A stretch of DNA of 64,000 nt from an uncultured virus (IMG/VR IMGVR_UViG_3300014826_000102) (lineage: Duplodnaviria > Heunggongvirae > Uroviricota > Caudoviricetes), in the IMG/VR virus record IMGVR_UViG_3300014826_000102, one strand, 5' to 3'. The translations under genes and the position numbers were made by a program. Every line of letters starts with the position of its first letter. Position 1 is the first letter of the stretch. The notes under the pieces are model-generated. The model searched no databases and was not told the origin of the DNA. It saw nothing but the letters and a program-made list of their open reading frames with translations. This document shows, piece by piece, positions 1 through 64,000 of the stretch.

Positions 1-1917
1 TATCATAACGCAGGTCACTCGTCCAGCGGGGGGCTGGCGTGAAGGGCAGATAACGACTCTCGGAGGGCTGGTGCAACTGCACAGCATGGACGTACGAGAA
101 AGTATTCTCGAAATGCAGAGGCTCTATAGGATGCAGGTCGACAGCCACTTCCCCACCCCACAGACGGGCATCACCGGACATGTACTGGAACTCGTCGCTT
201 GCTGGGTCTAACCGCTGCAGGAAGATATAGTTATTGATATGGTTGGCAAACAGGGAAGCCTGTGCTGAGAGGATGCTTGAGGAATAGTCCACTCCCAAGT
301 CGAACTGCCAACTGTTCTCTGGCGACAGGGAGTGGTTGCCTATCTCATAGCGGAAGGTGCCCTCATGCTCACCGTTGGAGCCTAACTCGCTGATATTGGG
401 GGCTCTGAAGCCATGCGAAAGATTCAGACGGGCATTCCATTGAGGGGTGATGCGGTATATAACGCCAAGACTACCGGTCAGTCCCTTGAAATTGCGGCTG
501 AAGTCCTCAAAACGTTCCTCGCCATCGTCCGTCAGGGCATAGCTATGCAGGTGGCGATGGTCGAAACGGAGTCCNNNNNNNNNNTGACAGAGGCAAAGGC
601 ACCGATATCAAACAGGCGGTAGGACGGGATGAGGAATTCCTTACCGAGGTTCTCGGAGTGCTGCCACATACCGGAGATGCCTGCTGCCCATTGCCACAAC
701 TCTTTCGTTGCTGTATAATGGACATCGTAATTGATGGTATGCAGGCGGAAATCGAGACCTAACTCATCAGCTTCCTCAAACTCCTTACGGCGGTTCTGCT
801 GATAGCCAAGTACTGCTTTCAGCGAGCCGTCACCGAGGATAAAGGAGTTGTCGAGCACGACCTTATGGTGATAGATCTTCTGGTATGCCTGTGAATGTAA
901 CAGAGCGTCTGTCTCCTCATCACGCTCTCCTTCCACAAGTCCGGGTTTGATATGGTAGGTGGAGAATTTCAGATGGGAATAGCCCCATCGGCGGTTCAGA
1001 CCCAGCATACCGGTGAAGGCTCGCTCCTTGAACTGGGAGCCCCATACCTTCCCGTCTCGTTTGTTCTCGTATTCACTGGCTCCTTTCTGGCTCCATCTGC
1101 CATTCCATACGATGCCTCCTTTGTTGCCTGCAAAATCAACGGTATAGTCCCACAGACTGTTGTTCGTCTGGAACTCACCTCCTACGGTTGCCGCCATCTG
1201 CCCAAGGGGCACCACGGGGTGCTCATGCAGCACCAGCACACCTGCCATGGCATCAGAACCATACATCAGCGAGGCGGGACCTTTCAGTATCTCGACGGAA
1301 TGGACGGTCTGGGCATCTACTTCAATACCATGCTCGTCACCCCACTGCTGTCCTTCCTGACGGATGCCGTCATTGACTGTGACGATGCGGTTATAGCCCA
1401 GTCCACGGATGACGGGTTTGGAGATTCCCGAGCCTGTGGTGATCTGGTCGACTCCCGGCTGACGGGCGACAGCGTCTATGATATTGGTGGATGAGGTGCT
1501 CTGCAGAATATATGGTGCCACAACGGAAACAGGAGCGGGGGAATGGTCGGCACGGGCATTACCGGTCAGACCGGTCACGACGACCTCTTTCAGCATGGCG
1601 TTATTCTCTTGCAACATAAAGTCTTGTTCATGGACCGTACGGAGGTCGATGGTCTCGATAATGGTCAGGTGACCTACATAACTGACTTGTATCGTTGTCT
1701 TTACTGCTGGAAGGTCGTCTATGCGATAGAAACCTTCTTCATTAGTCACCGTCCCTTGTTTCAACAAGGGGAAATAGATACTGGCTCCCACTACGGGACT
1801 GCCGTCTACGGCATCCGTCACCTTTCCTTGCAACGATGCCTTGTGAGCCAATGGCTCGGCTGACACAGACGTGCAAAGGCACACCCATGACAGCAATATT
1901 AAATATATTGTCTTCAT
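1..1917 (-). CDS. TonB-dependent outer membrane receptor (runs off left edge; crosses N-gap at 575-584)
   Basis: Signal peptide, carboxypeptidase-like N-domain, plug motifs (KPVIRGLG, EILKGPASLMYGSDAMAGV). Past the gap the reading continues in another frame (GLRFDHRHL..FKGLTGSLG), so the stop at 532 is a gap artefact. Confidence 0.9.
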
Positions 1918-1964
1918 TTTTGTGTTATCTGATTAATTACTATTATAATAATGTGTAGTAAGAA

Positions 1965-2308
1965 TCAGATAACCGGAGGGGCTCGGGGGGTGTTTTGACG
2001 GCGTAATGTGGATGGACAATACGCTGTGGGGGAAACGATGACGACTGCCGGTGCCTGTACTGCCATCAACAGTACCACAGCAACCGCTGCCACAAACGAC
2101 AGGGTGACGAACTGGCAAAGCACGCAGTCATGTAAACTGGCTGTCTGTAGGGAGATATGTCCACTGTGGTGCAAGTGGTTGGCGCACTCATAGCACTCGC
2201 CTTCCACTGGTGAAGCCTCGTGGGTATGCAACGACGAGAACAGTAGTATTGGCAGGAATACCAATAGCAACAACCGGGCGGCTAACGTTCTCTTTCGCTG
2301 TCTCTCCA
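1965..2308 (-). CDS. Small His/Cys-rich membrane protein (DUF2946-like) upstream of TonB receptor
   Basis: LHTH, CYEC, HLHHSGH, HDCVLCQF and terminal RAPP motifs. Likely start MERQRK just downstream of a TACCTTTGCA promoter. Confidence 0.65.
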
Positions 2309-2365
2309 TACGTCTGCAAAGGTAAGCAATTATCCTAAATAATGCAAGAAAGTATTTCGTTAATT

Positions 2366-2453
2366 GCAAATCAAATTGATTTACTCAGCAATTCAATTTA
2401 ATTTACCAAGCAAATCAATTTGATTTACTTTGTAATTCAATTTGATTTACAAT
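2366..2453. repeat. Four tandem 22-bp quasi-palindromic AT-rich repeats
   Basis: gcaaatcaaattgatttactca / gcaattcaatttaatttaccaa / gcaaatcaatttgatttacttt / gtaattcaatttgatttacaat. Confidence 0.85.
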
Positions 2454-2469
2454 CGCTCAAAGCATCTTT

Positions 2470-3216
2470 TTACATGTTCATACCGCCATCTACCTGAATG
2501 ACCTGACCGCTGACGTAACTGGACATGTCACTGGCAAGGAAGGTAGCGACGTTGGCGATATCCTCTACCTGACCACCGCGACGCAAAGGAATCTTATTGA
2601 TCCACTCCTTGCGGATATCGTCGGGCAGCGCCTGGGTCATAGCGGTGTCAATGAAACCGGGGGCAATGGCGTTGGCACGGATACCCTTCGGACCCATCTC
2701 CTGACCGATACTCTTGGCAAGGGCAATAAGTCCTGCCTTCGAAGCGGCATAGTTTGCCTGTCCGGCATTACCATGCACACCGACAACGGATGCCATATTG
2801 ATGATGGAACCGCCACGCTGACGCATCATCACAGGAACACAGGCATGAATGAAATTGAATGCTGACTTCAAATTAACGGCTATCACAGCATCCCACTGCT
2901 GCTCGGTCATGCGGAGCATCAGACCGTCCTTGGTGATACCTGCATTGTTTACCAGGATATCGACACTGCCGAACTCTTCCTTCACTGCCTTCACGACTTC
3001 CTCCGTCTGAGCAAAGTCGGCAGCGTTAGAGGCGTAGCTCTTTGCCTTCACTCCCTTGGCGGCAATCTCTTTCTCTGTCTCTTCATTCACCTCCAAGTCT
3101 GTGAATGCGATGTTGGCGCCTTCCTCGGCGAACTTCAATGCGATGGCTTTTCCAATGCCACGTGCAGCACCTGTAATCAGGGCTGTCTTACCACTTAATA
3201 ATTTTGTTGTACTCAT
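2470..3216 (-). CDS. fabG: 3-oxoacyl-ACP reductase
   Basis: TGAARGIG, NNAGITKD, GNAGQANYAASKAG (YxxxK), VSGQVIQVDGGM. Confidence 0.93.
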   Translation of the reverse strand: MSTTKLLSGKTALITGAARGIGKAIALKFAEEGANIAFTDLEVNEETEKEIAAKGVKAKSYASNAADFAQTEEVVKAVKEEFGSVDILVNNAGITKDGLMLRMTEQQWDAVIAVNLKSAFNFIHACVPVMMRQRGGSIINMASVVGVHGNAGQANYAASKAGLIALAKSIGQEMGPKGIRANAIAPGFIDTAMTQALPDDIRKEWINKIPLRRGGQVEDIANVATFLASDMSSYVSGQVIQVDGGMNM

Positions 3217-3255
3217 AATCTTTTGATATTTAATATTTTACGTATTCGATTTTTC

Positions 3256-3277
3256 GTTTGCTGAAAATTTGCTGAAT
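3256..3277 (+). repeat. att-associated direct repeat, left copy (GTTTGCTGAAAATTTGCTGAAT)
   Basis: Identical to 53457-53478; contains tandem TTTGCTGA units. Confidence 0.85.
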
Positions 3278-3714
3278 CATAGACTTTGCGAGGAATCTAA
3301 AACGCCATCCCCGTTAACGTCTAACGGCGTATCTGTACGGGTAAAATTAAACGTGCCCGATACGTCGGTATAGCTACCTGTATATAGTACAGGCATCCGA
3401 CCAGATACAGACGCGCTAAAGCTGTTGGCATCCGTATAGTGGCATACCAGGCTAAAGCCGTCGCCTGAATAAGTGTAGTCAGGGTATTGGCCTGTAGTGG
3501 ATATTTGGGCTACCTGGCTGAATACCTGGTTATCTTTGTAGCCCGTTACGCGCGTACATCTATTATTTGATATTTCAACCGATAGCACAAACGAACCGCT
3601 ACGGCCTACGTAGTAGCCCGCTGTTGGCTTTTCTGTATCGTTGCCGTCAGTTGTACACCCGGCAAAGAAAAACGCGCTTAGAATCAATATAAGTACCTGT
3701 TTCATTGTGCCCAT
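3277..3714 (-). CDS. Lipoprotein in lysogeny operon (possible superinfection exclusion); likely start 3705
   Basis: MKQVLILILSAFFFAGC lipobox; downstream of repressor on the same strand. Confidence 0.7.
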   Translation of the reverse strand: MGTMKQVLILILSAFFFAGCTTDGNDTEKPTAGYYVGRSGSFVLSVEISNNRCTRVTGYKDNQVFSQVAQISTTGQYPDYTYSGDGFSLVCHYTDANSFSASVSGRMPVLYTGSYTDVSGTFNFTRTDTPLDVNGDGVLDSSQSL

Positions 3715-3836
3715 ACGTTTAAAGCTGCATTGAACATACCAAACACCAGGGCTAAGATAATCAGGCCAAGTGTAATGATGATAAACGCGCCTATGATGCA
3801 GCCCGGTTTGTTTTCCTTTGTTTTTGCCAATTTCAT
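3702..3836 (-). CDS. 44-aa single-pass membrane peptide (not in ORF track)
   Basis: MKLAKTKENKPGCIIGAFIIITLGLIILALVFGMFNAALNVWAQ; stop overlaps lipoprotein start (ATGA). Confidence 0.65.
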   Translation of the reverse strand: MKLAKTKENKPGCIIGAFIIITLGLIILALVFGMFNAALNVWAQ

Positions 3837-3855
3837 TTTTTAGGGTATAGTGGAA

Positions 3856-4233
3856 TTATCCTACATTTCTCTTTTGCATAGGCTGATTTTGGGACTGTAG
3901 TCTATGTATCTGCAAATCCCTATCGGCCAGCAGTAATTTAAGCATACGGTTTTCATCTTCAAGTTTGCCTATTTCCGTATCTTGCGGATCATCAAGGCCA
4001 CCAGGTAACAGGCGCATATCACCTTTGCCCCGTAGGAGCCAATCAGCGGAGAGATCGGGGAAAGCATCAAGCACAAGTAAGATCGTACTTACGGAAACTT
4101 CTACGTTGCCGTTAATATGGTTATTCAAAGTCTTTTGGTTGACTTTGTAGATACCCGCTAATTTTGTAGGGTTGCAGTCGTATTCTACCATAACCTGTTG
4201 CAGCCGCTTACGTACATCTTCTTTGTCTGGCAT
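3856..4233 (-). CDS. CI-like HTH repressor
   Basis: XRE-like HTH, SADWLLRGKGDM motif, C-terminal coiled coil; divergent from early genes. Confidence 0.8.
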   Translation of the reverse strand: MPDKEDVRKRLQQVMVEYDCNPTKLAGIYKVNQKTLNNHINGNVEVSVSTILLVLDAFPDLSADWLLRGKGDMRLLPGGLDDPQDTEIGKLEDENRMLKLLLADRDLQIHRLQSQNQPMQKRNVG

Positions 4234-4305
4234 ACTCTTAAATCTTAAAATCTGTAAAACAAGTAACCGAATACTTAAAATCTGTTATAATACACCCTCA
4301 AATGA

Positions 4306-4450
4306 TATAAGTAAGTAAGAAATTACTTATCTTTGCACTCGTAAACGAGGAATCATAAGAAAGGCTGTCGGACATCTAAGCCCAACTATCAAAATCACAA
4401 CTGCAAAGATACGGCAGTTTTTCTTTTCCTCCAAATATATAAGTAAGTAA
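4306..4450. promoter_or_regulatory. Lysis-lysogeny switch: face-to-face promoters and two 13-mer boxes
   Basis: TATCTTTGCA on + (4328-4337) and on - (4402-4411); TATAAGTAAGTAA at 4306-4318 and 4438-4450. Confidence 0.7.
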
Positions 4451-4480
4451 ATAAGTAATTTTAACGTAAAACGTATCAAA

Positions 4481-4741
4481 ATGACACAAAACGGCACGAA
4501 AAACGGAAAGTATGCGGTACAAGGTATCGAAACCCTACGGGCTAAGATCAACCGCGAATTTATTATCAGGCTGTCTAAGAACGGCAAAAGTCAGTTAGTT
4601 GGCTTTACACGTCTTTGCCTGATCGTTGGCGATCTTCACGCTGAACACTATGCGAAGAAAGCTATATGCAGTAAGCAGCAGGCCCCTACTTTCGTCAGAG
4701 GCGGTGCAGAAAGGCTTTGTGTGACGTTTTCACCACGTTAG
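4481..4741 (+). CDS. Hypothetical early protein
   Basis: First ORF of rightward operon. Confidence 0.55.
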   Translation: MTQNGTKNGKYAVQGIETLRAKINREFIIRLSKNGKSQLVGFTRLCLIVGDLHAEHYAKKAICSKQQAPTFVRGGAERLCVTFSPR

Positions 4742-4818
4742 ACGGACAATTACCCACAGGACAAAAAAAACGCTTGTAGCGGAGTTTTAACAACAAATTA
4801 ACAAAAGCATTTAGCAAA

Positions 4819-5016
4819 ATGGTAACAGCAGAAAAAGTAACAAGAGAGGATTTGAAGCAGATGCAGCCCGGAGAATCCCAAACGTTTAAACTACCCAATG
4901 CCCAGGCTTTGGATAGTGCGGGCACTACAGCCTACCAGATGGCGCGTATTGAGGATTGCACGTATTCCGTTGAAAAGGACTACGTAGAGAAAACAATTAA
5001 AATCACTAAAGCGTAA
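4819..5016 (+). CDS. Small hypothetical, possible DNA-binding protein
   Basis: 65 aa, operon context. Confidence 0.6.
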   Translation: MVTAEKVTREDLKQMQPGESQTFKLPNAQALDSAGTTAYQMARIEDCTYSVEKDYVEKTIKITKA

Positions 5017-5020
5017 TACT

Positions 5021-5227
5021 ATGATTATAACTAAGCCCGAAGTAATACCCGATGGCCTGTACAATCAGAAACAGGCAGCAGAGGCCCTACACCTTGACAG
5101 GCACACTATAGCCAGGTATGAGGCTAACGGTAGGCTTAAATTCAAGACACGTAAAGCCGATAACAGAAAGGTTACAACGGGTGCAGAGATAATCAGATGT
5201 TGGCAAGGTATGTACTTAATAAAGTAA
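5021..5227 (+). CDS. Excisionase/MerR-like HTH protein
   Basis: YNQKQAAEALHLDRHTIARY..GRLK. Confidence 0.75.
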   Translation: MIITKPEVIPDGLYNQKQAAEALHLDRHTIARYEANGRLKFKTRKADNRKVTTGAEIIRCWQGMYLIK

Positions 5228-5337
5228 AGTTATGACACAGATCATTATCACTATCGGATTAGCCGTATTTTGTGTAGTATGTATAGTTATCATAGCAAAG
5301 GACATCAATGCTATTGCAGAAGAAATGAGTTAAGCGT

Positions 5338-5562
5338 ATGAAACCGTATAGCTATAGTTCATTTCTTGCAAAGAAAGGAGGCCAAAAGGGAGCCTTACAG
5401 CGAATGGCGAAGAGTTATCCAGGCGAATATAAGTTAGTGTGTAAAATGCGTGAAACCTATAAAATCCTGTTTGACCTCAAAGCCAATCAGTTTGAAAACC
5501 TATTGGTACGGGCTTTAAGAGAGTTAGTTAACGACGGTATTTGTAAAAAACCAAGATTTTAA
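5338..5562 (+). CDS. Hypothetical protein
   Basis: ORF in early operon. Confidence 0.5.
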   Translation: MKPYSYSSFLAKKGGQKGALQRMAKSYPGEYKLVCKMRETYKILFDLKANQFENLLVRALRELVNDGICKKPRF

Positions 5563-5581
5563 TTTTTAAGCACTATTAGTT

Positions 5582-6049
5582 ATGAACGTAAAAATAACAT
5601 CCATATGCGAAATAGCCAAAGAGGGTTATATTTGTGTAGGAGTATCAGGAAACTTACATAAGCCCAAACACGTTTTACTAATAAATTATGAGACGGAAAA
5701 CGGCGAACAAGGCTTAACAACGCGAGGCGTAGGCGGTACTGATCCGTCGTATATTTGCGGCGCGTCAGAAGATATAAATAAGACACACAGATATAATGGT
5801 GTGGAAGAATCAGAAATAGAGTTCAACAGCACGCTATTGCTCTATAAAGTAACTGATTGGATAGGAGTTAATACCATACGTGTTTTAGCAAAAGAAGCAG
5901 AAACAGAGTATCGTAGAGAATTTGATTTCTATAAGAAAAGACTTATAAGGAATATTGTCGAATCTAAAGTAGAAACCGAAAAGGGACTTTTAGATAAACT
6001 TAGCGAAGCAAGTAATTTTAATGATTTATTGTATTTAAGCACTATTTAG
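5582..6049 (+). CDS. Hypothetical protein
   Basis: 155-aa AT-rich ORF in operon. Confidence 0.6.
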   Translation: MNVKITSICEIAKEGYICVGVSGNLHKPKHVLLINYETENGEQGLTTRGVGGTDPSYICGASEDINKTHRYNGVEESEIEFNSTLLLYKVTDWIGVNTIRVLAKEAETEYRREFDFYKKRLIRNIVESKVETEKGLLDKLSEASNFNDLLYLSTI

Positions 6050-6050
6050 T

Positions 6051-6614
6051 ATGAAAACAGATTTTAGCGTAAGCATCCAGGTTAATATCGGAGTAACGCC
6101 CGAAGTCGTACAGCTTGTTACGGCGATCCTGGCAAAGCAACCCGCCCAGATCGTAGCACCTGGTACGGTTGTAAGTAACGAACCACAGCCGGAGCCACAG
6201 GCAGCGGCGAAGAAAACCCGTAAGGGTAAAGGTGAGGCAACAGCCGAAGCACCCGCCAACGATGCAGCCGGAGAGCAGCAAGAGGCAGAGACCCCAACCG
6301 ATCAGCCGGAGCCACAGCCAGAAGCCGAGGCAGAGGCAGAGGCAAACCGCGAACTTACGGAAGAGGACGTAAGGGAAGCTATGCACAAGGTACGCCAACG
6401 TATCGAGGGCGAGAACTACAAGGAAAATACCGATAGTGAGAACTATAAGAAGTATCACCGGGTATTAACCCAGACCTTTAAGAACATTTCGGCTTTGTTA
6501 GGCAGCGACAAACCAAGCACTTTGCCCGCCGATCAACGCGCCGCTTTCATTAATGAGATTAACGCCCTGGTGGTTAACGAAAAGGGCGAGATAACAAAGC
6601 CAAATACCTTTTAA
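6051..6614 (+). CDS. Phage protein with acidic Pro/Glu/Ala linker
   Basis: Typical position before DUF2800 nuclease; low-complexity middle. Confidence 0.7.
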   Translation: MKTDFSVSIQVNIGVTPEVVQLVTAILAKQPAQIVAPGTVVSNEPQPEPQAAAKKTRKGKGEATAEAPANDAAGEQQEAETPTDQPEPQPEAEAEAEANRELTEEDVREAMHKVRQRIEGENYKENTDSENYKKYHRVLTQTFKNISALLGSDKPSTLPADQRAAFINEINALVVNEKGEITKPNTF

Positions 6615-6617
6615 GCT

Positions 6618-7775
6618 ATGCCAGGACAACACGCACTTTTAAGCCCGTCAGCAGCCCACCGTTGGCTGAATTGCACAGCAGCCCCGCGCCTTGAAGAGAA
6701 CGTAGAGGACAAAAGTAGAAGCTATGCAGACGAGGGAACGTTAGCACACGCCTATTGTGCCAAGCACCTGAAAACGTTTTTGGGCGTTGACACGGTAGAT
6801 GAAGATGCCGAAATAGCGCAGTTCTACGAACTTTACCACACGGGCGAAATGGACGAATACACCGATACGTACAAAACTATCGTATTGGAGAAATTCAACC
6901 AGGCACGTACCAAAACCCGTGATGCACAGCTTTTGGTAGAAGTACGTTTGGACTTTACCAAGTATATGCCGGAGGCTTTCGGTACGGCTGATGCCGTTAT
7001 TATCGCTGATGGCTGTTTGGAGATCATAGATTTTAAGTATGGTAAGGGCGTTAAGGTATCAGCCTATAATAATCCCCAAATGAAAATCTATGCTTTGGGA
7101 GCGTATGAGGCTTTTAGCTTTGAGTACAATATTACCCGCGTACGTATGACTATCGTACAGCCCAGGATTGATAACCTTTCAGAGTTTGAGATTACAGCCG
7201 ACGATCTACAGAAGTGGGCCGAAGAGGAATTGCGGCCAAAGGCCAAAGAAGCGTTTAGCGGCAAGGGTAAGCAGATGCCCGGTGCCTGGTGTCAGTTCTG
7301 CAAAGTGAAAGCCCGTTGCAAGGCCCTGACAGAAACAGCCCTGAATCTGGCAAAGGAAAAGGCAGACCCCAATCTGTTAACGCCGGAAGAGATCGCCAAC
7401 GACGTACTACCTTTCATTGATATTGTCAAATCCTGGCTAACAGGCGTAGAGGAATACACCCTACAGGCAGCTTTGAACGGTACGAACTACCCAGGCTATA
7501 AAATCGTTGCAGGGCGCAGTATCAGAAAGATAACTGATACAGAAGCCGTAATGCAAGAATTACAAAGCAACGCTTTTGCCGAAGAATCCTACATGAAGCC
7601 CCGCGAACTTAGAAGCATTACAGACCTTGAAAAGTTGGTAGGTAAGAAACGCTTTGCTGAATTGTGTGGTAAGTGGATTGAGAAGCCCCAGGGCAAACCG
7701 ACGCTTGTACCCGAATCGGACAAACGACCAGCCTACGATACTACAGCGGATGATTTTAAGGACGTGAAAGTATGA
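6618..7775 (+). CDS. DUF2800 / Cas4-like PD-(D/E)xK exonuclease
   Basis: HALLSPSAAHRWLNC, GTLAH, FGTAD, IIDFKYGKG, WCQFC..C. Confidence 0.88.
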   Translation: MPGQHALLSPSAAHRWLNCTAAPRLEENVEDKSRSYADEGTLAHAYCAKHLKTFLGVDTVDEDAEIAQFYELYHTGEMDEYTDTYKTIVLEKFNQARTKTRDAQLLVEVRLDFTKYMPEAFGTADAVIIADGCLEIIDFKYGKGVKVSAYNNPQMKIYALGAYEAFSFEYNITRVRMTIVQPRIDNLSEFEITADDLQKWAEEELRPKAKEAFSGKGKQMPGAWCQFCKVKARCKALTETALNLAKEKADPNLLTPEEIANDVLPFIDIVKSWLTGVEEYTLQAALNGTNYPGYKIVAGRSIRKITDTEAVMQELQSNAFAEESYMKPRELRSITDLEKLVGKKRFAELCGKWIEKPQGKPTLVPESDKRPAYDTTADDFKDVKV

Positions 7776-7897
7776 GTAAGGCAGTTACAGACGATCAGAG
7801 ACGTAGGGAGTATTACAGCGAACTATACACCCTTGAAAGAGATTACGACAGGGAGTTTAACAACCCCGAAATATGGTACTGATTAAAATAGAATAAT

Positions 7898-8380
7898 ATG
7901 CGAAGTCGTACAGCTAAGTGGTTTATCTGTAAAATCAGATACGAAAAGGTAAACGAGGACGGTGTACAGAAGAAAGTAACCGAAATCTACGTAGTCGATG
8001 CTTTGAGTTTTTCAGAGGCAGAGGCACGTATTACGGAGGAAATGCAAAGCTATATCAGCGGGCAGTTTGATATACTTAACATTGACCCGACCCCGTTTGC
8101 TGAAATATTCTTTTCTGATGAAGAGACAGCCGATAGGTGGTACAAAGCCAAATTGGAATTTATCACTATCGACGAAAAGACAGAAAAGGAGAAACGTAGT
8201 GCAGTTACATACCTGGTGCAAGCCGGGAGTTTCGACAAAGCCCTGAAATCTGTTAACGAGGTGATGGGCGGTACGATGATTGATTACGTAACGGCTAAGA
8301 TTGAGGAAACAAAGATTATGGACGTTTTCGAGTATGCGAAGAAAGAAAAGGCCGATGATCCAGAAGATGAAGATTTATAA
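7898..8380 (+). CDS. DUF4494-like Bacteroidetes protein
   Basis: WFICKIRYEK..YVVDALSFSEAEARI..ETKIMDVF. Confidence 0.8.
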   Translation: MRSRTAKWFICKIRYEKVNEDGVQKKVTEIYVVDALSFSEAEARITEEMQSYISGQFDILNIDPTPFAEIFFSDEETADRWYKAKLEFITIDEKTEKEKRSAVTYLVQAGSFDKALKSVNEVMGGTMIDYVTAKIEETKIMDVFEYAKKEKADDPEDEDL

Positions 8381-8403
8381 ACCCTAAAATTCAAAAAAGA
8401 GAA

Positions 8404-8733
8404 ATGGCAAAATTTGCACAAGTGATTGAGTGCCTTAACAAAGGCGGTAGTGCCTGGCGTGCAGAATGGAACGCCAAAGGCGAAAACCGGGAGATCGTTA
8501 AACAGATACCCCAGACAATCAGCAAAGACGTTGTACCTAAAATGACATCTTTGCCAAGTAGTATCAAGCCAAAGGTTAGCACCGTTGGCAACGGTGAAAT
8601 ATCATACCACGACCAGGTATTGCAGATCAGCTTTACAGACGATGGCAAAACCCCGGCAATGGCTACCTACTATATCCCAACGTGGGAAGATATTTTTGCA
8701 GAAGATTGGGGGCTTGTTACGCCCGCTGAATAA
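8404..8733 (+). CDS. DUF2829 / Tad2-like anti-defence protein
   Basis: N-terminal F..VIECL.KG..AWRAEWNAKG and C-terminal PTWEDIFAEDW match the family pattern. Confidence 0.65.
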   Translation: MAKFAQVIECLNKGGSAWRAEWNAKGENREIVKQIPQTISKDVVPKMTSLPSSIKPKVSTVGNGEISYHDQVLQISFTDDGKTPAMATYYIPTWEDIFAEDWGLVTPAE

Positions 8734-8777
8734 ACAGAGTTACACAACCCATTTTAAACAATTAAATTTTAAGAGTT

Positions 8778-9338
8778 ATGATTAAGCCAATTATCAAAGA
8801 GGGTACTAAGGTAGTTTTCGGCCCGTGCCGTTTGTCCTATACCCATGTGTTCAACAAGTACAACCCGGACGGCCCAGAGGCAGAGGGTAAGTTTATGACT
8901 AGCGTACTGATCCCTAAGACGGAAAAGGAAACTATCGAGGCTATCAAGAAAGCCGTAGAAGAGGCCAAGAAACAGGGTATCGTCAACAAGTGGGGTGGCA
9001 AGGAACCCAAAAAACTTGATATGCCGCTACGTGATGGCGACGAAAAAGACGATGAGAACTACGAAGATCATCTGTTTCTTAACGCCAAGAGCAACACACG
9101 CCCTGGTATCGTCGATAAGAACAAAGTGCCCATTGTTGACGAAGAAGAGGTGTACAGCGGTGTTTGGGCTATCATATCGGTTACTTTCTTTGCCTACGAC
9201 AAAAACGGTAATCGCGGTGTAGCTTGCGGCCTCAACAACATTATGAAGTTTAAAGATGATGATCGTTTCGGTGGCTGCGTTTCGGCTGAAAGCGACTTTG
9301 GAGACGTTGACCTACTAGACGATGACGAAGATTTGTAG
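8778..9338 (+). CDS. DUF2815 single-stranded DNA-binding protein
   Basis: RLSYTHVF, PLRDGDE, YSGVW, GNRGVACGLNN, acidic tail. Confidence 0.88.
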   Translation: MIKPIIKEGTKVVFGPCRLSYTHVFNKYNPDGPEAEGKFMTSVLIPKTEKETIEAIKKAVEEAKKQGIVNKWGGKEPKKLDMPLRDGDEKDDENYEDHLFLNAKSNTRPGIVDKNKVPIVDEEEVYSGVWAIISVTFFAYDKNGNRGVACGLNNIMKFKDDDRFGGCVSAESDFGDVDLLDDDEDL

Positions 9339-9374
9339 AACTTTTCTTTAAAGCCATAAGATACGTTTAGATGT

Positions 9375-9410
9375 GCGCCCGCCGTCGTAAAGAGGTGGCG
9401 GCGGGCGTTT
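9375..9410 (+). terminator. GC-rich hairpin / probable terminator
   Basis: cgcccgccgtc...ggcggcgggcg followed by ttt. Confidence 0.5.
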
Positions 9411-9434
9411 AGGAAACAACTTAAAGCAAGAAAA

Positions 9435-9764
9435 ATGACAGCAACGATTTTTATATTTCTGATAGTGACCGCAGTTATAGCGACGGGGATATACGCTACG
9501 CGCGTCAGGACTAAGAGTATCAGGCAGTTTAACCGACGTTACGCAAGCCTGTACAGGATTAACCACCTATCGCAGCAGAATTTTACCAAAGCCGTAAATA
9601 TTGTTATGGATTTGGTGAAGTCAGACGGTGCAGACATTGAAATTATCTACAAAGATAAGGTGCTATTTAACGGCTATATGGATATTGAGCCGGAAACAGG
9701 CAAAGACGTGCCCCATTTCTGGTACAATAAAGAAGTGTTAGACAGATACGGTATTGAATATTAA
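9435..9764 (+). CDS. Hypothetical protein with N-terminal TM segment
   Basis: Hydrophobic N-terminus. Confidence 0.6.
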   Translation: MTATIFIFLIVTAVIATGIYATRVRTKSIRQFNRRYASLYRINHLSQQNFTKAVNIVMDLVKSDGADIEIIYKDKVLFNGYMDIEPETGKDVPHFWYNKEVLDRYGIEY

Positions 9765-9777
9765 ACCAGGTTAAGTT

Positions 9778-10179
9778 ATGACTAAGAAACAGGTCATAGA
9801 GAGAGACGAAAACGGACAGCCGATTATTGACGTAGCCCAGGAGGAAATACAGGCCGAGATACAGGTTAGTATTGACAAGCTGTTGGCAAAGCGCGAGGAA
9901 GCCCGTAAGAAGTACGGTAAGCTAAAGCGTACCACCTTTGAAGTTATCGAAGATAAAGGGCTGATGAATCCCGAAAGCCTGTTTGAAGAAAACAAGAAGA
10001 TCGAGGCTAAAGAATCCAAGTTAAGTGCAGCAGAGCGTCAGTTTGTACAGCAAATCGTTTTGCTTTCGATGCAGGTAGTATTTGAGCGTAAGATTAAGGA
10101 GGCCCGGGAAGCAGCAGCCGAGTTGGATAAACCCGTATTGCCAAAGAGGAAAAGAGCAAAGAAAAACAATAAGAGGTAA
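9778..10179 (+). CDS. Hypothetical helical protein
   Basis: ORF in operon. Confidence 0.6.
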   Translation: MTKKQVIERDENGQPIIDVAQEEIQAEIQVSIDKLLAKREEARKKYGKLKRTTFEVIEDKGLMNPESLFEENKKIEAKESKLSAAERQFVQQIVLLSMQVVFERKIKEAREAAAELDKPVLPKRKRAKKNNKR

Positions 10180-10184
10180 TCAGT

Positions 10185-12137
10185 ATGCGAGAATTAGGAA
10201 TAGACATAGAGACTTACAGCAGCAACGATCTTGTGAATTGTGGAGTTTACAAGTACGTTGAGGCCCCAGACTTTACTATATTGCTTTTTGCCTATAGTGT
10301 TGATGGCGGCCCCGTCGTATGCGTTGACTTTGCGACGGGTGAGAAATTGCCAGACGATGTATTTGCAGCCCTGACAGACCCCGACGTTACCAAGACAGCG
10401 TTTAACGCAGCTTTTGAAAGAATCTGTATTAGCGTCTATTTCTTTGGCGGTAAGTTGTTAGACCCGAAGCAATGGCGTTGTACGATGGTGTTAGCAGCCC
10501 GTATGGGTTTACCCCTATCGTTAGGTCAGTGTGGCGAAGTGCTGCATTTAGCAGAGGGTAAAATGACAGAGGGTAAGGCCCTAATACGTTACTTTAGTGT
10601 ACCTGGTAAGAACGGTAAGCGGCATTTGCCAAGTGATGCGCCCGATAAGTGGGACACGTTCAAGAAATACAATATCAGGGACGTAGAGATAGAACAGGCC
10701 ATTAAAAGAAAGGTGCAGCGTCTAAAACCCGCTGACTTTGACGAAGAGTTGTACGTAGCCGATCAGGAAATAAACGACAGAGGCGTTAAGATAGATCGTA
10801 CCCTGGTTGATGCAGCGGCCCGTTTCGATGATGAATACAAAGCGCAGCTATTAGCAGAGGCACAGCAGCTAACGGGTATGGAGAATCCTAACAGCCCGGC
10901 ACAGATTAAGGAGTATATCAAGAATACTACAGGCTTTACCGTAGAGACCTTGAATAAAGGAAACCTTGATACCTTAGACGAAAAGCTGATCTATTGGCCG
11001 AAAGCACAGAGGGTGATAGCCATACGTAGGGAAATGGGTAAGACCTCAAATAAGAAGTATGAGGCTATGCAGAAATGCGTTTGCAAGGATGGCAGAATAC
11101 ACGGGCTTTTGCAGTTTTGCGGTGCAGCCCGTACAGGTCGATGGGCGGGCCGTCTGGTGCAGGTGCAGAACCTACCACAAAACCACCTGGCATCATTGGA
11201 CTTTGCCCGTAGCCTGGTACGCCAGGGTGACTTAGACGAATTTGAAATGAATTACGCCAACGTTACCCAGGTACTTAGCGAACTGATCCGTACGGCTTTC
11301 GTTGCAGAACCCGGTAAGACGTTCCACGTTTGCGACTTTTCCGCTATCGAGTGCCGCGTTATTGCCTGGCTTGCATCCGAGGATTGGGTATTGGATGTTT
11401 TCAGGTCAAATGGTGACATCTATTGCGCCAACGCATCTAAGATGTTCAAAGTACCTGTAGAGAAGCACGGCCAAAACGCGCAGCTACGACAAAAAGGTAA
11501 GATCGCTACCCTGGCTTTGGGCTACGGCGGTGGTGTATCAGCTTTAGAGGCTATGGGCGGTAGCAAGTTAGGGTTAACCGAAGATGAAGAAAAGGAGATC
11601 GTTAAACTTTGGCGTGACAGCAACCCGCGTATAGTAAGAATGTGGGCCGTCATTGAGAAAGCCGCTATTACAGCCATCAAGACAGGCGAAAGCGTGACGG
11701 TGTACCGTAATATCGTAATCGGTAAACGTTGGGGTATGCTGACTATTACGCTACCATCAGGGCGTACTATCTGTTATCCCCGTGCAGAGGTTGAAACAGA
11801 GTATAACGACGGTTGGAGAGGCGACCACGATATTATAGAGTATGAGGGTCTAAACCAGACTACAAAGAAATGGGGTAAGGTTAGAACGTATGGCGGTAAA
11901 CTGACGGAGAACATAGTACAGGCCGTAGCCCGCGACATATTGGGCATAGTCATACTACGTGCAAAGGCAGCAGGGCTTAATATCGTTTTCCACATACACG
12001 ATGAAATCATAGTAGAGGCTACACCCGATCAGACGTTAGCAGACGTTGAGGCTTTGTTTAGCAAGCCGATTGATTGGTGCAGAGACCTACCACTAAAGGG
12101 AGCCGGATATACCACACCGTACTATCTGAAAGACTAA
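10185..12137 (+). CDS. Phage family A DNA polymerase
   Basis: DIETY exonuclease motif, RTGRWAG, DFSAIECRV (motif A), RQKGKIATLALGYG (B), HIHDEI (C). Confidence 0.93.
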   Translation: MRELGIDIETYSSNDLVNCGVYKYVEAPDFTILLFAYSVDGGPVVCVDFATGEKLPDDVFAALTDPDVTKTAFNAAFERICISVYFFGGKLLDPKQWRCTMVLAARMGLPLSLGQCGEVLHLAEGKMTEGKALIRYFSVPGKNGKRHLPSDAPDKWDTFKKYNIRDVEIEQAIKRKVQRLKPADFDEELYVADQEINDRGVKIDRTLVDAAARFDDEYKAQLLAEAQQLTGMENPNSPAQIKEYIKNTTGFTVETLNKGNLDTLDEKLIYWPKAQRVIAIRREMGKTSNKKYEAMQKCVCKDGRIHGLLQFCGAARTGRWAGRLVQVQNLPQNHLASLDFARSLVRQGDLDEFEMNYANVTQVLSELIRTAFVAEPGKTFHVCDFSAIECRVIAWLASEDWVLDVFRSNGDIYCANASKMFKVPVEKHGQNAQLRQKGKIATLALGYGGGVSALEAMGGSKLGLTEDEEKEIVKLWRDSNPRIVRMWAVIEKAAITAIKTGESVTVYRNIVIGKRWGMLTITLPSGRTICYPRAEVETEYNDGWRGDHDIIEYEGLNQTTKKWGKVRTYGGKLTENIVQAVARDILGIVILRAKAAGLNIVFHIHDEIIVEATPDQTLADVEALFSKPIDWCRDLPLKGAGYTTPYYLKD

Positions 12138-12248
12138 AAATGCCTACACGGGCATATAAGTAAGTAAGCCGATAGATTACACCCCGAAGCCCTAAAAACC
12201 GCTTAGAATTGACATTTAACAAAATATTAACATTTAAACGTAAAGAAT

Positions 12249-12497
12249 ATGGAAGAAAAAGTAAAAGTAGTAATTGAAATGGATAAAGAACTTATCCGAA
12301 ACGCCATGCTATTAACGGACATTTCAAGTAAAGGCCCAAAGACAGCAGCAGAACTATTGGAAAAGACTACCGGGGAAATAATACTTAATCCCGAACTCTT
12401 AGGCGATCAGAAAGACCAGATATTATTTGTGTTTGCCGTTGCAGCAATAGGATCGGTAGCCGCTGAATTGGAGAAAAAAGAAAACAACGAAAAATAA
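12249..12497 (+). CDS. Hypothetical protein
   Basis: ORF after intergenic 13-mer box. Confidence 0.55.
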   Translation: MEEKVKVVIEMDKELIRNAMLLTDISSKGPKTAAELLEKTTGEIILNPELLGDQKDQILFVFAVAAIGSVAAELEKKENNEK

Positions 12498-12502
12498 GAA
12501 AT

Positions 12503-12682
12503 ATGATCTACGTAATTATTCTTTTGGTACTATACGTATCAAGTTGGGGCGTTGTATTAGCAAAGCACGGAGAACCGAAAGAGGGAAAATATAACATTTT
12601 CACCTATACTATCTTTCTTGCATTGGAGTTATGGCTACTTTACAAGGGTGGTTTATTTAACGTATTCCTTTCAAGTCAATAA
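12503..12682 (+). CDS. 59-aa two-TM membrane protein (not in ORF track)
   Basis: MIYVIILLVLYVSSWGVVLAKHGEPKEGKYNIFTYTIFLALELWLLYKGGLF... Confidence 0.6.
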   Translation: MIYVIILLVLYVSSWGVVLAKHGEPKEGKYNIFTYTIFLALELWLLYKGGLFNVFLSSQ

Positions 12683-12856
12683 CAATTAAACGTAAAACTT
12701 ATGGCAGCAAAAGAAATAGCAAGCCAGGTACACGAACAAAAGGAGCCTAAAAAAGAAAAGATAATTTGGGTAGCATCCCCATATACGGCGGTTAGTGCCT
12801 GGCTGCAATACAGATTTTAATTAGCACTATTTACAAATAATAAAAACGTAAGAGTT

Positions 12857-13585
12857 ATGACAGAGAATCAAGAATTAAAGATGCAGCTTTTAGATAAGTT
12901 TGCAAACATTGAAAAGCCGGAAACGGTAGATTTCTGCAAAGCCGCTTTTGATTGGTTAGCAGACGAGCCAGAAGAAAATCTGATAGCGAAGCCTACAAAT
13001 GCCCAGGTTAGCGCAGATACAGAAAGTAAGCCCGATGGTATCTACCTGATATTTGAGAGTGGTAAAGCACTACCTTTCGATCCTGATAAGGGCGTAGAAA
13101 GCGACCAGGTAGCAAACGACGGCCCCGTTAAGTATATCGGTATCAAGTGGGGTAGTCATACCCTGGCAGTGGCTTTGCACGATCAGGCAAACAGCGACGA
13201 TATAACGCTGACTGCAAAGAAAGACGATACCGATTACAACGGCTATATAGATAACTATCTGGATGCAGTAGCCGATTGGGACGGTAAGGCCAATACCGAA
13301 CACCTAAAACAGATCGGGCTAAACAAGGATATTACGTTATCTGATAACGAGTACATACCCGCTTTGGGTGAAATGCTGTTTGTATTCCTGAATCGTAAGG
13401 TCGTTAACCAGGCTTTAGAGGCCGTAGGCGGTACGCTCATTGATGGCGTTTGGTATTGGACTTCTACCGAGTACAGCGCGACCAACGCCTGGCTTCTGAA
13501 CCTTAGCAGCGGCCGCGCCAGCTACTACTTCGCTAAGGCTTCGCTCACGCTTCGAGTTCGGCCCGTCTCAGCATTTCAACTTTAA
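12857..13585 (+). CDS. DGR target protein 1 (CLec/DUF1566-like C-terminus) in early region
   Basis: DWDGKANT, YIPALGEM, YWTSTEYSATNAW..RVRPVSAF; carries variable repeat. Confidence 0.85.
   Translation: MTENQELKMQLLDKFANIEKPETVDFCKAAFDWLADEPEENLIAKPTNAQVSADTESKPDGIYLIFESGKALPFDPDKGVESDQVANDGPVKYIGIKWGSHTLAVALHDQANSDDITLTAKKDDTDYNGYIDNYLDAVADWDGKANTEHLKQIGLNKDITLSDNEYIPALGEMLFVFLNRKVVNQALEAVGGTLIDGVWYWTSTEYSATNAWLLNLSSGRASYYFAKASLTLRVRPVSAFQL
13454..13576 (+). repeat. DGR variable repeat VR1
   Basis: Matches 50195-50314 with 12 substitutions and one 3-nt indel. Confidence 0.88.
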
Positions 13586-13611
13586 TCTTTGAACTTGATA
13601 CTTTAATCTTT

Positions 13612-13629
13612 GCCCGGCGAAAGCCGGGC
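13612..13629 (+). other. DGR target-recognition hairpin
   Basis: GCCCGGC-GAAA-GCCGGGC downstream of VR1. Confidence 0.8.
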
Positions 13630-13647
13630 CATAACAAGGCAAACAAG

Positions 13648-13920
13648 ATGAAGATAACAAAGAGCAACAGAAAAGCCCGAATAACAGAGCAAGAGGTTAA
13701 CACGGCTTTGTACGTTTCAAGTGATAGCGATAATAACTATTATTACTATCAGCCGTACAAGGATTTGCCAATACTCTATGAGATAGCCGTACAGGTACGT
13801 ATCTTAGGTTTCTGGTTTACTATCTGGAGTGCAAGCGTAGAAATTTCAGACGGTGACAGCCGGGCTATAATTCAGAAAAGAGCAAGTGAAATAATAGAAT
13901 TATTGGAGGGTATATTATGA
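13648..13920 (+). CDS. Hypothetical protein
   Basis: ORF in operon. Confidence 0.55.
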   Translation: MKITKSNRKARITEQEVNTALYVSSDSDNNYYYYQPYKDLPILYEIAVQVRILGFWFTIWSASVEISDGDSRAIIQKRASEIIELLEGIL

Positions 13921-14037
13921 ACGACGAAACAAAGAAACGCCCTGTTTGGGTGCAGTTGGAATTATTCCCCGAAATGAAAGCCGCTAAAGCGAGGGGGGGG
14001 GGGATCAGTCAGTAACCAATCAAAATGATACAGCCAA

Positions 14038-14187
14038 ATGAAAGCGAAACTTTGCCGTACTTGCATATCATACAGCCCTGATGATGAAACACCGGGCTAC
14101 GGTACTTGCGATCTGACGGACTGCCAGGTATGCGAGTACGCGCAAGATTGCATAGATTGGCGGTATCATAAAATTTGGAGGCCCTGA
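14038..14187 (+). CDS. 49-aa Cys-rich putative metal-binding protein (not in ORF track)
   Basis: MKAKLCRTCISYSPDDETPGYGTCDLTDCQVCEYAQDCIDWRYHKIWRP. Confidence 0.55.
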   Translation: MKAKLCRTCISYSPDDETPGYGTCDLTDCQVCEYAQDCIDWRYHKIWRP

Positions 14188-14402
14188 CAATGGATAAGAA
14201 ACAGCAGCTATACGGAGTTACGGCGATTAACCGATTATCGCACAAACGCGAAATCATTTCTAATGCAGCCGACTTTGAGACTACAGAACGGAAACGTAGG
14301 AGCCTGTTAAAGACCAGGCCGGAGAAACGCCCGTACATCTATCCCCTAACGGTCAAATATCCCAAACAACTTAATTTATTTACAAAGCAGTTAGACGTAT
14401 GA
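14175..14402 (+). CDS. Hypothetical protein
   Basis: Stop overlaps start of the clamp gene. Confidence 0.55.
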   Translation: MEALTMDKKQQLYGVTAINRLSHKREIISNAADFETTERKRRSLLKTRPEKRPYIYPLTVKYPKQLNLFTKQLDV

Positions 14403-15598
14403 AATTCAAAGTAGATAGAAACAGACTTTTGGAGGCTATGCAGAAAGCAAGCCAAGCAGTAACAGGCAAAAGCAGCCGTTTACTAAACGAGATTTACCGA
14501 TGCTTTGTTTTCAAGGCAAGAAATGAAAGTCTAACCGTCACGGCTACCGACGGCGAGATTTATATTAGTACACGGGTTGGTATCAAAAACACCGATGGCG
14601 ATAAAGACTTTGCCCTGTACGCGCCCCAATTCCTGAAAGCCATTAAATCAGTAGACCCACAGGAACTAACGATAGAGGTTTTGGAGTATCAGGTTATTGT
14701 TACGCATGAAGTAGGCAGCTTTGCACTACCATTAACGGACATGAGCGACATGAGCCAAGCACCCTACGCGGACGTGGATAGTAAAAAAGCATTAGACTAC
14801 AGCCGCGTACACCGACACACCTTTGAGGCCCCCGGCTTGCTTTCCATCCTGAATAAGTGCAAATACGCAATGGCCGAAGATGAATTGCGCCCGGTGATGA
14901 ACGGCGTAGTTATGAGCCTCAAGGAAACCCACACCGATTTTGTGGCATCCGACGGACATAAGTTAGTACGCATCCGCAAAGCCTCAATTACTGACAGCCG
15001 CCCCGCAGACTTTATTTTTCCAAAAAAGGTAGTCAATATCCTGTTAAAGATATTGCCTAAGACGGGATTTGTAGATACGTGGTTTAATGAATATGCAGTT
15101 GATTGGAAGAGCGAGGAACACCCCGGAGAGCAAACGCCAAAATCGGGCTGTCTTATGAGCGTTGAGGGTACGGAAATCCTGTTTAAGCCCATACCGGGCC
15201 GCTACCCGAGTTACAACAGCGTAATACCCACTACGTTTACTAAGGAACTGACCATAGACCGCATACAACTTTTGAAGTCGCTACAGCGTCTTAGCCAGTT
15301 CACAGCGGAAAGCGGGCTTATTATATGGAATCTTAACCCTACCCGCCTGATGCTACAGGCCGAAGATACCGATTTTTCGGTAAATGGCAGCGAGACTTTG
15401 CCCTGTACGTACAAAGGCGAGGTTTGCCGGTTAGGATTTAAGGACTATTCGTTTGTTCAGACCCTACAAAATAGTACCGCACCCGAAATCGTAATGAAAG
15501 GCAGCGGAATTACTGCTGCGTTTATTATCGAGCCTATCCCGCAGCCGGATAACGAAGAAGTGACTATGCTACTTATGCCAATGTTAATAAATGACTAA
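14399..15598 (+). CDS. dnaN: DNA polymerase III beta sliding clamp homologue (phage-encoded)
   Basis: LTVTATDGE, DELRPVMNGV, FVASDGHKL, GRYPSYNSVIP, LLMPM C-terminus. Confidence 0.88.
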   Translation: MKFKVDRNRLLEAMQKASQAVTGKSSRLLNEIYRCFVFKARNESLTVTATDGEIYISTRVGIKNTDGDKDFALYAPQFLKAIKSVDPQELTIEVLEYQVIVTHEVGSFALPLTDMSDMSQAPYADVDSKKALDYSRVHRHTFEAPGLLSILNKCKYAMAEDELRPVMNGVVMSLKETHTDFVASDGHKLVRIRKASITDSRPADFIFPKKVVNILLKILPKTGFVDTWFNEYAVDWKSEEHPGEQTPKSGCLMSVEGTEILFKPIPGRYPSYNSVIPTTFTKELTIDRIQLLKSLQRLSQFTAESGLIIWNLNPTRLMLQAEDTDFSVNGSETLPCTYKGEVCRLGFKDYSFVQTLQNSTAPEIVMKGSGITAAFIIEPIPQPDNEEVTMLLMPMLIND

Positions 15599-15603
15599 GA
15601 GGT

Positions 15604-16143
15604 ATGGAAAAAAATAGCGAATTAAAATTTGCCCTTGAAAGTTCACAGGACAAAGGGCAATACCCCGACATCTTTAACGCCGATTTGGGTAACGATTTTC
15701 GTTTAGAAACGAAGCCTGAATATTTCCCGTTTATTGATACGCCGCGCAAAGTCGTAATAGAGATAACAAGTTTTATAGGGGCTTGCGCAGGGGCAGAACA
15801 TTACTACGCAGAAATCCGCGCAGATGGTATTAGTATCTGTAGCAAAGAAATAAGAAACGGAAAAGAGCATACCGTTAGACATGGTGGCTATGTGTGTGAA
15901 GAATACGCCAAACTACCCAAGGAGAAAAAAGATATTTGGGATAGTTGCTACTCAATAGAAGTTACACGCCCTGTTACCCAAGAAATGATAAACGCGAATC
16001 CGAGCCGATGGGAAAACTACGAAGTCGGCTATTGGACTAACGCCTTTGACACCAAAGAAAGCGTTATCGAAGTCGCAAAAAGAATTGTCGCCGCCCGGTT
16101 TACAAAAGATTGGGTAGTAAAGATTGATGATTTAACAGCATAG
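15604..16143 (+). CDS. Hypothetical protein
   Basis: 179-aa ORF. Confidence 0.6.
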   Translation: MEKNSELKFALESSQDKGQYPDIFNADLGNDFRLETKPEYFPFIDTPRKVVIEITSFIGACAGAEHYYAEIRADGISICSKEIRNGKEHTVRHGGYVCEEYAKLPKEKKDIWDSCYSIEVTRPVTQEMINANPSRWENYEVGYWTNAFDTKESVIEVAKRIVAARFTKDWVVKIDDLTA

Positions 16144-16147
16144 CCGT

Positions 16148-17052
16148 ATGAAAGTAACTAATAAACCCGCCAACTTTGACGATAAACTGCAACACAGCAT
16201 CGAACTTTTGCAGAAGTCCGAGGCTTTGGCTTTACGCTACTACGATAAAGGCTTTTATCTGGCTTTCAGCGGTGGCAAAGATAGTCAGGCACTTTATTAC
16301 GTTGCAAAGTTGGCGGGCGTTAAATACGAATCCCACTACAGCCTAACCACGTTAGACCCGCCGGAGTTGGTACGCTTTATCCGCAGAGAGTACCCGGACG
16401 TTATAATAGACCGCCCGGAAATGACCTTTGCCCAACTTTGCTTAAAGAAAAAGGCTTTGCCAACTATGCTAATGCGTTTTTGTTGTGCAGTTCTGAAAGA
16501 AACCAAGGGCGCAAATACCGTTACCCTGACAGGGGTACGCCGTCAGGAATCCGTACAGAGAAGCCACAGGAACGAAGCCGAGTTAGTAACCCGCCGAAAG
16601 GATAAGTTTACCGGCACATTAGAGCAGTTAGACCAATTTACACGAAGCAAAGAAGTTGAGGGCGTACAATGTGTTAGGGGTAATGACAAAATCGTAATTA
16701 ACCCGATTATAGATTGGGTTGAGGCCGACGTTTGGTATTTCCTGAATGAAGTAGTACACGCTAACCATTGCGAGTTATACGATAGAGGTTGGAAACGCAT
16801 TGGCTGTTTGTTTTGCCCGGCGGCAAGCCAAAAAGAAATCGTTATGCAGGGGGGGTATATCCAAAATACAAAGCCCTGATTTTACGAACTATCCACAGGC
16901 TACGCGAAAACGGCTACATGAATAAGTACAGCGACCTAACCGACGAAGAAATTTTCGAGTGGTGGATAAGCAAAGAGAATATGCAAAAGTGGTACTACGA
17001 CCACAAAGTGCAAATGCAGTTGTTTAACATGAACGAATTTAAGAAGATATGA
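16148..17052 (+). CDS. PAPS-reductase-family protein, frameshifted at G7 tract (16849-16855)
   Basis: FSGGKDS PP-loop, RFCC..LKE, GVRRQES..R, RIGCLFCP; C-terminal part (YPKYK..IFEWW) lies in the -1 frame. Confidence 0.8.
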
Positions 17053-17810
17053 TAGTTTTAAGTTTATTCGACGGTATGAGTTGCGGACAAATCGCTTTGC
17101 GCGAATTGGGCTTTACGATAGATACCTACTACGCAAGCGAGGTAGATAAGTTTGCAATCGCTAACACGATGGCGAACTTTCCCGACACGGTGCAGTTAGG
17201 CGACGTGCGAGACATAGACGCAAAGGCGTTAGGACATATCGACTTACTGATAGGCGGTAGCCCGTGCCAAAGTTTTTCCTTTGCCGGAAAGCGGGCGGGC
17301 ATGAGTACAAAGACCAATGAGAAGATACTAACCTTATCCCGGTACATGGAACTAAAGGCACAGGGCTTTGAGTTTGAGGGTCAAAGTTACCTGTTTTGGG
17401 AGTACGTCAGAATCTTACACGAAGTCAGGCAGACTAACCCCAACGTCTATTTCATGTTGGAAAACGTGGAAATGGGCAAGCAATGGGAGGCCGTTATTAA
17501 CGAGGCTTTAGGCATTAGAGGCGTACACATTAACAGCGCGTTGGTATCAGCCCAAGTAAGAAAGCGTATCTATTGGACTAACATTAAGACGTTTCAAACC
17601 GATATGTTTAGCCCGCCTGACAGCGCAATACCGCAGCCGAGAGACAGGGGTATTTTGCTACGGGATATATTGGAAAGCGACGTACCCGAAAGATACTACC
17701 TTAAACCCGAAGTAGTAAAGAATCTGTTAGCGCATAAGGCGCGTAACAAAGAAGCCGGTAACGGCTTTGGCGCAACGCCACGCGGGGGGGGAGAAAATGA
17801 ACGCTCTTAG
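17049..17810 (+). CDS. C5-cytosine DNA methyltransferase, N-terminal part (motifs I-VIII)
   Basis: LSLFDGMSCG, GGSPCQ, LENV, QVRKRIYW; ends just after a G8 tract. Confidence 0.88.
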   Translation: MIVLSLFDGMSCGQIALRELGFTIDTYYASEVDKFAIANTMANFPDTVQLGDVRDIDAKALGHIDLLIGGSPCQSFSFAGKRAGMSTKTNEKILTLSRYMELKAQGFEFEGQSYLFWEYVRILHEVRQTNPNVYFMLENVEMGKQWEAVINEALGIRGVHINSALVSAQVRKRIYWTNIKTFQTDMFSPPDSAIPQPRDRGILLRDILESDVPERYYLKPEVVKNLLAHKARNKEAGNGFGATPRGGGENERS

Positions 17811-18064
17811 AGTTGGCGGCAGATGTGTTTACGACTTAGTGTTAGTAGAAAATGAAAGAGTTTGTAAAGATGGACTATAAAGGTTACGGCGGTTTAGGTA
17901 CACGCCCATACATTGCAGAAGCGAATGAGAATAAAGAATAACAGGGGGGGGGAATTGCCCACCTTGAAAAGAACATAAAACGTAGAAACGAAAAAGCCAA
18001 CGCCCTATTAGCGACATCATACAAAGGAGCGTGGGCGAACGGAACTACACTAATAGTTGAAGAT

Positions 18065-18718
18065 GTGAAAGAGTTTGTAAAGATGAACTACAAAGGCAGG
18101 ATTTCACCTAATCAGGACAAAGCAAATTGCCTATCGACTAAGAACTACCACAGCGATATGGATTTGATTTGTGTTGCCCAAAGAGGCCGAAATTACGGAG
18201 GTAGGACGATGCAGCAACTTGAAACCGCGCCCGATCCGAACAAGACAAATTGCCTTACAACGGTAGCCAAAGACAACCTAATATTGCAGAGACCACGCGG
18301 AGCGAACAAAGGCGGGATGCACATAGACAAGTCGCCTACCCTATCCGCTAACGCATGGGAACAGAACAATTTAGTAGTAGAAATGAAAGAAAAGAGCGTA
18401 AAGCAGATTAACCCAAGCCGGGAATGTAACGGTACACAGCCCCGGCAACAAAACCGCGTATATGATACCGACGGGCAGGCCCCGGCGTTGATGGAGGGCC
18501 ACGGAGGCAGAACTATTAACGTATTGACGGGGGGGGATGCAGCCGAAACGAGAATAAGGAGGCTAACCCCTACGGAGTGCGCCAGCTTGCAGACTATCCC
18601 GGATTGGTACAAATGGGCCGTTTCAGAGACACAACAATACAAGATGTTGGGTAACGGTTGGACGGTTGAGGTTATTAAGCACATACTTTCATTTTTACCC
18701 GATGAACTTAAAAAGTAA
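18065..18718 (+). CDS. C5-cytosine DNA methyltransferase, C-terminal part (variable region and motifs IX-X)
   Basis: RRLTPTECASLQT, YKMLGNGWTV; frame is open upstream to 17942 through a G9 tract. Confidence 0.85.
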   Translation: MKEFVKMNYKGRISPNQDKANCLSTKNYHSDMDLICVAQRGRNYGGRTMQQLETAPDPNKTNCLTTVAKDNLILQRPRGANKGGMHIDKSPTLSANAWEQNNLVVEMKEKSVKQINPSRECNGTQPRQQNRVYDTDGQAPALMEGHGGRTINVLTGGDAAETRIRRLTPTECASLQTIPDWYKWAVSETQQYKMLGNGWTVEVIKHILSFLPDELKK

Positions 18719-18725
18719 TACGGAT

Positions 18726-18929
18726 ATGAGCAAGAAATTTTTTAGTCAGATGGTGAGTGCGTCAATGAACGCCGGATTTGTCAAAATCCTACAGGACAAA
18801 TTAGCCGACAAGGAAAACCCGTTTGAAATGAAAATGAGACGGATAGTTAAAGGCATTTGGGAAGTGAAGATTTACACCGACAAAGAGCATTTGCCATATT
18901 TCAAGAACCTATTAAACAATCTGGTATGA
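18726..18929 (+). CDS. Small hypothetical protein
   Basis: ATG start within ORF 18666-18929; stop overlaps primase start. Confidence 0.5.
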   Translation: MSKKFFSQMVSASMNAGFVKILQDKLADKENPFEMKMRRIVKGIWEVKIYTDKEHLPYFKNLLNNLV

Positions 18930-21376
18930 GCGTACAGGAGTTAAGCCACGATTTCACTTTGGATATAGCGACAGCCCACAGCCGACTATCTAAGAAGTGG
19001 AAAAACAAGAAATGGCAATGGAGCGAGTTAGTAGCCAGATGCAGCGAAACTAAGCGTACAGGCGAAAGCGTCAGCGAGTATATGAAAATGACCCGCGAGG
19101 AACAAAGCGACATCAAAGATGTTGGCGGTTTTGTAGGCGGTTATCTTTCAGGTGGTACGCGTAAGACGGCTAACGTTATGTGGCGCAGTGTGGCGACGCT
19201 TGATATTGACTACGGCACGCTGAATGTGTGGGACGATTTCACTATGCAGTTTGACTTTGCGGCCATGCTATACAGCACGCACAAGCATACAGCAGAGAAA
19301 CCGCGTTATCGCCTGGTATTCCCATTGAGCCGTAACGTCAAGCCTAACGAGTATGAGCCGCTTTGCAGAAAGATTGCTGATGCAGTAGGTATTGACCTGT
19401 TCGACATTACGACGTATCAGTTACCACGCCTGTTCTATTGGCCATCAACGTCTAAGGATGGTGACTACGTATTTGAGTACCAGGACGGCCCCGCTTGCGA
19501 CGTAGATAAGGTACTGAAAAGCTACGTTAACTATGCGGACGTATCAGAGTGGCCCGTATCAGCCAGAGAGGGCGACGTGATAGCCCACGAAATACGTAAG
19601 GCGGGTGATCCTTTGGAAAAGCCAGGATTGATAGGCGCGTTTTGCCGTGCATACACTATCGAGGACGCTATAGACAATTTCCTACAGGATGCCTACGAAA
19701 GAACGGGTACAGATGGACGCTATACCTACAAGTTAGGTAGTGTGGCCGGGGGCCTGGTATGCTATGAGGGTAAATTTGCCTACAGCCACCATGAGACAGA
19801 CCCGGCAAGTAAGCAGCTTTGCAACGCTTTCGACCTTTGCCGTATTCACTTGTTTGGCGTACATGATGAGGGAACCAGGCTAACAGATATAACTAAAATG
19901 CCGTCGTACCTGAAAATGCAGGATTTTGCAGCCAAAGATAAGAACGTACGCGTATTGCTCACTAAGGAGAGACGCGCCGACGTTGAGGCTGATTTTGAGG
20001 GTGTGGATTTCACGGATGCCGGGGATAGCGCAGCTACAGAAACCAATACGGATTGGATGGCAGATTTAGAGTACGACAGAAAAGGTGCTATCAAATCGAC
20101 GCTGAAAAACATTATCTGTATTCTGGAAAACGACCCAATGTTAGCAGGGCACTTGTGGCACGATCTGTTTAGCGGCTTTGACCTGGTGAGAAACGGTTTA
20201 CCCTGGGATCGTAAGGCGAATCAGTGGGGAAACCGCGACGATGCCAATTTACGCGTTTATCTGGAAGAGAACTACGGAGTAACGGGTAAGGATAAGATCA
20301 AGGATGCAAAGGACGCGGTATTTACCCGCCACAGGGTACACCCGATACGCGAGTACCTTAACGGCCTGGTGTGGGATGGTGTACCACGACTTGAAACTTT
20401 GATGGTTGACTATCTGGGTGTAGAAGATACCAAGCTAAACCGTGCAATGACGCGTAAACATTTCGTTGCAGCCGTAGCCCGCGTTATGCAGCCGGGTTGT
20501 AAGTACGACTATTGCCTGATCGTAACAGGTACAGAGGGAATAGGTAAAAGTACCCTGTTTGCCGTTATGGGTGGTGAGTGGTTTAACGACAGCCTGGTAA
20601 CGATGGAGGGTAAAAGCGGTATGGAGCAGGCACGCGGTGGATGGGTTATAGAGTTGCCCGAATTGGGCAGTATCAAGCGATCCGACGTTGAGCAGGTAAA
20701 AGCCTATATCAGCCGTCAGGATGATACATACAGACCCGCTTACGGTACGGTTACGGAAAAGCACCCGCGCCAATGTATATTTTGTGGAACCACCAACGAA
20801 ACATACTTTTTGAAAGGTGACACGGGAAACCGTCGTTTCTGGGTGATGGCTGCAAACACAGACTTACGTAAGCATGAGAACGTTAAAGCAGACCTGACAG
20901 CAGAACGCGATCAGCTTTGGGCCGAAGCCGTAGAGTATTGGCGAAGAGGTGAAAAGCTATACCTACCCGCAGACCTGGAAAGGGAGGCCAGAAAGAAGCA
21001 AGCCGATTATAACGACGAAGCCGACGACCCGATAAAAGATATGCTAATAGCATATCTTGACACTAAGTTACCGCCGGATTGGGCTACCTGGGACTTAGCA
21101 AGGCGTAGAGCCTGGTTTAAGAATCCCGACCCGTTGGACGCGGAGGCTACAGAAACCAGGGAGCGTTTTTGTGTTGCAGAGTTTCTTTGTGAGCGTCTGG
21201 GTAAGGACATGAGCGATAAGGACTATAAGTATATGGCGCGTAGGGTTGGGCGTATCATAGATGATTTGCCCGATTGGGAGCGTATCAGTACGACTAAGCA
21301 CGCTATAGCCCTGTACGGAATCCAAAAAGGGTTTAGGAGAAAGGTAATTTTAGACGAAGACGATGCAGATATTTAA
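18926..21376 (+). CDS. Primase-helicase (VirE/VapE family)
   Basis: LDID, YSTHKH, RYRLVFPL primase motifs; GTEGIGKS Walker A; GTTN, TGNRRFW. Confidence 0.9.
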   Translation: MSVQELSHDFTLDIATAHSRLSKKWKNKKWQWSELVARCSETKRTGESVSEYMKMTREEQSDIKDVGGFVGGYLSGGTRKTANVMWRSVATLDIDYGTLNVWDDFTMQFDFAAMLYSTHKHTAEKPRYRLVFPLSRNVKPNEYEPLCRKIADAVGIDLFDITTYQLPRLFYWPSTSKDGDYVFEYQDGPACDVDKVLKSYVNYADVSEWPVSAREGDVIAHEIRKAGDPLEKPGLIGAFCRAYTIEDAIDNFLQDAYERTGTDGRYTYKLGSVAGGLVCYEGKFAYSHHETDPASKQLCNAFDLCRIHLFGVHDEGTRLTDITKMPSYLKMQDFAAKDKNVRVLLTKERRADVEADFEGVDFTDAGDSAATETNTDWMADLEYDRKGAIKSTLKNIICILENDPMLAGHLWHDLFSGFDLVRNGLPWDRKANQWGNRDDANLRVYLEENYGVTGKDKIKDAKDAVFTRHRVHPIREYLNGLVWDGVPRLETLMVDYLGVEDTKLNRAMTRKHFVAAVARVMQPGCKYDYCLIVTGTEGIGKSTLFAVMGGEWFNDSLVTMEGKSGMEQARGGWVIELPELGSIKRSDVEQVKAYISRQDDTYRPAYGTVTEKHPRQCIFCGTTNETYFLKGDTGNRRFWVMAANTDLRKHENVKADLTAERDQLWAEAVEYWRRGEKLYLPADLEREARKKQADYNDEADDPIKDMLIAYLDTKLPPDWATWDLARRRAWFKNPDPLDAEATETRERFCVAEFLCERLGKDMSDKDYKYMARRVGRIIDDLPDWERISTTKHAIALYGIQKGFRRKVILDEDDADI

Positions 21377-21387
21377 GTAGAAAATTG

Positions 21388-21705
21388 GTAAACCAAAGGT
21401 AAACCAAACGGGCCAAAAAGGTAAACCGAGTAAACCAAACTACATTTTTTAACAATTAGTGAGGTAAACCAAGTAAACCAAAGGTAAACCAAATAAATCC
21501 GTTTTAGTTTACCGCAAAACCCCGATAAATAAAGGGTTTGCAGCAATGGTAAACCAAGTAAACCAAAATTTTAGTAAAAATGTATAAGAATAAAAATACA
21601 TATAAAAATAGTAATAAACGGAGAACCAACGCGTACGCGTACGCGAGACTTCTAAACGTTATCGCACAAAATGTTACCCGCGTACGCGCGAGGAATTGGT
21701 TTACC
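21388..21705. repeat. Iteron-like GTAAACC array, candidate replication origin
   Basis: Nine direct GTAAACC copies (21388-21564), inverted copies near 21506 and 21698, AT-rich stretch, ACGCGT palindromes. Confidence 0.75.
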
Positions 21706-22129
21706 GACTAAAAAAGTAGTGAATATGAAAAAGCAAGTAGAAAACATAGTTAGGCATTCCGAGGTATCGGAAAAAGCTATAGAAGCATATTTGGTTAAGC
21801 GGTGCAAAGAAAGTTGTTTGCTATGCCTGAAATATTCCAATGCGAATACGACGGGCTACCCTGATAGATTGGTTTGCCTGCCACATTGTATCGTTATATG
21901 GGTTGAACTGAAAAGCAAGGGCAAGAAGCCAACGAAGCTACAGGAGATCAGGCACCAGGAGTTAAGAGACCTGGATCATAAAGTTTGGGTTATCAGCAGT
22001 AAGCCGGAAGTTGACGAACTGATAAGTTATATAGAGAGTATAGCACAATTACGTTTCGAGATAGACGGTATAAAGGTTAGAGAGTATTTAGAATCAACGG
22101 ACTTACGTATAAAGAAACAGAACGTATGA
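21671..22129 (+). CDS. VRR-NUC domain nuclease (true start probably ~21725)
   Basis: SEKAIE, GYPDRL, WVELK, KPTKLQ. Confidence 0.85.
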   Translation: MLPAYARGIGLPTKKVVNMKKQVENIVRHSEVSEKAIEAYLVKRCKESCLLCLKYSNANTTGYPDRLVCLPHCIVIWVELKSKGKKPTKLQEIRHQELRDLDHKVWVISSKPEVDELISYIESIAQLRFEIDGIKVREYLESTDLRIKKQNV

Positions 22130-23508
22130 AATTCAGACCTTACGAATATCAGCAGACAGCGATCAAGTGGATAATAGATAATCCACGTTGCGGCTTATTC
22201 CTGGATATGGGATTGGGTAAGACGGTTAGCACCCTGACAGCGATACAACAGCTTATGGATGATTGCGAGATTAGCCGTACCCTGGTAGTAGCCCCGAAGA
22301 AAGTAGCCGAAACCACTTGGACTACAGAGGCCCAAAAGTGGGATCATCTAAAGAGCCTGAAAGTAGCAAAGGTGATGGGCACAGAGAAGCAGCGTAAATT
22401 GGCCCTGGCAGAAAAGGCAGATGTTTACGTGATCGGACGCGACAGCTTTGTTTGGCTTGTAGGTATCTTTGGCGGTATGCTACCGTTTGACGTATTGGTT
22501 ATAGACGAACTAACAAGTTTCAAGAGTTCAAAGAGTAATCGGTTTAAGGCTATGCGTATGGCTACGCCTACAGCCAAACGGGTTATCGGACTGACAGGAA
22601 CCCCGGCACCAAACGGCCTGATTGATCTTTGGGCACAGATGTATTGTATTGATATGGGCGAGAGGTTAGGCAAATCGGTTACTAAGTATCGTGAAACCTA
22701 TTTTGAAACCCACAAGTGGAATAATATAATAGTGCGTTGCAACGTTAAGAAAGGCTACGACGAAGTGATACGTAAGAAGATTGCAGATATATGTTTGTCG
22801 ATGCAAGCTAAAGACTACCTGCAATTACCAGACCTGATTAACCACACTATCAAGGTGCAGTTATCTACGGCCACCATGCAAGCCTACACCAAGTTTGAAC
22901 GTGAAAAGGTATTGCAGTTTCAGGACGAACACCAGGGAGAGACGGCAAACGTATTGGCACAGAGCGCAGCAGGTTTGATGAATAAGTTAAGTCAGTTTGC
23001 TAACGGCGCGATCTACGACGAAGATAGAAACGTACATAACGTACATGATGAAAAGTTAGACCGTCTGGCAGAGATCATAGAAGCGGCCAACGGCAACAGC
23101 GTTTTGGTATTCTATCAGTATAAGCACGACGCGGCCAGGATTGCCGAGAAGTTCAAAGGCTACCGCGTGAAAGTCTATACAGATGAAAAGCAACTGATAG
23201 AGTGGAACGCCGGACAGGTTGATATACTATTGGCGCATCCGGCATCTACGGCCTTTGGCCTCAATATGCAAGATGGTGGGCACTACATAGTCTGGTTTGG
23301 TACAGGTTGGAACCTGGAACTATACCAACAGGCCAACGCCCGTTTGCACCGTCAGGGACAGCAGTACCCGGTACAGGTGTACAACCTGGTTTGCAGTGGA
23401 ACCGTTGACGAAAGAGCCGTAACAGCTTTGGAGAATAAGAAAGGCGTACAGCAAGGTTTGTTAGATAGTCTTAACTACCTGATACGTAAGCATAGTGACT
23501 TAAAGTAA
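22126..23508 (+). CDS. SNF2-family helicase
   Basis: DMGLGKT, VIDE, LTGTP, QANARLHRQGQ. Confidence 0.92.
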   Translation: MKFRPYEYQQTAIKWIIDNPRCGLFLDMGLGKTVSTLTAIQQLMDDCEISRTLVVAPKKVAETTWTTEAQKWDHLKSLKVAKVMGTEKQRKLALAEKADVYVIGRDSFVWLVGIFGGMLPFDVLVIDELTSFKSSKSNRFKAMRMATPTAKRVIGLTGTPAPNGLIDLWAQMYCIDMGERLGKSVTKYRETYFETHKWNNIIVRCNVKKGYDEVIRKKIADICLSMQAKDYLQLPDLINHTIKVQLSTATMQAYTKFEREKVLQFQDEHQGETANVLAQSAAGLMNKLSQFANGAIYDEDRNVHNVHDEKLDRLAEIIEAANGNSVLVFYQYKHDAARIAEKFKGYRVKVYTDEKQLIEWNAGQVDILLAHPASTAFGLNMQDGGHYIVWFGTGWNLELYQQANARLHRQGQQYPVQVYNLVCSGTVDERAVTALENKKGVQQGLLDSLNYLIRKHSDLK

Positions 23509-23525
23509 AAAAAACAAATAGAGAT

Positions 23526-23885
23526 ATGGCAAAGGACAAAGAGTATAATAAGCTGATCCACAAAAACAAGTGGTTGAAGTTACGTAAGGCGAAGCTATCA
23601 AGTAACCCGATATGCGAGAGGTGTAAAGAGAAACCCGCCACAGAGGTACACCACATCAAGCCCGTTGAAGATGGCATAGGCATTGAACGATACAGGTTAA
23701 TGTACGATCCCCACAACCTGAAAGCACTTTGCCACGATTGCCATATACTGACACATACGGAAATGGGACGTAGTGGCAAGGCCCATGCGAAAAGGAAAGC
23801 GAAAGAACAGCTAAAGGACTTTCGGGAAAAGTTTTTACTTTTACAAATTTTTGCACAAATGTTAATAGGGGCGGGCATTTTTTAA
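23526..23885 (+). CDS. HNH endonuclease (terminase-associated)
   Basis: CERC, EVHHI, NLKALCHDCH. Confidence 0.88.
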   Translation: MAKDKEYNKLIHKNKWLKLRKAKLSSNPICERCKEKPATEVHHIKPVEDGIGIERYRLMYDPHNLKALCHDCHILTHTEMGRSGKAHAKRKAKEQLKDFREKFLLLQIFAQMLIGAGIF

Positions 23886-24020
23886 CAGACGGGAGTAGGG
23901 GTTAAACCTCGCCCAAACCTCTTTTCATGCGAGAGTGATTTTTTGAGGCTGTGGGGGCTAAGACCTTTTAACATTTCCCATATTGATTTGCCGATTTTTG
24001 GATATTAAATAAAACGACAT

Positions 24021-24710
24021 ATGAATTACGACGAAGCATTTGATTTCGGTATTTTCGGAAAACCCGAAGCAAAGCCGGAGCCTGAAAGCCAGGTAACGCC
24101 AGACGATAACGACGGCCTGGCTAATGCAGCCGTAGCGAAGCGGGCACACAGACGTACTAAGGAATGTACCGAATTATCGCAACGCTATGAGTATCGACGC
24201 GCATATAGTGAAGTTAAGATGTTGGAGGCCATGCGGTACGTTAGATTGGAAAACGGCGTTACCTACAATTTCATTACGGCGGGCGACGTTGACAGCCTAA
24301 CGTATCTGAAAGTGGTACTTAATCAGCATGATTTAGACTATTGCCTGTTATCTACCTGGTGTATGGCCGCAGAAGATATTTTGCAGGTGCAGCAGTGGTA
24401 CGATGCAGGGCGCATTAAGAAACTTGATATGTATCTGGGTGAGATTTTCCCCGGATCGTACAAAATCGAATGGCAGATGGTTAAGAAGTTCTACAGCGAA
24501 CACCCCGAAGCCGGACGTGCCGCAGTATTCAAGAATCACAGCAAGATTTATGCGGGCTGCAATGAAGCCGATAATTTCTATTTCGGTATTCAAACGTCAG
24601 CCAATATAAATACGAATCCGCGAACAGAGCAAGGCAGCATTATTATAGATCGCGGGTTGTATGAGTTTTACAAAGAGTATTTCGACGGCATTAATTCTTT
24701 TGAAAAATGA
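24021..24710 (+). CDS. Phospholipase-D-like (HxK) protein
   Basis: NHSKIY...TSANINTNPRTEQ. Confidence 0.6.
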   Translation: MNYDEAFDFGIFGKPEAKPEPESQVTPDDNDGLANAAVAKRAHRRTKECTELSQRYEYRRAYSEVKMLEAMRYVRLENGVTYNFITAGDVDSLTYLKVVLNQHDLDYCLLSTWCMAAEDILQVQQWYDAGRIKKLDMYLGEIFPGSYKIEWQMVKKFYSEHPEAGRAAVFKNHSKIYAGCNEADNFYFGIQTSANINTNPRTEQGSIIIDRGLYEFYKEYFDGINSFEK

Positions 24711-25447
24711 TACAGGACAAAGAGCAGAAGAAAGCGGCTATAGTAGCCGAGATCATAAGGCAGAAAGGCTTTAAGGGTATAGCGTGTACTGCAATAGGCT
24801 TGAATCCCCGGACGTTCAGGCAATGGATGGCCGAGGATGCAGAGTTTAAACAGGCCGTAGATGATGCCGTAGAGATTGCCAAAGAGTACAGGGATGAATT
24901 GGCGGAAAAGGCTTTGTTTGATCTGGTAGAGGCAAAGGACACTACGGCGGTAATCTTCTATAACAAGACGCGCAATAAGCACAAGGGATATACAGAGCGT
25001 TTTTTACCACAGCAGCCTAAAGAAGAGCCGAAGCCGGAAACACCCGCTTTGTCAGGGACTACGACAGACGAAGAGACAGCCAAGCGCATTAAGTCAAAGA
25101 TCAGTGGTAAAAAAGCCTACCTGGTTAAGTTGCTCAAAGAGCAGGGCAAATATACAGCTGAATTGTCGATACAGGCTACCGTCACAGCGCAGCTATTGGT
25201 ACGTACTGAAATCCTGGCAGAAGAGATTTTGGCAGACGGTCACGATGCCATTAACGTAGAAGTTTCCAGGGAGGGTAACGAGCGTAAGAGTATCAGCCCA
25301 AAGGAAAAGCTGTATTTGGACTTTGTAGAGAAGAGCCAGAGGGCGTTAAGGGCTTTGGGCATGAATACCGATAGCAAAGACCGTAAGACAGACGGCGACG
25401 ATTTTAAAAAGTTCATGGAGGAATTTAACGACGATAGCAACGATTAA
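24707..25447 (+). CDS. Terminase small subunit (probable)
   Basis: N-terminal HTH (RTFRQWMAEDAEF), TAVIFYNKT, position before TerL. Confidence 0.7.
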   Translation: MIQDKEQKKAAIVAEIIRQKGFKGIACTAIGLNPRTFRQWMAEDAEFKQAVDDAVEIAKEYRDELAEKALFDLVEAKDTTAVIFYNKTRNKHKGYTERFLPQQPKEEPKPETPALSGTTTDEETAKRIKSKISGKKAYLVKLLKEQGKYTAELSIQATVTAQLLVRTEILAEEILADGHDAINVEVSREGNERKSISPKEKLYLDFVEKSQRALRALGMNTDSKDRKTDGDDFKKFMEEFNDDSND

Positions 25448-25459
25448 AAATATAGCGAA

Positions 25460-25756
25460 ATGGAATTAGAGAAAATCAAAATGTATTCAATCCGGGCGCA
25501 TGAGATAGCAACGGCGCACGGTTTCCACGATGAGAAGAAAAGCGATGCCCATTGGCTTTGCCCCTTACCCAGACGCTCACAAAGAAACTCTGCAACACAA
25601 AAACGCTCCCTGGTTATCAGCGAGGTTATGGAAGCGGTAGAGGCAGACCGTAAGGATTACAGGGCCGATATGATAGGCTTTGATATTGAGTGGCATATTA
25701 AACATAAGATGGAATTTAACGCACAGCGTCAGAGACTACACGGCAAAAAGTATTAA
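25460..25756 (+). pseudogene. MazG-like nucleotide pyrophosphohydrolase, rearranged
   Basis: AHGFH, LVISEVMEAVEADRK, KMEFN..R..LHGKKY present; second acidic helix (ELAD..IR) absent; 16-codon foreign insert. Confidence 0.6.
25563..25615 (-). repeat. 53-bp exact inverted copy of primase segment 21154-21206
   Basis: ccttacccagacgctcacaaagaaactctgcaacacaaaaacgctccctggtt is the reverse complement of 21154-21206. Confidence 0.93.
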
Positions 25757-25759
25757 GCT

Positions 25760-27505
25760 ATGACCCAGGAAGAAAGGAGAAACGAAAGAGAGTACAAGCA
25801 GCAGGTAGTAACGGAACTACAGGCAAACTTAGACGGTTATCTGGCTGATTACGCGTACGCACTTGAAGATACCGACAAACGGTTACGTCAGTACGTAATA
25901 GACGTAATCAGCAACCCGGACGATCATAACCTGTATGAGCTTTTGAAGATACGTAGGTTTTTCCAGATGCTTGATAGGTGGGAGTGGCGGGCAAAGCGAG
26001 TGCAGAAGAAAATACGTTTGTATGAGAAACTAAGATTTAGCGGTACGACGGGACGGCAGCGTTACAAGTTGACCCCGGTACAGGTATTCCAATTCGCTAA
26101 CATATTTGGCTTTGCCCGGCCTGATGGCCGTAGGCTGATCCGTATAGCGTATATCTTTGTGCCTCGTAAGTTTAGTAAGACAACCTTTGCAGCGTTTTTG
26201 GCTGTTGACGATATGTTATTTGGCGATTACAACGCAGAGGCTTACGTAGGGGCCAACTCTTACGATCAGGCGAAAAAATGCTTTAATGAGATACGCCTAA
26301 TAATGTTTGACTTAGACCCGAAACAAAAGCATTTCAGGATTAACCGCGAAATGGTGGCTTTCAAGGATCGGGGCCGTGAGAGCCTGGCACAATGCCTAAC
26401 GGCCAATGCCCAGACCAAAGACGGCCTGTTTGCATCCCTGGCAATACTTGACGAATACGCCCAGGCACGTAACACGGCCAACAAGAACGGCGCAGACCTA
26501 AAGAATGTGCTTACTACGTCTATGGGGCCGCGTAAGAATCCGCTAACGGTGATTATCACTACGGCAAGCGACGTGATAGATGGGCCGTGCTATCAGGAAT
26601 TGGAGGGCGTGAAAAAGGTATTACGTGGTGAGGCTGATAACGACGTTATGTTTGCCGATCTGTTTCTACCAGATGCCGACGATGAAGAGGGCGACCCAAG
26701 AACTTGGCGAAAGGTGCAGCCACATTTGGGCATTACGGTGCAGCCAGACTACTACGAAATCGAGTGGCAGAACGCGCAGCTATCAGCCGAAAATATGTTG
26801 GCGTTTCGCACTAAGCTGTTGAACATCTTTACGGTCAATGAGATAAAGACCTGGTTTGGCTATCAAGATGCAAAGGCACTTACGGGTAACTTTGATATTG
26901 ACGGTGTTAAGGGCCGCCCGGATTGCGCGGTAGCTTTCGACCTATCGGTGCATGATGATTTCAGCGCGGTAGCCTACACGATCTATGTACGCGAAAGCAA
27001 ACGTTTCTACAGCCACATAGATTACTATTTCCCGGTAGGTGCTTTGAAAGGGCACCCCAACGAAAGGCTTTACCGATTGTGGCATGAGCAGGGGCACTTG
27101 AAATTCTGTAAGGGCCGTAAGATAGACGTAAGGCAGATAGCCAACGATATACAGGCACGATCTAAGGTGCTTAACATAATACGTATCGGCTACGACGGTT
27201 ATAAGGCCCAGGATTTGGTTAACATACTACGCGCTATGGGTGGTGATAAGCAGCTGCAATCATACAGCCAGACTTACGGCAATTTCAATTTGCCCGTAGA
27301 ATCGTTTGAAATGTTGGCGTATGATGATCCACCACGTATAACGTTGAACGATAACCCTATTAACGTCTATTGCCTGACAAATTGCGTATTGGATGAAGAT
27401 AACCTGGAGAATAAGAAGCCGTTGAAGATTTCCCAATATCGTAAGATAGACGGTGTGATAGTCGTACTTATGACTTTGGGCCAACTCTATACCTTTGAGA
27501 GATAG
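25760..27505 (+). CDS. Terminase large subunit
   Basis: VPRKFSKT Walker A variant, ILDE, IITTA, FDLS..DDFSA, KIDGVI. Confidence 0.92.
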   Translation: MTQEERRNEREYKQQVVTELQANLDGYLADYAYALEDTDKRLRQYVIDVISNPDDHNLYELLKIRRFFQMLDRWEWRAKRVQKKIRLYEKLRFSGTTGRQRYKLTPVQVFQFANIFGFARPDGRRLIRIAYIFVPRKFSKTTFAAFLAVDDMLFGDYNAEAYVGANSYDQAKKCFNEIRLIMFDLDPKQKHFRINREMVAFKDRGRESLAQCLTANAQTKDGLFASLAILDEYAQARNTANKNGADLKNVLTTSMGPRKNPLTVIITTASDVIDGPCYQELEGVKKVLRGEADNDVMFADLFLPDADDEEGDPRTWRKVQPHLGITVQPDYYEIEWQNAQLSAENMLAFRTKLLNIFTVNEIKTWFGYQDAKALTGNFDIDGVKGRPDCAVAFDLSVHDDFSAVAYTIYVRESKRFYSHIDYYFPVGALKGHPNERLYRLWHEQGHLKFCKGRKIDVRQIANDIQARSKVLNIIRIGYDGYKAQDLVNILRAMGGDKQLQSYSQTYGNFNLPVESFEMLAYDDPPRITLNDNPINVYCLTNCVLDEDNLENKKPLKISQYRKIDGVIVVLMTLGQLYTFER

Positions 27506-27506
27506 C

Positions 27507-27540
27507 AAAAGCGGGGCAGCGTTTCACAACGCCGTCCCGC
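27507..27540 (-). terminator. Intrinsic terminator of HU-like gene
   Basis: Minus strand gcgggacggcgtt-GTGA-aacgctgccccgc-tttt. Confidence 0.7.
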
Positions 27541-27570
27541 ACGTCTGCAAGTATGAAAAAGGACAAATCC

Positions 27571-28092
27571 TTAGTCACCCTCGCCAGGGATGGTAGTCGA
27601 GTTGACCGGGCCGTCCCCTGCATTGCCAGTGTCGGCGGTTTCGCCGTCAGGCTCGTAGTAGTTGCCGTCACCGATGTACTTGTCAGCCTCCTTGAACCTT
27701 GCATCGGCGAAGAGGTTGCGGGCACGGAAACGCTTGCCAAGGAAGAGGTTTACGTTTACGCCCTTGATGCTGTCTGCCGTGAATTTGTCGGCTGTCAGTT
27801 CGCCGTTTGTCTTTACGCCAAGCGCGAAGATGCCGAGTTCGTCGATACGTACGGCCTTGCCCTCCAGCAGCAGTTCACGCAGGCAGGTTTCCATTTCGAT
27901 GAGCACGCCGCGTATTGTGGCCTCCGAGAATACGCAGTGATGGTTTGCCATGTGCTCGATGAACTCGTCGAACTCAAGCAGTTCGTGTACAAGCCGTCCG
28001 TACCACTTGCCGTAGGCACTGCTACTTGTGTTCTTGTTCTGATACTTTTTGTACTTTAACATGATGATTAGTTTATTAGGGTTTTGTGGCAC
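27571..28092 (-). CDS. HU-related Bacteroidetes DNA-binding protein (start probably 28062)
   Basis: GKWYGR, LLLEGKAVRIDELGIF, acidic Gly-rich tail; own TATCTTTGCA promoter at 28102-28111. Confidence 0.8.
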   Translation of the reverse strand: MPQNPNKLIIMLKYKKYQNKNTSSSAYGKWYGRLVHELLEFDEFIEHMANHHCVFSEATIRGVLIEMETCLRELLLEGKAVRIDELGIFALGVKTNGELTADKFTADSIKGVNVNLFLGKRFRARNLFADARFKEADKYIGDGNYYEPDGETADTGNAGDGPVNSTTIPGEGD

Positions 28093-28232
28093 TATTGCCG
28101 ATGCAAAGATACGCAGAGAGATGTTAACGGAATCAATTATGCGCCGTAACGCGCCGTTTTGTCCTGTTATATGCCGTTATTCTTTGCTTTGTCTCGCAAA
28201 AAAGCACTATCTTTGCACTGTCAAAGGATGAT

Positions 28233-28451
28233 ATGGAAAAGTTCAGGGTAAGAGAATACGGCAGAATGGAGTTGGCGGGATTGTATTGCAGTACGATCCT
28301 GCCTGAATCGGCGTGGAAGAAATTCCGTAAGTGGATGGCGATATATCCGGGATTGATGGATAGGCTTGCAGCTATGGGCTACAGCGACCACTGCCGCAGC
28401 TTTACGCCCGCACAAGTGCAGGCGATAGTCGATGCCTTGGGTGAGCCTTAG
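28233..28451 (+). CDS. DUF4248-like small protein
   Basis: YGRMELAGLY..FTPAQVQAIVDALGEP; promoter 28208-28217. Confidence 0.8.
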   Translation: MEKFRVREYGRMELAGLYCSTILPESAWKKFRKWMAIYPGLMDRLAAMGYSDHCRSFTPAQVQAIVDALGEP

Positions 28452-28533
28452 AATCTGAATATTGCAAATCGGGGTTTTCAGTGCCTCAAAATCGCGTTTT
28501 GCGGCATTCAATTTCCGGAAAGTGAATAATACT

Positions 28534-28564
28534 AAAGCAGCCGCCCCGAGTGAGGCGGCTGTTT
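28534..28564. terminator. Bidirectional terminator
   Basis: aaa-gcagccgcc..ggcggctg-ttt between convergent genes. Confidence 0.65.
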
Positions 28565-28567
28565 GCG

Positions 28568-29113
28568 TTATTTGTGTACTGTCTTTTTTCCGTTTTGTAT
28601 CACTATGCCTTTGTCGCTTTCAGTGGCAGGAGTGCCGTTGAGGCGGTAGGCTTTGCCGCCTGTTGCGTCTGATCTGGTGGCACGGATACCCGACGATCCA
28701 TCTTTGACTAATGTCATAGTGCCTGTGTAGTCGTAGGATGCTATTTGCATTATGCCATTGCTGAATTGCAGAATACGGAAATTTACGAAGAAGTTACCGC
28801 CGTTCCAGGGTGCAAGATGCAGGTAGTATTTTTCCGTTTGCCCGCGAGAAACCCAGAAGCCTTTAAACATAGTTGTAGACCCGTCGGCATAGGTCATAGT
28901 AGTATAGTTACCGTCGGCAAAGGTAATGGCCGTTACTGTCTTATCTCTGTCTTCGTGGTTGAAACTGCTGAATTGGCCGATCATATCAGTTACGCCCCAT
29001 GTTCCGATTAGGATTTCTTCGTCAAGGTCACTAATAATTCCTTGTGCGTTTGCACTCATTCCGAGTGTCAGAAACGCGATTGCTAAAAATAACTTTTTCA
29101 TAAACAGATACAT
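28568..29113 (-). CDS. Secreted lipocalin-like protein with T9SS-type C-terminal signal
   Basis: Signal peptide ending ANA-Q, LIGTW, C-terminal YRLNG..KGIVIQNGKK. Confidence 0.65.
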   Translation of the reverse strand: MYLFMKKLFLAIAFLTLGMSANAQGIISDLDEEILIGTWGVTDMIGQFSSFNHEDRDKTVTAITFADGNYTTMTYADGSTTMFKGFWVSRGQTEKYYLHLAPWNGGNFFVNFRILQFSNGIMQIASYDYTGTMTLVKDGSSGIRATRSDATGGKAYRLNGTPATESDKGIVIQNGKKTVHK

Positions 29114-29228
29114 ATTTTACTATACTAATGGTACAGAATATGGTTGCAAAAGTACTAAAAAATGTATAAGTAAGTAAGTTTTTTAAGGAAAAATTTGGTT
29201 ATTTAGGGTAAAATATGTAATTTTGCAG

Positions 29229-29406
29229 TGTCATACATTTCAGAGGGCGGGCGATGAAGAGCCTGCCGACTTGAGCGAGCAGGCTGTTTTTATGTCCTGA
29301 CTTGCGGTAGCCAAAGCAATACATATTGCGGCTGTCTAACCCCGTGTGGAGCATTAATGTGCCCACTGCCCTCTGAAGGTGTATGACAACGGGAAGTGGA
29401 CAGCCG
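29229..29406 (+). ncRNA. c4-like structured leader / antisense RNA upstream of Rha gene
   Basis: Promoter TAATTTTGCA 29218-29227; 29229-29248 pairs with 29368-29388; 29329-29345 is complementary to 29389-29406; internal hairpin plus T-run 29260-29291. Confidence 0.55.
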
Positions 29407-30465
29407 TTTTTAATTTGTCCTGTAACGCCAAAAATGTCATATATGGCGACACAGACTTTAGAAAATCCTGTAATTCAGGTCAGCGGTACGGCTACGGTTG
29501 AGCCGAGCGTTGAGGTGGCTAACCTTTGCGAAATCAAGGACGGCCAGGTAGTAACGACATCCTTGCGCGTTGCGGAGATTTTCAGCAAGGAGCATAAGAA
29601 TGTTTTAAGAGACATTCGTGAGTTGGATTGCAGCGACGAATTCCGAGGGCTCAATTTTGAGCCGTCGTTAAAAATCAGGCAGTTACCTAACGGAATGGGT
29701 GAACGCCAAGACCCCTACTATTTGATTACCCGCGACGGCTTTGTATTCCTTGTGATGGGGTTCACCGGCAAGACCGCCGCGAAGTTCAAGGAGGCGTATA
29801 TCAGGGCCTTTAACGAAATGGAGGCCAAGCTACGCCGTCAGCAGGAAGAGGAACGTATGTTGCGCCGTATGCAGAGCAGCCCGACGCCGACGATGGCAGA
29901 TATGCCGAAGATGGTAAGCGAGAGCCTGGCACACACGGGCGGTATCGTGGAGAGTTATGGCAAGCAGCGCGTGGTATCGTCTGTTACCCTCGCACGGCTG
30001 ATGGGCAAGGAACACCGCTACGTATGCGACAGTGTGCGCCGTATGTTCAAGCACGTATTGAGGCCAAACCGCCTGTTTATCCGCGTTATCCGCACCGTGC
30101 GCAAGGGCTACGGGCAGGGCTACGACAGCGACACGGGCATTATGTACTTTATCACCATCGAGGGTTTCCAGACCATGCGCACCCACTGTACGGGATTGCC
30201 CGACGATGTGGCAGCGGAGGTGATCGCCGCCTTTCACCGTGCCAAGGGCAAGAACCGCCCCGGACAGCCCAACGCCGTGACACCGAAGACGGCACGGCCA
30301 AAGGTTGAGGCCCCGGCAGACAGCAAGCCGAAGCGGCAGGCAGCAGCCCCGTCACTGCCTACCGACCCCGCCGACATGATGCAGCGTTTCGTAAAGGCTA
30401 TGGGCGTGATGATGGGAATGGACGTTAGCGAGATTACGGACTTAATGAATGGAGGAAACAAGTGA
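29383..30465 (+). CDS. Rha-family phage regulatory / antirepressor protein
   Basis: TTSLRVAEIFSKEHKNVLRDI, YLITRDGFVFLVMGFTGKTAAKFKEAYI; second Rha-like repeat. Confidence 0.88.
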   Translation: MTTGSGQPFLICPVTPKMSYMATQTLENPVIQVSGTATVEPSVEVANLCEIKDGQVVTTSLRVAEIFSKEHKNVLRDIRELDCSDEFRGLNFEPSLKIRQLPNGMGERQDPYYLITRDGFVFLVMGFTGKTAAKFKEAYIRAFNEMEAKLRRQQEEERMLRRMQSSPTPTMADMPKMVSESLAHTGGIVESYGKQRVVSSVTLARLMGKEHRYVCDSVRRMFKHVLRPNRLFIRVIRTVRKGYGQGYDSDTGIMYFITIEGFQTMRTHCTGLPDDVAAEVIAAFHRAKGKNRPGQPNAVTPKTARPKVEAPADSKPKRQAAAPSLPTDPADMMQRFVKAMGVMMGMDVSEITDLMNGGNK

Positions 30466-30731
30466 TGGAAGTGGAAATGATTGCAGTCAAGAAAGACATG
30501 AAACGTGAGAAGATTATGACCATAGCCCCGAAGCAGGGGCAGGTAATGGCCTATTCGCCCGACGATCTGAAAAAGGCACTACAGGCGTTGCGCGATTTCG
30601 TAGCCTTTGACCTGGCAGCGGAGTTGGGCGAGCAGTCGGGTATTACGGCGTGGCGGCTATCGTCGGAACTGATGCCGCTTGACTATCTGATACGCGAGGT
30701 TGAATTTAAGGAAGTGGAGGTATTGGTATGA
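30462..30731 (+). CDS. Hypothetical protein (paralogue of next ORF)
   Basis: Shares YS..../PLD.L pattern with 30728-30958. Confidence 0.6.
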   Translation: MMEVEMIAVKKDMKREKIMTIAPKQGQVMAYSPDDLKKALQALRDFVAFDLAAELGEQSGITAWRLSSELMPLDYLIREVEFKEVEVLV

Positions 30732-30958
30732 AGCAGACTGTTATTGAGATCAGCGACAGGGACGGCGTAATGCCGTACAGTGCAGAGACTTTCAGGGATG
30801 CGGTCAGAGGGACGCGCGAGTATATCCGTAACCTGCTGGCAGAGTTTCCCGCCGATGTGACTATCGGAGCCAGGAGCACGGCGCAGGCATTCGAGCCGTT
30901 GGACTGGCTGTTGGAAGAGGCAGTATTAACCGATCAGGAGAAAGGAGGCACAGCATGA
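30728..30958 (+). CDS. Hypothetical protein
   Basis: Translationally coupled ORF. Confidence 0.6.
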   Translation: MKQTVIEISDRDGVMPYSAETFRDAVRGTREYIRNLLAEFPADVTIGARSTAQAFEPLDWLLEEAVLTDQEKGGTA

Positions 30959-31155
30959 TACCCACAAGACCAGATGTTGAGTACACGGGCAACTATACAC
31001 AGGCCCAGGCGGCAAAGGCATTGGGCATTGACCGCCACACAGTAGCCCGCTATATCAAGCAGGGGCGGTTGAAGTCACAGGTACGCAAGATCGACCGACG
31101 GGTGATCATCAAGGGCAAGGATATTATGCGTATCTGGTGTCAGATGATCATATAG
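30955..31155 (+). CDS. Second excisionase-like HTH protein
   Basis: YTQAQAAKALGIDRHTVARY; paralogue of 5021-5227. Confidence 0.75.
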   Translation: MIPTRPDVEYTGNYTQAQAAKALGIDRHTVARYIKQGRLKSQVRKIDRRVIIKGKDIMRIWCQMII

Positions 31156-31234
31156 GGAAAAACTATTTTCTTAATAAAGTCAAATAAATACCACTCTTTA
31201 CCACGATGCGCCACGATGTGCCAAACGGCATTTT

Positions 31235-32617
31235 GTGGCGCGTTTTGTTTTGCCTAACTTTGTGACGGGGAATAACCCGAAATTCATAAATAGATATATT
31301 TTTACGCGTATCGGCAGCAGCGATGCCCCCGATACTTTTCTACAGAAAAAGGACAGTGAATCATATATGAGCATTTGGCAAAACATAAAAAGCTGGTTTA
31401 GAGACGGTGAGTCCGTTGTTGAGGCGCAGCCCCAGAAGCCCACCCGTACGACACCGCGTACGGGCGCAGGGCTGCAATACTATTTCTATCCTTACGGTGA
31501 GCCGTTGGCGATTGCGACGGTGTACCGTTGCGTGCAGCTTTTGAGTGACAGCGTAGCCGGATTGCATTTGCAGTTCTTAAAACTAAAGAATGACCGCTAC
31601 CAGGAAGATGTTAATAGCCCGTTGCACTATCTTTTGACGGTGCAGCCTCAACCAGAAATGAGTATCTTTGATTTCTGGAGTATGGCGGTTAAACTGATGC
31701 TGTTAGAGGGTAACGCCTATATCTATCCGCGTTACGTCTTAGGTGAACTTACAGACCTGGTACTATGTGCGCGTAACACCGTAACCCACGATACCCTGAA
31801 TGGCTTGTACTTTATTTCTGATCCTTATAGCGGTGTGTATGGTACTTTTAAGGAATCCGAGATTATACACCTGTACTTGCATAGTTCAGACGGGCGAAAA
31901 GGTGAGAGCGTGATAGAGCACGCCAGGCGCACTACTACGATAGCAACAGCGGGCGACGAAGAGACCGCGAACCGCTTTACCAATGGCGGTAACGTACGCG
32001 GTATTATCAGCAACGATAAGAGCGTTACGGGCTTTGGTGAGTACCAGGACGAAGAGTTAGAGAAAACCGCAGTAGATGTTGACAGCCGTTTTTCACACGG
32101 TGAGCATATCGTAAGTTTGCCCGGCCAGGTGGACTTTAAGCAGATTTCGTTAAGCAGCACCGATATGCAGTTTTTGGAGAGCCGCAAATTTACGGTACGT
32201 GAGATTTGCCGTTTCTTTGGCGTGCATCCGTCGTTTGTATTTGACGATACAAGCAACAACTACAAATCGGCAGAAATGGCTAATGTAGCCTATCTGTCTA
32301 TGACACTTGACCCGATCCTGAAAAGGATTGAGGCAGAGTTTACCCGTAAACTTATACCGCAGTCTCTTTGCTGCAAACGAATTTTCAAGTTTGACCGTAA
32401 GGGCATCTATTCGCTTGATCTGGAATCAATGGCGAGGTATCAAAAGCTGACTATCGAAAGCGGCATCTATACGGTTAATGATTGGCGACGCATAGAGAAT
32501 CAGCCGTTAGTTGAGGGTGGCGACACCGTATTAGTTTCGACAAACCTTGCAGCCCTGGATAGTGAGAAGATCACACAGGGCGCATCTAAAAATAGTAGTA
32601 ACGATGGAAAAGATTAA
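31235..32617 (+). CDS. HK97-family portal protein (true start probably 31367)
   Basis: TVYRCVQLLSDSVA, GNAYIY, DMQFLESRKF..EICRFFGV, TVNDWR. Confidence 0.92.
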   Translation: MARFVLPNFVTGNNPKFINRYIFTRIGSSDAPDTFLQKKDSESYMSIWQNIKSWFRDGESVVEAQPQKPTRTTPRTGAGLQYYFYPYGEPLAIATVYRCVQLLSDSVAGLHLQFLKLKNDRYQEDVNSPLHYLLTVQPQPEMSIFDFWSMAVKLMLLEGNAYIYPRYVLGELTDLVLCARNTVTHDTLNGLYFISDPYSGVYGTFKESEIIHLYLHSSDGRKGESVIEHARRTTTIATAGDEETANRFTNGGNVRGIISNDKSVTGFGEYQDEELEKTAVDVDSRFSHGEHIVSLPGQVDFKQISLSSTDMQFLESRKFTVREICRFFGVHPSFVFDDTSNNYKSAEMANVAYLSMTLDPILKRIEAEFTRKLIPQSLCCKRIFKFDRKGIYSLDLESMARYQKLTIESGIYTVNDWRRIENQPLVEGGDTVLVSTNLAALDSEKITQGASKNSSNDGKD

Positions 32618-33296
32618 CAAACGAGCCGTCGGATTTGAAGTACAACTGAAAGTCCGCGAAGCGTCAGAGGGAGGCGAAAGCCGCGTTATCGAGGGCTACG
32701 CGTTGAAGTTTGGCGTACGTAGCCGTCTTTTGCTTGATTGGTGGGTAGGCGTTTATTACGAAATCCTGGAGCCTGGTTGCATTACGCGTGAGACGTTGGA
32801 CGCTTGCGACATCATGCTAACTATGTTCCATGATCGCCAACTGATCTTAGGCCGTAGTAAGAATGGCGTAGGCACCTTGCACTATGAGATCGACAGCGTA
32901 GGCGTTAAGTTCTGGTGTGAAATGCCTAAGACCGTTGACGGTGATAAGGCCCTGGAATTGATCGCACGCGGCGATATTACGGGTTGCTCGTTCATCTACT
33001 CTACAGATGAAAAGGACAGCGAGAACGCCGTTAGTTACGAAAAGACGGGTGAGAAAACCGAAGATGGCGAAGAAATCCTGTTGCGCCACGTTAAGCGTAT
33101 TGATAACGTTTACGATTTTACCATTACGCCAAAGCCCGCCTTTGAGCAGACCAACGTAACAAAGCGTGAATTGGAGGACGCGGGTATAGTTTTTGACGAA
33201 AAGCCAAAGACACCCCAGGAGCCTAAGACGATTGACCTTGCAAAAAAACGCGAGGCTATCCGTGAAATCAGAGAGAGAATTAGCCATACCGTCTAA
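32547..33296 (+). CDS. HK97-family prohead protease (start probably 32604)
   Basis: IEGYALKF, FHD, RGDITGCSF, PAF. Confidence 0.88.
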   Translation: MQPWIVRRSHRAHLKIVVTMEKINKRAVGFEVQLKVREASEGGESRVIEGYALKFGVRSRLLLDWWVGVYYEILEPGCITRETLDACDIMLTMFHDRQLILGRSKNGVGTLHYEIDSVGVKFWCEMPKTVDGDKALELIARGDITGCSFIYSTDEKDSENAVSYEKTGEKTEDGEEILLRHVKRIDNVYDFTITPKPAFEQTNVTKRELEDAGIVFDEKPKTPQEPKTIDLAKKREAIREIRERISHTV

Positions 33297-33331
33297 GGTG
33301 GCATATTGTTTAACTTAATAGTTTCTGCAAG

Positions 33332-34732
33332 ATGAAAAAGGAGAAATTTAATTTTCGTGAAGCCTACGAGCGCATAGACGCTATCAAAGGCCGCCTTAAC
33401 GAGATGGCGCAGAATCTCGAAAACGACAAGGAGCGCGAGGCATTGACCGATGCCGAAAAGGGAGAGCGCAAGCAGCTTGAGCGTGAACTTGATATTCTGG
33501 AAATGAAGATCAAGGCCAACACCGAAAGCATTGCCGTAGTGCGCGAGGAGGATATACCCTACGCCAACGCCAAAGTACGCGAGTGCCTCAACGCAGGTAA
33601 GCGTTTTGAGTTGAAGATCAGCCGTGCCGTTGCGCAGTCATTCGGTGGTAACACCTCTACTTATGGCAGTGGCCTGGCAGGTACTAACCCATCTGGCCTG
33701 ACTACCCACGACATCGTAGAGCCGCTGTATAACAAAACTATCCTTTCCGCTATCGGCTCACCCCTGCTGACGGGCTTAAAGGGTAATCACCAGTGGCCTG
33801 TTGTTGAGGCTTTCCACGCCACCATCAACGATGAGGGCGCAGAGTTGGGCGATACTAAGATACCGCTTAACAAGCTGATCGCAAAGCCGGAGCGTCTGGG
33901 TATCGCAGTACCTATCACCCGTGAGGCCCTGAACGAGACCGATAACCTGGTGCAGTTGGTAGCTACGCAGTATATGCCCGTTGCCATTGCTGAACTGATG
34001 AATAAGATCATGTTTAGCCAGGTTAAGGTTAACGGTGCTACAGACCTGGTTGGCCCATTCATCCCCGCCAACATGAAGGCCGAAAACAAGTTGACCTATA
34101 CAGGCGACGCGCCCACCTTGAAGCAGATCACAAGTGCAAAGACCGCTATCCTGAAACACAACGTGAAGTCAGAGGGCCTTTGCTACGTTATGAGCGAGGT
34201 AACTAAGGGCGATTTGGAGGCTACCCCGAAGTGGCAGGGTGCAAACCAGGCTATCGTTGACGATAACGGTAAGATCAATGGCGTACCCGTATTCTGCACT
34301 AACGAGGTTGCAGACGGCCAGATTTACGTAGGTGCTTTCAAGTATGCACCCCAGGGCCTGTTTGGTGATATGGTATTTATCGTTGATCCTTACAGCAAGG
34401 CACGTAACAACGCTATCGACTGCGTGCTGAACGTTGACTATGCTATTAGCGTACTGCGTCAGGAGGCTTTCGCCGTGCTGTCTAAGATCGGCGTTTTCCT
34501 GGATAAGTCAGAGTTGGAGTTAACCGTAGGTGATACTTTCGACCTGACAGCTACCGCGTTCCCTGTAGGCACAGCCGTTACATGGGCAACAAGCGCAGCA
34601 GCTAAGGCAACCGTAGCCGATGGTAAGGTAACAGCCGTAGCAGCAGGTAACGCCAACATTACCGCATCTATTACGGTAGGTGGGCAGACCTATACCGCTA
34701 CTTGCGCCGTGACCGTTAAGGCCGCAGGCTAA
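33332..34732 (+). CDS. Major capsid protein with C-terminal Ig-like (Big_2) domain
   Basis: N-terminal coiled-coil scaffold, HK97-fold motifs, VTWATS..ATVADGKVTAVAAGNANITA. Confidence 0.88.
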   Translation: MKKEKFNFREAYERIDAIKGRLNEMAQNLENDKEREALTDAEKGERKQLERELDILEMKIKANTESIAVVREEDIPYANAKVRECLNAGKRFELKISRAVAQSFGGNTSTYGSGLAGTNPSGLTTHDIVEPLYNKTILSAIGSPLLTGLKGNHQWPVVEAFHATINDEGAELGDTKIPLNKLIAKPERLGIAVPITREALNETDNLVQLVATQYMPVAIAELMNKIMFSQVKVNGATDLVGPFIPANMKAENKLTYTGDAPTLKQITSAKTAILKHNVKSEGLCYVMSEVTKGDLEATPKWQGANQAIVDDNGKINGVPVFCTNEVADGQIYVGAFKYAPQGLFGDMVFIVDPYSKARNNAIDCVLNVDYAISVLRQEAFAVLSKIGVFLDKSELELTVGDTFDLTATAFPVGTAVTWATSAAAKATVADGKVTAVAAGNANITASITVGGQTYTATCAVTVKAAG

Positions 34733-34766
34733 AAAGGGATTGTGTAACATATCAGAGTTTTAGGTT

Positions 34767-35099
34767 ATGGCTAACGTAGTGGATTTGGCACTTTTCAAGC
34801 AGCACGTAAAGGCTGATGATTTCGCGGACGATGATACGTACCTGGCACATCTTCTAAAGAGTGCTACGGGCCACGTTATCAGGGCTACCAACCGCACCGA
34901 GGCAGAATTAACGGAAATGGGAGGCGGTGAGTTTCCCGCCGAATTGCAGACAGCAATAATGATGTTAGGTGCGCATTGGTACAATCAGCGTGAATCAAAC
35001 GCCCAAACGATCATGCCGGAAGTGGCAAATTCACTACAGGCTATAATTAAGCCTTTTAGAAAATTGGTTAAGGATGATAGCGGGACGGATGAAGTATAA
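34767..35099 (+). CDS. Head-tail connector (gp6-like)
   Basis: AIMMLGAHWYNQRE. Confidence 0.85.
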   Translation: MANVVDLALFKQHVKADDFADDDTYLAHLLKSATGHVIRATNRTEAELTEMGGGEFPAELQTAIMMLGAHWYNQRESNAQTIMPEVANSLQAIIKPFRKLVKDDSGTDEV

Positions 35100-35394
35100 A
35101 CTAAAGCTGTTGCAGCCTGTAAAGGCTGAAAACGACTTTGGCGAAGAGGTGGACACCTGGCAGGAAACCGTAACCGTACACGCGGAACGGGTGAAGCATA
35201 CGGGAAACCGTAGCGAAGAGGTAGGCGAGCATTTCCCGGACTATCGCGTAGAGTTCAATATAAGGGACGTACACACGATCAGCGAGAATTGGCGCGTACA
35301 GCAGTTAGGTGGGAACCTGTACACCGTAACGAACATCATACCCAACTTAGATAGAGGTTTTAAGACCCTGATTTGTGACAGAGTGAACGAGTAA
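35074..35394 (+). CDS. Head closure protein
   Basis: MIAGRMK..NDFGE..W; position. Confidence 0.8.
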   Translation: MIAGRMKYKLKLLQPVKAENDFGEEVDTWQETVTVHAERVKHTGNRSEEVGEHFPDYRVEFNIRDVHTISENWRVQQLGGNLYTVTNIIPNLDRGFKTLICDRVNE

Positions 35395-35409
35395 CCGTAA
35401 TTTCAGCGT

Positions 35410-35997
35410 ATGCAACCCGACCAGGCAGAAGTAAAGGATTTGGCGCAGCTAACAAGGGAAATGAACCCGAAGCAGCTACGTAACTCTTTGAAACGTGCGT
35501 ACAGAGCCGAGGCAAAGAAAGTATTAGGCATTGCCCGTAAGAGCCTACACGCAACACGCTTGCAGGTAAAGGGTAACAAATCGGATTGGGATAAGGGAAT
35601 ACGCAGCCACATTTATAGCCGGGGTGGTGGTTTTTTGATTACCGTCAAGGCACACCGGGGCACTATGAAAGGACAGGGCGAGAAGTCTATGCACGAAAAC
35701 CGCCAGGGCTTTAAAAAACCTATCCTGATGTGGGCAGAAGAGGGTACTAACTATCGTCAGCGAGGCGGTAAGAAAGTACGTATCAAACACGGTATCTACG
35801 GATCGCACAGAAGCGGCAAGACCCGTTATTGGACGGAAACCATACGTAAGGATGGAATACCAACGAAGCGGATGCCGTCGTACAGATTTCTTGAAAAGGC
35901 TACACCCGAAATGAATAGGACGGTAGAAACCGATTTAGGAAAAGAAGTGAATGTAGCTGTAGAAAAGGTGGCTAAGAAATGCGGATTTATAAACTAA
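35410..35997 (+). CDS. HK97 gp10-like neck protein
   Basis: EEGT..R, FLEKA; position. Confidence 0.65.
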   Translation: MQPDQAEVKDLAQLTREMNPKQLRNSLKRAYRAEAKKVLGIARKSLHATRLQVKGNKSDWDKGIRSHIYSRGGGFLITVKAHRGTMKGQGEKSMHENRQGFKKPILMWAEEGTNYRQRGGKKVRIKHGIYGSHRSGKTRYWTETIRKDGIPTKRMPSYRFLEKATPEMNRTVETDLGKEVNVAVEKVAKKCGFIN

Positions 35998-36004
35998 TAG
36001 GAGT

Positions 36005-36391
36005 ATGGCAAAGACATCATTAAGCGCGGGTATTATCATACGTGACATACTTACTAAGGATGCCGACGTAAAAAGAATCGCTACAAAGGTTTTCCCCGTA
36101 GTGACAGATAAAGCCACGTTGCCATACGTAGCCTATCGCCGGGCGCGTCTGGATCACAACCCCGTTAAGACGGGTGTACCGGGTGCAGATAAGGCTATGA
36201 TAGAAATTAATTGCTATGGTAAGACCTACGAACAAAGCATAGAGTTGGCAGAGGCGGTACGCGCCGCCCTGGATAACGTACAGGCGGAGAAATCAGGTTT
36301 GGCTATGCGCAGTTGTTATCTATCAGACGGTGAAGAGTTCTACGAAGATGATGCTTACGTACAAGGATTAACTTTTAGTGTTCAGATTTAA
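36005..36391 (+). CDS. Tail terminator / completion protein
   Basis: VFPV..LPYVAY..LAEAVRAAL. Confidence 0.75.
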   Translation: MAKTSLSAGIIIRDILTKDADVKRIATKVFPVVTDKATLPYVAYRRARLDHNPVKTGVPGADKAMIEINCYGKTYEQSIELAEAVRAALDNVQAEKSGLAMRSCYLSDGEEFYEDDAYVQGLTFSVQI

Positions 36392-36421
36392 GAATTTCAA
36401 CGAATTTAAAAAATTAGGATT

Positions 36422-36880
36422 ATGACTAAACCAACTTCTGGCTACGTTAATGGTAGCGACATCCTGTTAAGTGTTGGCGGTAAGGCCGTAGGTCATTGCA
36501 CCACCCACACTATCACTTTCAATAGTGAGACTAAGGACAGAGCCGTTAAGCCCGCAGCAGCTAACGGTTATTCAGCCGGATTGTGGAAAGGCAAGGGCGT
36601 TACCGGCCTTTCTATCTCTATCAGCGCAGAGGGCTTGCGCTTCTATGGTGAGACCGAGAACGGATTTACCGAGATCGCCGCTAAGTGGGGTACGGGCCAG
36701 AGCGTAGCCGTATTAGCTTATGAGCGAGAGGGCGACGCTACACCTTATGTTTCTGGTAATTTCATTATTACCTCAATCGAGGAGACAAGCCCCGCCCAGG
36801 ATGATGCCACCTACTCTATTCAGTTAGAGAGCGACGGAGAGCCAACCGTATATCCTGGCAAGGCACAGGCAGGCGAATAA
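36422..36880 (+). CDS. Major tail tube protein
   Basis: SISAEGL, GNFIITSIEETSPAQDDATYSIQL. Confidence 0.8.
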   Translation: MTKPTSGYVNGSDILLSVGGKAVGHCTTHTITFNSETKDRAVKPAAANGYSAGLWKGKGVTGLSISISAEGLRFYGETENGFTEIAAKWGTGQSVAVLAYEREGDATPYVSGNFIITSIEETSPAQDDATYSIQLESDGEPTVYPGKAQAGE

Positions 36881-36891
36881 TTCCTACGATC

Positions 36892-37526
36892 ATGGCGAAA
36901 GTAGAGATTACAATTAACGGCAAGGCATACCCCTGTAGGCAGACTATGGGGGCTATGCTTCGCTTTAAGCAAGAGACAGGCAAAGAGGCTACAGAAATGG
37001 ATGGCGGGTTTACCGACATTTGTACGTATCTGTGGTGCTGCATCGTTTCGGCTTGTGCCGCTGATGGTGTAGAATTTAATCTAAGCCTGATGGAGTTTGC
37101 GGATAGCATCGACCCCGACGCTATGACCGCATGGGAGCAGTCTATTAATGGCGACAAAAAGCCGGATAGCGAAGAAAAAAAAAGAACCAAGAGAAGCAAA
37201 TAGGCATTTACGACGTATTGGGCATAGCGTTGGGCCTAATCAAGTTGTCATACAATGATTTTTGCCGTTTGACACCTACAGAGTTTGAACACGTCTATAA
37301 AGCGTATAGCGAAAAAGAGGACACGGATTATAAGGATGCCTGGGGCCGTATGAGATTAGCGGCAACCGTATTGCTACAGCCGCATACTAAAAAGAAGATA
37401 ACACCCGAAAAGGTTATTATATTCCCCTGGGAAAAGAAGCAACTTAACAAGCCGATTATAGGCAAAGACGAAAGTAAAGCACGATTTGAAGCGTTGATGG
37501 CACGAATACATAAAGATAAGGATTAG
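36892..37526 (+). CDS. Tail assembly chaperone pair with -1 programmed frameshift
   Basis: 36892-37203 plus 37218-37526. A9 run 37175-37183 gives A AAA AAA; the -1 frame is open (KNQEKQIGIYDVLGIALG) into the second ORF. Confidence 0.8.
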
Positions 37527-37598
37527 GAAAATGTTTGCTTATACGATAGATGCCTGTTTTGCTGATTTACAGAACCCGATAGAAACAGCAGTAAGGAA

Positions 37599-40500
37599 AT
37601 GGCGAAAGAGGTAAAATTTAACGTACGAATATCTGTTGATGGCAAAGACCAGATCGTAACCGCCACCACGTCAGTTAGCGATCTACGCCAAGTCATGGAT
37701 AGGGCAAAGGGTAGCGCAGCTAAATTACGCGATACCCTGTTGAACTATAACCAATCCGTACAGGTACTACAGAACGTAACCAACGCCGTTTCGCAGCTTA
37801 CGGGTACACTTAACAGCGTTACAGCCGAAAGTCAGAGTTTTGGCGCAGCTATGAAAGCCGCTAATACGATGGCGGGTAAAGATGCAGCAGGCTTTGATAA
37901 ACTTAAAGGCCAGGTAGCCGAATTGTCTAAGACTATCCCAATGGCCCGTGATGCTTTGGCAAATGGCTTGTATCAGGTTATCAGTAACGGTGTACCAGAA
38001 GATAATTGGATTAGCTACCTTGAAGCGTCCGCACGATCAGCCGTAGGAGGTATAGCAGACGTTGGCGAAGTTGTTAAGGTAACATCTACCATTATCAAAA
38101 ACTACGGGCTTGAATGGAACGCAGCCCAGGACATACAGGATAAGATACAGCTTACGGCCAAGAATGGCGTAACGTCGTTTGAACAACTTGCAGCCGCTTT
38201 GCCGTCAGTGACAGGCCAGGCAGCGCAGTTGGGCGTATCTTTTACTGAAATGTTGGCCGTAATGAGTACGTTAACGGGCGTAACGGGTAATACCGCCGAA
38301 GTATCGACACAGCTTGCAAGCGTATTGACTGCATTAACGAAAGAGAGTAGCAAGAGCCAGAAGATGGCAGAGGCTATGGGTATTTCGTTTAATGCCGCAT
38401 CTATCAAGGCAGCAGGTGGTTTCCGTAATTTCCTGATGGAACTTGATAAGACCGTGACAGCCTACACCGCCAAAACAGGCGAGTTGAAAGAATCCGTTTA
38501 CGCTAAGTTGTTTGGCCGTGCAGAGGCCTTGCGCCTGGTTAACGGACTGACAGGCCAGATGGCTGATAAGTTCGCCGAGAACATACAGGCACTTGATAAT
38601 AGCGCGGGTACAATGGCAGCAGCCTACGAAGATATGGCAAGCACCAACGCGTCTAAGTTGCAGATGATGAAAAACCAATGGGGCCAATACACTGACTACA
38701 TAGCTGATAAGGTAGGTGCTATTCAGCCTGTTTTGAATTTCGGCAGTCAGTTAGGTATGACTATCGTATCTGTTGCAACGCTTACACAGGCATTCAGTAA
38801 ATTGCATATTGCACAGGCTTTAGCCTCAAAGTCAATGTATCGAACTATTGCGGTGTACGCCCTGTTTGGCACTAATTCCCGTCGCGTTGCAGCCGCTACC
38901 CACGTAATGGCTAATTCTTTCAGGAGCGCAGCCACTAAAGCCGTAGCCCTGAAAATAGCTATACGCGGACTGATGGCCGCTACAGGTATAGGCATAGCCC
39001 TAACAGCTTTGGGCGTGATCGTAGCAAAGTTGGCCGGATCATTTGACGGTGTGGGTGATGCAGCAGCCGGAGCCGCCGACGGGCTACAGGATTTCGGAGA
39101 ATCAGCCGACAGCGTTAAACAGGCGTATGACAACACCCTGGAATCTACCTATAGCGACCTGATGGCTAAGTACGAACAACTCAAAGAGGGTTGGAAAGCA
39201 CTTAGCAAGGAACAAGAAAAGGTAGCCTGGATCAAGAATAATCAGGCAGCGTTTGAGGAATTGAAACTAAAGATAGGCGGTGTGTCTGATGCCGAAAGTA
39301 TCTTTAGTGGTAATACTGATGCAGTCGTAGAGGCTTTCACACGTAGGGCAAAGGCAGCGGCACGTATGGCGCAGCTAACAGAATTGTACCGTAAACAAAT
39401 TACGTTGGCCGATGAATACGCCAAGACCCAGACGGCTATACAAGACGATGCCAATAAGAACGCCCGGCACGCTAACGCAGGTGATGAAATCAAGGACGGC
39501 ACTTACAGAAACAGCCGATACGGTAGTGTTGGCAATGATGGTAAGTGGCGTTTTTCAGAGCAGGGCGCGAAACTCTACAGCGGTACTAACGTATCGAGTA
39601 GTCCGGCGTTAAGAGCCATAGAAGAGAGGATGAAAGCCAACGAAGCCGAAACAAAGAAAGTTGAGGCCCAATTTGCAGCGGAGCAAGCCGAGGCAAATAA
39701 GCCTATCGTTGGCGGTAATCGTCTGGCAGGCGGTAGCGGCAGTGGCAGTGGTAATAAGAGTAAAGACGGTAAGAAAGATTTGCAGTTGGTAGAAAATGCC
39801 AAGTCCTACAAAGACCTGGCTAACAACGTTTCGTACTATCAGCAAGAGATCGAGAAAACCGATAAGTCCGACATAGCACGCATACAGACTTTAACCCAGG
39901 CTAAGAAAGCCGCCGAAGATGCCGTAGAAGCATTTAAGATGCTACAGGATGGTATGGCCGTGCCCGAAGAGTTAAAGAGCCTGGACGATTACGATAAGAA
40001 ACTGCAATACTTACGTAAGCAGAAACAGACGGCCAACGCTGAATCTATCGCAGGTATCGACGAAGAGATACGTAAGACAGAAGAGGCCCGCCAGGTATTA
40101 GAGGACACAAGTATAGCAGCGTTACGCGACGATGAGATTAAAACGTACGATCAGCTTAACGCCAAACTATCATATTATAACCGTTTGCTTAACAGCGGTG
40201 ATGAAGCACAGCGCGAGTTTGCCCAGAAAGGTATTAACAGCCTCAACAAGCTACAGACCGCATGGGATCAGGCACGCGATAAGATGAATTTGCCTACATC
40301 TACCAACAATCTAAAGGACGTTGATACGGCTATATCTTTCTATACAGAGCAACAGCAGCACGAAGATGCAGACCAGATACTAAAGACGCAGAGAATTATA
40401 GACGATCTGACAGCCAAGAAACGGGTTTTGCAACTTAGTACGGAGTTGCCCGGTATGCAAAGAGAGATCGCGGGTATCAATAGCTTGCAGGGACGCGAGC

Positions 40501-41342
40501 AGACTATTAAGATACGCAGTATTGGTTTTGACGAACTGAAAAAGCGTATTCAGGAACTTAATAACCTGATGAATGATACCCGTAACCCTGTATCGTCAGA
40601 TCAGAAAAAGGAGATAGAGGGCATGATAGCCGTTTATGAGAAATGGCAAAGGCAGTGCGTATCTTCTTTCGATACTTTGCAGCAAGGTTGGGGAGGTATC
40701 AAGGGTATTGGTAGCGGTGTAGAGAGTATCACAAACGCCCTGGAGGGTAACGGTAACGCCTGGCAGACGGTAACGGGTATCGTTGATGGCTTTATACAAC
40801 TCTATGAGGGCATACAGACTATTGTAGGCATTATCGACCTTCTCACTGCGGCTACAACAGCCCACACCGTCGCTAAGACGGCAGAGGGAGCCGCTACAGG
40901 CGTAGCGACGGGTGCAACCGTAGCGGCAGCAGCCACCGAAGAGGCAGCAGCAGCGGCAGTAGTACCCGTGATCGTTGCTAACAAGTTGGCTACAGCAAGC
41001 TATATGGAGTTAGCAAGTGCAATGTTTTTCGCGGCCCATGCGGCCATACCGTTTGCCGGATTTGGTATTGCATCCGGATTTATCAGCGCAGCCGTAGCAA
41101 TGACCCAGGCGATAGGCGTTATGCCATTTGCCCAGGGTGCTGTAGTATCAGGCCCTACCCTGGCACTTGTGGGCGAGTATGCGGGTGCAGGTAATAACCC
41201 GGAAGTCATAGCCCCACTTGATAAGCTACGTAGCATGATCGACACGGATAGCGGCATGAGTGGCAAGGTACGCTTTGAGATTGAGGGCCGTAAACTTGTA
41301 GGTGTGATAGAAAAGGAATACAACCACAAGAAAAGGAGTTAA
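37599..41342 (+). CDS. Tape measure protein
   Basis: 1247 aa, Ala-rich helical, TP901-type core, C-terminal GPTLALVGEY..NPEVIAPL. Confidence 0.92.
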   Translation: MAKEVKFNVRISVDGKDQIVTATTSVSDLRQVMDRAKGSAAKLRDTLLNYNQSVQVLQNVTNAVSQLTGTLNSVTAESQSFGAAMKAANTMAGKDAAGFDKLKGQVAELSKTIPMARDALANGLYQVISNGVPEDNWISYLEASARSAVGGIADVGEVVKVTSTIIKNYGLEWNAAQDIQDKIQLTAKNGVTSFEQLAAALPSVTGQAAQLGVSFTEMLAVMSTLTGVTGNTAEVSTQLASVLTALTKESSKSQKMAEAMGISFNAASIKAAGGFRNFLMELDKTVTAYTAKTGELKESVYAKLFGRAEALRLVNGLTGQMADKFAENIQALDNSAGTMAAAYEDMASTNASKLQMMKNQWGQYTDYIADKVGAIQPVLNFGSQLGMTIVSVATLTQAFSKLHIAQALASKSMYRTIAVYALFGTNSRRVAAATHVMANSFRSAATKAVALKIAIRGLMAATGIGIALTALGVIVAKLAGSFDGVGDAAAGAADGLQDFGESADSVKQAYDNTLESTYSDLMAKYEQLKEGWKALSKEQEKVAWIKNNQAAFEELKLKIGGVSDAESIFSGNTDAVVEAFTRRAKAAARMAQLTELYRKQITLADEYAKTQTAIQDDANKNARHANAGDEIKDGTYRNSRYGSVGNDGKWRFSEQGAKLYSGTNVSSSPALRAIEERMKANEAETKKVEAQFAAEQAEANKPIVGGNRLAGGSGSGSGNKSKDGKKDLQLVENAKSYKDLANNVSYYQQEIEKTDKSDIARIQTLTQAKKAAEDAVEAFKMLQDGMAVPEELKSLDDYDKKLQYLRKQKQTANAESIAGIDEEIRKTEEARQVLEDTSIAALRDDEIKTYDQLNAKLSYYNRLLNSGDEAQREFAQKGINSLNKLQTAWDQARDKMNLPTSTNNLKDVDTAISFYTEQQQHEDADQILKTQRIIDDLTAKKRVLQLSTELPGMQREIAGINSLQGREQTIKIRSIGFDELKKRIQELNNLMNDTRNPVSSDQKKEIEGMIAVYEKWQRQCVSSFDTLQQGWGGIKGIGSGVESITNALEGNGNAWQTVTGIVDGFIQLYEGIQTIVGIIDLLTAATTAHTVAKTAEGAATGVATGATVAAAATEEAAAAAVVPVIVANKLATASYMELASAMFFAAHAAIPFAGFGIASGFISAAVAMTQAIGVMPFAQGAVVSGPTLALVGEYAGAGNNPEVIAPLDKLRSMIDTDSGMSGKVRFEIEGRKLVGVIEKEYNHKKRS

Positions 41343-41345
41343 GCA

Positions 41346-43601
41346 ATGAGTAAGCAGTTACGATACAGGGGTGAGTTTCTAAGCCGTTCAAACGTGATTT
41401 GGCGGGTAGATATTCTACAGGAGGCAGACGCGCCGTTTGCCACCGTAGGCGATCTGACTTTTGAGCGCGAAGAGGCTTTGGTAATTGATTGGAAGCACCA
41501 GGATAAGGAGGCCGTTATTTGCGGTAGCGAGGCTACTATTAGGATAGAAAGCCCCGGAGATCGCACGTATGAAGATTTGTACACTATCGAGGTTGGCCGT
41601 ATTCGTATGGACGTTTACAGAAACAACAGCCTGTATTGGAGTGGAGCGTTAGACCCGGAGTTTTACGAAGAGCCTTACGAAATGGCACGCTACTACGTCG
41701 TAACTTTGACGTTTAGCGACTTTGGTATATTAGACCGTTTGAAATATAACTTATCGGGTATGCAGACGTTACAGGCTATCTTACTTGATGCCCTGACACG
41801 CAGCACCATTAACTACGGGGGCTTAGATGCTGATACCTATTGCACAACCTATTTCCCCGATGGCGGCAAGGCTAACCCCGCAGCGTTGGCCGTGCGTAGC
41901 GAAAATTTCTACGATGAAGATGCAAAGCCAAGCACCTTAAAAGAAGTCGTAGAGGGCATTTTGCAGCCGTTGGCGTTGAAGATGATACAGCGTAACGGGC
42001 AAGTCTACGTATTTGATTTGAACGGCTTGCATACGGCAGCACGACGGGCTATAACATGGGATGGCGACAGCCAAACGATGGGAGTAGACAAAGTGGCTAA
42101 TAACGTGAAAGTGAACTTTTCGCCCTATTCGTCGGCAGAGTTGCTTAACGGCGAATTGGAGTACGGGGGTGAATATTCCGTAGAAATGGTGAACTTAGTA
42201 GCCGACCCCGGAAAGTCCTATTACTCTTACTATCCTGACTATTCCGAGGAACACAGGCAGGGGGGTAATTGGGATTACAACCTAATTAACTTTACTATCT
42301 TTATCAGCAACAAAGGCAAGGGTTTGGCTTACCTGAATCCGTCAGCCCGCTATTGTCATATACTGCCATTGGTAGGAGGGCCAAGCGAGACAACGGGTAT
42401 AGCATGGGCGTTTCATTCAGGAGGCCACGGCGGGTTAAATACAGGTTGGCCGAAGCGCATACTTAACACCGTTACGAAAGAGCGAAGCACCGTAGTAATG
42501 AAAACACACCGGGTATTTTTGCCCGCCTTATCGTCAGAGAGCCAAAAGTCGTATTACGTGCGTCTTAGCCTTGAAATGCTTTTAGATGCCCGCTACAATC
42601 CATTTACAGACGGCAACAACGATGGCAACGAGAGCGGCAACTACGGCGATATGAAAAAATACACCGGGTGGGCCTTTGTGCCCATAGCCGTTAATTTGTA
42701 TGACTATGCGGGCAACGTGACTTCACATTACGTAAACAGCCACATAGCCAAGTATGGAGTAAAAGGACATATCGCCTATGCCAAAGGCACATGGAAAGCA
42801 GGGGCGGGCGCACCCGGTGACGCATATTTGGAATACTACGACCCGAACGATGTAGCCGATAGTACAGGTATATTAGGATGGAAGAAAAACAGGCATTGTT
42901 TTGGTAGGCCTAAATTTTGGCAATGCCAAATGTACGATAGTTTTAAGCAAATGCCAGACGGTGAGTATATACCCTATCCAACGCAAGGAGGTTATTTGGA
43001 AGTCATAGTATATTCGGGAGTGCAGTGCTTTGACTATGACGACGTAGGGTCTATTTTTCAGGGCTACGATTGGGTTTGGGACGCTTGCAGGCGTTGGACT
43101 GAACACGGTTTGTATGATAAGACACGGTGGCTACTATACAAGGCCCCTAAAGTGGAGTTGGTAAAAAACAACTTGATATTTGATGCAGCCGAGTTAGAAG
43201 ATGTGGAATATAGCGGTTATATCAACAAACAAGCCAAAGAGGAAATAAGTATAGACACGATTTGCGGCACGGCCAACACTATGTGCCCGACTGCAAAGGG
43301 TATCTATTGCAGGGCTACGGATAGTCTGCAAATCCAAACGCTTAAAAGGGCGGGCGTTACCGACCACCCGGAAAAGTTGCTTATCGGTACGCTCTACAGC
43401 CAGTTTGCGGCCCGTAAGACTACGCTTTCAGGCGAAGCCAAGATAGACACGGGCGGGCTTTGCGTTTACACGGAAAGGAACCAAGCGGGCAAAGTCTTTA
43501 TGATGTCAGGCGAAACGCAAGACGTGATAGCAGACACAACCGACGCGCAATATACAGAGTTTAACGCCGACGAATACGAGGCGATAGAAGAAGTAAATTA
43601 G
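41346..43601 (+). CDS. Tail tip / hub protein (probable)
   Basis: 751 aa directly after tape measure. Confidence 0.65.
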   Translation: MSKQLRYRGEFLSRSNVIWRVDILQEADAPFATVGDLTFEREEALVIDWKHQDKEAVICGSEATIRIESPGDRTYEDLYTIEVGRIRMDVYRNNSLYWSGALDPEFYEEPYEMARYYVVTLTFSDFGILDRLKYNLSGMQTLQAILLDALTRSTINYGGLDADTYCTTYFPDGGKANPAALAVRSENFYDEDAKPSTLKEVVEGILQPLALKMIQRNGQVYVFDLNGLHTAARRAITWDGDSQTMGVDKVANNVKVNFSPYSSAELLNGELEYGGEYSVEMVNLVADPGKSYYSYYPDYSEEHRQGGNWDYNLINFTIFISNKGKGLAYLNPSARYCHILPLVGGPSETTGIAWAFHSGGHGGLNTGWPKRILNTVTKERSTVVMKTHRVFLPALSSESQKSYYVRLSLEMLLDARYNPFTDGNNDGNESGNYGDMKKYTGWAFVPIAVNLYDYAGNVTSHYVNSHIAKYGVKGHIAYAKGTWKAGAGAPGDAYLEYYDPNDVADSTGILGWKKNRHCFGRPKFWQCQMYDSFKQMPDGEYIPYPTQGGYLEVIVYSGVQCFDYDDVGSIFQGYDWVWDACRRWTEHGLYDKTRWLLYKAPKVELVKNNLIFDAAELEDVEYSGYINKQAKEEISIDTICGTANTMCPTAKGIYCRATDSLQIQTLKRAGVTDHPEKLLIGTLYSQFAARKTTLSGEAKIDTGGLCVYTERNQAGKVFMMSGETQDVIADTTDAQYTEFNADEYEAIEEVN

Positions 43602-43607
43602 CAGGGT

Positions 43608-45341
43608 ATGGATAAGAAATATACGTCAGTAACTACCAACCGAACACCGCGCCCGCGTAGCAAGCGACTACGTGAGCAAGGTATTAGTAGCCCTAATAGT
43701 ACGGTAGTGTTAAATGCTGAAACAGGAGGCGGCAGCACCCCGTCAGGTGATGGCCACACCCACAGCAATAAGTCAGCGTTAGACCAGATAACAACCGATA
43801 GCAACGGTTACGAATATCTTACCTATCTGAAAGAGGTTAAGACAACTGACCCGGAAACTGGCGAAGAGGTTACAGACTATGAGCGCGTAACGGAAAAGGT
43901 AAAAGCGGGCTACGCTGATTTGGCTTACGACTTAGCAAAGGACAGCCCGGCGGCAAAGCGTTTTCTTAGTCGAATTGCCGATGATATTGCCGAGGGTAAA
44001 ATTACTTTCCAACAGGGCTTAACGGCTATTGGCATTGCAATATTTAAGGGTGAGGCCCATTTTGGTACGTTTGTTAAATCCCTGTACGCGGGTAGTGGTG
44101 CAGGAATCGACCCGCAGGGCAACGCGGAGTTTGAAAGTGTCAGGGTACGCAGTTACTTTGAGGCGGTAGAAATGATTATTAACCGTCTGTCAGCCATTGA
44201 GGGCGACCAGCTACTTACAGAGGCCGACACGATAGACAGCATAGACGATTTGGGTAATAATTGCTACGGCTTGCACCTACATTCAAAGTGGGAGGGCTAT
44301 TTTACCGCCCAAGCCGTCGGCAACGTCTTAAAGGGAATCGTAAACAATTTGGGCGCAGTCGCTTTAGGCTATGCCAACCCAGGCACTAACGCAGCCCTCT
44401 ATACAAGTTGGATGAGGGTAAACAGCGTAAACCCGGCTAACAACTATATCGAAGTTACCCTGTACCCCGACGAAGATACACCCGCGGGGCAGAATTTCCC
44501 GCCATGCGAACTGATGAAAATTGCCCGTTGGGGTAATCAGACAGACACAAGCCGGCAAAGTTGCATCTATCTATCAAGTACAGAGGGCCGGATAGTCAAA
44601 CTTACGGGCGTTACAAAGCCGATTATCGACGCTACCAATTACGGCGCAACCTTTGGCAGCTTACCCGACTTTGTTAAAGAAATAGTAGACGATGAGGGCA
44701 ACCCGTTACCCTTTCGTGAGGGGTTGGACTATATGTATATCCCCGGCATTGTCACGATGGATATTATACGCCTCAACAAGTGGACGGGTAAGCCTGTATG
44801 CGAGTATGTAGACCGGGGCCAATGGGTAGAGGGTGAAAACTACTACTTTGAGGTACTTAACCCAGATACGCAAAGTTACGAAATATCCGACGTTTGGTAT
44901 TACGGTTGCAAGTGGCGTTGCTGCAAGAATCTGACTAAGACCGCCCCGGCATGGAATAACACCGATTGGGCCATGATTGAGGGCAACCCCGCTTTCACGG
45001 TGGAGTTTAACGACACTGACATACTTTTCGACCCTGACCGTTTCGACCTGACTTTGCGCATAATAGCCAAAATCTACAATCAGGACGTGACAGATGATAT
45101 TTTGCCCGCTGATGTGATTTGGACGCGGTATAGTGAAGATGCTAACGGCGTTGAAAGAGTGGCGAGCGATAACGCATGGGCTATCAGGCGAGGCGGGGCC
45201 GGTAAGTCGATACACCTTACCCGCGACGATATAGACTTTAGCGGCTATGTGCCTAAAGTGGTACGTTTCACAGCCACGGTAACGCTACGTGACGGTGAGG
45301 GCAACGAGGCCGCAGCCGACAAAGCAGTATTTGAGTATTAA
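43608..45341 (+). CDS. Tail-associated structural protein
   Basis: 577 aa, beta-rich, tail module. Confidence 0.6.
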   Translation: MDKKYTSVTTNRTPRPRSKRLREQGISSPNSTVVLNAETGGGSTPSGDGHTHSNKSALDQITTDSNGYEYLTYLKEVKTTDPETGEEVTDYERVTEKVKAGYADLAYDLAKDSPAAKRFLSRIADDIAEGKITFQQGLTAIGIAIFKGEAHFGTFVKSLYAGSGAGIDPQGNAEFESVRVRSYFEAVEMIINRLSAIEGDQLLTEADTIDSIDDLGNNCYGLHLHSKWEGYFTAQAVGNVLKGIVNNLGAVALGYANPGTNAALYTSWMRVNSVNPANNYIEVTLYPDEDTPAGQNFPPCELMKIARWGNQTDTSRQSCIYLSSTEGRIVKLTGVTKPIIDATNYGATFGSLPDFVKEIVDDEGNPLPFREGLDYMYIPGIVTMDIIRLNKWTGKPVCEYVDRGQWVEGENYYFEVLNPDTQSYEISDVWYYGCKWRCCKNLTKTAPAWNNTDWAMIEGNPAFTVEFNDTDILFDPDRFDLTLRIIAKIYNQDVTDDILPADVIWTRYSEDANGVERVASDNAWAIRRGGAGKSIHLTRDDIDFSGYVPKVVRFTATVTLRDGEGNEAAADKAVFEY

Positions 45342-45361
45342 CGACATAAAACAAAGGCAAT

Positions 45362-46522
45362 ATGAAAGTAAAGAGATTTGATTTTAACTTTAAGCCCTTG
45401 CAGTTGCATATCAGTTTGGCAGCTGATGGCAGCGTACCCGACAGGCAAAACTACGATGCCGATACGGATACCTACACCCCGGACTATACGCTTACGCCCC
45501 TGATTATCCAACCCGCTATTAGCCGCATGGATAAAGACGAAGTGCTACAGCCCGGGCGGGTTAATCATCTTTTGGCTAATATTAAATGGTACGAGATTAT
45601 AGCAGGTACACGTACTTTGATTGAGGCCGCTAACACTAACTACGAGGTAGTAACGAGTGGCGAGAACGCCGGACGTATCAAAGTGAAGAAAAACGCCCAG
45701 CCTCAACTACCTATTACGTTGGAGTTTAACGCGGATTATACCGACACGCGCACAAATCAGATTAGCAGCATTAAACAAACCTATCTGATACCGTGCGACA
45801 ACTCTACTACCTTTTTGCCGCTGTTGGTTTTGGACGCAGCCGACCAAACCGTTTACGATCCGTTGACCGACCTTGCTACACAGACGGTACACGCGAGTTT
45901 AAGGTTAGGTGAAAACGAGTGCGAAACAGCCAAACGCGCGTTTGTGTGGGAAAAGTTCAGAGAAGATAACACCTGGACAGCGGTAGGAACTGACACCACG
46001 TTAGACTATGACGTTACCGTAGCAGCCGACGGCGCAAGCGTTGTAGTTGACCGCAGTCTTATGGGTAATGAGTTGTATCTACGTTGCAGGGCTAAGTACG
46101 ATCCAAACGGCAACCCCGGAGGCGTAACACTGACAGATGCAAGCCCGGCAAAGATTATTTCCTTTGTGCGTAGAATCCCGAAATTTGAGTTTGATATTTT
46201 GGGTGTACCTACGAACATACCCGCCGGGCTTTTGGCCATTGCGCCGGAGGCAGCTATTTGGAACACCAAAGGCCCTATAGCGAATCCCGAAAGAGAACTT
46301 TTGCCCATCTGGTACGTAGCACCGAACAAAGCGAGCGGCAGTTTGTCTTACTCACAGATAGGCCACGGCGTTACGCCTACGCTACCAACAAAAGCCATGA
46401 CCGATTTATTAGGCGGCGTTTACGGATTGGACGTAAAGGATTGTGGCCCCACTTGCGCGTGGGAAGATAGCGACGGCAAGGTATTCGAGGACAGCGACGG
46501 CGCAGTATTATTGATTAAGTAA
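45362..46522 (+). CDS. Tail-associated structural protein
   Basis: 386 aa, tail module. Confidence 0.6.
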   Translation: MKVKRFDFNFKPLQLHISLAADGSVPDRQNYDADTDTYTPDYTLTPLIIQPAISRMDKDEVLQPGRVNHLLANIKWYEIIAGTRTLIEAANTNYEVVTSGENAGRIKVKKNAQPQLPITLEFNADYTDTRTNQISSIKQTYLIPCDNSTTFLPLLVLDAADQTVYDPLTDLATQTVHASLRLGENECETAKRAFVWEKFREDNTWTAVGTDTTLDYDVTVAADGASVVVDRSLMGNELYLRCRAKYDPNGNPGGVTLTDASPAKIISFVRRIPKFEFDILGVPTNIPAGLLAIAPEAAIWNTKGPIANPERELLPIWYVAPNKASGSLSYSQIGHGVTPTLPTKAMTDLLGGVYGLDVKDCGPTCAWEDSDGKVFEDSDGAVLLIK

Positions 46523-46552
46523 CTATTTTGACAATATTTAAATTTTCTAATT

Positions 46553-47047
46553 ATGGCACGTTACATTAAAGCAAATCCTAAAGTCGCTAAGTTCCTGAAT
46601 CTGGAAAGCGACAGAAACACCGTTAAAGACGGCAACTATTTACTTTGGCAAGCCGATATGTTGGCCTTTGGCCCTCTTACGCAGTTGGCTGATACCTTGC
46701 AGCAGATTGGCGGCATTGCTCTTTTGCCGCATGAGGCCCGCGAAGAGCAGGACGGTACGGTTACGCGACCATTGCCCCAGGCAACCGATCCGCGTTTTAT
46801 CGTAGAGCCTGAAACCGAAGTACCCGGAGAGGAAAACAACCCGACAGGCAGCGAGGCTAACGCCGGGGAATCCGAGACAGACAGCCAACAGACCGAGGGT
46901 GGCGACGCAACCGAAACGCCAACAGACGAAAGCAGCGAGACCCTTGCAGAGGAAACCACGCAGTCTAACGACGAGGTGGAGAGCATCGACAGCGGCGACG
47001 TTGGCAGCGTAGATGAAGTGTTGAACGTAAACGATAAGGAGGAATAA
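46553..47047 (+). CDS. Hypothetical protein with acidic low-complexity tail
   Basis: Tail module ORF. Confidence 0.6.
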   Translation: MARYIKANPKVAKFLNLESDRNTVKDGNYLLWQADMLAFGPLTQLADTLQQIGGIALLPHEAREEQDGTVTRPLPQATDPRFIVEPETEVPGEENNPTGSEANAGESETDSQQTEGGDATETPTDESSETLAEETTQSNDEVESIDSGDVGSVDEVLNVNDKEE

Positions 47048-47050
47048 ACC

Positions 47051-48100
47051 ATGAGCGTAGCAAGTACAACCCGAACTATTAAGTTTATCAGCAAGGCCGG
47101 TACTTATACCGCCGTTATTGTGTGTCCCGATGGCGACCTGTACCAAGAATGGGAGGGTACGTTAGCAGACATTACTAACATTTTCCCGAACTTTGAGCAG
47201 ACAAAGCCAGTTTTGTACTTTATTTGTATGTCAAGCCGCGTAGCCGAGGGCGTAGCAACCCCGGACGGAATAGACTACTATTTCAATGGTACGAAAATCA
47301 CGTTTAGCGGCGACACGTCAAGCGGTACGTTTGCCGGGCTGTTTAAAAAAGTGGCCCCGTCAGGCGATAACCTATACTACGGTTTGCAGATTGTCAAGAA
47401 CATAGCAGCCGCCGCAGGGTACGCCCCCGCTGTTATTAAGATGGTGGCTACCGTCTCTTATGGTACGCAGAGCGACCAGATTACGGCATCTTATACTATC
47501 CCCATTCAGCAGGCAACGGGCAGCAGTTACCGCGTAACGATAGCCGCCGGAGATAACAAAAACTTTGTCATTACTGAAAAGGGCGGCAGTTGCATATTAA
47601 AGGCTATGGCCTATCAGTCCGGGCAACCGTTGACAGCCGATTTAACCTACCAATGGGAAAAGATGGGTGTAAGCGGATGGGAAACGCTTTCGGGCAAGAC
47701 AGCGCAGACCCTGACCGTAGCCGACAGCGATATAACGACCTACGGCGAATATCGCGTTACCGTATTCCGAGGCGGCGCAGAGATTGGCAAGGACATTCAG
47801 GGCGTTATGGACGCTTCCGACCCATTCGACATAGACCCGCATCCCGACCCCGAAGATGAGGCGATAACAGAAGATACGAGCGGTAACGGTCAAGTAACCT
47901 ATACCCCGGTAGTAGTAAAGCGAGGCACTAACACCAAAGCGTTAGACACGACTTTCTACTTTGTGGTTAAGGACGCGGCGGGCGTTTACCTGAATAGCCA
48001 GGCAGACCGCACGACCCCGGCGGCATCGTACAGCGTAACGCGGGCGCATTGTCAACAGGCGGGTGGCGACGTATCAGTAACAATAACCGCGAAAGACTAA
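47051..48100 (+). CDS. Tail-associated Ig-like protein
   Basis: TYQWEK..QTLTV..GEYRVTV Ig-like pattern. Confidence 0.6.
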   Translation: MSVASTTRTIKFISKAGTYTAVIVCPDGDLYQEWEGTLADITNIFPNFEQTKPVLYFICMSSRVAEGVATPDGIDYYFNGTKITFSGDTSSGTFAGLFKKVAPSGDNLYYGLQIVKNIAAAAGYAPAVIKMVATVSYGTQSDQITASYTIPIQQATGSSYRVTIAAGDNKNFVITEKGGSCILKAMAYQSGQPLTADLTYQWEKMGVSGWETLSGKTAQTLTVADSDITTYGEYRVTVFRGGAEIGKDIQGVMDASDPFDIDPHPDPEDEAITEDTSGNGQVTYTPVVVKRGTNTKALDTTFYFVVKDAAGVYLNSQADRTTPAASYSVTRAHCQQAGGDVSVTITAKD

Positions 48101-48106
48101 GAGCGT

Positions 48107-49183
48107 ATGAGCGACAAAAGGCCAAGCGTAACAAGAGTAGTTAAGTATATCCGCAAAGGGGAAAAGGGCGAACAAGGCCCCGCACTACGGGGCCCGCAAG
48201 CGTGGAATGATTGCGCCGTAGGCTACAAATTCCAAGCGGGCGGCGAGGGTGACGATTTCAAAGATGTTGTGCTATACAATGGGAATTGCTATAGTTGCAT
48301 AAAGAGTCATACTAAAACAGCAAGTAATTACCCAACAAGTACAACCGACACAAATAGCGGTTTATGGAAATTGGGCGATAAAATAGAATTGGTAGCCGCG
48401 AATATACTATTAGCCACCTATTCACTGATTAAGAACTTAGGTGCGGAGGCTATAGAAATGAAAGACAGCAGCGGCAACGTTGTTTTCTACGCTAAAGACG
48501 GTACTTTGACCTGTAAGACGGGCACGTTTGAAAACGTAACAATATCAGGCGTTTTGAAAGGCGTAACAGGCAGCTTTAAGTCTCTTAATTGCGTCAATGA
48601 CAGCGGAACGGTAGTAGCGAGTATTAGGTTTGGCAGTGATGGCCGTCTTTGGTTTGAATCCGGCGATTTGTATAATCAGGGCACAAAGGACGGGCGAACC
48701 TTACGTTTCTACAGCGGCGATATTTGGTGCAGGGGCGCGTTTGGCGCACGTCAGCGTACAATACTACTTGTTTACGGCAGTTACGGTTACTACTACACTA
48801 AAGGCACGGGCAAAGCAGGGCAGCGCGTCAGTTTCGCGTCGGCAACATCTTCAGGAGGTCAGACCTACTACGAGATTAAATGCTACGGCGACAACGGCGA
48901 CTATAGCGGCTACCCGGTAGATGAAATCGTATTTAAGATAACATCCGACACGTACCGCTATTTGCTTAATATGGCCGACACACAGCGCGTTTTGCTCATT
49001 AACGCCAACGACCTCCACAACGACGTTTATATTTACGTCAACGGCAACCAAGAGCAATGGCGCGGCGGTGTCGTTGGGGAAATCATAAAATTGCCAACGG
49101 ACTTTATGAATCCCGAACCGGGCACAAGTGCTTTAGGTAGGGGATTAGTTGTAGGCCCGAAGAGGGACAACGATTGGAGTTAA
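48107..49183 (+). CDS. Tail fibre / receptor-binding-related protein
   Basis: GEKGEQGP collagen-like start, carbohydrate-binding-like DVVLYNGNCYSC..H, beta-rich. Confidence 0.55.
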   Translation: MSDKRPSVTRVVKYIRKGEKGEQGPALRGPQAWNDCAVGYKFQAGGEGDDFKDVVLYNGNCYSCIKSHTKTASNYPTSTTDTNSGLWKLGDKIELVAANILLATYSLIKNLGAEAIEMKDSSGNVVFYAKDGTLTCKTGTFENVTISGVLKGVTGSFKSLNCVNDSGTVVASIRFGSDGRLWFESGDLYNQGTKDGRTLRFYSGDIWCRGAFGARQRTILLVYGSYGYYYTKGTGKAGQRVSFASATSSGGQTYYEIKCYGDNGDYSGYPVDEIVFKITSDTYRYLLNMADTQRVLLINANDLHNDVYIYVNGNQEQWRGGVVGEIIKLPTDFMNPEPGTSALGRGLVVGPKRDNDWS

Positions 49184-49196
49184 AATTTAGCAGAAT

Positions 49197-49541
49197 ATGA
49201 AAGCGAAAGTAGTATTTAACGACATTATCCCGTTTCGTGGATTTTTGGCTATGTGCTTATGGCCGTTTATCTTTGTGCGCAACAGCGCAGCAAGCCACTA
49301 TAGCACGGTGGCAAACAACCATAAGCAGATACACGCCCGGCAACAAAAGGAAATGCTTATTTTGCCTTTCCTGATTTGGTACGGCATTGAATGGCTTTGC
49401 CGTTTGGTGCAGTACCGCAATAGCAATAAGGCGTACCGTAACATTTCCTTTGAACGTGAGGCATACGCCAACGAAAGGGATTTGGCCTATTTAGGTAGTC
49501 GTAAACCTTACGCATGGACTAAGTATTTACGCATTAAATAA
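49197..49541 (+). CDS. Conserved small protein with zincin-like pattern
   Basis: NHKQIH..QQKE..YRNISFEREAY. Confidence 0.6.
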   Translation: MKAKVVFNDIIPFRGFLAMCLWPFIFVRNSAASHYSTVANNHKQIHARQQKEMLILPFLIWYGIEWLCRLVQYRNSNKAYRNISFEREAYANERDLAYLGSRKPYAWTKYLRIK

Positions 49542-49561
49542 CCCATTAAATTTTTAGCATT

Positions 49562-50323
49562 ATGGCAGTAAAACAAACAAAGAAATTGAGTGCAGCAACC
49601 CCGGTAACAACCGTAAATAGCACCGACAAAATTTTGATGACCGACGCAAACGGCAAGTTGACACCTATTAGCCTCGCTAACCTGAAAGCAGCTTTGAACG
49701 GTGGCGTAGACCAAAACGTGCAGATGGACGGTGTGTTTATTATGACCCACCGTAAGAGCGACGATTTCCCGATTATGTATAAGCCCCATAAGTGGACGGC
49801 GCAGCAGTCAGCGGGTGAGGTGGCCGACGGCGTAGTGATCGTAGAGGGCGGCAAAATCTTAGTTGTGGCCCCGACCGATGAGGCTATGACCTGGAGCCGC
49901 GCAGCCGTAAGCGGAGGCGGTACTACTACGTCAGACCGCGTTACGGCTATGAACGATTGGAACGGCAAGACCAACACAGCCGCACAGATTACACACACGG
50001 AATGTAGTAGCAACGCCTACGCCCCCGGCTTCTGCCACCAATACAGCCGCGTAAACGCTAACGGTAAGGGCCTGACAGCAGGTAAGTGGTGGCTACCGTC
50101 ATTGGGCGAAATGATGATGATTTACGCCAACATGACTAAGATTAACTATGCGCTATCGCTGATTTCAGGCGCAACGCAACTACAGGAAACCGCCTATTGG
50201 ACTTCTACCGAGTACAGCGCGCCCAGCGCCTGGCTTCTGAACCTCAGCAGCGGCAACGCCAGCTACAACACTAAGGCATCGAGCACGTATCGAGTTCGGC
50301 CCGTCTCAGCATTTATTGCTTAA
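49562..50323 (+). CDS. DGR target protein 2 (tail adhesin with CLec-like C-terminus)
   Basis: DWNGKTNT, WWLPSLGEM, YWTSTEYSAPSAW..RVRPVSAF; last tail gene. Confidence 0.87.
   Translation: MAVKQTKKLSAATPVTTVNSTDKILMTDANGKLTPISLANLKAALNGGVDQNVQMDGVFIMTHRKSDDFPIMYKPHKWTAQQSAGEVADGVVIVEGGKILVVAPTDEAMTWSRAAVSGGGTTTSDRVTAMNDWNGKTNTAAQITHTECSSNAYAPGFCHQYSRVNANGKGLTAGKWWLPSLGEMMMIYANMTKINYALSLISGATQLQETAYWTSTEYSAPSAWLLNLSSGNASYNTKASSTYRVRPVSAFIA
50195..50314 (+). repeat. DGR variable repeat VR2
   Basis: Matches 13454-13576; identical 27-bp 5' end and 25-bp 3' end. Confidence 0.88.
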
Positions 50324-50350
50324 TCTTTAGTTCTTACTCTTTAATCTTTA

Positions 50351-50372
50351 GTTCCCGGCGAAAGCCGGGAAC
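50351..50372 (+). other. DGR target-recognition hairpin
   Basis: GTTCCCGGC-GAAA-GCCGGGAAC. Confidence 0.8.
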
Positions 50373-50393
50373 ATTACAACGAAACTTGCAAGC

Positions 50394-50528
50394 ATGGCAG
50401 ACAAACCTATAAAGTTAGTATCTAACACGCAACTATACTTAGATTGCGAAGCGTTGTTAATCGAGATTTTGGACGTTACGCCCAATTTCCCGCGAGACTA
50501 TAAGTTTACCATTGGCGCAGATATGTAG
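50394..50528 (+). pseudogene. Truncated Avd-like four-helix-bundle gene (44 aa)
   Basis: MADKPIKLVSNTQLYLDCEALLIEILDVTPNFPRDYKFTIGADM; FPRDYKFTIG resembles the Avd N-terminal motif; expected DGR position. Confidence 0.7.
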
Positions 50529-50586
50529 TGTTAATCAGTCAGCGCAATAACGACATAGTGATAGAACTTTATAAAAAGTAATTGGT

Positions 50587-50970
50587 ATGGACTACGCAGG
50601 TATTATTGAAATTACAGCATCAATGGGCGCAGCTATCGGAGGTTGGGAGTTTATTAAGTATATGCTTAATATACGTACCAATAAGCGTAAGGAGAGATCG
50701 GAGGCAGACAAAGCCAAAGCCGAAGCCGACAAAGCAGAGGCAGAGGCCAATAGCGCGGATTTTTCCGTATTACGGGAAACGGTAGAATTTTTGCAACAGC
50801 AGCTAAAGGAAAAAGAGGAACGTTTTGCAAGCCAGACAGACCGTTTGCGCAAGGTGCAGGATGATTACTTTACCCTACTGCAAGAAAAGGCTAAAGCCGA
50901 CCTGGAACTACAGCGTTTTCGATGCGTGCGCCCGAAGTGCGCACAAAGAGAACCCCAAAACGGCTATTAA
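50587..50970 (+). CDS. Holin-like protein (N-terminal TM plus coiled coil)
   Basis: Directly before endolysin. Confidence 0.55.
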   Translation: MDYAGIIEITASMGAAIGGWEFIKYMLNIRTNKRKERSEADKAKAEADKAEAEANSADFSVLRETVEFLQQQLKEKEERFASQTDRLRKVQDDYFTLLQEKAKADLELQRFRCVRPKCAQREPQNGY

Positions 50971-51001
50971 CTAAAAATATAAATCCTTAAAACTAAAAGA
51001 A

Positions 51002-51580
51002 ATGGCAAACGTAGAGAAAATCGTACCGTTTATCCTAAAATGGGAAACAAGTACAACAGGCGTTGGAATGACTAACGAGCAGCTATTTGAGAAAGCCCGT
51101 AAGAAAGGTTTTGCAAACGATCCGCACGATTTGGGCGGTGCTACGATGTGTGGTGTGACTATCGCCACCTATACAGAGTATCGCAGACGTAAGGGATTAC
51201 CAAAGCCGACGGTAGAGCAATTAAAGGCTATACCCTACAAAGAATGGCTTGAAATCCTAAAGGCTATGTTTTGGGATCGTTGGAAAGCAGACCAAATCAG
51301 AAATCAGTCTATAGCTAATTTCCTGGTTGATTGGGTATGGGCAAGCGGTAACTACGGAATCAAGTTACCACAGAAGATATTGGGCGTTACTATAGACGGC
51401 GTAGTAGGCCCTAAGACGATTGCAGCCGTTAACGCCAAAGACCCTGATACGCTGTTTTATCAGCTTATACAGGAGCGTATAGACTTTACGGATAGAATCT
51501 GTAAGAGCAGGCCACAGAACAAACGTTTTTACACGGGTTGGATTAATCGTATTATTGACCTTAAATATTCGAGAGTATGA
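51002..51580 (+). CDS. Endolysin, glycoside hydrolase family 108
   Basis: NDPHDLGGAT..GVT, DGVVGPKT, FYTGWINR. Confidence 0.88.
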   Translation: MANVEKIVPFILKWETSTTGVGMTNEQLFEKARKKGFANDPHDLGGATMCGVTIATYTEYRRRKGLPKPTVEQLKAIPYKEWLEILKAMFWDRWKADQIRNQSIANFLVDWVWASGNYGIKLPQKILGVTIDGVVGPKTIAAVNAKDPDTLFYQLIQERIDFTDRICKSRPQNKRFYTGWINRIIDLKYSRV

Positions 51581-52131
51581 ACGATAGAAGATGTTTTAAA
51601 AGACAGCTAAACACGCTGTTAGTGATTATTACTTTGGCGGCTACTGCCTGGCTTGTATGTGGGTGCAGATCACACAAGACGGTTATAGACGAAAGCCACA
51701 ATACGGCTTTTGTAGATACTACTAAGGTTGAGGCCGACAGCACAAGCCAAAGCCACCAGGTAACAGATACCACAAAGACCGGGACACAAACCGAGCAAAG
51801 CGCATCTATTGAGTTTGTGGACGGAGGCGGTACGGTTACTATTGACAGCACGGGTAATGTAACGCTATCCGGCGTTAAGTCCATCAAGGGTAATTTTAAG
51901 CGGAAAGCCAAAGAGGAAAAAGGCATTACCCAGGTTGATGAATCTGTTAGTACCCATGATAGCAAGCACGGTGGTATCGGCTTAATTGAATCAGAGAGCA
52001 GGCACGAAACTAAGGAATCTAAGGCAGAGACCCCCAAATGGTATCAGACTATCTTAGCTAAGATCGGAGGGCTTTTCTGTATAGCAGCTTTGATCTATGC
52101 AATATTCCTGTACTTGAAAAGAAAATTTTAA
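51577..52131 (+). CDS. Lipoprotein with C-terminal TM (unimolecular-spanin-like)
   Basis: LVCGC lipobox, C-terminal hydrophobic helix, follows endolysin. Confidence 0.65.
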   Translation: MNDRRCFKRQLNTLLVIITLAATAWLVCGCRSHKTVIDESHNTAFVDTTKVEADSTSQSHQVTDTTKTGTQTEQSASIEFVDGGGTVTIDSTGNVTLSGVKSIKGNFKRKAKEEKGITQVDESVSTHDSKHGGIGLIESESRHETKESKAETPKWYQTILAKIGGLFCIAALIYAIFLYLKRKF

Positions 52132-52160
52132 AAACAAACGTTTTTCGTATATAGTGCTTT

Positions 52161-52199
52161 GCCCGCGTCAGTCCGAGAGGGATAGACGCGGGTACTTTT
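52161..52199 (+). terminator. Late operon terminator
   Basis: gcccgcgtc..GAGA..gacgcgggt-actttt. Confidence 0.65.
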
Positions 52200-52215
52200 A
52201 TAGAGTTGTTTTTAC

Positions 52216-53442
52216 CTACAGGTTAAGAAATTCGTTTTTCTTTAACACGTAGTCAATCACTTTACGGTTTGCGGCATCTACTTTGTCGCGGTTGTATTTG
52301 ATGTAGATACCTGTTACCTTTGCCCCGTGAGTGTGGCCCAGGGCCTCACTAATCGTATCTTTGGGTATATCCAATTCGGCTGCATACGTAGCCCAGGAAT
52401 AACGTGCCCAATACCAACTTAGCTTTTTGTCTAACGGTATCATTTTAGGTTGACCGTTTTTGTGCTTTGCGTTACCGTCTGGCAGGCCAAGACGCGCCAG
52501 GGCGTTGTCTATTGTGCCCCCACAGGCTTTAACGTTAGTGCAGCGGTCAAATATACTTAGCAGATGATCTTTGCCCCTGTAGCGGCTTAGAATGGCTTGC
52601 GCTTCCGGCTCAATCCTGATGCTATAGAGTTTGCCCGTTTTGGCACGTCTGTACTCTATACGGCCATCTATTACGTTATCGTCTGTAAGCCCCGCCAAAT
52701 CTGCAAAGTTAATCCCGATCAGGTAGAATGATAACAGGAACATATCGCGGTATTCTGTATAATGGTATCGCGTTTCCAGGTTTACCAAAGTACGCATCTT
52801 TTCTATAGGTAGTACACGCATACGGGTATCTTCTGTTTTAATCCTGTAGTGCCTGAATGGGTTATTAGTCGTTATATCACGATCCAGGGCGTAGTTAACG
52901 GCCCGTCGTACCACTTTCAGGTAAGCAGCCCTGGTATTAACTTTCAAGTCGGATAGCGACGTATAATAATCATCTATCCAGGCGGGCGTTATCTGTTCGC
53001 ACGTAATCTTAGAGCAATCGCCACAGAACGTATTAAGACGGGCTATAGCTGTTTTGGCTATGTACTTTGTGTTATCGGCCCGGCCATCCGTTGTTTTCAT
53101 TATCAGATCGTACAGAGAGGGCACACCAACGGTAGGCTTTTGCAGATCAAGGTTAGTGAGCATTTCGCGTATTTGCGCCCGTGAGAGTTTGCCCCATTGC
53201 CCCGTTTCGACCAATTCCAGAATACGATTACCTGTTAGCGTCAGTAGGTTGGTAAGCACATCATTGATACGCTTTGCGTTTTTACCTATGCAGCGTTTGG
53301 TTGTAGCGTCCCAATCGTCAGGAGCCAAATAGATTTCTGTACCCAGGTAGATGTTAGTACCATGCCCTACGACGATTTGCACCGGGTACGTACCATCTTT
53401 CAAGGCCCTGCGGGTATCAAGTCTTAATGTGGATTTTGCCAT
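52216..53442 (-). CDS. Tyrosine integrase of prophage 1
   Basis: Arm-binding N-domain, GINFADL, RAKTG, YWARYSWAT, EALGH, TGIYI. Confidence 0.92.
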   Translation of the reverse strand: MAKSTLRLDTRRALKDGTYPVQIVVGHGTNIYLGTEIYLAPDDWDATTKRCIGKNAKRINDVLTNLLTLTGNRILELVETGQWGKLSRAQIREMLTNLDLQKPTVGVPSLYDLIMKTTDGRADNTKYIAKTAIARLNTFCGDCSKITCEQITPAWIDDYYTSLSDLKVNTRAAYLKVVRRAVNYALDRDITTNNPFRHYRIKTEDTRMRVLPIEKMRTLVNLETRYHYTEYRDMFLLSFYLIGINFADLAGLTDDNVIDGRIEYRRAKTGKLYSIRIEPEAQAILSRYRGKDHLLSIFDRCTNVKACGGTIDNALARLGLPDGNAKHKNGQPKMIPLDKKLSWYWARYSWATYAAELDIPKDTISEALGHTHGAKVTGIYIKYNRDKVDAANRKVIDYVLKKNEFLNL

Positions 53443-53456
53443 ATTATTTGCTGATT

Positions 53457-53478
53457 GTTTGCTGAAAATTTGCTGAAT
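53457..53478 (+). repeat. att-associated direct repeat, right copy
   Basis: Identical to 3256-3277; extra TTTGCTGA at 53447-53454. Confidence 0.85.
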
Positions 53479-53658
53479 TTAGTACCAGGTAGTACCGTTA
53501 AATGCCATTTTAGGACTGAATCGGTATAACTGAAAAGGTAGTGTTTATTGGGGAAAATGCCTGTAAATACGGGGAATCAGGGATTAGGGCGCGATTTCCA
53601 CTTAATAATCCCATAATTCTTTCTAATCTTTAATATACTAATGTTTGAATAATCATCT

Positions 53659-54258
53659 CTAAGTATTCTTGATGGTGATATGTCCCAAGGCACCATAGAC
53701 AAACTTGGCGACCTGCGGCTTGGTGGCTTCCTCTGAGAGACCATGGGCAATACGGCCGTAGATGTAAGGCACCTCCAGACCCTTGATGCAATAATGGGTG
53801 ATGTTTGCCACCAGATCGACATTGTCTATGTCAAACTCACCGTCTTCCTTACCCTCGCGGAACACTTTGCAGAAGAGTTCTATCTCTGCTGCGTCGAAAC
53901 TCTTGCGGACCTTCTCCACCATCCATATATTACGGAAGAACTCGGCACGCAGGTTACCATTGCGCACCACCGTCTCACGAATCATGTTCAGATGGGTGTA
54001 AATCAGTTCCACAACCTTGTCCTGAGGGCGTATCTTACGCGCTGCCACCTCGTCGAGCTTGTCGGACAAACGCTCCAGCTCACCCTCGATGACCGCATAA
54101 TAAATATCTTCCTTGGATTTAAAATAGGTATAGAGGGTACGGCGTCCCTTACCTGACGCAAGGGCAATGTCATTCATCGTCGTATTCTCCATCCCGTTCT
54201 TGGCAAACAACTGACGTGCCACGTCTACCAATTTCTGCCTGGTCTTTGATATTGACAT
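53659..54258 (-). CDS. TetR/AcrR-family transcriptional regulator (host)
   Basis: ARQLFAKNG..TTMNDIA..GRRTLYTYFKSKEDI. Confidence 0.93.
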   Translation of the reverse strand: MSISKTRQKLVDVARQLFAKNGMENTTMNDIALASGKGRRTLYTYFKSKEDIYYAVIEGELERLSDKLDEVAARKIRPQDKVVELIYTHLNMIRETVVRNGNLRAEFFRNIWMVEKVRKSFDAAEIELFCKVFREGKEDGEFDIDNVDLVANITHYCIKGLEVPYIYGRIAHGLSEEATKPQVAKFVYGALGHITIKNT

Positions 54259-54285
54259 CTTTTAATCCTCCCAAATTATTTCGTA

Positions 54286-54316
54286 TTGCACATATAGAAT
54301 ACAATGTGCAAAATTA
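54286..54316 (-). promoter_or_regulatory. tetR promoter with overlapping inverted repeat (candidate operator)
   Basis: TTGCACAT-N10-ATGTGCAA overlapping minus-strand TAATTTTGCA. Confidence 0.55.
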
Positions 54317-54449
54317 GGAAATACTTTCCAAACTGCCAAATAATTTCAAAGAAAAGACGCAAAAAACAGCAATATCACAAAAAAAGAGCATAAATATTTT
54401 GTGTTTTCAGAAAATAGTCGTACCTTTGCACCCGCTTAGAAGAAATGAT

Positions 54450-54522
54450 CGCGGAGTGGAGCAGTTGGTAGCTCGCCAGGCTCATAACCTGGAGGTCGCA
54501 TGTTCGAGTCCTGCCTCCGCAA
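54450..54522 (+). tRNA. tRNA-Met (CAT), initiator-type
   Basis: Cloverleaf, anticodon loop CTCATAA, C1:A72 mismatch, TTCGA; promoter TACCTTTGCA 54421-54430. Confidence 0.92.
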
Positions 54523-54659
54523 CTAACAACCTTGAAGGAGCCCTGTTTATCGGGGCTTCTTGCGTTAAGGTACCCCAGTACTCGGACAAATACGGGCATG
54601 GGACAGACAACAGTATTAACTTTCTTGCGGGAGAGAGCCATCTTTCGCAAGAAAAAAAA

Positions 54660-55823
54660 ATGGCATATAGCTTAGAAAACACCTCGCCCGCGTGTATAAT
54701 CCGGACATTCACCCTACCCCAGCTCTACAAGGGGAAGCAATGGTACGTAGGCTTCACGGCTTACGACCCGGTCACCAACAGGCTCAAGCGCAAGAAGTAC
54801 ATGCTTGACCGAATCAAACTCGCTGGAGACCGTAAGCGGTATGCCACACTGCTCATCAGGCGTATCAGTGACGCACTGATGAACGGGTGGAATCCGTTTA
54901 TCCATGCTGAGACCACCAGGCAGATGGTACCCATCAGGAAGGTGCTTGAGATCTACGGTGTCTACCTGGATGCCATGGAGCACCAAAAAGCGATGAAGCC
55001 CAAGACGGTGTATGACTACAAGAGCCGTCTGGGTGCGCTGGAGACCTACCTTGACGAGTGCCAGCCGGAGGTGAAGTTCATCTACCAGTTTGACCAGGGC
55101 TTTTGCATTGACTACCTTGATTACTTGATACTAGACAAGGATGTCAGTGCCAGGACCAGGAACAACCACCGCACATGGCTCTCCACCTTCAGCAGCTGGC
55201 TTATTGACAGGAAGTTCATTGAGAAAAACCCCGTGGAGAACATCAAGCAACTCCGGGAGGACGAGAAGAAACGAGACGCACTGACACCCGAGGCTCTCGC
55301 ACACATGCGCGTATACCTATATAAATATAACAGACCATTCCTGCTTGCATGCATGATGGAATACTACACATTTATACGACCCGACGAGTTACGGCACATC
55401 CGGTTGAGGGATATCTCCATTGAGCGGATGGAGATAACGGTGCCGGCAAGTGTGTCAAAGAACGGCAGGGAACGCACCGTGGGGCTGAACGGCAAGCTTA
55501 TCAAGCTGATGTATGAGCTGAACGTGTTCAGCCATGGTAACCACGAGTATCTTTTCAGCTGGAAGTTCCTCCCTGGCGAGGATATAACCTATCTGAACGC
55601 ATTCCGGTTTGAGTGGAGGAAAATGCGCCGAGCCTTGAAGTGGCCCGACAGTTATCAGTTCTACAGCCTGAAGGACTCCGGCATCCGTGACCTCGCCAAC
55701 GCTGAGGGCGTAGTGGTGGCAAGGGACCAGGCTGGACACTCAGACATCGCAGTCACCAACAAATACCTCAAGCGCGGCAAGATAGTCCCCGAATGCGTCA
55801 AGCGCTTCGACGGAAAGCTATAG
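54660..55823 (+). CDS. Tyrosine integrase of prophage 2
   Basis: FIRPDEL, SKNG, FYSLKDSG, QAGHSDIAVTNKY; start reassigned to ATG 54660. Confidence 0.9.
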   Translation: MAYSLENTSPACIIRTFTLPQLYKGKQWYVGFTAYDPVTNRLKRKKYMLDRIKLAGDRKRYATLLIRRISDALMNGWNPFIHAETTRQMVPIRKVLEIYGVYLDAMEHQKAMKPKTVYDYKSRLGALETYLDECQPEVKFIYQFDQGFCIDYLDYLILDKDVSARTRNNHRTWLSTFSSWLIDRKFIEKNPVENIKQLREDEKKRDALTPEALAHMRVYLYKYNRPFLLACMMEYYTFIRPDELRHIRLRDISIERMEITVPASVSKNGRERTVGLNGKLIKLMYELNVFSHGNHEYLFSWKFLPGEDITYLNAFRFEWRKMRRALKWPDSYQFYSLKDSGIRDLANAEGVVVARDQAGHSDIAVTNKYLKRGKIVPECVKRFDGKL

Positions 55824-57653
55824 CTATAGTATCTCATAGAAATAACCGGTCTTCATTCGGTCGATACCCGCATCGGTGATTTTAATTTCTATTTTCGAAG
55901 CCAGATACCGTTTATTGTGGAAGACATATATCCGTGTAGGGTCAGGTATGCCATCCACCAGAAACTTATAGCAAATCTCATTGTTGACATCAACGGTGCT
56001 CTCAATCTTGATGCTTCCCCTGTGCAGCTCTCCGATATGGTGAGAATTAGGATGCGCATCGGTTAATGCCATGGAATATGCCTTTTTCTGATATCCTGTA
56101 CGATAATCCACCTCTGAGGTTGGGATACCATACGTTGCATCATTTGATTGCGGCGGGTTGTAAGCATACTCGTCAGCCCAGATGAGAAATATGACGTTGT
56201 CGTCATCCGTCTCCTCCGTATCCTTCGACTCGCTGTCCTCAATGATGTTGGATACAGACAGGTAACCTTTCTCGTCATAGTCGATATATGAATTCCCGTC
56301 AGGGTTCTCTACATTCGGAAGTGTCAGCAGATTCCGCCATGTCTGCTTGTGGAAGCTGTCTGTGGTACCGTTCGCCATGTAATAAGTGTCGTAGACTTTC
56401 TTGACCATATTGGCAGGACACATCTTCAGTGTCACGAAAGTCTCACTATCCACGTCCCTGTACAGTGGTCCGAATGTCCCGAAACGCTTGAGGATGAACT
56501 CTCCTGTATCCTCATCGTTGTCGTCGTATTTGTGTCCGTAGAAGAAATAGCCCATGTTGCAGTGGAAAACGTGTGTGAACTTGTCTTTCTCGCTCATAGA
56601 CTGGAATGCTGTGAGCAGTACGGTATAAGTCGGATACTCCAGAACCTCGAACATCTGCAGCACCTCTGCGGGAATATCGTCCATTGTCCTGTCCCCACCC
56701 CTGAGGTCATAGTTGATGTTCGACCCGCCCAGGTACTCGATGCCGTCCTCGTCGAAGTTCGTCTTGTACTCCTCAGCCACCTCGTAGGCTGCATCCAGTG
56801 ACGTATCAATCTCGTTGTTCCTCCTGATGCTGACCTCTTTTTTGTTGTCATCAAAGATAAAGGAGGCGTTGAAAAGTTTCCGGAACTCGTCGAGGAACTT
56901 ATTCACAGACCAATGCGGCAAGGCATAGGCGATATTCACAGTCTGCCGCGCGTTGGCGATGATGAGTTCGTTCCATGGGGCGACATCGTATTCATTCTCC
57001 TTGACGGAGTATCCCATATACTGCAGTACACACTTAAGCACCATCATCAGGTTCGGCTGTACGGCGATGTTGTTCAGGGAAGTATACCCGTAATCATTAC
57101 CCCTAATCGTCAATGCCGTGAAGTTGACGATGATGTCACTGTTAACATCATAGGTAGGCATGAACACATACCGGTATTTGTCTCCCACATAGCCCTTAGC
57201 CCTTATCTCATCCCGGACCCACACCATCTCAGACTCAGGAATCCTGTCATACTCCAAATGGTTATGGTTGTATTTCTTGTCGACAGCCGGATAGGTATCG
57301 ATGCGGTCGATGAACACCTTCAGGAAGTCCGCCCGATATCTCACATTGGTGTAGCCTCCGACAATCTGCAGCTTGACAGCCGACTCAGTGACCTCAGTTA
57401 TTCTCCCAGAACCACTGATTAACAGGATATTGTCGGCATACAGCAGACAGTCATCGAACAGTTCCATACGCTTAGAAACATCAGGGCGGTGGACACTAAC
57501 GAAGCACCTGGCATTCTCCGGTATAGCCATGGGGAAACTGATATCCATGGTATAGGAGTCGCTGTTCTTTACGTAAGGATTCTCCTTTGTCAGTTTTATC
57601 TCACTCTTCAGGTCGGGGAAACAGACCTGGTTATTAACATAGCACCGTATCAT
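55824..57653 (-). CDS. Phage tail-associated protein
   Basis: 609 aa, coupled to the tape measure stop. Confidence 0.65.
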   Translation of the reverse strand: MIRCYVNNQVCFPDLKSEIKLTKENPYVKNSDSYTMDISFPMAIPENARCFVSVHRPDVSKRMELFDDCLLYADNILLISGSGRITEVTESAVKLQIVGGYTNVRYRADFLKVFIDRIDTYPAVDKKYNHNHLEYDRIPESEMVWVRDEIRAKGYVGDKYRYVFMPTYDVNSDIIVNFTALTIRGNDYGYTSLNNIAVQPNLMMVLKCVLQYMGYSVKENEYDVAPWNELIIANARQTVNIAYALPHWSVNKFLDEFRKLFNASFIFDDNKKEVSIRRNNEIDTSLDAAYEVAEEYKTNFDEDGIEYLGGSNINYDLRGGDRTMDDIPAEVLQMFEVLEYPTYTVLLTAFQSMSEKDKFTHVFHCNMGYFFYGHKYDDNDEDTGEFILKRFGTFGPLYRDVDSETFVTLKMCPANMVKKVYDTYYMANGTTDSFHKQTWRNLLTLPNVENPDGNSYIDYDEKGYLSVSNIIEDSESKDTEETDDDNVIFLIWADEYAYNPPQSNDATYGIPTSEVDYRTGYQKKAYSMALTDAHPNSHHIGELHRGSIKIESTVDVNNEICYKFLVDGIPDPTRIYVFHNKRYLASKIEIKITDAGIDRMKTGYFYEIL

Positions 57654-60600
57654 ATATCCTTCAACTTTTCCAAATGTTTAATCTGAGCCATCAGCCCGTC
57701 GGGACCATCCAGCACCACGTAGCAGGGTATCGGCTCTGACAGTTTCTCGCGCAGTTCCTGAGCCGCTGATGACAGTTGGTCTGCAGACTCCTGCATATCC
57801 GCATTGTCGGTAGTGACATTCACCACTGGAGCAACCACACTTGCACCCTGTCCCAGCTGCCGTGTCACATCGGCAGCGGTTAGTGATCCGACGGTATTGT
57901 TGCGCTGGGCACGATCGATCAGGTCGAGCATGGGAGTGATAGCCGGATTGTTCACCGCATGGTGATTGGCGACGAACTCGCCCTCATGCACCACACCTGC
58001 CTCCCGGTGATACTTGTTACCGCCGGTATAGCCACCCTCATAATAGCCTGCCTCCTGGGCTGCAGCCTGTTTCTTGATGGCTGCCACCTGCAGCATACCG
58101 GCAGCTACGGCCATGGCTGCCGCTATAGGTGCCAGCACCTGATTGGCGGGCCAGGGAGCGCCTGCCCAGACAGAGCTATAGGCATTAAGGGCACCGATGG
58201 CTGTCTGTGCCAGCGCCTGGGCAATTTGCATCTTAACCTGTTTCCGGTTGTACTTAGTCTTGATAGCTGCTATCTCCTTCTCCTTTTTCTCCTCCAGCTT
58301 TTTCTGCCGTACCTGGTTCTTTCCGGCGGCAGCAATCTGCTTTTCGTATTTTTTCTCAACTTGTGCTGTTTCGTAGTCCGCTTGTGCGGAATACAGGTTG
58401 GAAACGGAACTCAGAATCTGGTTGACACTGTCGTATGCCACTTGCAACTGCTGAGCCATCTGCTGGCAGAACTGTGCCGTGGCTTGCGCTTTCGCCTGCA
58501 GATAAGCCTCATGGTTTTGCTGGTCATTACCATAGAGTTCTTTTAACTTCTCCATGGTTGTGGTGTACTGTTGGATAGTACCCACGAAGAATGTGTCTGC
58601 AGAGGAGCCAAGCGAGTTCCTTGCCTGATCGCCAGCCACCTTGAGCATGTCGTTTGCCGTAGCCTGGGTTTTCTCACCCGGTGTCTGGCTCTTAGAGTAT
58701 TTAGCCTGAATGGCGAGTTTGGCGCGCTGGTAATCCTCCTCTGCCAACAGTTTGTTATTGTTAAGCACCTCGAGATTTGCCAGCTCGGCAGCCATACGTT
58801 CGTTGTCGCCTGCCTCCAGATAATTCATCCGGACATCACGAAGCATCTGCTGGAAGGAGCGTTGATTGTCCAGTTTATGCTGCTCGATTCTCTCATCAAT
58901 CTCCCACTCTACCTGCATGCGCTCATAGGAGCCTTTACGGTACAACGCCGCTTTCTCACGGAGGTACATGATATCCTCCTGGAAGAGTATCTCATTCTGC
59001 TCATGCTGATTCTGGTAGAGATTGCTGTTCACATCGTTGAACTCCGACTCCCAATGGGCAAGAAGGGCTTGGTGGTTGCGCTCCAGCTCATCCTCGCGCA
59101 TACGCCCCAGTTCCTCATCCCCGTTCAGCTGGAGAGCAGCAAGACGTTTCTCCAGCCGGCTATACTCCAAGGGGTATTGCTCTGAATGGGCTCTCCAGAC
59201 TTCCATACGCCTCTGCAGCCCTTGTTCCTGAATGCGCTGCTGGTTGGCAAGGAACTGACGGTAATCCTGCTCACCTGCACGGTATCTCAGCATATTATCG
59301 GCAAGTTCGGCATCAGTGGCGGCCTTGCGAAGATCCTCCTGCTCCTTGAGTTGTTTTTTCAGTTCCTCCGCAGGATCCTTCTTATCGTCCTTTCCGGGAC
59401 TGCCTGTTGGACCAGGCGGGACATCATCATTATTTTCCACATTTACTTGCTCGGCAGACCTAATGGCATCCTTTTTCAAATCCACGCCGTAAGTATCATA
59501 TATTCCCTGCCTTTGCTTAAGGAGGTTCTCAAGCCTTTTGTTGGCATCTTGCAAATGACTCTCCGCCTGACTGGTATTCTGGTGGAGGAACATTGTCTCT
59601 GCTTGATTATAGCCAGTTGCCTTAGCCACAGAAGACTGCAGCACCTTTGTATCTTTAGCCGCCTTTTCCGCCTTGGTTATTTCCGTACGCACCTTGGCAA
59701 TCTGACTGCCTAGGTCAGCCAACAGCTCCTTAGCGCCCTCCAGTTCATACTTATGAGCGAGAGATGCGAGATAATCATCAAGAGCCTTCTTGTTCTCCTT
59801 GTATTTACCAGTCTCCTCATCCAGCTGCTCTATATATCCGGGAACTATGGACTTGATGGCATTGATGGACCGTTTACGCTCGTCAAGGCTCAGTCTCTCA
59901 TCCTTGGAGGCGGAGATCAGCAATTCCAGCTCACCACGTTCCTCCTCCATTTTCACCTTCGCGTTCTCACGCACTTTATTCAGTCCGTCCAGAGCTTTGC
60001 TAGCCTTATTTGCACTTGCGACATGATCTATCAGCAAGCCTATTACTGCAGAGGCGACAGCGGCAACCGCAGCATAAGGATTCGCCCTAAGAACACCCCA
60101 CAATTTACTAAAAGCCGTAGCGACTTTCTCATTCCATATTACCTCCGCTTTTGAGATCAGCACGTCTGCCTCTTTTTTCAGGACGAGCAGACCAATGGCG
60201 GTGGACAGTAGTATGATAGTAGAACGGTATTTGGCTACGAATTTAATAGACTCATTCAACACTTTGACAAAGGCTGAAGCCAATGACATAGTGTGTTCTG
60301 CCATAGGTAAAAGCCGTTCGCCAAGTTCTACACTCAGGTCATGGAATTGCTTGCGACGCTTATCCAAGCGCGCCTGCACCGTATTGTTCTGGACATTGAA
60401 CTCATTGAGAATAGAAGTAGCCTTCTGATACTCGACATTCGCCAGTTTCTGACGTTCCTGCACATCATCGACACGATTAGCGAGGACAGTCAGCACAGAG
60501 ACGGCACGCTGCCCGGACAGGTTCATGTCATTCAGCAAGGGAGCCAGCTCAGCGAATCCGCCCTTCTCCTTCATCGCCTTGAGGAAGGTGATGACAGCCT

Positions 60601-62200
60601 GGTTGGCATCGGTACGCAGGAGGTCCGAGAAATCCTTGACTTTTATGCCTGCCATATTGGCGAATTTCTCCGTATCCGTGAACATCTTGTTGATGAAGTT
60701 GGTAAGTGCGGTGGAAGCCGTCTCGTCCCTCAGCATATTCTCGTCGAGCACGGCAGCATATCCCATGATGGCTGTCTGTGCGATATTAGCCTGGTTAGAG
60801 ACACCTGCCATCCGGGCGGTGAAGTCAACCAGATAACCGGCTGCAGCCGAAGAGTTCTGCGACAGCTCATTGACGGCGGAACCCGTGGCAAGCATGGCAC
60901 CACGCAATCCCATCCGCTTATCCTCACCGAAGGTCTGAGCCAGCTTACCGATGTTCTTCACGGCGTTCTCGCCAAGATCATCACCTAAGGAGACGTTTAT
61001 CTTATCGGCGGCATCAACGAAGTCCATGATACCCTGCTTGCCTTTGATGCCCAGCCTGCCGGCATCACCAGCGAGTTGATTCAACCGCTCACGAGACGTA
61101 CGTGTATCTATCCTCTTGAACTCCTCGTTCATTTCGTGTACCTCTTCGGTTGTCTGCCCGGTATATTTACGCACGTTAGCCATCTCCTCCTCCATCTGGG
61201 CGAAGTCAGCGATACATTGCTGGATACGGAAGCGGAGCTGGGTAAACATTGTAATCAAGATTATGAAGGCACCCTGAACCTTGTTGAAGCCGTCAGCCAT
61301 ACGGCTTAGCCAACCTTGTTGCGCCTTGCCCTCATACCGTGTTCTCTCCAACTCAGTACGGAGCTTCTTTACTTGCAGTTCCATCTCCCGGAACTCGGCA
61401 GTACCGCGAGGGATTTTACGCATCCGCTCATTCAGTATCTTGATGGAGTACTCCAGGTCACGTATATTGGCAGAACTGATATTTGTAAGCGTCTTATTGA
61501 CTAATTCAGTCTCACGCCTGGTTACCTCAATGGATTTGTTAGCCTCCTGAATCTCCTTGTCATAACGGTCAATAGTTGACGCAAGCTGTTTTTGCTGCGC
61601 ATTGATGGCAGCTATCCTGCCTTCTATCATTACCAGGTGCTGATTCTCGGCTTTCCAGGGACCCGATGTCGGATCCAGCCCAGCCATATTCTCTCGGAGT
61701 AAAGCAGCTGCCCGGTTAAGATTATCCAAAGAAGTGTGCTCGAGATTATGTATGACCCGGTAGAGGAACTGCGCTTTATCATGGAAAGTAGCAAAGCCCT
61801 CTGCAGCATTTTTACCTTCTGACTTTATCTCTGCCAACCGGGCTTTGCATTGCTCCAGCTGACCGTTCAACACCTTGAACTCCGCACTGTCAGAAGGTAA
61901 CCCTTTCATCTGCATGCGGAGGGAACGCATTGCCTTGTTAATCTGATCTAGGGACGCTGAGGAAAGGTTTGCCAGGATATCATTTACGGACATGGTTTGC
62001 TGGCGGAAGCGCTCCATTTCCCTTGTGGCAGATTTCAGTTTCTTATCCAAGCCCTCTATCCATGAGGTATGCCCAAGAGAGAGAGCGTCTTTCTTAGCTT
62101 TCTCCAGTCTCTCTACCTTCTTCGTCAGCTTATCGAGCATATCAATGGCTTGCTGACCATTGATCTCTGTTGTGATGACGTAACGTTCGTTCTTCGCCAT
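57650..62200 (-). CDS. Tape measure protein of prophage 2
   Basis: 1516 aa, MANVRKYTG, helical repeats, GYYEGGYTG..AGVVHEGEFV. Confidence 0.9.
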   Translation of the reverse strand: MAKNERYVITTEINGQQAIDMLDKLTKKVERLEKAKKDALSLGHTSWIEGLDKKLKSATREMERFRQQTMSVNDILANLSSASLDQINKAMRSLRMQMKGLPSDSAEFKVLNGQLEQCKARLAEIKSEGKNAAEGFATFHDKAQFLYRVIHNLEHTSLDNLNRAAALLRENMAGLDPTSGPWKAENQHLVMIEGRIAAINAQQKQLASTIDRYDKEIQEANKSIEVTRRETELVNKTLTNISSANIRDLEYSIKILNERMRKIPRGTAEFREMELQVKKLRTELERTRYEGKAQQGWLSRMADGFNKVQGAFIILITMFTQLRFRIQQCIADFAQMEEEMANVRKYTGQTTEEVHEMNEEFKRIDTRTSRERLNQLAGDAGRLGIKGKQGIMDFVDAADKINVSLGDDLGENAVKNIGKLAQTFGEDKRMGLRGAMLATGSAVNELSQNSSAAAGYLVDFTARMAGVSNQANIAQTAIMGYAAVLDENMLRDETASTALTNFINKMFTDTEKFANMAGIKVKDFSDLLRTDANQAVITFLKAMKEKGGFAELAPLLNDMNLSGQRAVSVLTVLANRVDDVQERQKLANVEYQKATSILNEFNVQNNTVQARLDKRRKQFHDLSVELGERLLPMAEHTMSLASAFVKVLNESIKFVAKYRSTIILLSTAIGLLVLKKEADVLISKAEVIWNEKVATAFSKLWGVLRANPYAAVAAVASAVIGLLIDHVASANKASKALDGLNKVRENAKVKMEEERGELELLISASKDERLSLDERKRSINAIKSIVPGYIEQLDEETGKYKENKKALDDYLASLAHKYELEGAKELLADLGSQIAKVRTEITKAEKAAKDTKVLQSSVAKATGYNQAETMFLHQNTSQAESHLQDANKRLENLLKQRQGIYDTYGVDLKKDAIRSAEQVNVENNDDVPPGPTGSPGKDDKKDPAEELKKQLKEQEDLRKAATDAELADNMLRYRAGEQDYRQFLANQQRIQEQGLQRRMEVWRAHSEQYPLEYSRLEKRLAALQLNGDEELGRMREDELERNHQALLAHWESEFNDVNSNLYQNQHEQNEILFQEDIMYLREKAALYRKGSYERMQVEWEIDERIEQHKLDNQRSFQQMLRDVRMNYLEAGDNERMAAELANLEVLNNNKLLAEEDYQRAKLAIQAKYSKSQTPGEKTQATANDMLKVAGDQARNSLGSSADTFFVGTIQQYTTTMEKLKELYGNDQQNHEAYLQAKAQATAQFCQQMAQQLQVAYDSVNQILSSVSNLYSAQADYETAQVEKKYEKQIAAAGKNQVRQKKLEEKKEKEIAAIKTKYNRKQVKMQIAQALAQTAIGALNAYSSVWAGAPWPANQVLAPIAAAMAVAAGMLQVAAIKKQAAAQEAGYYEGGYTGGNKYHREAGVVHEGEFVANHHAVNNPAITPMLDLIDRAQRNNTVGSLTAADVTRQLGQGASVVAPVVNVTTDNADMQESADQLSSAAQELREKLSEPIPCYVVLDGPDGLMAQIKHLEKLKDI

Positions 62201-62263
62201 AGTTCAGTTTTGCATTAATAACAATGCAAAAGTAAACCAGGCAGATGCTTGATAAAACTACAA

Positions 62264-62294
62264 TAAAAAAAGCCCCGCCGAAGCGGAGCCTTTT
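62264..62294. terminator. Terminator hairpin
   Basis: aaaaaaa-gccccgc..gcggagc-ctttt. Confidence 0.55.
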
Positions 62295-62490
62295 ACAGTT
62301 TACCTATTTTCCGTAAATATTCTTGGTCGCGTTTACGACTTTCTTCCTCTACCTTATTTAACAATTTGATAAAATCGCCAACCTCCTTCTTTGTCGGAGG
62401 AATGGATGAAGTGTCAAATATCTTGCTTATCAGCCAGAAGAAGCCGATAATCATCAGAACCGGGAATACACTATCAAGAAGCATCGTCAT
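62293..62490 (-). CDS. Small membrane protein (moron-like)
   Basis: N-terminal TM; own TATATTTGCA promoter near 62516-62525 and terminator. Confidence 0.6.
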   Translation of the reverse strand: MTMLLDSVFPVLMIIGFFWLISKIFDTSSIPPTKKEVGDFIKLLNKVEEESRKRDQEYLRKIGKL

Positions 62491-62584
62491 AACCGTACCG
62501 TTTTAAGTTTACATTGCAAATATACAAAATTTACAGATAAGTTGTATCGTTTCAGTCGATTTTAACACTTCCAAATAAGATAGG

Positions 62585-62615
62585 AAAATCCCCCGTATCT
62601 CACGACAAAGGGGAC
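62585..62615 (-). terminator. Intrinsic terminator with GUGA loop
   Basis: Minus strand gtcccctttgtc-GTGA-gatacggggga-tttt. Confidence 0.6.
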
Positions 62616-62691
62616 ATGTTTAACTTTACAAATATAAAAAATACGGTGCAAAGATAAGAAATTCCATTGATATCTCCTAACATTGCGAAAG

Positions 62692-62720
62692 AAAAACGCC
62701 CTACCCTCACGGGCAAGGCG
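62692..62720 (-). terminator. Intrinsic terminator of lysis operon
   Basis: Minus strand cgccttgccc-GTGA-gggtagggcg-ttttt. Confidence 0.7.
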
Positions 62721-62804
62721 TACATGAATAACAAATACTAATTAAACCAAATCCTAAACTTAAAACATAATTTTAAAAATCGGAATTACTACTAAGTCAA
62801 AATT

Positions 62805-63329
62805 TTATGAACCTCTAAATATTCTCAGCTTCTTATTAAGAAGGACAGCTGCTATGACACAGGAGAGGAATCCCAGACAAAAAGCGTAAAGGTAATTCGG
62901 CAACCTCGTGTAGAACGGAGGGTCCCTGACGATGACCTTCTGGCGGGACATTAATTCTTTAAGTTCCCTCAGCTCCATAAGGGTACTATTCCTTTCCTCA
63001 ATGGAGACTTTAGCCAATTCCCGGTAGAATTGTATACTGTCGGATGAGTGGCTCACACGCTCTCTGCTATGCCAGTGCTCCTGGGAGATGATATTACCCT
63101 GTTGATCCTTGATGATGACAGAGGAATCCTTGGTACTGGTAGAGTCAGTCTTTGACTTGACGGCACGGACTGAGTCCTTCCAGCGTATGGAATCCTTGAT
63201 ATTCACACTGTCACGGATATGGACGGAGTCACGGACGGCGGTCGACTGTCGCTCCATGGAGCGTGATGTCTTGCAGCCATACAGCCCTAATAGGGCGAAA
63301 AACGGGATGATGATTAACAGTTGTCGCAT
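62805..63329 (-). CDS. Lipoprotein with C-terminal TM (spanin-like)
   Basis: LYGC lipobox, DSV repeats, C-terminal hydrophobic helix. Confidence 0.65.
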   Translation of the reverse strand: MRQLLIIIPFFALLGLYGCKTSRSMERQSTAVRDSVHIRDSVNIKDSIRWKDSVRAVKSKTDSTSTKDSSVIIKDQQGNIISQEHWHSRERVSHSSDSIQFYRELAKVSIEERNSTLMELRELKELMSRQKVIVRDPPFYTRLPNYLYAFCLGFLSCVIAAVLLNKKLRIFRGS

Positions 63330-63790
63330 CTTGATATCTTATTAAGTTCAGCATACTCATCCATTGCGTTGAAACAGGGACATGCCTTGACGTATTCCCA
63401 TGGATCAACGATACCGTTATGATTCAGGTCTGGAGAGACATCCCGATGACCCATAATCAGTGCATCAGGATACTTCATCTTCAATTTGGCGACCCAGTCG
63501 TAAAGAGCCATCTTCTGTTGCTCCGTCCGGTTGTCAATACCCTTCGGGTGCGCCTTATCGATGCCGCCTATCCATGCTACATGGATGGAATGGGCATTGT
63601 AGCCTTTCACTCCGTTTGCCACCTTGCCCTCGTCGAGCAACTGGTGGACGTTACCCTGACAGTCTATCACCCAGTGATATCCGGGAGCGGACCAGCCCTT
63701 CGCCCGGAACTCCGCAAGCAGGGAGGCGATAGTGGTTGACTGCTGGTAAGATGCCGTGCAATGGACGAATATACGTGTAATGGATCTCAT
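63314..63790 (-). CDS. N-acetylmuramoyl-L-alanine amidase endolysin
   Basis: IFVHCTA, GYHWVI, GHRD, KACPCF. Confidence 0.92.
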   Translation of the reverse strand: MRSITRIFVHCTASYQQSTTIASLLAEFRAKGWSAPGYHWVIDCQGNVHQLLDEGKVANGVKGYNAHSIHVAWIGGIDKAHPKGIDNRTEQQKMALYDWVAKLKMKYPDALIMGHRDVSPDLNHNGIVDPWEYVKACPCFNAMDEYAELNKISRCDNC

Positions 63791-63791
63791 A

Positions 63792-63998
63792 TCATTCTTT
63801 TTTTAAGTTCATTTCCGGAAGGCGACTGTCAATATAGTCCTTCACCTCTGTCACTTTACCCCGTACCCATATTGAGATGCCGAACACGCCCCCAGAGAAC
63901 GAGATACACATACCTAGCACACCAAGGACACCGTTTGTGACATCCCCCTGCATCAAGAAATTGATATAGCAGAGTGCAATGCCGGCTACCAGCGAGAA
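63792..63998 (-). CDS. Holin (partial, 5' end outside window)
   Basis: FSLVAGIALCYINFL..VLGVLGMCISFSGGVFGISIWV..KKE*; two TM segments, upstream of amidase. Confidence 0.65.
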   Translation of the reverse strand, partial: FSLVAGIALCYINFLMQGDVTNGVLGVLGMCISFSGGVFGISIWVRGKVTEVKDYIDSRLPEMNLKKE

Positions 63999-64000
63999 GA

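Follow-up and report, generated by a model that had tools for sequence, protein, structure and literature searches.

A second, early-region DGR target in a Bacuni-like prophage carries an N-terminal hairpin found on distal targets of unrelated phages

A 242-residue protein encoded between polA and the clamp gene of a probable prophage is the second, distal target of a DGR whose other target lies in the tail module, and the balance of the comparisons tips towards its being an early, non-virion binder with variable specificity. The window, the whole stretch of 64,000 nt that was analysed, comes from an uncultured Caudoviricetes virus (IMG/VR IMGVR_UViG_3300014826_000102), which would be a Bacuni-like temperate siphovirus of a Bacteroidales host. 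Phage DGRs are usually explained as tail-adhesin host-range switches, and early-region distal targets have been reported three times with no function given. The two-target layout is already published for the Bacuni phages, as is a non-structural counter-defence hypothesis (Quimbyvirus 2021; Nature 2025); what is added here is the uncoupling of Bacuni host range from VR1, a hairpin common to early-region CLec genes, and a predicted homodimer.

RESULTS

The distal target gene lies in the early region, far from the tail target

An earlier note, made from the sequence alone, had described a 242-aa ORF without a signal peptide between polA and the clamp gene, and this description holds (Table 1). 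In particular, polA (10185-12137, PF00476) lies upstream and the clamp gene (14399-15598, PF00712) downstream, with small ORFs intervening, and a hydropathy scan detects neither a hydrophobic signal nor a membrane segment (top 19-residue hydropathy of -0.13 in the first 40 residues and 0.87 in the whole protein). The starts of VR1 and VR2 are 36,741 nt apart, in agreement with the separation of 36.7 kb from the tail target given before. The N-terminus had been called unrelated to the tail target, which is correct for residues 1-58 and not further, the common domain beginning near D60-G61. A promoter and terminator scan returned counts no higher than chance.

Table 1. Features of the distal target, the tail target and the DGR remnant, by position in the window
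Feature	Position	Strand	Basis or detail
Probable prophage extent	3256..53478	.	22-bp direct repeat at both ends
Second, distal DGR target gene (242 aa) with N-terminal helical hairpin, linker and CLec domain	12857..13585	+	ORF, model, homology
N-terminal two-helix hairpin, residues 3-35	12863..12961	+	helices 3-15 and 24-35 in model; profile search
CLec (Lcl_C/DUF1566, BACOVA_04982-like) domain, residues 59-242, with predicted homodimer surface	13031..13582	+	
VR1, ending in an IMH-like 3' sequence and one codon longer than the TR	13454..13576	+	comparison to L027 TR
Two TTAATCTTT copies, the first with the stop codon; also after VR2	13582..13611	+	motif positions
GC-rich DNA hairpin, GAAA loop, GCCCGGC-GAAA-GCCGGGC	13612..13629	+	-10.3 kcal/mol
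Tail-module DGR target, 253 aa, VR2 50195-50314, DNA hairpin 50351-50372	49562..50323	+	Lcl_C E 1.4e-8
avd stub, 44 aa	50394..50528	+	bAvd and PHROG 3206 matches; ends at deletion junction

The 22-bp direct repeat copies that bound the prophage (3256-3277 and 53457-53478, with an integrase gene at 52216-53442) are, we infer, its att sites. Just beyond the left one are AT-rich 22-nt tandem and inverted repeats (2363-2453). Several other features of the region were recorded. A Tad2-like (Thoeris anti-defence) gene at 8404-8733 belongs to the same early operon (PF11195, E 2.7e-8), and such a gene adjoins polA in several relatives too. The C5 methyltransferase at 17049-18718 is seemingly split into two ORFs; a 31-nt sequence is directly repeated there (17853 and 18066), and a similar two-part pattern is seen in relatives. 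A perfect 53-nt inverted repeat (21154-21206 and 25563-25615, 4.36 kb apart) brackets the helicase-to-small-terminase block and could be either the border of an invertible segment or an assembly feature.

The distal gene keeps its place and its sequence among relatives. It adjoins polA in 38 of 43 distal loci (3 being duplicates), and, of 40 records submitted to a genome search, 30 were rated at least 90% complete and 26 of these contain it. The four records without it have no polA or VapE matches either, and therefore do not show that it is dispensable. In the core preceding the VR, dN/dS is 0.11-0.36 in 11 of 13 pairs (two pairs were saturated), a measure by which the core outside the VR is under purifying selection.

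VR1 and VR2 were written from one template

The earlier note had claimed a full DGR target site, and the VR, the IMH-like end, the TTAATCTTT repeats and the GAAA hairpin are all found, the latter two also at the tail target; the claim stands for the site (VR, IMH and hairpin being complete) and not for its machinery. The two TTAATCTTT copies are at 13582-13590 and 13603-13611, and the IMH-like end is CATTT in VR1 and VR2, the TR of the relative L027 having CACTT. Within the window, the end of the distal gene matches that of the tail gene with 82.5% identity over 189 columns (E 4e-47), spanning its last 120 nt and 55 nt past the stop codon. The DNA hairpin downstream of the VR is retained at distal loci across divergent lineages. 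The Bordetella phage BPP-1 has a single target, the tail-fibre tip protein Mtd, whereas the window's lineage has two. As at VR1, the BPP-1 target site comprises a VR, an IMH and a downstream DNA hairpin, and PMC3240598 describes a hairpin of this type as needed for target recognition in that phage.

The window's own TR being deleted, VR1 and VR2 were compared with the TR of L027, a locus that matches the window at 96% identity in the flanking DNA. VR1 differs from this TR at 16 of 36 adenines, at 1 of 69 other bases and by a 3-nt insertion, the extra codon falling in an AAC run; VR2 differs at 11 of 36 adenines and at none of 69 other bases. This mismatch pattern shows that VR1 and the tail VR2 were both rewritten from one TR by adenine-specific retrohoming. 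The assertion that distal and tail targets are diversified by the same template thus survives in that both VRs were written from one TR type, and fails in that ongoing diversification in this genome is unsupported.

Further, the type of template matters. Non-adenine mismatches of the window's VR1 number 1 of 69 against the L027 TR and 10 of 67 against the L082 TR; in the closest orthologues (L001-L004, 66-86% identical) they number 12 of 69 against the L027-type TR and 0 of 67 against the L082 TR. VR1 therefore follows the TR type of its own phage, so that the gene end is overwritten by whichever TR the phage carries. In the window, 6 of the 8 doubly mutated codons are alike between VR1 (13466-13528) and VR2 (50207-50269), all six in the 5' part, the figure between genomes being 18% (post hoc p 7e-4). 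Either drift of the lost TR or recombination between the two VRs may explain this. That a single cDNA generally homes to both VRs was considered and rejected: 27 of 117 mutated codons are shared within genomes versus 166 of 918 between them, which is no clear excess.

VR1 is as diversified as the tail target among relatives

Across 20 TR-VR1-VR2 triplets (26 were attempted, 6 with unparsed repeats were dropped, and many are close relatives), changed adenines number 292 of 762 in VR1 and 289 of 760 in VR2, and changed positions of other kinds 1 of 1377 and 2 of 1376, respectively. The distal target is hence as variable as the tail target in these 20 related phages, as its description as hypervariable had implied, and the adenine-position variation that the earlier note proposed to look for is present: VR1 is clearly not invariant. 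Variation among relatives is concentrated at TR-adenine codons, and the amino-acid spectra at Asn-derived codons are alike in VR1 and VR2 (Tyr, Gly, Asn, Ser; chi-square p 0.36), so nothing in them marks a different kind of ligand.

The adenines of the TR do not change equally. Those in AAC or AAT are changed in 55-66% of cases; those before G, or in GCA or TCA, are almost never changed, even if the change would be synonymous. Mutation of TR adenines thus appears strongly dependent on context or boundary. Synonymous adenines in VR1 are rarely changed too (2 of 27 in GCA), and for that reason the low change at Lys, Glu and Arg codons is not assignable to selection. Four distal targets (P0015, P0030, P0040 and P0043 in alignment A1) end like the tail target, in SAFIA and not SAFQL, which suggests that the distal and tail target sites have exchanged 3' ends.

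The DGR machinery has been lost from this prophage

Neither a TR nor an RT was found in the window by blastn, motif scan or tblastn, nor is there a third copy of the repeat. Aligned with its closest tail locus, L027 (96% identical there), the window jumps from position 3664 to position 5421 of L027, so that about 1.76 kb is missing; the deletion took the TR, the RT and the remainder of avd. Judged by this junction, the DGR of this prophage is dead and does not count as an active one. With a truncated avd and no TR or RT left, ongoing diversification here is unsupported. The machinery was lost after the rewriting, and VR1 is now fixed unless a compatible DGR acts in trans.

Such losses are infrequent. 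Of 80 related tail loci examined, 68 have enough downstream DNA and 64 of these keep the RT; three more of the 68 have no RT match, and a fourth has half an RT. In L090, L092 and L099 the RT is deleted between the tail target and the lysin. Run X1, the only run to contain the entire stretch and a possible source of the window, yields one contig over 12200-14500 with 0 differences at a depth of 33.8, although contigs drop rare variants; this single variant-free contig fits a fixed allele. In the RNA run X15 a relative's contigs cover the gene, and such contigs carry no strand, level or timing.

The CLec domain is predicted to form a homodimer

The domain called CLec-like in the earlier note is recovered as such by structure: the model superposes on the BACOVA_04982 CLec domain (4EPS, Z 8.7, rmsd 3.3, 156 residues aligned) and, at lower similarity, the C-terminal domain of Legionella Lcl (8Q4E, Z 4.9). 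Pfam Lcl_C/DUF1566 hits the distal target weakly and below cut-off (E 6.5e-4), a sequence search of the PDB returns only Lcl (E 0.076), and Foldseek of the model against the PDB returns nothing at E<=0.001. BACOVA_04982, Lcl and Lcl_C/DUF1566 thus share the CLec fold with the distal target, and BACOVA_04982 and Lcl are longer, adhesin-type proteins, whereas the distal target has no export signal and a hairpin in place of the stalk. The model has a pLDDT of 72.3 when built from an 84-sequence alignment versus 37.6 from 41 near-identical sequences, and consists of N-terminal helices (3-35), a disordered linker and the CLec domain, with the VR itself at low confidence.

The distal target is predicted to form a homodimer. 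In particular, the prediction, made with two copies, scores 0.80 compared with 0.01 for the best of three controls. Among proteins of solved structure, this mark was attained by 20 of 30 pairs and by 1 of 23 single chains; resemblance to related CLec domains with existing structures may account for part of the result. Contact agreement between runs is at least 49% and pLDDT at least 83. The predicted interface is two-fold symmetric (C2), passes through G99, L174 and G219, and involves the CLec core and part of the VR loop, with the N-terminal hairpin outside it. Moreover, residues of the dimer surface that are conserved among distal targets differ in tail targets (W98/E, Y134/R, D136/T, L178/A), a systematic difference that argues against pairing with tail targets.

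The N-terminal hairpin recurs across phage types and CLec families

A profile of the hairpin (residues 1-39) retrieves 55 proteins among 1.84 billion representatives: 25 with this CLec domain, 3 with a DLGLPSG-type CLec domain, 2 with WG repeats, 1 that is YopX-like, 4 long repetitive ones that look spurious, and 20 short ones, a mix of fragments and apparently free-standing proteins. Pfam, the ESM Atlas and known structures (Z<=4.1, generic helix pairs) offer no convincing match to the hairpin, and its presumed likeness to UBA or docking domains is unsupported. WG-repeat relatives in viral contigs were tried as a clue to context and set aside; only the repeat part matched, making them uninformative.

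The DLGLPSG-type gene of locus L146 follows a methyltransferase gene in a replication module without polA, in a replication-initiator-type prophage. It is a true distal target, with 22 of 22 TR mismatches at adenines, and by BLASTP its protein has only the hairpin in common with the distal target (47% over 36 aa, E 2e-7). The hairpin scores at least 15 bits in 111 of the best 120 of 3783 L146 homologues, and in none of 92 tail targets. PF26707, annotated on many of these homologues, may already name part of the L146 family. The L146 prophage (record G042; L153 804-1412, L155 1451-2449) has three DGR targets, two of their VRs being N-masked in the record: one in the tail, one in the replication module, and a third, with a different pair of N-terminal helices, next to a repressor-like gene. 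Prevotella Lak phages (megaphage records H9-H14) encode a CLec homologue of the DLGLPSG type (36% over 56% of the L146 protein).

Other phage types carry the same combination. The sheath-encoding 112-kb phage BS-TP1, inferred from its gene content to be Quimby-like, encodes hairpin plus CLec in gp76, located in the early region on the opposite strand to the structural genes, and 11 of 11 mismatches of this gene to a TR about 50 kb off are at adenines. In the Mu-like fragment L007 a hairpin plus CLec gene directly follows the transposase genes, its own TR being outside view. CLec homologues without the hairpin also occur outside structural modules, in csAssE-Sib, D3 and PA5oct. D3 orf68 is the first gene after cI. 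PA5oct gp104 (E 1.4e-15) falls in a block reported as early-transcribed, which also includes virion proteins; gp104 is not among the three structural proteins named in the main text of that report, and no supplement row was found under the names tried. No description of a shared hairpin module was found in the searched passages of the mostly open-access literature.

Bacuni phages share the layout, and in three isolates host range follows the tail target

Bacuni_F1 gp26 (Bacuni_F1_00026) is a distal target 46% identical to the window's over 97% of its length, and its gene has the same place, between polA and methyltransferase genes. It carries the hairpin as well (17.8 bits). One TR serves two VRs in Bacuni as in the window's lineage, and the tail target-avd-TR-RT-lysin cassette has the same position; the Bacuni cassette is intact, whereas the window prophage keeps only a remnant without TR and RT. 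With full-length homology and a position downstream of polA, the window's gene is of the Bacuni type, its cassette a remnant. In passages of PMC8143477 the VR1 gene of the Bacteroides uniformis phages Bacuni F1, F2 and F4 is termed the distant target and both targets are regarded as putative fimbrial-tip adhesins; those passages contain no analysis of the N-terminus.

The three Bacuni isolates permit a comparison of alleles with hosts (PMC8143477 Table 1). F1 and F2 share a host, and are 11 aa apart in the distal target and 1 aa apart in the tail target; F1 and F4 have different host strains, an identical distal target and tail targets 13 aa apart. Host range in these three isolates therefore tracks the tail VR and not VR1, for which no allele-host correlation was found. 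Further, F1 and F4 propagate although the Lys of the KAS motif, conserved elsewhere, is Glu in them, a hint that the protein is dispensable in culture.

Similar arrangements are described elsewhere. In Quimbyvirus a CLec target distal to the structural module lies near methyltransferases, as in the window, and a non-structural role in phage-host conflict was proposed in a part of Benler 2021 (PMC8008677). Quimbyvirus differs in belonging to another phage group, in its opposite-strand target and in its frameshifted RT, and is likened here by that description and not by sequence. Passages of a Nature 2025 paper (PMC12629997) report that in four gut prophage species a second VR lies away from the RT cassette, near methyltransferases, and likewise propose a phage-host-conflict role for distal phage DGR targets; they are without protein-level analysis, and these prophages too are likened by description and not by sequence. 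Part of PMC5758913 lists many non-adjacent DGR targets within prophages.

DISCUSSION

An early, non-virion role is favoured indirectly by the conserved position of these genes in replication or early operons and by the uncoupling of Bacuni host range from VR1. An early-region position is no proof of such a role, because the early block of PA5oct holds virion proteins, and the adhesin-type fold seen in the model (4EPS fimbrial tip, Lcl) would count against an intracellular reading. The protein would be made from the early/replication operon and would stay outside the virion, acting as a two-part adaptor: the CLec homodimer would present variable loops rich in Tyr, Gly and Ser to a partner inside the cell that is not the same in every host, most plausibly a defence or regulatory protein of the host or a protein of a competing phage, and the conserved N-terminal hairpin would dock a constant partner or multimerise the dimer. 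The role of the hairpin is a guess, because the hairpin lies outside the confident dimer interface. The tail target would set adsorption, and the distal target would tune compatibility after entry.

Two other readings place the variable protein outside the cell. It could be a second virion adhesin, an early-encoded accessory binder of receptors or mucus that is attached to the head or tail through the hairpin, which we regard as rather unlikely. The CLec fold is of the adhesin type, the residue spectrum is that of the tail target, and this is how the Bacuni proteins are read in parts of PMC8143477; viral DGR targets are mostly predicted tail proteins in the part of PMC8144416 concerned. Against it, the same hairpin is found in siphovirus, sheath-encoding and Mu-like phages with differing virions and also on WG-repeat and YopX-like proteins, Bacuni host range did not track VR1, and the predicted dimer surface is unlike that of tail targets. 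The protein could also be a soluble cytoplasmic lectin that is freed at lysis and then blocks receptors, mops up decoys or hinders rival phages outside. Such a lectin would reconcile a surface-binding fold with the missing export signal, and would draw on the same TR-derived repertoire as the tail adhesin; it appears improbable, however, in that an early-operon position would be unusual for a lysis-time product and the conserved hairpin is left unexplained.

The remaining two readings concern regulation and chance. A variable sensor that uses the hairpin to act on a regulator or replication protein of the phage, in the lysis-lysogeny decision or in the exclusion of co-infecting phages, would suit the temperate look of all four phage types (integrase or transposase genes), the repressor-like gene beside the third target of the L146 record, and D3 orf68 directly after cI. 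We give it little credence, the hairpin-less homologues occurring in csAssE-Sib and the PA5oct jumbo phage, which we take to be lytic. Least of all do we expect the distal target to be a passenger, a duplicated target end rewritten merely for its IMH and hairpin, with diversity of no benefit. The tolerated loss of the DGR in the window and in three more of 68 tail loci and the changed conserved Lys of Bacuni F1 and F4 agree with a passenger, and the low change at some VR codons is not assignable to selection, but the core is under purifying selection, the downstream DNA hairpin is retained across divergent lineages, and the design is met again in combination with other TR types and another CLec family.

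The early, non-virion binder may have a wider counterpart. Tentatively, unrelated Bacteroidales phages could share a class of intracellular adaptive effectors in which the hairpin is fused to an exchangeable binder and passes captured host proteins to a constant partner. The phage types would be the polA siphoviruses, the sheath-encoding 112-kb phage, Mu-like phages and replication-initiator-type prophages; the exchangeable binder would be either of two DGR-diversified CLec families, or WG repeats. The adaptor would be hypermutable, and the captured proteins would be host defence or regulatory proteins.

The present prophage is a poor model for such a system because its DGR is deleted, and it shows only that both targets remain intact after the machinery is lost. 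Overall, the comparisons narrow the question in that the distal allele and host range do not go together in the only available isolates, and distal targets of unrelated phages and two CLec families have an N-terminal module in common. The hairpin can serve to recognise the class by sequence, and is a defined part that could be deleted or used as bait. If the effector-class reading is true, these phages would practise DGR-driven counter-defence inside the cell.
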